NCBI GenBank assembly: GCA_011330835.1
Contig: DRPO01000178.1
Location: forward strand, 1 to 25,583
Length of the DNA: 25,583 nt
Direction: 5' to 3'
Source: Gammaproteobacteria bacterium
GTDB lineage: Bacteria > Pseudomonadota > Gammaproteobacteria > UWMA-0217
The position numbers and the translations under genes were made by a program. Below the pieces are notes generated by a model. It made no database searches. It was given only the letters and a program-made list of their open reading frames with translations, and had not been told where the DNA came from. Shown piece by piece: positions 1 to 25,583 of the stretch. How positions within the stretch are numbered: position 1 is the first letter of the stretch; each line of letters starts with the position of its first letter.

Positions 1-903
1 CCAAACGCGGGTGCCGTCGGGAAACTCGCGCAGGCTGGCCGACGCGCTCTTGTAGGTTTCATCGCCGACCAGCGGATCGGCGTGCGCCGAGCTGGCCCAC
101 GCCTGGCCGAGCTTGTCATGGCAGGCGAGACAGATGATGTCGCTGGCCTGGTTGAAGTTTCCGCCGACCGGCGCGGCCTGCTGGAAGCGGTTCAGGCGCA
201 GAAACTTGATGTTCTTGGAGATGTCGGTATCACGAATATGCGGATCGTGGCAGCTCATGCATTCGAGCTTGCCCAGTTCCAGCGGCACGACCGGCTTGAC
301 CCCGGGTGAGCGATTGCCGATGTGCGCGGCCACGGCGGGATCGCGCAACTCGCCATCGGCCAGCGCCAGGGCGCTGTCATAGGTGAAGGAGATCGGGTGA
401 TCGTTGGTCAGGTCCACGCCCAGGCGACGGGTGAAACCGCTGCTCGCGCCCCGCCCCGGTGGCATGCTGCCATCGGCGCTGGTGCCGCTCATCGCGAAGG
501 ACTGCCCGATCTGGCCATTCGCGACCTCCACGGTGCCGATCGCCAGCGTGCCGTCGTGACATGACAGGCAGAGCTTGGAGCTGCCGCCGGGTTCGGCGGC
601 GATATCGTTCGCGTCGATGGATTCGGACAGGTAGGGCGTATAGGTGCTGGTCGGCAGTTGACGATTCCACAACGGTGCGTTCGGCACGCTGGTGTTGGCG
701 CCATGCGGGGTATGGCAGAAGATGCACACGCGGCTCTCGGAAACCGCCTTTACCGTGCCCGGCCCGCTCGCCGACAGGTTGTGCTTGGTATTCCGCACGT
801 CGGCGATACGCTCCGCCGGCGCCACGCCGGACAGGCAGCTTCCCAGCAGCAGTATCGGCAACCATCGCCGTGATCGATCGAGCCAAGCCGTGTTCGCCAT
901 CAT
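1..903 (-). CDS. Large multiheme cytochrome c, N-terminal 301 aa only (runs off the left edge); begins with an OmcE-like tetraheme domain
   Basis: Not in the ORF track (no stop in window). Manual translation from ATG 903 (ATGA overlap with the upstream stop at 900-902): MMANTAWLDRSRRWLPILLLGSCLSGVAPAERIADVRNTKHNLS...CIFCHTPH...PLWNR...CLSCHDG...LGVDLTNDHP...CMSCHDPH...FLR...CLACH, open to base 1. Signal peptide plus 4 CXXCH in the window. Confidence 0.92.
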   Translation of the reverse strand, partial: MMANTAWLDRSRRWLPILLLGSCLSGVAPAERIADVRNTKHNLSASGPGTVKAVSESRVCIFCHTPHGANTSVPNAPLWNRQLPTSTYTPYLSESIDANDIAAEPGGSSKLCLSCHDGTLAIGTVEVANGQIGQSFAMSGTSADGSMPPGRGASSGFTRRLGVDLTNDHPISFTYDSALALADGELRDPAVAAHIGNRSPGVKPVVPLELGKLECMSCHDPHIRDTDISKNIKFLRLNRFQQAAPVGGNFNQASDIICLACHDKLGQAWASSAHADPLVGDETYKSASASLREFPDGTRVW

Positions 904-2009
904 CGCTCTCCCCCCAGAAACTGGAGCATCTGCACCCTGCCGTTGTACATATCGGCGATATACACCCGGTCACGCTGGTCGACGCATAGACCCGCCGGCA
1001 GATAGAACTGCCCCGGCGCGTTGCCGGTACCGCCGATGGGCAACAGCAATTGCCCCCGGTCGTTGAACACCAGCAGGTGATCGTAATAGGATTCAGCGAT
1101 ATACAGGTTGCCCTCGGCATCCACCGCGACGCCTTTCGGGCGTGTCAGGTTACCCACGTACAGACCCCGACTGCCCACCTGGCGCAGGTAGTTCCCCTCG
1201 CCGTCGTACACCTGGATGCGCGCGTTCAAGGTGTCGGTGACATACAGTTCCGTGCCGCTCCAGGCCAGATAGGTCGGCGCGTTCAGGGAGCCGGGCTTGT
1301 CGCCGGCATGCCCGATGGTATCGAGCAGCAGACCCTCGTCGTCCAGCACCTTCACCGCGTCGGCCGAGGTATCGGCGACGAACAGCCTGCCCCGTTTCGC
1401 GTCCCGCGCGACCCCGGTCGGGCGCTCGAACAGACCCCGACCGAGCGGCGCCAGCGGTCGGCCATCGGTATCCAGTCGCGCGACCACGCCGAGCTCCGCG
1501 TCGGCCACCAGCAGGATGCCGTCGGCGCCCATCGCGATGCCGATCGGCGAGACGAAGGTCTTGCCGGGGGTGGCCCGCCGCCATACCCTGAGACGCGCGG
1601 CGGGGATGTCGAAAACCAGCACCGCGTGGCGACTGACATCGGAGACATAGATCCGCCCGTCCTTGTCCACCGCGACCCCCTGCGGACGTTGCAACACGTT
1701 CGGCGGGCGGAATTCCTCGCCCAGGCCGATCAGCCAGGCGAAGGCTCTGCCGAGTCCCGTTGGCTCTTCCGTGCGTCGCGCCGGAAAGTTGGCTTCGCCG
1801 GTCAACTGTCCGATATAGGCGTAGCGTGGCTCGGCCGGGGCGGCCGGCCACATCGCCCAGACGTGCTCACTCTGACCGGCGAAGGGATCGTAGCGCTGCT
1901 GGCGTTCGACCGTCGCGCAGCCGGACAGCCACGCCAGCAAAATGCATGACGCCAGGCGCATCGCCATGCCGGAGCAAGCCGGATGCCCGGTGGTCATCGC
2001 CCTGGCCAT
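900..2009 (-). CDS. NHL-repeat beta-propeller lipoprotein (NHL-1)
   Basis: Repeated P-x-G-[VI]-A-V-D / G-x-[LI]-Y-V-x-D blades; lipobox LSGC; WPxxPxxxRxxY motif after the lipid Cys. ORF-track start 2183 overlaps the upstream cytochrome, so the start is placed at ATG 2009 (1997, 1967 or 1961 also possible). Confidence 0.9.
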   Translation of the reverse strand: MARAMTTGHPACSGMAMRLASCILLAWLSGCATVERQQRYDPFAGQSEHVWAMWPAAPAEPRYAYIGQLTGEANFPARRTEEPTGLGRAFAWLIGLGEEFRPPNVLQRPQGVAVDKDGRIYVSDVSRHAVLVFDIPAARLRVWRRATPGKTFVSPIGIAMGADGILLVADAELGVVARLDTDGRPLAPLGRGLFERPTGVARDAKRGRLFVADTSADAVKVLDDEGLLLDTIGHAGDKPGSLNAPTYLAWSGTELYVTDTLNARIQVYDGEGNYLRQVGSRGLYVGNLTRPKGVAVDAEGNLYIAESYYDHLLVFNDRGQLLLPIGGTGNAPGQFYLPAGLCVDQRDRVYIADMYNGRVQMLQFLGGER

Positions 2010-2016
2010 CGAGCAT

Positions 2017-2439
2017 TCACCAGCGACCCGGACCGCCGGTCTGGTGACCGCCAACGATGCCCGGCGCGAGACCCGCCTTGCCGGAATGGCAGATGTCGCA
2101 GTTCTCCGCCGACCAGGCGATCTCGCCGTTGTGGCACATACCGCAGAAACGGCCTTCGATAATATCCGCCATGGTGACCTCATTCGCTCCCGCGCGCATC
2201 TTGAACCCCAGTTCGTTATGGCACACCTTGCAACGAAAACGCATGCGGTGAAACCAGTGAGGAAAGATCACCGGTGGCATGCCTTCCGCCTCCGCGTGCC
2301 GATTCAGTATGACATCGGCATACTCCGCCCGGGCCGGCAAGGCGCCACTCACCAGGCCAAGACCCGACAGGCAGCTCAACATTCCGCCAACGACGACGCG
2401 TCGCTGCCTTTCCCACCCCGGTCTAGCGGCCACTTCCAC
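2017..2439 (-). CDS. Periplasmic c7-type triheme cytochrome (subtype I)
   Basis: FPHWFH followed by CKVCH, CGMCH, CDICH; signal peptide ending PARA-EY. Start uncertain (GTG 2439 or ATG 2382). Confidence 0.88.
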   Translation of the reverse strand: MEVAARPGWERQRRVVVGGMLSCLSGLGLVSGALPARAEYADVILNRHAEAEGMPPVIFPHWFHRMRFRCKVCHNELGFKMRAGANEVTMADIIEGRFCGMCHNGEIAWSAENCDICHSGKAGLAPGIVGGHQTGGPGRW

Positions 2440-2977
2440 CCGTCGCCATCGCCGCCGCCTCCTCCGGCGGAACACTGTGACAGCGGTTGCACACCAGCAA
2501 CGGAAAGGCAACCGCGCCGTGACAACGGCCACAGAACTCCCCCGACAGGATCTCCAGCATGCTCATGCGGGTCGCGCCGGCCTTGGTCTTGAATATCTCC
2601 TCGTGACAGTTGGAACAGTCCAGCCATTCGGTATGCGGCTTGTGTGGAAACAACACGTAGTTCGCGCTGCCGGTGTTCTTCATCAGGATATCCAGGTCCA
2701 GCACCTCGATCTTGGTCTCTGGAAAGATGTTGGTGCGCGGGTCGATGTAGCCGCCTTCCAGCGCCCTCACCCAACGTACCTTGTTGCCGACATCCCCGGC
2801 CTCGTCGCGCGGCAGTTGAGAAAGCGCCTCGGACGGTTCCTGCATCACCGCCAGCGCGGGATTCTCGGGGTCGTGCACGCCATCGTTCGCCAGTGGAAGC
2901 CAGTCGGCGAACGCCGGAATTCCGAGCAACGGCGCCAGCGCCAAGCAGTAGAACAGAAGCCTTTTTCGATCGTGCAT
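2423..2977 (-). CDS. Periplasmic c7-type triheme cytochrome with N-terminal extension (subtype II)
   Basis: Signal peptide ending PAFA-DW; FPHKPHTEWLD-CSNCH, CGRCH, CNRCH; AGGGGAAG RBS upstream. Confidence 0.92.
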   Translation of the reverse strand: MHDRKRLLFYCLALAPLLGIPAFADWLPLANDGVHDPENPALAVMQEPSEALSQLPRDEAGDVGNKVRWVRALEGGYIDPRTNIFPETKIEVLDLDILMKNTGSANYVLFPHKPHTEWLDCSNCHEEIFKTKAGATRMSMLEILSGEFCGRCHGAVAFPLLVCNRCHSVPPEEAAAMATGGSGR

Positions 2978-2986
2978 GATCTTCCC

Positions 2987-3889
2987 CTAACCTGGAATAT
3001 AGACGCCGGCGCCGCGAATCGCGCGGACGAGTTCCTTGGTCGAATCCTCCAAGGTCCTGACCGCCTTGCCGAATTGACCTCGCTGCGCCTGTGCTTCCGC
3101 CTTGCGACGCAGGCTTTGCGCCTTGCGCAGGCGCTCACCGACCAGCTTTCGGACGCGTTCGGAATGTTTCATCTTGTCCCGCGCCAGCACCTTCAGCAAC
3201 ATCTGGTGGGTGTCATTGCGATCGATCTCGTATTGATACTCCTCTTCCTTGCTGGCGAAATTCAGGCTGCGCACCAGGGTATCGCCGTCGCGCAGATGCT
3301 CGATGGTGACCTTGGCTGTGACGTAGGCCTTGTCCAGTATCTTGCGACCCGCCGGCAACTTGCCCTCGCGCTTCAATACCCAGGCATCGGAAACCTTCTT
3401 GCGGATATCGATGATCACCGGCGCGATCCGACGTTCCAGCTTCTTTTCCTTGGCGATGCGTTTCAACGCGGTCAACAAGGCATCGACGCTCGCGGCTCGC
3501 GCCTTGAAATCCCGGACATGCTTCTGCTTGACCGACTTGCCCGCGCCGACGAGCCGGATCGCGCCGAACATCGCGCCGGTGGCCTGGTTGAGCAATTGAT
3601 TGGCGGCATGCACATCACCGCTCGCGTATGCTTTTCTCGCCTTGTCGAGCAGTTTCGCCGCCTTTTTCTGCTCGGCGATGGCCTTCGCGTTACCGCTGCG
3701 CGCGACACGTTTCGCTCCCGAAGAGGTATGGATCAGACGGGACAGGTTCTCTATCCGCCCATCCACCGTTTGCTTGGTTACCTTGATCACCGGCGCCTTG
3801 CGCGCGGTCTCCGCCAGGGTCGCCGTGGAGAACATGACGAGGAAGACCGCCATCATCAGCGGCAGGGAGGCGTTGTTTGGTATTCTCAT
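2987..3889 (-). CDS. Exported, basic, alpha-helical protein of unknown function (paralog of 3905..4756)
   Basis: GGAGAG RBS before ATG 3889; signal peptide ending TATLA-E; Lys/Arg/Ala-rich helical pattern; no CXXCH; motif LNFASKEEEYQYEIDR. Confidence 0.8.
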   Translation of the reverse strand: MRIPNNASLPLMMAVFLVMFSTATLAETARKAPVIKVTKQTVDGRIENLSRLIHTSSGAKRVARSGNAKAIAEQKKAAKLLDKARKAYASGDVHAANQLLNQATGAMFGAIRLVGAGKSVKQKHVRDFKARAASVDALLTALKRIAKEKKLERRIAPVIIDIRKKVSDAWVLKREGKLPAGRKILDKAYVTAKVTIEHLRDGDTLVRSLNFASKEEEYQYEIDRNDTHQMLLKVLARDKMKHSERVRKLVGERLRKAQSLRRKAEAQAQRGQFGKAVRTLEDSTKELVRAIRGAGVYIPG

Positions 3890-3904
3890 CGATCTCTCCA
3901 ATGG

Positions 3905-4756
3905 CTACTTGGGCATGTACATGCCGAGAATCCCCAGTGCGTCGCCAAGACGCGCGATGGCGGACTCCAGGTGCTTTACCGCGATATCGTGGTGGCCGTC
4001 CCCGGCCTGGCTCTTCGCGTCGTTCCACAACGACTCGGCCTCGGCCACATGCCGGCGCATCGCGGCCTCCCGGGCGGGATTCAGTGAAACCTCCTTCTGC
4101 TTCATGCGCAGCAGCAGGGTCAGGGTGCGGTAACGGTTGAGTTCGTACTCGTATTCTTCTTTCGGACTGTTGAATACCAGCTTGTATTCCAGCGTTTCGT
4201 GGTTACGCAGGCTGGTCACCGCGACGGACATGGTGTTGTACATCGCGTCCACCAGGATGGTCGCGTTCTGGTAGTCCTGTTTCGCCGCGCGTTGGGTGGC
4301 TTCATTGAGCATGCGCTGGTAACTCGGCTCGTCGCATACCGTGCCGGGGTCGATGCCCTTTTCCCGACTGATCGAGAGAAAGGCGCCACGCAGCGAATCG
4401 ACCTCGGTCAGGCGCTTCCGGTAACGCTTCTCCAACAGCTTCAGCGATGGCTTGTGCCGCCGCGCGCCGTAACTCGTGGTCAGCATCCGCAGGATCTCGT
4501 TGGACAGGCGTAGCGACTCTCCATAGTCGCCGGCCGTCTTGGCGGCTTTCGCCGCCGCCAGGCTTTCGTCGATACCGGGGTTCTCGCCGCGCGCGCGCAT
4601 CGGGGCGTAGAGCCGCTCGATGAGTTGCAGCTTCTTCTCCAGTTGCGGCCAGTTGTGCGTTGGCGTTTCGTCGGCGCGCGAGGACAACCCGGACATCAGC
4701 ATGCCCGCCATCAGGGAGGCACCGATCAAGCCATGTCTTCCGTCGTGCGGGTTCAT
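3905..4756 (-). CDS. Exported alpha-helical protein of unknown function (paralog of 2987..3889)
   Basis: ATG 4756 overlaps the upstream stop (ATGA); signal peptide ending SSRA-DE; motif LVFNSPKEEYEYELNR; no CXXCH. ORF-track extension to 5086 overlaps the upstream gene and is rejected. Confidence 0.8.
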   Translation of the reverse strand: MNPHDGRHGLIGASLMAGMLMSGLSSRADETPTHNWPQLEKKLQLIERLYAPMRARGENPGIDESLAAAKAAKTAGDYGESLRLSNEILRMLTTSYGARRHKPSLKLLEKRYRKRLTEVDSLRGAFLSISREKGIDPGTVCDEPSYQRMLNEATQRAAKQDYQNATILVDAMYNTMSVAVTSLRNHETLEYKLVFNSPKEEYEYELNRYRTLTLLLRMKQKEVSLNPAREAAMRRHVAEAESLWNDAKSQAGDGHHDIAVKHLESAIARLGDALGILGMYMPK

Positions 4757-5718
4757 TTGCGTGCCTTTCTGGGTTTGCGTTTTGAATGGCACTTGCGACA
4801 CTCGGCGACCGGGAAGGCGACCTTGCCGTGACATACCCCGCACTTTTCGCCGAGCAGTATGGCCGCCATGCTGATGCTGTTGGCGCCTTTCTTCGGGATA
4901 AATATGGCCGGATGGCAGTTCGAGCAGTCCAGCCATTCGGTATGCTGCTTGTGCGGATAGACCACGTCGGGCATGGAACCCTTCACCTCGCGCACGATAT
5001 TCAGGTTCATCACCACCGGCTTCTTGTCCGGATCGAGTCGGTCGTAACGCGGATCGATGGCGCCCTTCTCCAGCGCCTTCACCCAATCCACGCGGTTTCC
5101 CGAATTCGCTCTCGGCAGCACGCCGAAGGCCTCCTTCGGATGCTGAAGCACGTGGGTACCATCGTTCGATGGATCATGGATGCCATCGCGCGTGGGCGGC
5201 GGGTTGCGCTTGGACGCCGGGCGCAGCAGACGGTTGAAGCGGTTGGCCGAGCGGCGGTGCTTTCGGGTCTTTCTCGCGGGGGCTTTCCTTGCCGGCTTCC
5301 TGACGACTTCCGCGACCCGCTTATTGGGCTTCGCGCTTGCCTTGGCCACCGCCGGCCTGGCCGGCGCCGCCCCGCCAGGCGTCACCAGCCCGATCATGTA
5401 GCGGGCCGCATCCACCACCTGCTGGTCGCTCAGCGCGGGATTTCCGCCTTTCGGCGGCATCGCATTGAAACCGTGCAGGGCGTGGTCGAGGAGGGTTTTC
5501 TCCCCCTTTGCGAGGCGTGGCCGCCAGTCGACGGAATTGCCCAGTCTGGGCGCTTGCAGAACCCCCTGCTTGTGGCAGGCGGCACACATGGTTTCGACCA
5601 CTTTTTGACCGTCGCCCGCCACGGCGATCCCGGCCATGGATGACCAGCCAACCACGAGCAGTATCGTGGAAAGCACGTATGACGACTTACGCGGCGCTGT
5701 CTTCGATGCATGATTCAT
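4753..5718 (-). CDS. Tetraheme fusion: cytochrome c5-type monoheme domain + basic linker + c7-type triheme domain (subtype II)
   Basis: AGGAG RBS before ATG 5718; signal peptide; c5 signature CAACH...APRLG...W..R...G...L..HALHGFNAMPPKGG; then YPHKQHTEWLD-CSNCH, CGVCH, CRKCH. Confidence 0.92.
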   Translation of the reverse strand: MNHASKTAPRKSSYVLSTILLVVGWSSMAGIAVAGDGQKVVETMCAACHKQGVLQAPRLGNSVDWRPRLAKGEKTLLDHALHGFNAMPPKGGNPALSDQQVVDAARYMIGLVTPGGAAPARPAVAKASAKPNKRVAEVVRKPARKAPARKTRKHRRSANRFNRLLRPASKRNPPPTRDGIHDPSNDGTHVLQHPKEAFGVLPRANSGNRVDWVKALEKGAIDPRYDRLDPDKKPVVMNLNIVREVKGSMPDVVYPHKQHTEWLDCSNCHPAIFIPKKGANSISMAAILLGEKCGVCHGKVAFPVAECRKCHSKRKPRKARK

Positions 5719-5740
5719 GACGCGACTCCTGTTGCGATGC

Positions 5741-6154
5741 TCATTTCTTCGGGGGAGCGATGAGTTTCTGCAAGGTGCTTTCATGCACCTGGGTCTTGGT
5801 GCCCGGCTTGCCCGAATGACACAGATCGCAGTTCTCCACCGACCAGGCGATATCGCCGTTATGGCAGGCGCCGCAGAACTCGCCGTCGATGATCTTCAGC
5901 ATCGTGATGTCGTTGCCACCGGCCTTGAAGCGGAAGCCCAGGTCCGCGTGGCAGACCTTGCAACGAAAGCGGATCCGGTGGAACCAGTGTGGAAACACCG
6001 CCGGGCGCATGCCGGCGTCGTCGGAGTAGTTGTTGATGACGATATCGCCATACTCCGCCCTGGCGGTATCGATGGCGGTCAGCATGCCCATGCCGACCGC
6101 CAATGACACGGCGACCAACAGGGAACGCGTGTTACCGGCACAAAGTTTCATCAT
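5741..6154 (-). CDS. Periplasmic c7-type triheme cytochrome (subtype I)
   Basis: AAAGGAG RBS; signal peptide ending TARA-EY; FPHWFH-CKVCH, CGACH, CDLCH. Confidence 0.93.
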   Translation of the reverse strand: MMKLCAGNTRSLLVAVSLAVGMGMLTAIDTARAEYGDIVINNYSDDAGMRPAVFPHWFHRIRFRCKVCHADLGFRFKAGGNDITMLKIIDGEFCGACHNGDIAWSVENCDLCHSGKPGTKTQVHESTLQKLIAPPKK

Positions 6155-6231
6155 GGTCTGTCACTCCTTTATTCTCTGACTATTCTCTATGTTGCTGAGC
6201 GGGTCGGGCGGTAAACCGGGCACGCCGGCAC

Positions 6232-7962
6232 TCAGAAGTGCCGGGTAAAATCGAGCAATATGCGCACATCGTTCGAGCCTCTGGAGGTGCGCAGGTAGTT
6301 GACCTCGAAACGACTTTCCAGCTTGCCGATAAAGTGTCGAAACTGGTTCTTCCACAGCCAGCGGCCGGTCCCGGAGTTGCCGCTGTTGCCGATTTCGCTG
6401 ATGAACCTGTCCCATCGAAATTCAAGCGAACCGTGATAGCTGAGGTTCGCCACGCCAAACACCCGGGATTGGAAGTAGTCCATGTCGAACAGCGCGCTGT
6501 TGGTGTGTGACGACGACTCCTCGGAATCCACGCGTGCGTCGCTGGCCGAAAACGAGCTGCTGAAGGTGCCGTTGTCACCGAATGGCCGACTGTAGGCGCC
6601 GGTAAGAGTCGCGACCTGTACCGTGTTGTCGAAGCGTCCGCTGTCCCGCGTCCAGGTATAGATGCCGCTCAGGGAGGCCACGCGCGAACCGCTGCTGTGA
6701 TTCAACGTCGAGGAGATGGACTGCGAAAGAATCGTGCTGTCTTCCCCGTCGGAGCGCAGCTCGCCACCGACCGACTGCCCCGCGCCGAACACCAGCACGG
6801 TGGATCGCCCTTCGCCGAGGATCACCAGCTTGTTGACGTTGTGCTGAATATTGCCGCCGACGGACTGGATGTCCTCGCCCTCGGAGAATATCTCGTTACG
6901 CGCGAATACCCCGGTGCTCCAGTTGTAGTCCAGCCCCCATCGCAGGCGGATGACTTCCGGCGTGTATCTGAGGTCGATGCGCTGAAAGCTGCTGGTGATG
7001 CCACCGGCGTCGACATCGACATTGGCGCTGACATCGCCGCTCAGGACCAGTCTTTCCGTCAGGTCGTAGTCGGCGCCGGCTTGCAGGCGCAGACGGCGAT
7101 CATCGGTACCGCCCCCGCCGCTGTCGGATTGCCGCCATTGCAGGTTGACGCCGGCGCGTACCCGCAGCGGGCGCTCCGGGTCCCGCCAGGAGAGACGGGA
7201 ATCGGCCACCAGCTCGGTCGTCGTGAAATTGGCGAAGGCATTGCTCGCGTTGAATTCGAGATAATTCAAGCTCGCCGAACTGGTGATGTTCATCGCGTCG
7301 CTGGGGTTCCAGTTGTGATCGACCCGGGCGAGCAGTTCGTTGTTGTCCAGGCCGCCGGTTTCCAGCTTGTCCATGCGCCATTGAAACAGGGCGCTGATGT
7401 CCTGTTTAGGCTTACGCCAGCGTCCGGTGGCGGTGAACAGGTCGGTGGTATTGGTCTCGTCCCGGCTACCCACCTCCTGAACGTAGCGCTCCAGGCGCGC
7501 GTCGTAGCTTCCACCACCGGGCTCCGGCGAGCTGTAGCGCTGAAGCACGCCAAAACGGTAGGTTCTGCTGTCGATGTCGGAGAGCACCGAATCCGCCAGA
7601 TCGACGCTGGAATCGGTCACCTGGAAATAGGCCTCGAAGGGAAAGCGGCTCTTGTGGAAAAGCATGACGCGACCATTCCCCGTTACCGCGGTCGACGAGC
7701 TGTCATTGACCGAGCCACTCGAATCGGACTGCGACCACGAGAGATCCAGGTTCCACACGCCAAACCACGGGCGCCACAGATAACTGTCCGCGTGTACCGA
7801 GGTCTGATAGAAGAGATTGTCGGATTCATCATTGTCGGAACGCACCCCGAGATAGCCCAGCCGGACCTGCCCGGACCAGTTTATCGGCGGAATCTCGGCC
7901 TTTACGGTCTGTGCCAGCACGAGTAACGACATCGCCAGCGCAATCGAATACCGGGGATTCAT
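6232..7962 (-). CDS. Outer-membrane beta-barrel protein (putative porin of a porin-cytochrome or cytochrome-export system)
   Basis: 576 aa; signal peptide ending TVKA-E; alternating hydrophobic/polar strands rich in W/Y/F, Ser/Gly/Asp-rich loops; C-terminal barrel signature ending in Phe (ILLDFTRHF); no CXXCH; embedded among cytochrome genes. Confidence 0.8.
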   Translation of the reverse strand: MNPRYSIALAMSLLVLAQTVKAEIPPINWSGQVRLGYLGVRSDNDESDNLFYQTSVHADSYLWRPWFGVWNLDLSWSQSDSSGSVNDSSSTAVTGNGRVMLFHKSRFPFEAYFQVTDSSVDLADSVLSDIDSRTYRFGVLQRYSSPEPGGGSYDARLERYVQEVGSRDETNTTDLFTATGRWRKPKQDISALFQWRMDKLETGGLDNNELLARVDHNWNPSDAMNITSSASLNYLEFNASNAFANFTTTELVADSRLSWRDPERPLRVRAGVNLQWRQSDSGGGGTDDRRLRLQAGADYDLTERLVLSGDVSANVDVDAGGITSSFQRIDLRYTPEVIRLRWGLDYNWSTGVFARNEIFSEGEDIQSVGGNIQHNVNKLVILGEGRSTVLVFGAGQSVGGELRSDGEDSTILSQSISSTLNHSSGSRVASLSGIYTWTRDSGRFDNTVQVATLTGAYSRPFGDNGTFSSSFSASDARVDSEESSSHTNSALFDMDYFQSRVFGVANLSYHGSLEFRWDRFISEIGNSGNSGTGRWLWKNQFRHFIGKLESRFEVNYLRTSRGSNDVRILLDFTRHF

Positions 7963-7982
7963 GAAGTTCTGTACTTATGCCG

Positions 7983-9047
7983 TTACCCTCCCGCCGTCCC
8001 GGCGATCATCGACCAGCCTTTCGAGCGTAGCGTTTCCTTCACGCCGGGCACGGCGAGGTAATCGCCATCCACGACCTCGACCTTGGCGCGCGCGCGCAGC
8101 CTTTCCAGCTCCTCTTCCAACGCCAGCTCGCGATGCTCGCGCAACCATAGCTGGATAGCGCGCTTGCGTACTCGGGAAAGCGGATTCAAATGGGCGGCCT
8201 GGCGCTCCTCCAGCTTCAGCAGCGAGAAGCCTTCCAGCAGTTGCACCGGTTCGCTGACCTGCCCGGGGCGCAACTCGTCGAGCACCTTCTTCGCGGTTTC
8301 GCCCAGCATGCCCCGGTGCAGATAGCCGAGATCGCCACCCTGCTCGGCTGAGGGATCGCCGGAATAGCGTCTTGCCAGTTCACCGAAGTCTTCGCCGGCG
8401 CGTATCCGTTTCAGTATCCCATCCGCCTGCTCCTTGGCCTTCACCCAGGCCTGCGTACCGGCATAGGGTTCCACCTTCAGCAGGATCACGCGCGCGTGCA
8501 CCTTGCCGGGATTGCTGAATTTCTCGGGATAGCGGCGATAGTAGGCCGTCAACTGCTTCTCATCCGGCGGGGGAATATCCTTGATGTGCGCGATGAGTTG
8601 CTGCAACAGGCTCTCTCTTTCGAGCGAACGGCGTAACGCCGCCTCGACCTGTTTCTCCTGGTTCGCGTTCCAGCGCGGATCTTTCCGCAGCCTGTCCATC
8701 TGTCGCGTGAGCCGTTTCGAGACCCATTGCCCATCGGGTTTCATACCCAGGTGGCGGGCCTGCTGTTCCAGCAGCACCGCGTCGATCAGGTTCAGGCCGA
8801 CCTCTTTCTTGTACGACAGCAGCTCGCTCTCCGGCGGCTTGCCGTGATAGAAACGGGTACGCAATCCTCGTTGAAAGGTCCGGATATAGCGCTGCAACGT
8901 CACGCGCTCGCCGTTGACGACCGAGAATACCGCCGCCTTGTCCGGTTTCTCCGCGGCGCTGGCATTGGCCGATACGCCAAGAGACCAGCCAGCCAGTACC
9001 GAGAAGACCAGTGTCAGGATGATGATCGTGTCGTTTCTTGACCTCAT
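7983..9047 (-). CDS. Exported parvulin (PpiC-type) peptidyl-prolyl isomerase, SurA/PrsA-like chaperone
   Basis: AGGAGAG RBS before ATG 9047; N-terminal signal; SurA-N-like helical region; rotamase motif VHARVIL...GEDFGELARRYSGDPSAEQGGDLG...L.PGQVSEPV. Confidence 0.92.
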   Translation of the reverse strand: MRSRNDTIIILTLVFSVLAGWSLGVSANASAAEKPDKAAVFSVVNGERVTLQRYIRTFQRGLRTRFYHGKPPESELLSYKKEVGLNLIDAVLLEQQARHLGMKPDGQWVSKRLTRQMDRLRKDPRWNANQEKQVEAALRRSLERESLLQQLIAHIKDIPPPDEKQLTAYYRRYPEKFSNPGKVHARVILLKVEPYAGTQAWVKAKEQADGILKRIRAGEDFGELARRYSGDPSAEQGGDLGYLHRGMLGETAKKVLDELRPGQVSEPVQLLEGFSLLKLEERQAAHLNPLSRVRKRAIQLWLREHRELALEEELERLRARAKVEVVDGDYLAVPGVKETLRSKGWSMIAGTAGG

Positions 9048-9126
9048 CAAAAGCTCTCCTGCCCGGATTCAGAGGTATCCGGACGGTCCGCAACGGTGGC
9101 ACGCTGCCGACATATTATTGTTCTCC

Positions 9127-9170
9127 GACGTTCAGCCGGCGGGAGGAGACACATCCCGCGACTGAACGTC
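9127..9170. terminator. Intergenic stem-loop (attenuator or mRNA-stabilising hairpin) after the first gene of the leftward operon
   Basis: GACGTTCAG (9127-9135) / CTGAACGTC (9162-9170) perfect arms with inner GCGGGA/TCCCGC; no clear U-tract. Confidence 0.4.
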
Positions 9171-9214
9171 CCACCACGGTTGCTTCCCGGAGATCGGGAA
9201 AGCACCGGCGTCCG

Positions 9215-10042
9215 CTACTTGATATGGCAAGCCAGACAGACGTCGCTGTTGTCGTTGTCGATGCGTAGGAACTGCACCGGTTGCGAGGCGGTATTGTGCG
9301 GATCGTGACAGCTCGCGCACTCCACGGCGGGGCCGGCGGTAACGATGTTGCCGTCACCGGCATCACGCGTATACAGGATCATGTCGGTTTTCTGCCGATT
9401 CGCGGAACCCCCGATCGAGGTATTCACCCACCATTGTGGATTGCCGTTGATGCTGGCAAAGTCGGCGGGCTGGAAATCCGGGTCGCCCGTCGACGCGGTC
9501 TGTGGCGTGCAAGGGCCTGGCGTGGCACTCGCGCAGGCGCCGCCAGCGTACTCGATACTGATCGGATGATCGTTGCGCAGATCGGTACCGAGCATGGGTA
9601 CCGGGCTGCCCGTCATCTCGTTACCCGGCGTACCCGTCCCGAAAGAACCAAGCCCCGACCCTGGCGCATTGATGACCGCATCCATCGCCTGGGTGCCGTC
9701 ATGACAGGAGAGGCAGGCGATGGAAACCGAACCCACCGTGGCTTCCTTACCATCCAGCGTCGCGGTACCAAGATCCGAGTAGCGTTGATAACCGGCGCCA
9801 CCCAGGCCAGTCAGATTCTTGTTCCACAGGGGAGCGGCCGCCGATGTGTCCGATCCGTGAGGCGTATGACAGAAGACACACACCTCCGTGGTTCCACCCA
9901 GTGGGCTGTTACCGCTGATCTGGCTGCTGCCGCTGGCGCCAAGATTGTGCTTGCTGTTTGCGTCCCCAATCCCGGCCACGGCGGGGATGGCCGCGACCGC
10001 TCCCGCCACCACGGCCCAGGACATGCTGGTTAGTCTACTCAT
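9215..10042 (-). CDS. OmcE-like tetraheme cytochrome c (paralog A)
   Basis: GGGAGG RBS; signal peptide; SKHNL, CVFCHTPH, PLWN, CLSCHDG, LGTDLRNDHP, CASCHDPH, FLR, CLACH: 4 CXXCH plus 4 spare His. Confidence 0.9.
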   Translation of the reverse strand: MSRLTSMSWAVVAGAVAAIPAVAGIGDANSKHNLGASGSSQISGNSPLGGTTEVCVFCHTPHGSDTSAAAPLWNKNLTGLGGAGYQRYSDLGTATLDGKEATVGSVSIACLSCHDGTQAMDAVINAPGSGLGSFGTGTPGNEMTGSPVPMLGTDLRNDHPISIEYAGGACASATPGPCTPQTASTGDPDFQPADFASINGNPQWWVNTSIGGSANRQKTDMILYTRDAGDGNIVTAGPAVECASCHDPHNTASQPVQFLRIDNDNSDVCLACHIK

Positions 10043-10121
10043 TTAATTTCCTCCCGCCTTGCTATTTATTTAAGGCTTGTTGATCGTAGGCGACAGACAC
10101 ACGCCTGTCCCCAGCTACCCA

Positions 10122-10137
10122 AGCAATCCGCGTGCCA
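10122..10137 (-). promoter_or_regulatory. sigma54 -24/-12 promoter for the main leftward operon
   Basis: TGGCACGCGGATTGCT on the minus strand, exact TGGCAC-N5-TTGCW consensus, about 80 nt upstream of ATG 10042. Confidence 0.85.
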
Positions 10138-10239
10138 AACACGCCGATGCCCAAGCAATGGCGCTTCCCGCGCATTCCGACGCCTGATTTCTCATAAACG
10201 GGAAGGCTGTTTTTCCCGCTTTCGAGACTCGCCGCCTTT

Positions 10240-11067
10240 TCACTTGGCATGGCAACTGCTACAGATGTGGCTGCCGGCATTGTTCATGCGCAGAAAGCTC
10301 ACCGGCGTCGAGTCGGCGTTATGTGGGTCGTGGCAACTGGCGCATTCGACCGAGGGGCTGCGGTTTCCGCCCGCGCCGTTGCCGCTGCCCCGCGTATACA
10401 GAATCATGTCGCTCTTCTCGCGCAGCGCGGTGCCGCCCCGGGTATCGACCCACCACTGGGGCACACCGTTGATATTCGCGTAACTCGCCGGGTTGAAATC
10501 CGCGCCGGCCGGGCCGGGCGCGGTTGGGTCACAACCCCCCACGACTCCGTTGCAGGCGCCGCGCGCGTATTCGACATTGACCGGATGTCCGCGTAACCAG
10601 TCCGACGCTGCAAACCCCGAGCCTGGCACCCAGAAGCCAGGTCCGCTGCCCCCGGCATTGATGATCGCGTCCACCGCCTGCGTGCCGTCGTGACATGACA
10701 GGCAGGAGATGGAAACCGAGCCGACGACGCGTGACTTGCCGCCCAGCATCGCCGTGCCGAGGTCGGCGTAACGCTGATAGCCGTCGCCCGCGCTGGATGG
10801 CACCCACAGCGGGTCGGTCTCGCGATCCGCCACCCCACTGGGGGTATGGCAGAACACGCAAAGATCGGTTTCCACCACATCGGCGCCCGCGTCCGCGCTT
10901 CCGGAACGGGCCGAAAGATCGTGTTTGCTGCCGACAAAGCCGGCGCGCGCCTGTCCGGGCCGGAATGCAACGACCAGCAACAGCATCGAAAAGGCAAGGA
11001 CGACAATGCCAGCCGGCAACACGATGAACCTCGCCGAATACCCATATGCATACTTACACGTCACCAT
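10240..11067 (-). CDS. OmcE-like tetraheme cytochrome c (paralog B, one distal His replaced)
   Basis: SKHDL, CVFCHTPS, CLSCHDG, LRGHP, CASCHDPH, FLR, CSSCH; long segments closely similar to paralog A (YQRY.DLGTA.L.GK...GSVSI.CLSCHDGTQA.DA.IN; INGxPQWWV; K.DMILYTR). Confidence 0.9.
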   Translation of the reverse strand: MVTCKYAYGYSARFIVLPAGIVVLAFSMLLLVVAFRPGQARAGFVGSKHDLSARSGSADAGADVVETDLCVFCHTPSGVADRETDPLWVPSSAGDGYQRYADLGTAMLGGKSRVVGSVSISCLSCHDGTQAVDAIINAGGSGPGFWVPGSGFAASDWLRGHPVNVEYARGACNGVVGGCDPTAPGPAGADFNPASYANINGVPQWWVDTRGGTALREKSDMILYTRGSGNGAGGNRSPSVECASCHDPHNADSTPVSFLRMNNAGSHICSSCHAK

Positions 11068-11208
11068 GCTTATCTATTCCATCCTCGTGTACCGCGTGCC
11101 CGGGGAGCGATCATTCGCGGCAGACCGTGCCAAGGCGGTCGAGCGGGAATCGGACCCGACAATCGCCCGGAGATAGGCGCGCGATACGCCAGGCTTCAGC
11201 AATATGCC

Positions 11209-11224
11209 AGCAACCCTCGTGCCA
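11209..11224 (-). promoter_or_regulatory. sigma54 -24/-12 promoter for tetraheme paralog B
   Basis: TGGCACGAGGGTTGCT on the minus strand, exact consensus. Confidence 0.85.
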
Positions 11225-11269
11225 AGATTCGAAATTCGACGACTTCCGTTACGCCGCATGCGATTCGGC

Positions 11270-11285
11270 TGGCGTGAAAATTGCT
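11270..11285 (+). promoter_or_regulatory. sigma54 -24/-12 promoter for NHL-2
   Basis: TGGCGTGAAAATTGCT (GG-N10-GC); unusually close to ATG 11300. Confidence 0.65.
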
Positions 11286-11299
11286 TGCACATTGGAGCA

Positions 11300-12376
11300 A
11301 TGACTATTCACCGTACATCGGGAACGCCTCCCGGGCGCCTCATCGCCGTCCTGTGCCTCGTTGTGCTGCTGTCGGCCTGCGCGGGTCCGGCGCGAAAACA
11401 AGCGAACGACTGGAGTGGACTGCGCTGGCCGCCGCCTCCCGAACAGGCCCGTTTTCGTTATGTCACCACACTGCGTAACCACAAGGACATCGAGCGAGGC
11501 AAAGAGGAAACCAGACTGCGCGATACCATCACCGGGGTTGCCGGCGCGCCGGTCCCGACGCCGTTGAAGGAGCCCTACGCGATCGTCGCGAATGGAGGCC
11601 GCTTGTATGTATCGGACATCCGCATCAACCGTATCCATGTCTTCGACATCCCACGTGGACGCTACTTCACGATGGGCTATCGATTCGAGGGGAAACTGGC
11701 AAAACCACTCGGCATGGCCTTGCGTGAGGAGGCACTCTACGTCGCCGATGTAAAACAACGTCGGGTCGTGGTCTACGACCCGCTGGGGCTTTACCAGCGC
11801 AGCATCGGTGACGAGAAGGATCTGACACGGCCGACCGATGTCGCGCTCAGCCCGGATGGCCAGCGTATCTATGTCGTGGATACCGGCGGGGTGGAAAGCC
11901 AGGACCATCGCATCGTGGTCTTCGACCACGAGGGGAAGAAACTTTTCACCATCGGCAAACGCGGGTCCGCGCCGGGGGAATTCAATCTGCCCGTCGCGCT
12001 GACCATCGTCGCCGACGGCACGTTGTATGTCCTCGATGCCGGCAACTTCCGCGTCCAGGCGCTGGATCCGGATGGCAAGCCGTTGCGCGCATGGGGAACG
12101 GTCGGCAACAACCCGGGACAGTTCGCGCGCCCCAAGGGCATCGCCCACGACCGCGACGGCAATATCTACGTGGTGGATGCCGCCTTCGGCAACGTGCAGG
12201 TCTTCGACCCGGAGGGCCGGCTGCTGCTGCCGATGGGGAAACGTGACGAGGCCGACGATCGCCCCGGGCGTTACGGTCTGCTCACGGCTGTCGACCTGGA
12301 CGAGAAGGGCTATCTGTATCTGCTCGACAGGATGTTCAAGAAGATCGATGTCATACAGAAGCTCGAATCCCGTTAA
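11300..12376 (+). CDS. NHL-repeat beta-propeller lipoprotein (NHL-2)
   Basis: GGAG before ATG 11300; lipobox LSAC; WPPPPEQARFRY; NHL blades (PTDVALSPDG.RIYVVD, GEFNLP, GQFARPKGIA.D). Confidence 0.92.
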   Translation: MTIHRTSGTPPGRLIAVLCLVVLLSACAGPARKQANDWSGLRWPPPPEQARFRYVTTLRNHKDIERGKEETRLRDTITGVAGAPVPTPLKEPYAIVANGGRLYVSDIRINRIHVFDIPRGRYFTMGYRFEGKLAKPLGMALREEALYVADVKQRRVVVYDPLGLYQRSIGDEKDLTRPTDVALSPDGQRIYVVDTGGVESQDHRIVVFDHEGKKLFTIGKRGSAPGEFNLPVALTIVADGTLYVLDAGNFRVQALDPDGKPLRAWGTVGNNPGQFARPKGIAHDRDGNIYVVDAAFGNVQVFDPEGRLLLPMGKRDEADDRPGRYGLLTAVDLDEKGYLYLLDRMFKKIDVIQKLESR

Positions 12377-12563
12377 CAACGCCCGCGTTTCGTGGTGAAA
12401 ATTCCCGGATTCAAGAGAAATCTTCCCGGGCGTGGGAATTTCATAACGCTGAACGCGGGCCGTCGACTTGAGATCGCCCCTAGCCCGCTCTGTGCCACAA
12501 AGCCCACGGGTTGCCCGTGCGTCACGCCGCCGCACACACCCTTCCCGCTCGACACAAGAATAA

Positions 12564-12579
12564 TGGCCCGAATTTTGCT
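12564..12579 (+). promoter_or_regulatory. sigma54 -24/-12 promoter for the pentaheme paralog C
   Basis: TGGCCCGAATTTTGCT (GG-N10-GC, TTGCT) about 95 nt upstream of ATG 12673. Confidence 0.8.
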
Positions 12580-12672
12580 TGCCTGATCAGGTAGGGCGAA
12601 ACTTGTTAATAATTCAAAACAGTTTTCCGTAGGACTCCTTGAATACAGTTCGAATAAAAGAAGGAAACCGCT

Positions 12673-13590
12673 ATGGCATCGAGAGCGAGATCAAAAATAC
12701 TTACGACCGTGGTTTGCCTGTCCGCCGGCAGCGCGGCCCTTGCGGGCGGCGACGTACCCACGGAATTCACCAACCAGGGCGGTATCAAGAACACGCGCCA
12801 CAACCTGACGCAGAACGTACCGGGCATCAACAGCAGCCTGATGGATCTGCAACGCAACAACTATGGCGAGATCTGCGTGTACTGCCATACGCCCCACGGG
12901 GCCAATACCACGCCCGGCATGCCACTGTGGAACCGCCAGACACCCACCGGTCCCTACACCACCTATGACCAATTGAATACCACCACCCTGACGCAGACGG
13001 TAACCAGCCCGGGCGCGAATTCCCTGACCTGTCTCTCATGCCACGATGGTTCACTCGCCATCGACGCCATCATGAACATGCCCGGGCCCGGTCGCTACAG
13101 CGCCAACCCGGACATCTCCTTCCTGAATCAATGGGCCAATCCCGGCGGATCGACCTCCAGCCACGCCCACATGGGAGACCCCACCGGGGCCAACCCGAGT
13201 ACCGGCTGCATGGTCTGCCACAACGATGGCGGCTCGGGCAACTCCTTCCCGGACGCCACCGATTTCAGCGTATTCCTGATCGGCACGGACCTGAGAAACG
13301 ACCATCCGGTCGGCGTCAGCTTCCCCTCCAGCGGCGCCGCCGCGGGTTTCAATACACCTACCCCGGTATCGAGCAGCCTGGCGGTGTTCGATACCAATGG
13401 CAACAACCGCGCCAATACCAACGAGATCCGCGTGTATGACACCGGCGAAGGCTTCGAGGTGGAATGCGCCAGTTGTCATGATCCGCATGGCGTGCCCTCG
13501 GCCGGCCCCGGCAGCACCCACTACCCGACCTTTTTGAGGGTGGACAACAGCAATGGCAGCGCGGTCTGCCTTACCTGCCATATCAAGTAG
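12673..13590 (+). CDS. OmcE-like cytochrome c with an extra heme (pentaheme, paralog C)
   Basis: AAGGA RBS; signal peptide; IKNTRHNL, CVYCHTPH, PLWNR, CLSCHDG, inserted HAHM...CMVCH, IGTDLRNDHP, CASCHDPH, FLR, CLTCH. Confidence 0.92.
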   Translation: MASRARSKILTTVVCLSAGSAALAGGDVPTEFTNQGGIKNTRHNLTQNVPGINSSLMDLQRNNYGEICVYCHTPHGANTTPGMPLWNRQTPTGPYTTYDQLNTTTLTQTVTSPGANSLTCLSCHDGSLAIDAIMNMPGPGRYSANPDISFLNQWANPGGSTSSHAHMGDPTGANPSTGCMVCHNDGGSGNSFPDATDFSVFLIGTDLRNDHPVGVSFPSSGAAAGFNTPTPVSSSLAVFDTNGNNRANTNEIRVYDTGEGFEVECASCHDPHGVPSAGPGSTHYPTFLRVDNSNGSAVCLTCHIK

Positions 13591-13705
13591 ATCCCCCGCG
13601 CGTCCTCCTCGATCCAGCGTGGCCCTCCTCGGGCCGCGCCGCCTCCAGGCGCGGACCGATACCGCGTTTGCGCCCGACCAATCCATTCATTCCTTCCCCG
13701 GGGAT

Positions 13706-13721
13706 TGGCATGTTCGTTGCT
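13706..13721 (+). promoter_or_regulatory. sigma54 -24/-12 promoter upstream of ECF sigma 1
   Basis: TGGCATGTTCGTTGCT (GG-N10-GC) about 210 nt upstream of ATG 13929. Confidence 0.7.
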
Positions 13722-13801
13722 TCCTTCATTCCATGCGCGCGACGAATGAACATTGCGCGCTATCGCCCCGGTTGGCTGCGGCGGGAATAAAACCGGTCGA
13801 T

Positions 13802-13829
13802 GGAATATCCGCGAGCCCCTCGTGTTTAT
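13802..13829 (+). promoter_or_regulatory. Putative autoregulatory ECF promoter GGAATA-N14-GTGTTTAT
   Basis: Same motif and spacer occur upstream of the second ECF gene (21395..21422, minus strand). Confidence 0.75.
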
Positions 13830-13928
13830 TATCTATATGAAGATAAGACGAGACATTCCATCCGACGAAACACGACAGAGAAAACTACAAAAATATGTTT
13901 CCTGGAAAACTGGAAAAGAGCTCGAACC

Positions 13929-14441
13929 ATGGATGATTTCGCTGAAAGACTGGTGGAGGAAATTCCGCACCTGCGCCGCTATGCAAGATCGCTCACCTGC
14001 GACGCGGAGCGCGGCGACGACCTGGTGCAGGACTGCCTGCACCGCGCCTGGAGCCGAATGCATCTGTGGCAGCAGGATGGCAACACGCGGGCCTGGCTGT
14101 TCACCATCATGCACAACATATTCGTCAATGATATTCGCAAGGCACAACGCCTCGCTCCCACGGAGCCGCTGGAGCTGCGTCAGCATGCCACCGTCGGCCA
14201 GTCGGATGGCGATCGGGCCATGTTGATGCGCGATCTCGAACAGGCGCTTGCCCAACTGCGGGCCGATCACCGCGAGGTGCTGATCCTGGTCGGCGTGGAG
14301 CAGATGAGCTATCAGGAGGTTGCCGATCTGCTCGACATCCCGCTAGGCACCGTCATGTCGCGTCTGCATCGCGCGCGTTCCAAGATGAGGGACTGGATGA
14401 ATGGGGAACAACCCAGGGTCACGCTGAGGCCGGTAACGTGA
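13929..14441 (+). CDS. ECF RNA polymerase sigma factor 1 (PrtI-like)
   Basis: Sigma region 2 (IPHLRRYARSL...DDLVQD...AWLFTIMHN) and region 4 (REVLILV...MSYQEVADLLDIPLGTVMSRLHRAR); start placed at ATG 13929. Confidence 0.95.
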   Translation: MDDFAERLVEEIPHLRRYARSLTCDAERGDDLVQDCLHRAWSRMHLWQQDGNTRAWLFTIMHNIFVNDIRKAQRLAPTEPLELRQHATVGQSDGDRAMLMRDLEQALAQLRADHREVLILVGVEQMSYQEVADLLDIPLGTVMSRLHRARSKMRDWMNGEQPRVTLRPVT

Positions 14442-15223
14442 GCAGCGAACCCTACTCCGCCGAGACACTGCATGCCTATGTCGATGGCGAATTGCAGGGC
14501 AAGGAGCATGCCCGCGTGCGGGCATGGCTACGCTGTCACCCGGATGCACAATCCACGGTCGATGATTTTCGCCGACTCAACGGAATGCTGCGCGAACTTT
14601 ACGCGCCGCTGCTCCAAGAGCCCGTGCCACGCGAGCTGTTGTCACCCGCCGCGCAAAGGCCGGGAAGCCGAAACTGGCGGAACGGCATCGCGGCCATCGC
14701 CGCTTCCGTCATGCTGCTTTCCATTGGCACGCTGATGGGCTGGCAACTGGCGCGCATGCAGACCGCCGCGCCCCAGGGCGGCGGCGAAGATATTGAAGCG
14801 GTAGCGCAGGAAGCCGCGATGGCCTACACCATCTACGCACCCGAGGTGCTGCATCCGGTGGAGGTATCCGGGGACAGGAGGAAGCGGCTTACCACCTGGC
14901 TGGGGAAACGCCTCGGCACGCATCTGATCGCGCCAAGCCTGTCGAAGCACGGCTATCACCTCCTTGGCGGCCGCCTGCTCTCCTCCGAAGACGGCCCCGG
15001 CGCGCTGTTGATGTACGAGAACGCGCAAGGTGGTCGCCTGGTGCTGTACACCTGTCACAACGACAGGGAAAGTTTGAAGTCGACACTCAGATTCTCCCGC
15101 GAACGGAATATCGCTGTCTATTACTGGACGCATGGCGGACTGTGGCACGCGCTGGCCGGCGAAACCGACCATGCGGTGCTGAAAGAGCTGGCGCGCTCGG
15201 CGCACCGCCAGATGAGCAGTTGA
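14438..15223 (+). CDS. Transmembrane anti-sigma factor 1 (PrtR/COG5662-like)
   Basis: GTG overlapping the sigma stop; LHAYVDGEL N-terminus, one TM helix, periplasmic domain YAPEVLHPVEV...WLGKRL...GYHLLGGRLL...GPGALLMYEN. Confidence 0.92.
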   Translation: MSSEPYSAETLHAYVDGELQGKEHARVRAWLRCHPDAQSTVDDFRRLNGMLRELYAPLLQEPVPRELLSPAAQRPGSRNWRNGIAAIAASVMLLSIGTLMGWQLARMQTAAPQGGGEDIEAVAQEAAMAYTIYAPEVLHPVEVSGDRRKRLTTWLGKRLGTHLIAPSLSKHGYHLLGGRLLSSEDGPGALLMYENAQGGRLVLYTCHNDRESLKSTLRFSRERNIAVYYWTHGGLWHALAGETDHAVLKELARSAHRQMSS

Positions 15224-15420
15224 CCCCTGACGAAATCCGACAGACTACCCGCCCCGGAAATGCGTTTCCCGACAGGCATCCGTGGCTCGAAGACGGTGAT
15301 TCATCCGAATCCCGCGGGACACCGTGCATGCGTTCCGTCGCTCGCCTGACGCACTCGCTATCGACTTCCCGTAATCGGGAAACCCGCCGCGAGATTTTCC
15401 TGAATTCGAGAGTCGCTCGC

Positions 15421-16437
15421 TCACCGACCCCGGTTTCGATCAGGCGCGCCGGGCTGCAACACGCGCTCGATATAGCTCACCAGGGATTCTATCTGCTGTT
15501 GCGTCAGCACCGCCTTCCAGGCCGGCATGGAGGTGCCGTCGACGCCCTCGGCTATCGCCCGGGCGACCTCCCCGGGCGTCCGCCGCCGCAGGAGTTCCGG
15601 GTCGCTCAGATCCCGGGGGTGGGGTTGCAAGAAACTGCCTATCCAGTTTTTACCCGTGCCATCGGCGCCATGGCAGAAAGCGCAATTCGCCTGGAACAGC
15701 GCCTCTCCTTCGCGTTCCGACGGTGTCAGGCCCTCCACGCGAGGCACTTGATCGTGCCGCGCGAAGGCGCTGGCGCCGCTCACGGCATCCGCCGGAAGCA
15801 GGAAATCCCCGGTGGCGAAACCGGTGCGTGGATAAGAGACCGCGTCGGCCTCCCAGATCGCGCCTTCCTGGATCACCTTGCCGCGATCGTGGCAACTGAT
15901 GCAGGCACGCATATACAGCTCGCGGCCCCGACGCTGCGCTGGCGTCAGTTCTTCCAGCGCCTCATCCAATGGAAGCGCTCCAGTGGCAAAAGGAAACGCC
16001 GCGCGATAGCGCTGGTGATCGGGCCAGCCGTTCTCCGGCGTGTGATAGGCACTGTTCGGCGCCTTGCGCCGCATGAATTCGCGCCGCACGAAATCCACCA
16101 CGCGCTCCATCTCCATCGCTGTCAGCAGGGCGCGAAAGCTTCTCATCGCCGTGCCCGGCCTTCCTTCCCGCAAGGTATCCAGCATCTGTTCGCGGGAAAG
16201 CGAATCGGGGGCCAGCGCGGTGAAATCTCTCGGCGGGGGATCGAGATAACTGGATGCCAGCGTTTTTGCATCGCCGGAATAGCCATGACAGTAGTAACAC
16301 CGAAAGTTGTAGATTCGCCGGCCTTCCTCGTGACGGCTTGTCGTCCCCTCGTCGGCGATAGCCGGAAGCGGTACGAGGAAGACGAATATCAGGGTCGCCA
16401 GGAGCATGCTGATTCCCGGTTGGCACGGTTCTTTCAT
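15421..16437 (-). CDS. Triheme cytochrome c: two class I (His/Met) domains plus a central CXXCH
   Basis: Signal peptide; CYYCH...PPPRDFT...GRPGTAM; CISCH; CAFCH...PHPRDL...GTSMPAW. Start at ATG 16437 or 16407; the 854-aa ORF-track version is an antisense extension over NHL-3. Confidence 0.88.
   Translation of the reverse strand: MKEPCQPGISMLLATLIFVFLVPLPAIADEGTTSRHEEGRRIYNFRCYYCHGYSGDAKTLASSYLDPPPRDFTALAPDSLSREQMLDTLREGRPGTAMRSFRALLTAMEMERVVDFVRREFMRRKAPNSAYHTPENGWPDHQRYRAAFPFATGALPLDEALEELTPAQRRGRELYMRACISCHDRGKVIQEGAIWEADAVSYPRTGFATGDFLLPADAVSGASAFARHDQVPRVEGLTPSEREGEALFQANCAFCHGADGTGKNWIGSFLQPHPRDLSDPELLRRRTPGEVARAIAEGVDGTSMPAWKAVLTQQQIESLVSYIERVLQPGAPDRNRGR
16421..16436 (+). promoter_or_regulatory. 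Degenerate sigma54-like site upstream of NHL-3
   Basis: TGGCACGGTTCTTTCA: perfect -24 box but TC instead of GC at -12. Confidence 0.3.
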
Positions 16438-16475
16438 GGTTGCTCTGGATATCGGTAAGAAACAAACATGGTACG

Positions 16476-16491
16476 AGCAATATTCAGACCA
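16476..16491 (-). promoter_or_regulatory. sigma54 -24/-12 promoter for the triheme class I cytochrome
   Basis: TGGTCTGAATATTGCT on the minus strand (GG-N10-GC, TTGCT; TGGT instead of TGGC). Confidence 0.55.
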
Positions 16492-16542
16492 GAAAAACCC
16501 CGTCCCCGGCGCGGACGGCATGTCATCGACAGGAGCATCTTG

Positions 16543-17634
16543 ATGAAGCCTATCGCATTGCTGCTGCTGGCCGCGGTCAGCCTGCTGTTTCATGGCTGCG
16601 GCACCGGCCCCGAGCAACGCGCGGCAAGAAAGGTCTTGGCCTTTCCGCCGCCGCCCGCCGAGGCTCGCTTCTACTATGAACGAACGCTCGTCGGCACGGG
16701 CGACCCGATAAAGAAGAGCACGGAAACCAGTCTGCGGGAGAAGCTCACCGGAGAGTCCGGTTATCGCGGCAGGGGCTTCGCCAAGCCCTTCGACGTGGCG
16801 GTATACAAGGGCCGCGTCTATCTGTCGGATACCGTGGCGCGCAAAGTGGTGGTACTGGACTTTCCCGGCGAACGATCCTTCGATCTCGGCAAGGATGATG
16901 ACGATGGCCAGTTGATGAAACCCATGGGCATCGCCATCGATGGCAACGGTAACGCCTACGTCGCCGACAATACGCTGAAAACGGTCAAGGTCTACGACCG
17001 TGACGGCCGTTACCTGCGTTCCATTGGCAACCCTGGCATCTGGGACCGCCCGGTGGGCCTGGATGTCAACCCCGAAGGCAGTATCGTCTACGTCGTCGAT
17101 ATCGGCGGCGTGCGCAGCGAACGCCACCGCGTGGTGATGATAGACGCGCTCAGCGGAAAACTGATTCGCGCCATCGGTATCCGCGGCACCGAGCCCGGCC
17201 AGTTCAACCTGCCGAGGGATGTCGCGCTGGGCACCGACGGCCTGTTGTACATCACCGACGGCGGAAATTTCCGCGTCCAGGTGATGACGCAACAGGGCGA
17301 GTTCGTGCGCAAGTGGGGTACACCGGGGCGACGGCCCGGCCAGTTCACGCGGGCGAAGGGTATCGCCATCGGCCCCGAAGGGCATATCTACGTGGTGGAT
17401 GCCGCGTTTGGCAACACCCAGATATTCACCGCCGACGGACAACTGCTGATGCACATCGGCGGCCGCTCCACCGCCAACGCGCCAGGGAAATACATGCTGC
17501 CGGCCGGGGTGGACGTGGACGAGGACGGGCGCATCTACATGGTCGGCCAGTTCTTCCGCAAGGTGGATGTCTATCGCCCGGCGCGACTCGCCAAGGATCA
17601 GGGCTATCTGGCCGGCAATGTGAAAAAGGGTTGA
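16543..17634 (+). CDS. NHL-repeat beta-propeller lipoprotein (NHL-3)
   Basis: AGGAG RBS before ATG 16543; signal peptide ending FHGC; FPPPPAEARFYY; NHL blades (KPMGIAID, GQFNLPRDVA, GQFTRAKGIA). Confidence 0.92.
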   Translation: MKPIALLLLAAVSLLFHGCGTGPEQRAARKVLAFPPPPAEARFYYERTLVGTGDPIKKSTETSLREKLTGESGYRGRGFAKPFDVAVYKGRVYLSDTVARKVVVLDFPGERSFDLGKDDDDGQLMKPMGIAIDGNGNAYVADNTLKTVKVYDRDGRYLRSIGNPGIWDRPVGLDVNPEGSIVYVVDIGGVRSERHRVVMIDALSGKLIRAIGIRGTEPGQFNLPRDVALGTDGLLYITDGGNFRVQVMTQQGEFVRKWGTPGRRPGQFTRAKGIAIGPEGHIYVVDAAFGNTQIFTADGQLLMHIGGRSTANAPGKYMLPAGVDVDEDGRIYMVGQFFRKVDVYRPARLAKDQGYLAGNVKKG

Positions 17635-18426
17635 ATGTCGGCCATGCTTCCGCGCATACCCATCCTCCTGATAGCGCTGCTCGGCCTGGCCGCTATCCCC
17701 GGTTGCGGCACCCAGCGCGACGATATCCAGAAAACTGCGCGACCGTCGCCGACCCGGCAGGCGGAACCGAGGGGCACCCCCGGCTCGGCCATGCCGGTGG
17801 TGATTCAGGCCGCCATCCCGCCGCGAGAGCACGACGAGGCGTCCACGTCGCCCTCCCCGCCAGAGCCGGAGTCCGCGCCAACGGAGGCGATCGAGCCGAC
17901 CTCGACGCCGGCGCCAGCCACGCCGACGGCACCGACCGCGAAAACACCGCCGGCGGTGGCGATCAAACGCTCGCCCACGCGCCACTTCAAGGCCGACCGC
18001 AGCGACCTGGACTCACGCGGTCCGGCCTACCGGATACTCCAGAATCCACGCGAAGCGATGCGCGATTTCCCGGTCGACGACTTCGGCATCGTCGACTGGG
18101 TCCAGGCATTGAACGACGAGCGGATCGCGCCACGCGCCTCCATTGTCGGCGGGCGCAAGATGCTCATCAAGAGAGAGGCCGTGATCATGAAGGACACCCG
18201 GCAAATGCCCTGGGTGCGATTCCCGCACCTGCAACACACGCAATGGCTCGCCTGCGGCAACTGCCATCCCAAGCCGTTCAAGGAGAAGCAGAACGACATC
18301 AGCATGGACAGCATCATGCGTGGCAGGCACTGCGGCCTGTGTCACGGCAAGGTCGCGTTCCCCATCCTGCAATGCGAGCGCTGCCACAATGTCACCCACC
18401 CCGGATCGCCGAAGCGATGGTGGTGA
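17635..18426 (+). CDS. Lipoprotein c7-type triheme cytochrome (subtype II) on a Pro/Thr/Ala-rich tether
   Basis: ATG abuts the NHL-3 stop; signal ending IPGC; PEPESAPTEAIEPTSTPAPATPTAPT linker; DWVQAL...FPHLQHTQWLA-CGNCH, CGLCH, CERCH. Confidence 0.9.
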   Translation: MSAMLPRIPILLIALLGLAAIPGCGTQRDDIQKTARPSPTRQAEPRGTPGSAMPVVIQAAIPPREHDEASTSPSPPEPESAPTEAIEPTSTPAPATPTAPTAKTPPAVAIKRSPTRHFKADRSDLDSRGPAYRILQNPREAMRDFPVDDFGIVDWVQALNDERIAPRASIVGGRKMLIKREAVIMKDTRQMPWVRFPHLQHTQWLACGNCHPKPFKEKQNDISMDSIMRGRHCGLCHGKVAFPILQCERCHNVTHPGSPKRWW

Positions 18427-18524
18427 ACAGACATGGCGCCGTGCTTCCAATACCGAATTCACGCGACGCGCGAAACCGTCGCCCCATGCCTCGGACAGCC
18501 TGAAAAACGGCAAGGAGTTTCACA

Positions 18525-19220
18525 TTGATCAAGTACCTGATAACGCTCACCCCCCTGCTGTTCGCCGTCGCCGCGTGTAGCGATAACGGCAATGCACCAG
18601 AGCAACAGGCCGCCAAGCAACAAGTCGGCAAGACGGAAACGCAACCGCGCGCGACAAGCGTGGCCGACGGCAAAGACCCGCACGCCGGACTGAACATGCG
18701 CCTGACCCAGGCACCCACCGGCGCCGGTTCGCCACGCTTGCGCGGCGGCGGCACGGGGCGGGTCAAGCAAGTGCTGCAAGCCGGCAACTACACCTACGTG
18801 GAGGTGGACACCGGCAAGGCGAGCCTGTGGATGGCCTCGAATCCCAGCAAGGTGAAGACCGGCGACAAGATCGCCTGGCGCGACGGCGCCATCATGCACA
18901 ACTTCCACAGCAAGGCACTGAAGCGTGATTTCAAGCAGATCATGTTCGTATCCGAATTCGTCTCGCCCAATCTGCTACCCAAGCCGAAAGGCGGCGTGGT
19001 GCTTTCGCGGCAGGACGCCGCCGGCTATACCTACCTGGAGATCGATACCGGGAATGGCCGGGAATGGGTCGCGCTACCGACGACCAATGTCAATGTCGGC
19101 GAGAAGGTACATTGGCTGGGAGGATCCCGCATGCACGACTTTCACAGCAGTTCGCTGAACCGGGATTTCGACAGTATCTGGTTCATCAACCGACTGGAAA
19201 CCAGCACCATCCAATTCTGA
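18525..19220 (+). CDS. NrfJ-like lipoprotein with two tandem beta-rich (OB-fold-like) repeats
   Basis: AAGGAG RBS before TTG 18525; lipobox VAAC; two copies of YTY.E.DTG...W.A.....V..G.K..W..G..MH.FHS..L.RDF..I.F; family resemblance recalled, not searched. Confidence 0.65.
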   Translation: MIKYLITLTPLLFAVAACSDNGNAPEQQAAKQQVGKTETQPRATSVADGKDPHAGLNMRLTQAPTGAGSPRLRGGGTGRVKQVLQAGNYTYVEVDTGKASLWMASNPSKVKTGDKIAWRDGAIMHNFHSKALKRDFKQIMFVSEFVSPNLLPKPKGGVVLSRQDAAGYTYLEIDTGNGREWVALPTTNVNVGEKVHWLGGSRMHDFHSSSLNRDFDSIWFINRLETSTIQF

Positions 19221-19255
19221 ACACGCTGTGAATCCTCTTTGAAAGGTCCAGAAAA

Positions 19256-20017
19256 ATGAACAAGGCTATAGACTTTCATCCCAGGCACCTGACCTTCTTC
19301 GTCGGCCTGGCGCTGCTCAACGCATCCACCTCGGCCAGCGAGGCGCACGAGGGCCTGGACGCCCGGGAGATCTACCACGAGTATTGCTCGGTGTGTCATG
19401 GCGACAACGGCGACGGACGCTCCCACGCGCAGAACAGCTTCGACCCACCGCCGCGCAATTTCACCGCGCCGGAAGCGGCCGCGCAACTGGATCGCGAGCG
19501 CATGCTGTTCTCGGTGACCTACGGGCGACCGGATACCGCGATGCCCGGTTGGGGAACCCGGCTGAGCAAGGATGAGATCGCCTCGGTAGTGGATTTCGTG
19601 CGTTCGACCTTCATGAAGATCGATGCGTCGCGACAATCCGCCGACGCGGAAGCGAAAGGCGTCGACCGCTTCGCCACCGGCTACATGGACCAAGCGATGC
19701 CCTATGGCCTGCATGGCGACAAGGCATCCGGGCAGGCATACTTTCGCATGAACTGCGTCGTCTGCCACGGCGTCAACGGCGACGGCAAGGGCCCGCGCGC
19801 CTATTTCATACTGCCCAAGCCCAGGGACTACCGCCACCCCGCCGCGCGCGCCAAGCTGAACCGACCGACGCTCTTCGAGGCGATCGCCAAGGGCAGCAAC
19901 GGTACCGAGATGCCGGCCTGGGAAAAGGTACTCGATAAACAGGAGATCGCGAACATCGCGGAATACGTCTTCGATACCTTCATCAAGCCGGAACCAACCG
20001 AGGCAGCCAAGCGCTGA
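19256..20017 (+). CDS. Diheme cytochrome c with two class I domains
   Basis: Signal peptide; CSVCH...PPPRNFT...GRPDTAMPGW; CVVCH...PKPRDY...GTEMPAW. Confidence 0.92.
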   Translation: MNKAIDFHPRHLTFFVGLALLNASTSASEAHEGLDAREIYHEYCSVCHGDNGDGRSHAQNSFDPPPRNFTAPEAAAQLDRERMLFSVTYGRPDTAMPGWGTRLSKDEIASVVDFVRSTFMKIDASRQSADAEAKGVDRFATGYMDQAMPYGLHGDKASGQAYFRMNCVVCHGVNGDGKGPRAYFILPKPRDYRHPAARAKLNRPTLFEAIAKGSNGTEMPAWEKVLDKQEIANIAEYVFDTFIKPEPTEAAKR

Positions 20018-20054
20018 ATTGCCTGCCGGCTCCGCTTCGGCGCCGAGACGGGAT

Positions 20055-20858
20055 TCACCAATTCAGCTGTTCGTAGACCTCGTGCGCGGCTTTCGATATG
20101 ACAGGTCGGTCGACCGTGCCGGCGAGCACGTAACCAAGATCGCCCTCCACCCAGTAGAACGCCTGTATGCCGTTACGCTTGGCATACCGAAAAGCGGTAT
20201 CCCCGCCGGTGTTCTTCTGATAGACAAACAGGGTCAGGCGGTTCCCTTTGTCGTTCTGGTACATGAACAGGGCCGCCGGCCCCTCCGCCGATGTCACCAG
20301 CCGCCCTCCCAGCAAGCGGTAGCCGAGCTGACTCAACCGGGGCGCGCGCACCTTGGATTTGAGACGCTTCGATAGCCAGGCGACCAGGTGTTTCTCTTCG
20401 TCCGCGCCGACCTCGACCGGGTGGCGCACCTCGGGCGTATAGACCGCATGGGCGAGAAAGGCGAGATCGAGGGTATTCTCATCGGATGCCGGCAACGCGG
20501 CGACCGGAGCCCTGGCTTGTATTCCACCCCGCGCATACCAACCGAGCAGTCCGCCGACGCTCATGGCCGCGACCACGGCCGCCGCCTTCCACAAGCGGTG
20601 TCGTGGCGGCCCGGCGCGATGTCCGCCGATATTCCCGGCGGCGGCTTCCATCAACTCGCGGGGAATGGGTTCATCGAGCACCGGGTCGTAGAGGGCATGC
20701 AGCGCTTCGTTGAGTTCACGGCAATCCCGAACCTTCTTCGCGACATCGGGATCAGTCTGCAACAACGCTTCGATCTCGCGACGATGATCCTCATCGAGCT
20801 GACCGTCCACGTAGGCATGCAGATCCACCTCGGTAATCGCGGAATCCGATGATTTCAT
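20055..20858 (-). CDS. Transmembrane anti-sigma factor 2 (PrtR/COG5662-like)
   Basis: ATGA overlap with the sigma 2 stop; LHAYVDGQL, TM helix, YTPEVRHPVEV...WLSKRL...GYRLLGGRLV...GPAALFMYQN. Confidence 0.92.
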   Translation of the reverse strand: MKSSDSAITEVDLHAYVDGQLDEDHRREIEALLQTDPDVAKKVRDCRELNEALHALYDPVLDEPIPRELMEAAAGNIGGHRAGPPRHRLWKAAAVVAAMSVGGLLGWYARGGIQARAPVAALPASDENTLDLAFLAHAVYTPEVRHPVEVGADEEKHLVAWLSKRLKSKVRAPRLSQLGYRLLGGRLVTSAEGPAALFMYQNDKGNRLTLFVYQKNTGGDTAFRYAKRNGIQAFYWVEGDLGYVLAGTVDRPVISKAAHEVYEQLNW

Positions 20859-21361
20859 TTAACCCCCCTCAGGCTGGCCGATGCATCACCCCGCATCACC
20901 TCGCGCAACTTGATCCTGGCGCGGGACAGGCGGGACATCACCGTGCCCGCCGGTACATCGAGCACCTTGGCCGTTTCCTCGTAACTCAGACCTTCCAGCC
21001 CGATCAAAAGCACCACCAGCCGCTGACCGTCCGGGAATTCGTCGAGTCGTCGTTGCAAATCCCGCAGCACCAGGCGTGAGTATTGATTCGGCGCCTGCTC
21101 TCGTTCGCTGACGGTATCCAGGGACACGAGCGATGGCGCGCGGCTGTAGCGTCTCGCGGCATTCGCGTGAATATTATGCATGATGGTGAACAGCCATGGA
21201 CGGATGTCGTCGTCCCCGCGATACAGGTGTTTGCGCGACCAGGCACGTTCCAGGCAGTCCTGCACCAGTTCGTCCGCCTGCTCCTTGTCCTTCATCAGCG
21301 CACGCGCGTAACGCCTCAGGCGAGGGATGTTCTCGATCAACAGCGATTCAAAATCACCCAT
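20855..21361 (-). CDS. ECF RNA polymerase sigma factor 2 (PrtI-like)
   Basis: IPRLRRYARAL...DELVQDCLERAWSR...PWLFTIMHN; LSYEETAKVLDVPAGTVMSRLSRAR; start placed at ATG 21361. Confidence 0.95.
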   Translation of the reverse strand: MGDFESLLIENIPRLRRYARALMKDKEQADELVQDCLERAWSRKHLYRGDDDIRPWLFTIMHNIHANAARRYSRAPSLVSLDTVSEREQAPNQYSRLVLRDLQRRLDEFPDGQRLVVLLIGLEGLSYEETAKVLDVPAGTVMSRLSRARIKLREVMRGDASASLRGVK

Positions 21362-21394
21362 GGGGCAGTTTCCCGGATACACCAGTCCTGCTGT

Positions 21395-21422
21395 ATAAAC
21401 ACCGCGCGCCCGGGTTTATTCC
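21395..21422 (-). promoter_or_regulatory. Putative autoregulatory ECF promoter GGAATA-N14-GTGTTTAT
   Basis: Minus strand GGAATA aacccgggcgcgcg GTGTTTAT, 33 nt upstream of ATG 21361; matches 13802..13829. Confidence 0.75.
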
Positions 21423-21552
21423 ATTTCCACCCGGCTGTCTTTTCCCCAGCGCATCCGCGCGCGACAAGGGCTATACTTTGCCGGCAAGGGACGCGCTTGT
21501 GGCCAGTCGAGCGTCACCGATCTCGACCCGCGCCACGCCGGCCCGGGGCCGG

Positions 21553-21719
21553 CTAGGAGTCTGTCGGGTTTGACCGATCGTAGCGAGGGAAAGCTATTTT
21601 GAGTCCGTTTTTTCGTTCACTTGAGGCGAATAGTCATTCTATTTAACGAAAGTGAACGGAAAAACGGGCCAAAAGGGCTTTTCCGCAGTAGATCAGCGTT
21701 AAACCCGACAGACTCCTAG
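21553..21719. mobile_element. MITE-like palindromic element, copy 1 (167 bp)
   Basis: Perfect 19-bp terminal inverted repeats CTAGGAGTCTGTCGGGTTT (21553-21571 / 21701-21719) with CTAG at both ends (possible target-site duplication); internal 18-bp arms 21605-21622 / 21650-21667 (1 mismatch); AT-richer than flanks; no ORF. Confidence 0.85.
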
Positions 21720-21756
21720 TCTCCCTGTTGTTCCGCGCTCAACTTTTTGGTTCGCT

Positions 21757-23103
21757 ATGAAACACACCTTCCGACTCACACGCCAGTTCGCCTTGTTGAG
21801 CTTTGTCACCATCCTGTTCATCGGGCTGGTCTCGGCCTATACGCTGTCGAGACTGCTGACCAACGAGATCCTCACCCGGGACGCCATCGTCAGTGGTGAT
21901 TTCGTCAACAGCATCGTGACCGCGGACCGCAGCTGGCGTTATTTCAACGATGTGGACAATCCGGCGGGCAAGGCCGTTCTGCGCGAGTTCTACGATCACG
22001 TCACCCACCTGCCGGACGCGCTCAGGTTCAATGTCTACGGCAAGGACCAGCGGGTCATCTGGTCGAGCGACAACGAGTTGATCGGAAAAAAATTCGACGA
22101 TAACGACGAACTGGAGGAGGCCTTGGAAGGCAGGCTGGTCTTCGAGTCCGGGACCATAGGTGAAAGAGTAAAGAAAGAGCACGTGGACCTGGGCTCCGAC
22201 CTGGTCGGCATGCATTTCATCGAGACCTACATCCCGATCTGGAATCCGGATCACGACGATGTAGTCGCGGTGGTCGAGCTCTACAAGCGCCCTCTCAGCC
22301 TGCATAAAGCGATAGTCAAGGGGGAAAGCATCATATGGATCGGCTCCCTGCTCGGAGGCATGCTGTTGTTCGTCGCCCTCTATTGGATCGTGCGGCGCGC
22401 CGATCTGGTGATGGCGTCGCAACAACAGCGGCTCATCGAGGCCGAAAGTCTTTCGATGATCGGCGAGACGGCCTCGGCGGTGGCGCACTCGATGCGCAAT
22501 CCCCTGGCATCCATCAGAGCTTGTGCCGAGCTCACTCTGACAGACGACCTGGAAGGCGCCAAGGAGTCCGCGCGCGACATCATCAACGAGGCAGACCGGC
22601 TGGATCGCTGGGCGCGGGAACTGTTACAGTTCTCGGCGACCCACCAGGATGAACTGGAGACGATCGACATCGATGCATTGATAGGCAAAACACTCGATGC
22701 GCATCGTGAAGACTTGGCGCGCGCATCCATCGAACTGAAGCTGTATCTGTCCGGCATCCATCCGATGCTTCGCGCCAACGAAGCTCCGTTGGCCCAGGTA
22801 GTGGAGAACCTGGTCGTCAACGCGATCGAAGCGATCGGCCACGATGGCACCCTGACGGTGGCTACCGCCGTGGAGCACAAACCACCGTTCGTCCGCATCA
22901 CCATCACGGATACCGGACCGGGTCTCTCCGACGAGATCAAGGACCGCCTGTTCCGCCCTTTCGCCACGACCAAGCCGAGTGGCACCGGCCTGGGCTTGGC
23001 GCTGGCCCGGCGCCTGGTGGAACACTACGGTGGCACGCTCGATTTACACAGTGATCCCGGCCAGGGCGTGACGGCGACGATACGCCTGCCGGCGGTGGAT
23101 TGA
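21757..23103 (+). CDS. Membrane sensor histidine kinase
   Basis: Two TM helices around a periplasmic domain; H-box AHSMRNPLASI; N-box NLVVNAIEA; DTGPGL, LFRPFATTK, GTGLGL. Confidence 0.96.
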   Translation: MKHTFRLTRQFALLSFVTILFIGLVSAYTLSRLLTNEILTRDAIVSGDFVNSIVTADRSWRYFNDVDNPAGKAVLREFYDHVTHLPDALRFNVYGKDQRVIWSSDNELIGKKFDDNDELEEALEGRLVFESGTIGERVKKEHVDLGSDLVGMHFIETYIPIWNPDHDDVVAVVELYKRPLSLHKAIVKGESIIWIGSLLGGMLLFVALYWIVRRADLVMASQQQRLIEAESLSMIGETASAVAHSMRNPLASIRACAELTLTDDLEGAKESARDIINEADRLDRWARELLQFSATHQDELETIDIDALIGKTLDAHREDLARASIELKLYLSGIHPMLRANEAPLAQVVENLVVNAIEAIGHDGTLTVATAVEHKPPFVRITITDTGPGLSDEIKDRLFRPFATTKPSGTGLGLALARRLVEHYGGTLDLHSDPGQGVTATIRLPAVD

Positions 23104-23107
23104 GCGT

Positions 23108-24508
23108 ATGGGTCACGGCATACTCATCGTCGAGGACGAGGCCATCCTGGCGAAGACCGTCGCCAGGTATCTGCGCAAGCATGGATTCGACGTGCGCACC
23201 GCGAGCGACGGTCACGCCGGCATCGAGGACGTGAAGAGTTATCAACCCGACGCCGTCCTGCTCGACTTCAACCTTCCCGGCGGCATGAACGGGTTGGAGG
23301 TACTGAAAAGGATTCAGGCGATCGATTCCTCCATCAAGATCGTCATGATCACCGGACAGGGAAACACCCGACTGGCGGTGGATGCCATGAAAGCCGGAGC
23401 CTACGACTACCTGAGCAAGCCGCTGGCACTGAGCGAACTCAAGCTGTTGCTCGAAAGGGCGATCGGGCAACAACGTACCGAGGGACAACTCTCTTATTTC
23501 CACGGTAGGGACGCCTCGCGCAGCGATATCGACAGGATTGTCGGAGAGAGCCACGCCATGCTCGACCTGAAGCAGCGAATCGCCCGGATCATCGACGCCG
23601 GCAGGCGCCTGAGCGACGGACCGCTGCCGGCGGTACTCATCAGCGGTGAAACGGGTACGGGAAAAGAACTCGTGGCAAGGGCGTTGCACTACGGCGGACC
23701 GCGCGCCAAACAGGCGTTCGTCGAACTGAACGCGGCGGCGATGCCGCAGCAGCTGGTGGAATCGGAACTCTTCGGCCACGAAAAAGGCGCCTTCACCGAT
23801 GCCAGGGAACGCAAGCTGGGTCTGGTCGAGGCCGCGAACGGCGGCACCTTGTTTCTCGACGAGGTCGGAGAACTCGATCTGGCCATCCAGGCCAAGCTGC
23901 TCAAGCTGCTGGAGGATCGCAAGGTCAGACGCCTCGGCAGCCTGCGCGACACCCGGACCGATATTCAGATCGTGACCGCCACCAATCGCTCGCTTCAGGA
24001 AATGGTCCACGACGGCGGGTTCCGCGAGGATCTCCTGTTCCGTCTCAATACCCTCACCATCCACATCCCGCCACTGCGAGACAGGCTGGAAGACGTTCCA
24101 CTGCTCGCCGGACATTTTCTCGAACAGATGACACGCAAGTATGCGAAACCCGACCTGCATCTCGCGGAGAACACCCTTGGCGCGCTGACGACCTACCACT
24201 GGCCCGGCAATATTCGCGAGCTGCGCAACCGCATCGAGCAGGCGGTGCTGCTGTGCGAGGGCTCGGAAATCGGCGTGGCATGCCTGAACCTTCCAACGAC
24301 GACCCCGCATAGCAACGCCACGCACAGACCCGGCGCGGATCATGCCGCCGGCGCGCCATCCACCTTGCCAGACGTGGAGAAGGAAATGATCGAGCAGACC
24401 TTGAAAGCCGTTGGAGGCAACGTATCCAAGGCGGCGAGACAGCTGGGCATCACCCGGGATCGGCTGCGATATCGATTGAAGAAGTACGGCTTGACCGATC
24501 AGCCGTAG
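23108..24508 (+). CDS. sigma54-dependent response regulator (NtrC family: REC-AAA+-Fis HTH)
   Basis: REC (IVEDE, LLDFNLP, KP); Walker A GETGTGKE; [15 protein letters not shown]; LFLDEVGEL; [10 protein letters not shown]; WPGNIREL; [14 protein letters not shown]. Confidence 0.97.
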
Positions 24509-24767
24509 GCTTCGCCCCTTTTACACGCCCGCCTTCGCCGCCCATCCAACAGATACCTACCCCCGCCACCACCATTTACTGACGCCCTCGCCCGGCGACA
24601 GGCGGGGAACCACACCCAACTGTGGGTGAACAAATGGGTGCTGTATACCCAATTCTTGGAAGTATTCCGTCTCCCTCGTCGGCAATGGCACGGATCAGGC
24701 GCGTCGAATACAGACAATAGCTCACGAAACCGGCAGGATAGATACCACGCGCGGAAATAACCCACGC

Positions 24768-24783
24768 TGGCACGGGTTTTGCT
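24768..24783 (+). promoter_or_regulatory. sigma54 -24/-12 promoter for the single-domain response regulator
   Basis: TGGCACGGGTTTTGCT, exact consensus, 37 nt upstream of GTG 24821. Confidence 0.85.
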
Positions 24784-24820
24784 CCAGTACACGTAATCAG
24801 ACAATGAATGGAGCAAACGA

Positions 24821-25243
24821 GTGAGTATTCTCATCGTCGACGACAACGCCACGCTGCTGAGCAAGATCGTGCGCAGCCTGACACGGGCGAACCGCTCGGC
24901 GCGCGGCGCTTCCAGCCTCGCCCAGGCGCGCCAGTTGATGATGGAGAAACAACCCAGTGTACTCTGCCTCGATCTGCAGCTCGGGGACGGTAACGGGTTC
25001 GATCTACTGCGCGAGATCCGTCAAAGTGGCAGCAAGCTGCCCGTCGTCGTGATCAGCGGTTATCGCTCGGTGGAGAGCACACGGCGCGCTGAGCAGCTCG
25101 GCGCCGCGGTTTTTCTCACCAAACCCTTCGCGCTCTCCGAACTGCACGAGTGGGTAGTCAAGCTGCTGGACGCGCGGCCGAATGACAGGGGCGCGCAGGC
25201 CTCGGAACCCAACGATCCAGACACTGCATCAAACCGGAACTGA
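24821..25243 (+). CDS. Single-domain (CheY-like) response regulator
   Basis: GGAG RBS; IVDDN, phospho-Asp in LCLDLQL, VISG, FLTKPF; no output domain. Confidence 0.9.
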   Translation: MSILIVDDNATLLSKIVRSLTRANRSARGASSLAQARQLMMEKQPSVLCLDLQLGDGNGFDLLREIRQSGSKLPVVVISGYRSVESTRRAEQLGAAVFLTKPFALSELHEWVVKLLDARPNDRGAQASEPNDPDTASNRN

Positions 25244-25439
25244 AGGCTGTTTTCGTCGCCCCCACGCAACGTGATACCCACGGAACCTCGCACCACCCAC
25301 TACCTGCGTACAAGCCCTTCCTTTCCCTCTCGCAGTCCCTTCCCCACCCGGGGATAGCATCGCCGTCCTTCAAGCGTGGGCAACCATTCCGCGCTTCGAC
25401 GCGCGCCGGCTCTGGCCGACCATCTTGGTGGCAAACCCT

Positions 25440-25583
25440 CTAGGAGCCTGTCGGGTTTAACGCTGATCTACTGCGGAAAAGCCCTTTTGGCCCGTTTTCC
25501 CGTTCACTTTCGTTAAATAGAATGACTATTCGCCTCAAGTGAACGAAAAAACGGACTCAAAATGGCTTTCCCTCGCTACGATC
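25440..25583. mobile_element. MITE-like element, copy 2 (inverted relative to copy 1, truncated by the window edge)
   Basis: 144 bp matching the reverse complement of 21576..21719 with 3 mismatches found by eye; starts CTAGGAGCCTGTCGGGTTT. Confidence 0.9.

Follow-up and report, generated by a model that had tools for sequence, protein, structure and literature searches.

Gene organization of the locus

The window, i.e. the whole stretch of 25,583 nucleotides analysed here, contains genes for several multihaem cytochromes together with those for a predicted outer-membrane beta-barrel, a parvulin-type PPIase and NHL beta-propeller lipoproteins. Judged by gene content and order, on which the Uet/Occ assignment is built, the locus is a full copy of a uet/occ-type outer-membrane electron-transfer cluster. 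The following genes were found.

1-903, open at the window edge, minus strand: 5' part of uetJ (gene D), signal peptide and complete OmcE-like tetrahaem module with 4 CxxCH
900-1967, minus: NHL beta-propeller lipoprotein of UetH/I type (PF01436, E 4e-34; lipobox LSGC)
2017-2382, minus: c7-type trihaem cytochrome of UetG type (PF14522, E 2.4e-15)
2423-2977, minus: c7-type trihaem cytochrome with N-terminal extension (PF14522, E 9.8e-11)
2987-3889, minus: h1, exported helical protein in the position of the Tenderia cupredoxin UetF
3905-4756, minus: h2, second exported helical protein, paralogue-like partner of h1
4753-5718, minus: fusion of class-I monohaem c and c7 trihaem, UetE type (PF13442, E 2.2e-13; PF14522, E 5e-13)
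5741-6154, minus: c7-type trihaem cytochrome of UetD type (PF14522, E 9.1e-15)
6232-7962, minus: UetC, outer-membrane beta-barrel of 576 aa predicted from an AlphaFold2 model
7983-9050, minus: UetB, periplasmic SurA_N and parvulin PPIase (PF00639, E 2.1e-19)
9215-10042, minus: UetA (paralogue A), canonical OmcE-family tetrahaem cytochrome, 275 aa, 4 CxxCH
10240-10986, minus: paralogue B, OmcE-family tetrahaem cytochrome, 248 aa, 4 CxxCH (the ORF runs to 11067; 10986 is the probable start)
11300-12376, plus: NHL beta-propeller lipoprotein (PF01436, E 4.1e-18; lipobox LSAC)
12673-13590, plus: paralogue C, 5-haem OmcE-like cytochrome, 305 aa, 5 CxxCH
13800-14441, plus: ECF sigma factor (PF08281, PF04542)
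14438-15223, plus: putative anti-sigma factor, neighbour of the ECF sigma gene
15421-16437, minus: trihaem class-I c-type cytochrome of the accessory block (PF13442, E 1.1e-28), with an orthologue in locus L099
16543-17634, plus: third NHL beta-propeller lipoprotein (PF01436, E 4.8e-21)
17635-18426, plus: c7 trihaem lipoprotein with Pro-rich linker (PF14522, E 4.3e-08)
18525-19220, plus: lipoprotein with internal duplication, accessory block
19256-20017, plus: dihaem c4-type cytochrome (PF13442, E 1.8e-24)

The sequence-only reading had placed the cluster at 1-13590. The core genes do lie there, but the cluster exceeds this span on both sides. The left edge cuts gene D, which runs on to the contig C164, and a conserved accessory block (trihaem c, NHL, c7 lipoprotein, lipoprotein and dihaem c4) extends the cluster to about 20017. 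The ECF sigma/anti-sigma pair separates its two halves. The same reading was right about the four genes with a common tetrahaem skeleton (A to D) and about the clustered barrel, parvulin PPIase, NHL propellers and c7 trihaems, which were recovered by Pfam searches and, for the barrel, by AlphaFold2.

The host is represented by a metagenome-assembled genome of 3.05 Mb from a hydrothermal vent. It possesses two RuBisCO genes, DsrA and two CcoN genes (two cbb3 oxidases), and the closest relatives of its UetA are from Gammaproteobacteria, in agreement with the non-Geobacter host proposed earlier. By this gene set the host is a predicted CO2-fixing, sulfur-oxidising vent bacterium bearing cbb3 oxidases.

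OmcE-like tetrahaem cytochromes

A profile of 30 family members scored A to D with E-values of 1.3e-117, 1.5e-91, 3.6e-53 and 4.3e-51, and found no further copies in the 3.05-Mb genome. OmcE of Geobacter/Desulfuromonas is a nanowire cytochrome with solved filament structures, PDB entries 7TFS and 9YUQ (Wang et al. 2022; Petersen et al. 2026, PMC13712944). The family profile matched these filaments with E-values of 1.4e-36 (7TFS) and 1.9e-35 (9YUQ), and the single sequences with 2e-20 (A), 8e-16 (B), 1e-18 (C) and 9e-24 (D). The similarity to OmcE noticed earlier is thus strong, and at sequence level these matches establish UetA, B, C and the first module of UetJ as homologues of the OmcE filament subunit.

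Residue conservation was analysed across 122 members of the family. All four CxxCH motifs, His32, His159 and His249 are invariant and His62 is more than 90% conserved, while the C-terminus reads CH-x-K. UetA possesses all four of these histidines besides its 4 CxxCH and its chain stops 2 residues past the last one. Four extra haem-ligating histidines are a trait of OmcE homologues (PMC13712944). The motifs KH[ND]L, TPH, NDHP and DPH are all present in A, C and D and align with OmcE residues, whereas B has TPS at the TPH position. The CH-x-K ending is found in A, B and C, as in OmcE (CHKK) and the D. soudanensis protein (CHSK), but not in D. Among the complete stand-alone modules of the 80 loci in the comparison set, nearly all of those counted stop right after the fourth haem motif. 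An exact sigma-54 site, by sequence match, lies 80 nt upstream of uetA.

UetA also contains an insert of about 60 residues which is absent from OmcE. It is confidently predicted to be beta-rich and has a conserved Cys pair; such an insert could block or change packing, which would speak against a filament. The AlphaFold2 monomer of UetA type, modelled without haem, was of poor quality, with a pLDDT of 58.8 and values below 50 at the haem motifs.

The other members diverge in different ways. Paralogue B deviates at exactly the three motifs pointed out before, with CHTPS for CHTPH, PLWV for PLWN and WLRGHP for DLRNDHP; it is devoid of the distal TPH histidine and possesses an additional histidine ahead of haem 4. 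A second TPS-type protein, P0122, shows 48% identity to B and stands in an equivalent accessory context on L099. In paralogue C an insert that separates haem 2 from the NDHP histidine contains the extra CMVCH. Eight complete 5-haem homologues of C were found in other loci, and a 5-haem OmcE-like class has been described (PMC13712944). The NHL gene at 11300-12376 is paired with C, and this pairing is repeated in L014, L020, L055 and L099. Specific to the present locus are the three stand-alone OmcE-like classes (canonical A, B without the TPH histidine and 5-haem C) along with UetJ.

UetJ begins with an OmcE-like module

The module encoded by gene D matched 7TFS with an E-value of 9.4e-24, colinear across residues 25-223. 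On C164, seven CxxCH motifs follow the four of the window, giving 11 haems in about 821 aa, and gene D was therefore assigned as UetJ. The join depends on the overlap of C164 with positions 1-325 of the window, in which 4 mismatches occur in 325 nt; the two contigs may originate from different strains. Full-length UetJ homologues in 5 other genomes have 796-866 aa and all 11 haems, with an invariant histidine 12 residues past haem 4. Next to uetJ on C164 are genes for a haem lyase of CcsA type (PF01578, E 7.8e-26) and for a TPR protein, both located after it.

Barrel, chaperone, trihaems and helical pair

UetC had no match in Pfam or NCBIfam, and its similarity matches were generic barrels only. 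As a check set beforehand, this protein of 576 aa was to model as a barrel. AlphaFold2 gave a barrel of 28 strands by DSSP with a mean pLDDT of 93.7. In UetB, the SurA_N_3 domain (PF13624) scored 27.1 bits (E 4.4e-06), just under the cut-off of 27.2. The UetD-type trihaem shows 69-89% identity to its counterparts in other loci. All three NHL proteins carry lipoboxes, and the stop of the gene at 900-1967 overlaps the uetJ start (ATGA).

For h1 no Pfam family scored above cut-off, for h2 neither Pfam nor NCBIfam gave a match, and no cupredoxin (UetF) match was obtained at 2987-3889 or 3905-4756. The nearest Atlas clusters of h1 and h2 are of YfdX and DUF4398 type, which serves as a lead only.

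Distribution in other genomes

The 80 loci of the comparison set were drawn from at least 572 species genomes, and neighbours were counted in the 57 loci with enough flank. PPIase was found in 56 loci, adjoining UetA in all 56, barrel in 49, c7 in 56 and NHL in 53. The order tetrahaem-PPIase-barrel-c7-c7-(F)-c7-NHL-NHL-undecahaem recurs in 48 of the 57. h1 is kept at the equivalent position in 54 of them, tblastn matches of h2 occur in 61 of the 80 loci, and the helical pair is common to most other loci. The c4 cytochrome is conserved in 54/80 loci, and the counterpart of the NHL gene at 16543-17634 adjoins UetA in most other loci. Syntenic loci include those of Rhodocyclaceae MAGs. Family members were also found in many genera resembling aerobic heterotrophs, e.g. 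Ramlibacter, Halomonas and Noviherbaspirillum.

Relationship with known electron-transfer systems

The Uet resemblance proposed from the sequence holds in gene content and order, but Uet had been taken for a Gallionellaceae cluster while it was first defined in Tenderiales; some Gallionella and Leptothrix are reported to carry uet too. The published cluster is uetABCDEFGHIJ-ccsAB-nrfG of 'Ca. Tenderia electrophaga' and Tenderiales (Eddie et al. 2017, 2022; bioRxiv 10.1101/2022.05.06.490989). The order tetrahaem-PPIase-barrel-c7-c7-X-c7-NHL-undecahaem-CcsA-TPR matches here, both hosts are autotrophs with two cbb3 oxidases, and 28 strands were likewise predicted for Tenderia UetC (bioRxiv 10.1101/2022.05.06.490989). 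The present locus differs in having two exported helical proteins in place of the UetF cupredoxin, two c7 genes after the helical pair instead of one, and an extra block of TPS-type B, 5-haem C, second NHL and the ECF sigma pair. On C164, which adjoins the window, no ResB/CcsB and no BatABD were recognised. One NHL gene stands directly ahead of uetJ and two further ones are located elsewhere.

The occA-S cluster of 'Ca. Dechloromonas occultata' (Szeinbaum et al. 2020; bioRxiv 10.1101/695007) is, by description, similar in its many c-type cytochromes, NHL-repeat proteins, PPIase and extracellular undecahaem OccP. A wide distribution of such clusters among Beta- and Gammaproteobacteria has been reported (bioRxiv 10.1101/695007). 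Occ is proposed to work outward, reducing Mn(III), and its host is a mixotroph that lacks RuBisCO; OccP has 922 aa compared with about 821 aa of UetJ here.

UetA and OmcE are homologous tetrahaem subunits that have in common all four CxxCH, the four extra histidines and the C-terminal end, and a 5-haem OmcE-like variant is present here too. The identity is about 30% only, and of the two only UetA has the insert. Nanowire-capable homologues have been picked by a nearby large barrel and propeller lipoprotein (Petersen et al. 2026, PMC13712944), and the present locus contains both, a 28-strand barrel and NHL propeller lipoproteins, with more multihaem cytochromes nearby, as around omcE. Compared with OmcE clusters, Uet adds PPIase, c7 trihaems, helical proteins and an undecahaem starting with an OmcE-like module, while the glycosylation gene block is absent here. 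The hosts differ as well, a microaerophilic chemolithoautotroph here and an anaerobic metal reducer in the case of OmcE. OmcE filaments are solved structures, whereas no filament has been observed for Uet proteins. The similarity to MtrCAB and PioAB lies in the general logic of an outer-membrane barrel and multihaem cytochromes across the envelope; the barrel has 28 strands here and 26 there, and no MtrA/PioA-type decahaem was found at the locus, NCBIfam decahaem models scoring far below cut-off. The cluster type itself is already published (Uet 2017/2022, Occ 2020), and so are OmcE homologues with barrel and propeller lipoprotein in Pseudomonadota (mBio 2026).

Possible mode of action

The reading preferred here, with a probability of roughly 0.5, is a Uet/Occ-type extracellular electron-transfer cluster with small cytochromes of the OmcE nanowire family, among which UetA would form a filament. 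Published observations in line with it are the reported expression of uet genes on cathodes (bioRxiv 10.1101/2022.05.06.490989) and the detection of Occ proteins in the course of Mn(III) reduction (bioRxiv 10.1101/695007). Eddie et al. preferred a porin-cytochrome conduit, mentioning polymers as no more than a possibility (bioRxiv 10.1101/2022.05.06.490989), and their conduit model was adopted for Gallionella and Leptothrix. Here UetJ in or on the UetC barrel would be the trans-membrane wire, and UetA and its paralogues would be monomeric or small-oligomer partners, extracellular or at the periplasmic face, exchanging electrons with UetJ. Such a conduit suits both the 28 strands of UetC and the elongated UetJ with its 11 haems, self-association of UetA is predicted only by analogy with OmcE, and its specific insert sets UetA apart from the proven filament formers. 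However, all the OmcE-family proteins studied structurally to date are filaments (G. sulfurreducens, D. soudanensis and, from 2D data, G. metallireducens), and UetA retains the traits of head-to-tail stacking, i.e. the end 2 residues past haem 4, the invariant N-terminal histidine and eight histidines for four haems. The lack of an MtrA/PioA-type periplasmic decahaem at the locus also fits poorly with a classical porin-cytochrome conduit, as does the comparison of UetC with MtrB (TM 0.39, 9% identity). We regard a conduit lacking any filament as possible, with the odds somewhat against it.

The OmcE-like proteins may also be soluble tetrahaem carriers with a periplasmic or cell-surface redox task that has nothing to do with long-range or mineral electron exchange, for instance the oxidation or reduction of dissolved compounds, be they sulfur species or chelated Mn(III)/Fe. 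The host oxidises sulfur, as indicated by DsrA, and the family occurs in the heterotroph-like genera mentioned above, which are not known to respire minerals. The Occ version was expressed when the acceptor was soluble Mn(III)-pyrophosphate (bioRxiv 10.1101/695007). It is nevertheless difficult to see why a purely periplasmic task would need a 28-strand barrel, propeller lipoproteins and secretion of an 11-haem protein. In Ca. Tenderia, moreover, uet transcription responds to electrode potential (bioRxiv 10.1101/2022.05.06.490989). This soluble role is considered improbable.

A conductive UetA filament is kept as a plausible prediction. In this filament reading, UetA would be exported and stack head to tail as OmcE does, the invariant His32, assumed to be the donor, ligating the haem left incomplete at the neighbour's free C-terminus. 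UetJ, with the same module and then seven more haems, would attach to one end of the chain, which would thereby be connected with the periplasmic c7 trihaems through the UetC barrel or at it. That the gene set suffices to fold, export and charge cytochrome filaments, as the sequence-only reading had it, is likewise a prediction. In a CO2-fixing, sulfur-oxidising, cbb3-bearing vent bacterium, electron flow would most likely be inward, from conductive minerals, and an outward flow through the same components, as suggested in the case of Mn(III) reduction, may occur too.

Gene content of the cluster

The 25.6-kb contig C178 belongs to a MAG of 3.05 Mb which is 95% complete. The gene map was prepared by six-frame translation with counting of haem motifs, together with Pfam assignment.

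Genes of the window (coordinates, strand, product)
1-903 (start at 903, running off the contig edge), -, D, the 5' part of uetJ, translationally coupled to the NHL gene
900-1967, -, first NHL lipoprotein
2017-2382, -, c7 trihaem
2423-2977, -, c7 trihaem
2987-3889, -, exported helical protein (h1)
3905-4756, -, exported helical protein (h2)
4753-5718, -, fusion of class-I c and c7
5741-6154, -, c7 trihaem
6232-7962, -, 576-aa protein without family (UetC)
7983-9050, -, SurA_N and parvulin PPIase (UetB)
9215-10042, -, A (UetA), OmcE-like tetrahaem
10240-10986, -, B, OmcE-like tetrahaem
11300-12376, +, second NHL lipoprotein
12673-13590, +, C, five-haem OmcE-like protein
13800-15223, +, ECF sigma factor and putative anti-sigma factor, between the uet core and the usual upstream accessory block
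15421-16437, -, trihaem class-I cytochrome
16543-17634, +, third NHL lipoprotein (NHL3)
17635-18426, +, c7 lipoprotein
18525-19220, +, lipoprotein with internal duplication
19256-20017, +, dihaem c4
20855-21382, -, second ECF sigma factor
21757-24508, sigma-54 activator with its histidine kinase
24821, response regulator

Both ECF sigma factors possess a PhyR-sigma2-type region 2. The lipoprotein at 18525-19220 has the lipobox VAAC and consists of two halves that resemble each other, both showing the pattern ...YTY[VL]E[VI]DTG...W...HDFHS..L.RDF. It showed no family match and is present in just 5 of 80 loci.

Similarity to the Uet and Occ clusters

Judged by its sequence, the window is an unusually complete further copy, with an unusually full paralogue set, of a known and widespread cluster type whose function is only predicted. 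In the Uet cluster, Eddie et al. (bioRxiv 10.1101/2022.05.06.490989) described UetA as a tetrahaem cytochrome, UetB as a PPIase, UetC as a barrel with 28 predicted strands, UetD/E as c7 trihaems, UetF as a cupredoxin, UetG as a c7 cytochrome, UetH/I as NHL proteins and UetJ as an undecahaem cytochrome, followed by CcsA, CcsB and NrfG. The sequence-only reading had pointed to this likeness, and the window indeed keeps the gene order, including the barrel modelled with 28 strands; the remainder of the undecahaem protein and the CcsA-type and TPR proteins are encoded on the adjoining contig C164. The one defining Uet feature missing here is the cupredoxin; its position is instead occupied by the tandem pair of exported helical proteins without family (2987-3889 and 3905-4756, minus strand), as in most loci examined. 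Of the 57 syntenic loci, 54 gave an h1-type match at the UetF position. A kit of apparently the same kind has been described independently as the occA-S cluster of Ca. Dechloromonas occultata, which was expressed during Mn(III) reduction (bioRxiv 10.1101/695007); its genes encode 10 cytochromes along with NHL proteins, a PPIase and the undecahaem OccP.

OmcE homologues have been reported in five phyla, mainly Thermodesulfobacteriota and Pseudomonadota, having been selected for an accompanying large barrel and propeller lipoprotein (Petersen et al. 2026, PMC13712944). In that study, the minimal omcE cluster comprises OmcE and a barrel, plus two each of multihaem cytochromes and propeller lipoproteins. 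Petersen et al. do not mention Uet or Tenderia, and OmcE is not mentioned in the Uet and Occ papers; Eddie et al. do no more than raise the possibility of conductive polymers made of a Uet cytochrome. As neither side's papers mention the other, the explicit equation of Uet with an OmcE-type kit seems unpublished in the literature searched.

OmcE-like tetrahaem proteins

The common tetrahaem skeleton first noticed in four genes was confirmed by the family profile (E 1e-117 to 4e-51), and the profile search found no fifth copy in the 3.05-Mb genome. The motifs KH[ND]L, CxxCHTPH, PLWN, CLSCHDG, DLxNDHP, CxSCHDPH, FLR and CxxCH are kept in A, C and D, while B departs from them exactly as had been stated, with TPS, PLWV and WLRGHP. 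The suggested likeness to OmcE also stood. When each paralogue was searched by phmmer against all PDB chains, the sole significant targets were 7TFS, the OmcE filament of G. sulfurreducens, and 9YUQ, a 16-chain entry named 'putative multiheme cytochrome c' which matches the D. soudanensis OmcE bundle of PMC13712944. The E values against 7TFS were 2e-20 for A, 8e-16 for B, 1e-18 for C and 9e-24 for D, and a profile of 122 family members gave 1.4e-36 and 1.9e-35 against 7TFS and 9YUQ, respectively. In the alignments, all four CxxCH motifs and all four additional histidines superpose on their OmcE counterparts. The chain end two residues past the last CxxCH is common to the OmcE and Uet-type families. 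The 122 family sequences are about 40-67% identical to A. All keep the haem motifs as well as His32, His159 and His249, and conservation of His62 exceeds 90%.

Unlike OmcE, UetA carries about 60 additional residues, inserted after the NDHP histidine and before haem 3. A WWVD motif and a pair of conserved cysteines (Cys...Cys) occur in this insert (residues ~160-240), which is missing from OmcE and from the UetJ module; D is colinear with OmcE without it. It is predicted to form beta strands (pLDDT 78-89) and is the sole part of UetA modelled confidently by AF2. The whole AF2 model of A, built from the 122-row alignment, had a pLDDT of 58.8, with values below 50 at every haem motif, and the complex prediction of two mature A copies with 4 haems in total scored 0.25 against a mark of 0.42, which counts neither for nor against self-association. 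A divergent OmcE-like tetrahaem protein of an Ectothiorhodospiraceae MAG (L052:3388-4413) has CHTPQ in place of CHTPH and the C-terminal end CMACHDI.

UetJ and the contig join

C164, another contig of the same MAG, overlaps window positions 1-325 (C164:1-325) with 4 mismatches inside uetJ. The assembly break probably results from strain heterogeneity; contamination of the MAG is 5.5%. On C164, gene D continues for 520 residues with seven more CxxCH motifs, giving 11 haems in about 821 aa, and D is therefore UetJ. It is followed by a CcsA-type protein (PF01578) and then a TPR protein. Further 3' of these genes, C164:6147-13102 encodes a sigma-54 activator, a histidine kinase with a PAS domain and two proteins with two-component-regulator propeller (Reg_prop) repeats. 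Five other genomes encode full-length UetJ homologues, each with 11 haems and with lengths of 796-866 aa. In UetJ, the chain continues past the C-terminal haem of the OmcE-like module and has an invariant histidine 12 residues after that haem. Besides the 11 histidines in motifs, 16 others are invariant among 6 sequences, a sample too small for testing the '2n+1 histidines' anchor criterion. According to Petersen et al. (PMC13712944), omcE operons encode no anchor or tip candidate, and an anchor should resemble OmcE yet satisfy its own terminal haem. We infer that UetJ fits this description in outline.

Barrel protein and helical proteins

The 576-aa protein UetC had been taken for a beta-barrel, and it was modelled as one, with 28 strands and a pLDDT of 93.7. 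Fold search in AFDB clusters retrieved only generic large barrels (top TM 0.59/0.67), and in the PDB TonB-dependent receptors, ushers, LptD and MtrB (TM 0.25-0.39). None of UetA, UetC, UetJ and the helical proteins has a model in NCBIfam. The nearest Atlas clusters of UetC carry the label 'TIGR03016 PEP-CTERM-associated OMP', which was set aside as an automatic name because the NCBIfam scan, with TIGRFAM models included, gave the barrel no match. The nearest Atlas clusters of the helical pair are automatically named YfdX-like or DUF4398, which is taken as a lead only.

Paralogues B and C and the accessory block

The window has three stand-alone OmcE-like classes (A, B and C). B has lost the histidine of TPH, and its closest relative outside its own genome among the matches listed, P0122 (L099:5683-6477; 48% identity), also has TPS. 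By their sequences, B and P0122 represent a TPS-type subfamily of OmcE-like tetrahaem proteins without the distal histidine of CHTPH, in which one of the haems may have only five ligands or take the sixth from a partner. The contig of P0122 also carries a five-haem C-type gene, an NHL gene, a trihaem c, NHL3, c7 and c4. As this is the same set, B and C with the accessory block are regarded as a conserved module and not as a decaying duplicate. The pairing of C-type and NHL genes is also found in Ideonella and Thiobacillus loci, and five-haem OmcE-like proteins have been proposed as a new 'leaky' nanowire family (PMC13712944). In other loci the block of c4, NHL3 and c7 lipoprotein, situated at 15.4-20 kb here, normally lies directly upstream of uetA, and it is therefore part of the system.

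Distribution of the cluster

A pattern scan of one genome per species gave at least 598 candidate stretches, and at least 572 of them encode a relative. The best 80 of these belong to Chromatiales, Granulosicoccaceae, Thiodiazotropha symbionts, Woeseiaceae, Thioalkalispiraceae and Magnetococcales, many Burkholderiales and Rhodocyclaceae, and Nitrospirae and Nitrospinota MAGs. Cultured strains are among them, and the cultured carriers of the cluster include Ramlibacter alkalitolerans KACC 19305, Noviherbaspirillum sp. ST 5-3, Ideonella sp. A 288, Halomonas sp. DQ26W, Aestuariirhabdus sp. LZHN29 and Inmirania thermothiophila. By tblastn with the window proteins, nearly all of the best 80 loci showed the same gene order. 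Among the 57 loci with at least 9.5 kb downstream, the PPIase was found in 56, the barrel in 49, c7 in 56, NHL in 53 and the UetJ start in 44; some barrels were probably missed, being only about 25% identical. Among the matches listed, the best UetA match is only 67% identical, and no close relative of the source organism was seen.

Host and regulation

The genome encodes DsrA and, in two copies each, CcoN and the RuBisCO large subunit. Among the sequencing runs searched, a hydrothermal-vent metagenome was the only one containing most of the locus, and no RNA run contained it. The gene content and the vent source point to a microaerophilic sulfur-oxidising autotroph with a lifestyle like that of Tenderiales. 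Given this lifestyle, electron uptake would be the more likely direction; the system could also run outward, as argued by the Occ case.

Exact TGGCAC-N5-TTGCT sigma-54 matches were found at 10122-10137(-), 11209-11224(-) and 24768-24783(+). The first lies 80 nt upstream of uetA, and the other two precede paralogue B and the response regulator at 24821. Four sites have one mismatch, at 12564(+), 13706(+), 16421(+) and 23673(+); one of them precedes paralogue C and another the ECF sigma gene. Altogether, 24 sites with up to two mismatches were observed in the window against 12.4 expected. Pairs of sigma-54 activator and kinase are encoded at 21757-24508 and on C164.

Proposed mechanism and significance

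The sequence-only reading had seen here a complete apparatus for cytochrome filaments. Its components and their homologies held up; the stacking, the link through UetJ and the helper roles stay at the level of inference. UetA would stack head to tail, with His32, the assumed interface ligand, completing the C-terminal haem of the neighbour. UetJ would join one end of the chain and connect it via UetC to the c7 trihaems, and the PPIase, NHL lipoproteins and helical proteins would assist folding or assembly. We consider the UetA filament a reasonable hypothesis, with roughly even odds.

A wider proposal, which we regard as rather unlikely, is that the Uet/Occ kit builds a multi-component OmcE-type nanowire with specialised subunits that the cluster itself encodes. 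The major subunit would be UetA, with UetJ as the terminating anchor, whose OmcE-like module could donate its N-terminal histidine to the last UetA. The fourth haem of UetJ is followed by 7 more haems and the invariant histidine, leaving no free end, and UetJ would thread into the 28-strand barrel. The TPS-type B and the five-haem C would serve as minor subunits of a cap, tip or 'leaky' kind. If true, this proposal would answer the questions of initiation, termination and tip protein raised for OmcE wires (PMC13712944), and cytochrome nanowires for electron uptake would be common among symbionts and among aerobic or microaerophilic oxidisers of sulfur and iron.

As it stands, the window adds one more copy to a published cluster type. 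The cluster is a source of candidates for anchor and tip subunits, which are not found in Geobacter omcE operons, and the several cultured carriers make polymerisation of UetA testable. If UetA-type proteins polymerise, the Uet/Occ conduit would gain a concrete structural model. Cytochrome nanowires would then be no speciality of anaerobic metal reducers: vent bacteria, animal symbionts and the oxidisers of sulfur and iron would commonly use them, with relatives encoded in at least 572 species genomes.

Follow-up and report, generated by a model that had tools for sequence, protein, structure and literature searches.

Almost all work on cytochrome nanowires has been done in Geobacter, and the triggers of their production are poorly understood. 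The closest described systems are the OmcE nanowire clusters of Geobacter and Desulfuromonas (PDB 7tfs and 9yuq). An omcE cluster is described as having OmcE itself, a large barrel, and two each of multihaem cytochromes and beta-propeller lipoproteins (PMC13712944); sigma-54 control of these clusters is not mentioned in that paper. On the regulatory side, the locus analyzed here resembles the multi-operon sigma-54 regulons of flagellar FleQ/FlrC, PilR-pilA, and NifA-nif in its palindromic enhancers ~80 to 170 bp upstream and in having an activator and its kinase encoded beside the targets. It differs from them in its target, a cytochrome filament apparatus, in that two different activators flank it, and in that, among the structural genes of the cluster, a recognizable enhancer is present only at the OmcE promoters.

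Gene content of the OmcE-type cluster

The window, which is the whole stretch of 25,583 nucleotides analyzed (contig DRPO01000178.1 of Gammaproteobacteria bacterium GCA_011330835.1, hereafter C178), is, judging by its predicted genes, most of an OmcE-type cytochrome-nanowire gene cluster. It encodes OmcE-like tetrahaem paralogs, NHL propeller lipoproteins, a PPIase, a large barrel, and small multihaem cytochromes, including tri- and tetrahaem proteins. The profile of the OmcE-like family matches OmcE (PDB 7tfs) with an E value of 4e-37 and 9yuq with an E value of 2e-36. Both cytA and cytB have four CXXCH motifs, as does cytD in the part that is visible, and cytC has five. Three NHL proteins are encoded, with lipoprotein signals on NHL2 and NHL3, together with two ECF sigma/anti-sigma pairs. 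A 577-aa signal-peptide protein has homologs in 19 loci and is termed a barrel by inference only. The genes named first in the following sections are these:

9215..10042, minus strand: cytA, OmcE-like tetrahaem cytochrome with four CXXCH motifs
15421..16437, minus strand: diheme1, dihaem cytochrome

The OmcE-homologous tetrahaem subunit, the NHL beta-propeller lipoproteins, the large outer-membrane barrel, the small multihaem cytochromes, and the neighboring ResB/CcsA haem-maturation genes are common to this cluster and those of Geobacter and Desulfuromonas. In contrast, the proteobacterial version described here has four OmcE-like paralogs and, besides these, a PPIase, two ECF sigma pairs, and two sigma-54 activators, and its filament is a predicted one.

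Predicted sigma-54 promoters

Seven GG-N10-GC sites with TTGCT had been proposed for the window, and all of them are present, position and strand included, with GG at -24 and GC at -12, as in the consensus TGGCAC-N5-TTGCW, and with scores of 13.8 to 19.8 bits against a sigma-54 weight matrix. They are listed with one further pattern match:

10122..10137, minus strand: predicted sigma-54 site of cytA, TGGCACGCGGATTGCT, 18.0 bits, 79 nt 5' of the ATG at 10042; cytA is the first gene of the minus-strand run cytA-PPIase-barrel-multihaem-NHL1-cytD behind this site
11209..11224, minus strand: predicted sigma-54 site of cytB, TGGCACGAGGGTTGCT, 17.6 bits, 141 nt 5' of the ATG at 11067
11270..11285, plus strand: doubtful sigma-54-like site of NHL2, TGGCGTGAAAATTGCT, 14.9 bits, 14 nt 5' of the ATG at 11300
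12564..12579, plus strand: predicted sigma-54 site of cytC (five haems), TGGCCCGAATTTTGCT, 17.0 bits, 93 nt 5' of the ATG at 12673
13706..13721, plus strand: predicted sigma-54 site of the ECF sigma 1/anti-sigma 1 pair, TGGCATGTTCGTTGCT, 17.8 bits, 78 or 207 nt from the start codon, depending on the start chosen
16476..16491, minus strand: weaker sigma-54 site of diheme1, TGGTCTGAATATTGCT, 13.8 bits, 38 nt 5' of the ATG at 16437
24768..24783, plus strand: predicted sigma-54 site of the CheY-like receiver gene, TGGCACGGGTTTTGCT, 19.8 bits (the genome's best), 37 nt from the start codon
7230..7245, plus strand: eighth pattern match, 10.5 bits, antisense within the barrel gene (6232-7962)

All seven sites lie between genes and are aimed at a gene, and six of them have a plausible leader. 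The exception is 11270, where the leader is only ~4 nt, while the site-to-ATG spacing of homologs is about 36 to 70 nt, and the site is therefore doubtful as the promoter of NHL2. As a separate observation, 11270(+) and 11209(-) stand back to back, much like the diheme|NHL promoter pairs at other loci.

The pattern TGG-N8-TTGCT occurs 8 times in the 25.6-kb window, against 0.69 expected, and none of 100 shuffles reaches 8. The eighth match, at 7230(+), is probably due to chance, since it lies within the barrel gene on the antisense strand and reaches only 10.5 bits. Three sites (10122-, 11209-, and 24768+) are exact TGGCAC-N5-TTGCT, as had been claimed, and only six such sequences exist in the whole genome. 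The -24/-12 elements also match the consensus TTGGCACGGTTTTTGCT of the RpoN regulon of Geobacter sulfurreducens (PMC2725144). A weight-matrix scan against the genome background (3.05 Mb), which had been proposed as a check, recovers 12 sites of ≥17 bits, 5 of which are in the window's contig, that is, within 0.84% of the genome. The others precede fliL-, cheW-, and cheA-like genes, rpoN, and porin-type genes, identified by their N-terminal sequences only; by these predicted targets, they are the ordinary RpoN regulon, which makes the matrix credible. The genome has one copy of rpoN, on contig C4, and ~12 strong sigma-54 activators, counts that may be another organism's because bin contamination is 5.5% and the contig could be mis-binned. 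The sequencing runs listed for positions 9000-14000 were all DNA runs labelled hydrothermal vent metagenome, with no RNA run among them.

Similar sites recur in other Proteobacteria, where a sigma-54 site of ≥13 bits precedes cluster genes in 48 of 80 homologous loci, in a repeated layout of diheme(-)|NHL(+) followed by cyt, PPIase, and trihaem genes. Because the sites stand before the same genes, clusters of this type in Gamma- and Betaproteobacteria appear to share the multi-promoter sigma-54 layout widely. The ECF1 site is specific to the window's genome, and no sigma-54 site was found before the ECF homologs at L095, L098, L016, and L017. The cluster was not found in the 20 nearest relatives, which left no close relatives for footprinting the promoters and bears on the possible mis-binning of the contig. 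Copying of promoters along with the paralogous genes was considered and rejected, the flanks being without extended similarity. The cluster-wide sigma-54 regulon put forward by the original prediction is thus supported by strong enrichment and by site positions that recur in other genomes.

Two enhancer types and two activators

Palindromic arrays of two kinds are found in the window (no strand assigned):

10186..10231: tandem TTCCC-N6-GGGAA-type putative enhancer of cytA, palindromes at 10186 (16.9 bits) and 10210 (11.0 bits), 24 bp apart, ~50 to 95 bp upstream of the TGG
12399..12441: tandem TTCCC-N6-GGGAA putative enhancer of cytC, palindromes at 12420 (16.2 bits) and 12399 (10.3 bits), 21 bp apart, 140 to 165 bp upstream of the TGG
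15363..15415: orphan TTCCC-N6-GGGAA palindrome pair at 15363 (23.7 bits, the genome's best) and 15394 (11.5 bits), in the gap separating the 3' ends of anti-sigma 1 and diheme1; no promoter lies in range
24603..24651: putative GAFTDA-type enhancer, tandem GGG-N7/8/9-CCC palindromes, CGGGGAACCACACCCA at 24603 and TGGGTGCTGTATACCCA at 24635, 133 to 165 bp upstream of the -24 element of the 24768 promoter

TTCCC-N6-GGGAA precedes 27 of 37 cyt promoters versus 3% of controls, as counted with a matrix derived from the same loci, and was not found before the other promoter classes. Its genome-wide enrichment is confounded by an unrelated palindromic repeat family, and only 5 of 63 hits are reported for that reason. 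Searches for both enhancer types and for dyads recognized no enhancer upstream of cytB, NHL2, ECF1, and diheme1. Likewise, when the regions upstream of the seven sites were compared by 10-mers, nothing emerged beyond noise and the homology of paralogous coding sequences, with no motif common to these four promoters. In the dyad searches, the NHL, diheme2, and trihaem promoter classes yielded no palindrome, and the seven PPIase promoters yielded only a few low-count dyads. A TGGT-N2-ACCA dyad enriched upstream of cyt promoters was rejected as the conserved coding end of the preceding NHL gene.

A second activator is encoded on another contig, C164, whose positions 1-325 equal C178 positions 325-1 at 98.8% identity, end to end, in an overlap at the window's left end. 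C164 encodes a PAS kinase and an NtrC-type activator with a GAFTGA loop, ~8.5 to 9.8 kb past the window's left end and behind the continuation of cytD and cytochrome-maturation genes. Orthologs of this activator adjoin the cluster in L027, L032, L060, L070, and L093 and lie 16 kb (L015) and 21 kb (L033) downstream of it in two others. The TTCCC enhancer is present in 28 of 35 genomes with a C164-type activator and in 0 of 20 without one (Fisher test, 2e-9), and cluster sigma-54 sites are present in 31 of 35 and 2 of 20, respectively (8e-9); both values overstate the evidence because the 55 compared genomes are related, and the enhancer count again relied on the matrix derived from the loci counted. 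The C164 activator is thus, on this co-occurrence, the likelier switch for the OmcE genes than the pair encoded in the window.

That local pair, a kinase and a sigma-54 activator with a GAFTDA loop, is encoded as had been described, next to a receiver gene:

21757..23103, plus strand: histidine kinase with HisKA and HATPase_c domains
23108..24508, plus strand: NtrC-type response regulator/sigma-54 activator of the GAFTDA subfamily, with Response_reg (1.1e-29), Sigma54_activat (E value, 1.7e-60), AAA lid, and HTH_8 (3.1e-17) domains
24821..25243, plus strand: stand-alone receiver (CheY-like) with a Response_reg domain

The kinase is 37 to 61% identical to the kinases upstream of orthologous activators, and the CheY-like protein matches only the first ~104 to 128 residues of the 486- to 511-aa regulators downstream of them. 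GAFTDA or GAYTDA is present in 116 of 120 listed sequences, the query included, and the loop of the 23108 activator is the only non-TGA loop among 11 recovered genome-wide by a motif search. The same Gly-to-Asp change is known from DVU2106 of Desulfovibrio vulgaris, which is listed as a working sigma-54 regulator (PMC4641369), and from VfmH of Dickeya, which may or may not contact sigma-54 (PMC10714721); the likeness of these proteins to the 23108 activator is limited to the loop.

Downstream of GAFTDA orthologs, a tandem GGG-N7/8-CCC footprint is kept in L094, L096, L097, L182, L184, and L095, with no such palindrome listed for L180, and a sigma-54 site lies 130 to 250 bp downstream of the activator gene in L094, L096, L097, L180, L182, and L184. 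GAFTDA-type activators were found in 11 of 50 cluster-bearing genomes versus 2 of 400 genomes of a class-wide sample, in which the two orthologs were too few for footprinting, so the orthologous loci were collected otherwise. A metagenome scan with the activator alignment, whose patterns are generic, returned mostly unrelated activators and an ortholog in L099 only. The GAFTDA-type activator is at the cluster edge in the window and, by coordinates, in L054, and is ~8.7 kb from cluster genes in L096. This enrichment and the cluster-edge position make some functional tie to the cluster likely. The two enhancers are alike in geometry, with CCC-N6-GGG in half-site arrays, and cross-recognition by the local activator is possible.

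Control of the cluster and its wider meaning

We infer from sequence both the activity of the promoters and which protein binds which site, and we regard the following reading as reasonably probable. The transcription units of the cluster would start from RpoN (sigma-54) promoters; the C164 PAS-kinase/NtrC activator, with its canonical GAFTGA loop, would act from tandem TTCCC-N6-GGGAA to switch on cytA and cytC; and the local GAFTDA activator would act from tandem GGG-N7/8-CCC on the CheY-like gene's promoter at 24768. The window would thus lie between two activators. The local one is probably accessory, because its enhancer footprint is present only at 24768 and the C164 type tracks the promoters and the TTCCC enhancer, and it may form an accessory sensory module with the two ECF sigma/anti-sigma pairs.

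The original prediction instead made the local kinase 21757 and activator 23108 the single master switch of all seven promoters. The pair adjoins the cluster, the activator has the full NtrC-type domain set, its subfamily is enriched in cluster-bearing genomes, and GAFTDA is among the loop variants expected to retain activator function (PMC4641369). This role is nevertheless distinctly unlikely, as within the window the conserved tandem footprint stands only before 24768, and the cytA/cytC enhancer and the promoters track the C164-type activator much better. Moreover, at least nine genomes have an exact enhancer match before a sigma-54 OmcE promoter and no GAFTDA-type activator, and the Thiocystis orthologs L094 and L095 have no OmcE-cluster genes within 10 kb.

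A shared or layered control, in which both flanking activators feed into the cluster, the C164 pair driving the OmcE genes and the local pair driving the genome-specific extras cytB, NHL2, ECF1, and diheme1 through weak or single sites or from solution and possibly via the CheY-like protein and the ECF sigmas, seems unlikely. The extra units have the core cluster on one side and the local pair on the other, the ECF1 site is confined to this genome, and single GGG-N7-CCC palindromes lie 109 bp (cytB) and 126 bp (NHL2) upstream of the sites. However, these matches are not tandem, one is expected by chance about every 300 bp at the window's G+C content (an estimate), and the four promoters share no motif. 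It is highly improbable that the sites arose by chance or are inert remnants and that sigma-70 or ECF promoters serve the genes instead. Such a reading would suit the usual autoregulation of ECF sigma genes, and the 16476 and 11270 sites are weaker, the latter with almost no leader. Against this stand the shuffles, none of which matches the observed count, the concentration of top-scoring sites in the window, and the recurrence of the positions in dozens of distant genomes, where they covary with the activator and the enhancer.

Under the two-activator reading, the regulatory design is an ordinary one, a sigma-54 regulon for a cell-surface structure, and the focus of regulatory interest for the window shifts from the 23108 activator to the C164 activator. 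More tentatively, the OmcE clusters of Gamma- and Betaproteobacteria may be a co-inherited regulatory unit with a dedicated PAS-kinase/NtrC activator, RpoN promoters before nearly every transcription unit, and a conserved tandem TTCCC-N6-GGGAA before the filament subunit gene; activator-less lineages would have lost all three together, and here the GAFTDA system and two ECF pairs would be layered on top, so that one costly extracellular structure receives several sensory inputs. If the two-activator reading is right, the OmcE-like clusters of many sulfur-, iron-, and nitrogen-cycling Proteobacteria would share one simple and predictable switch, in which RpoN and one PAS-kinase/activator pair work with a defined 16-bp enhancer. 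This would offer a direct means to induce the clusters, whether in culture or in a heterologous host, and a sequence signature from which to predict which of them are under tight regulation.

Gene content of the OmcE-type cluster

Gene calls were based on third-position G+C and Pfam, and they describe the following arrangement, in which cytA to cytD are OmcE-like paralogs and NHL1 to NHL3 are propeller proteins.

Genes of the cytochrome-nanowire cluster
10042 to 1, − strand: cytA (four haems), PPIase, a 577-aa signal-peptide protein, trihaem and tetrahaem genes
10042 to 1, after the tetrahaem gene, − strand: two unknowns, a trihaem gene, NHL1 and cytD
After the cytA run, − strand: cytB
After cytB, + strand: NHL2, cytC (five haems), ECF sigma 1 (ECF1) and anti-sigma 1
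Next after anti-sigma 1, − strand: dihaem cytochrome
After the first dihaem cytochrome, + strand: NHL3, a c7-like cytochrome, a lipoprotein and a second dihaem cytochrome
After the second dihaem cytochrome, − strand: anti-sigma 2 and ECF sigma 2
Right part of the window, + strand: kinase, activator (the local activator) and CheY-like receiver

The cytA-family profile matches OmcE (PDB 7tfs) with an E value of 4e-37 and also a second OmcE filament (9yuq), and the 577-aa protein is presumably a barrel. According to a 2026 paper, an omcE cluster consists of two multihaem cytochromes, a pair of beta-propeller lipoproteins, OmcE, and a large barrel; the paper mentions homologs of OmcE in Pseudomonadota and leaves sigma-54 unmentioned (PMC13712944). 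No published account of omcE clusters under RpoN control came up in a literature search. The 20 nearest relatives yielded no OmcE-like gene and the 40 nearest no close ortholog of the local activator; each set included three genomes of the same genus. Because the cluster was not found in those 20 relatives and bin contamination is 5.5%, the contig may have been acquired horizontally or mis-binned, and the locus looks accessory, acquired, or mis-binned.

Sigma-54 sites in the window and in homologous loci

The window holds eight copies of the pattern TGG-N8-TTGCT where 0.69 would be expected, and 0 of 100 shuffles give as many as eight. A pattern search recovered all seven sites of the original prediction, at 10122(−), 11209(−), 11270(+), 12564(+), 13706(+), 16476(−), and 24768(+), and three of them are exact copies of TGGCAC-N5-TTGCT, as had been claimed; only six such copies exist in the whole genome (3.05 Mb in 666 contigs). 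The eighth match, 7230(+), lies antisense within a gene and has a low score. A matrix scan against the genome, which had been proposed together with the sites, was run with a heuristic matrix whose frequencies were set from the published consensus, and it placed 5 of the 12 sites of at least 17 bits on the window contig. The remaining top sites precede fliL-, cheW-, and cheA-like, rpoN, and porin-type genes, as judged from N-terminal sequences. This is the content of a typical RpoN regulon, which lends support to the matrix. A single rpoN copy and about 12 strong activator genes are encoded in the genome. The rpoN start codon lies 163 nt downstream of an 18.3-bit site (contig C4, 6835, + strand), which hints at autoregulation.

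All seven sites are oriented toward a gene, and six of them lie 37 to 141 nt from the start codon (78 nt for ECF1, or 207 nt with a later start); 11270(+) is treated as doubtful. It ends 14 nt from the NHL2 ATG (11300) and would leave a leader of about 4 nt, with no room for a GGAG ribosome-binding site, compared with about 36 to 70 nt between site and start in homologous NHL genes. Its back-to-back pairing with 11209(−) resembles the diheme|NHL promoter pairs of other loci. Ahead of the NHL3 operon there is just one site, a defective one at 16421-16436(+) (TGGCAC-N5-TTTCA; TGGCACGGTTCTTTCA), 106 nt from NHL3 and facing 16476(−). Its −24 element is perfect and its −12 element lacks the GC, and it could be what remains of an NHL promoter.

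Homologous loci in named genomes, 80 in total, come mostly from Gamma- and Betaproteobacteria, with Magnetococcales and one Nitrospirae genome in addition, and they mostly keep the same gene order. Cultured carriers include Noviherbaspirillum sp. ST 5-3, Dechloromonas hankyongensis, and Ramlibacter alkalitolerans. Of the 80 loci, 48 have one or more sigma-54 sites (≥13 bits, within 350 nt before a cluster gene), and at 13 bits 41 of 136 cyt genes have a site, against 2.6% expected from the same loci. Up to five predicted promoters occur per locus at recurring positions, namely, diheme(−)|NHL(+), cyt, PPIase, and trihaem, so the multi-promoter layout appears to be a widespread trait of the cluster and not specific to the window.

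A putative TTCCC-N6-GGGAA enhancer before cyt promoters

When 91 upstream regions taken from the 80 loci were searched for dyads, TTCC-N8-GGAA turned up in 16 of them (1.1 expected). In full, the motif reads TTCCC-N6-GGGAA; it is frequently arranged in tandem with copies 21 to 24 bp apart, lies 76 to 250 bp upstream of the −24 element, and precedes cyt promoters only (27 of 37, versus 3% of controls).

Enhancer-type palindromes in the window
10186 and 10210: predicted tandem before cytA
12399 and 12420: predicted tandem before cytC
9182-9203: single TTCCC-type palindrome, 14.7 bits, 12 nt past the cytA stop
15363 and 15394 (15363-15415): orphan pair between the 3′ ends of two convergent genes

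The single palindrome has no T-run, and no sigma-54 site precedes the PPIase gene there; in several other genomes this position is occupied by a sigma-54 promoter. The 15363 palindrome, at 23.7 bits, is the best match in the genome and its 15394 partner is weaker, with no sigma-54 site within reach of the pair, which could be a rearrangement relic, a distant enhancer, or something else. A dispersed palindromic repeat of the type GTATTCCTGGGCGCGGGAAGTA, present on many contigs (C655, C324, C306, C400, C563, and others), matches the enhancer matrix by chance.

Candidate activators of the regulon

The activator encoded in the window (23108-24508) has the predicted GAFTDA loop, where the family consensus is GAFTGA and the other ten activator loops found in the genome by motif search are all G[AS][FY]TGA. 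Among the matches listed (the query and homologs of about 50 to 65% identity), 116 of 120 have GAFTDA or GAYTDA, which marks a conserved subfamily and argues against a defect. The GAFTDA variant in Desulfovibrio is listed as compatible with activation (PMC4641369), and VfmH of Dickeya shares the loop and may or may not contact sigma-54 (PMC10714721).

In every orthologous locus the kinase gene lies upstream of the activator; a sigma-54 site often follows 130 to 250 bp downstream, and the downstream genes vary. An ECF sigma and anti-sigma lie near the ortholog in loci L095 (Thiocystis) and L098, together with a cytochrome c in L095, where no OmcE cluster was found within 10 kb. Most orthologous loci share tandem palindromes, (T/C)GGGnnAWWTnnCCC(A/G), between the activator gene and the downstream promoter, spaced 20 to 24 bp apart and 100 to 165 bp upstream of the −24 element. 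The only such tandem in the window is at 24603-24651, upstream of the 24768 promoter; by our own estimate, the isolated GGG-N7-CCC matches close to cytB and NHL2 are no more than the G+C of the window would yield by chance.

The kinase, activator, and CheY-like genes are bracketed by a 144-nt inverted repeat of 97.9% identity (21576-21719 and 25440-25583), and the contig ends inside the right-hand copy. The CheY-like gene (24821-25243) matches only the first ~104 to 128 residues (60 to 61% identity) of the 486- to 511-aa regulators that follow orthologous activators, and the ABC transporter and porin genes of those loci are absent from the window.

The window can be extended leftward, since C164:1-325 equals C178 (the window contig) 325-1 at 98.8% identity up to both contig ends and the cytD frame continues across the join. 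The overlap makes cytD a long multihaem protein with at least 13 CXXCH motifs in all.

Features of contig C164
C164, in order: rest of cytD, ResB, CcsA, TPR protein, thioredoxin, PAS kinase, activator
C164:8465-9826: GAFTGA activator, followed by a sigma-54 site at 9957

The original prediction made the local two-component system the master switch of the cytochrome apparatus. The GAFTDA subfamily is found in only 11 of 50 cluster-bearing genomes but is still much commoner there than class-wide (2 of 400). Its member sits at the edge of the cluster here, as does that of locus L054 going by coordinates, and in L096 about 8.7 kb separate it from the cluster genes. At least nine genomes having exact enhancer matches lack the subfamily. 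A kinase-activator pair lies within 10 kb of the cluster in five loci; all five activators are GAFTGA proteins whose best match in this genome (50 to 53% identity) is on C164 and not in the window. Among 55 cluster-bearing genomes, a cluster sigma-54 site is present in 31 of the 35 with an ortholog of the C164 activator versus 2 of the 20 without (Fisher p = 8e-9), and a TTCCC enhancer before a cyt gene in 28 of 35 versus 0 of 20 (Fisher p = 2e-9); both p values are overstated because the genomes are related to each other. Presence and absence of the activator are both found among Chromatiales and Burkholderiales loci. The sigma-54 regulon holds up as far as sequence alone can tell, and the proposed master switch probably names the wrong regulator for the OmcE genes, whose promoters and enhancer track the C164-type activator.
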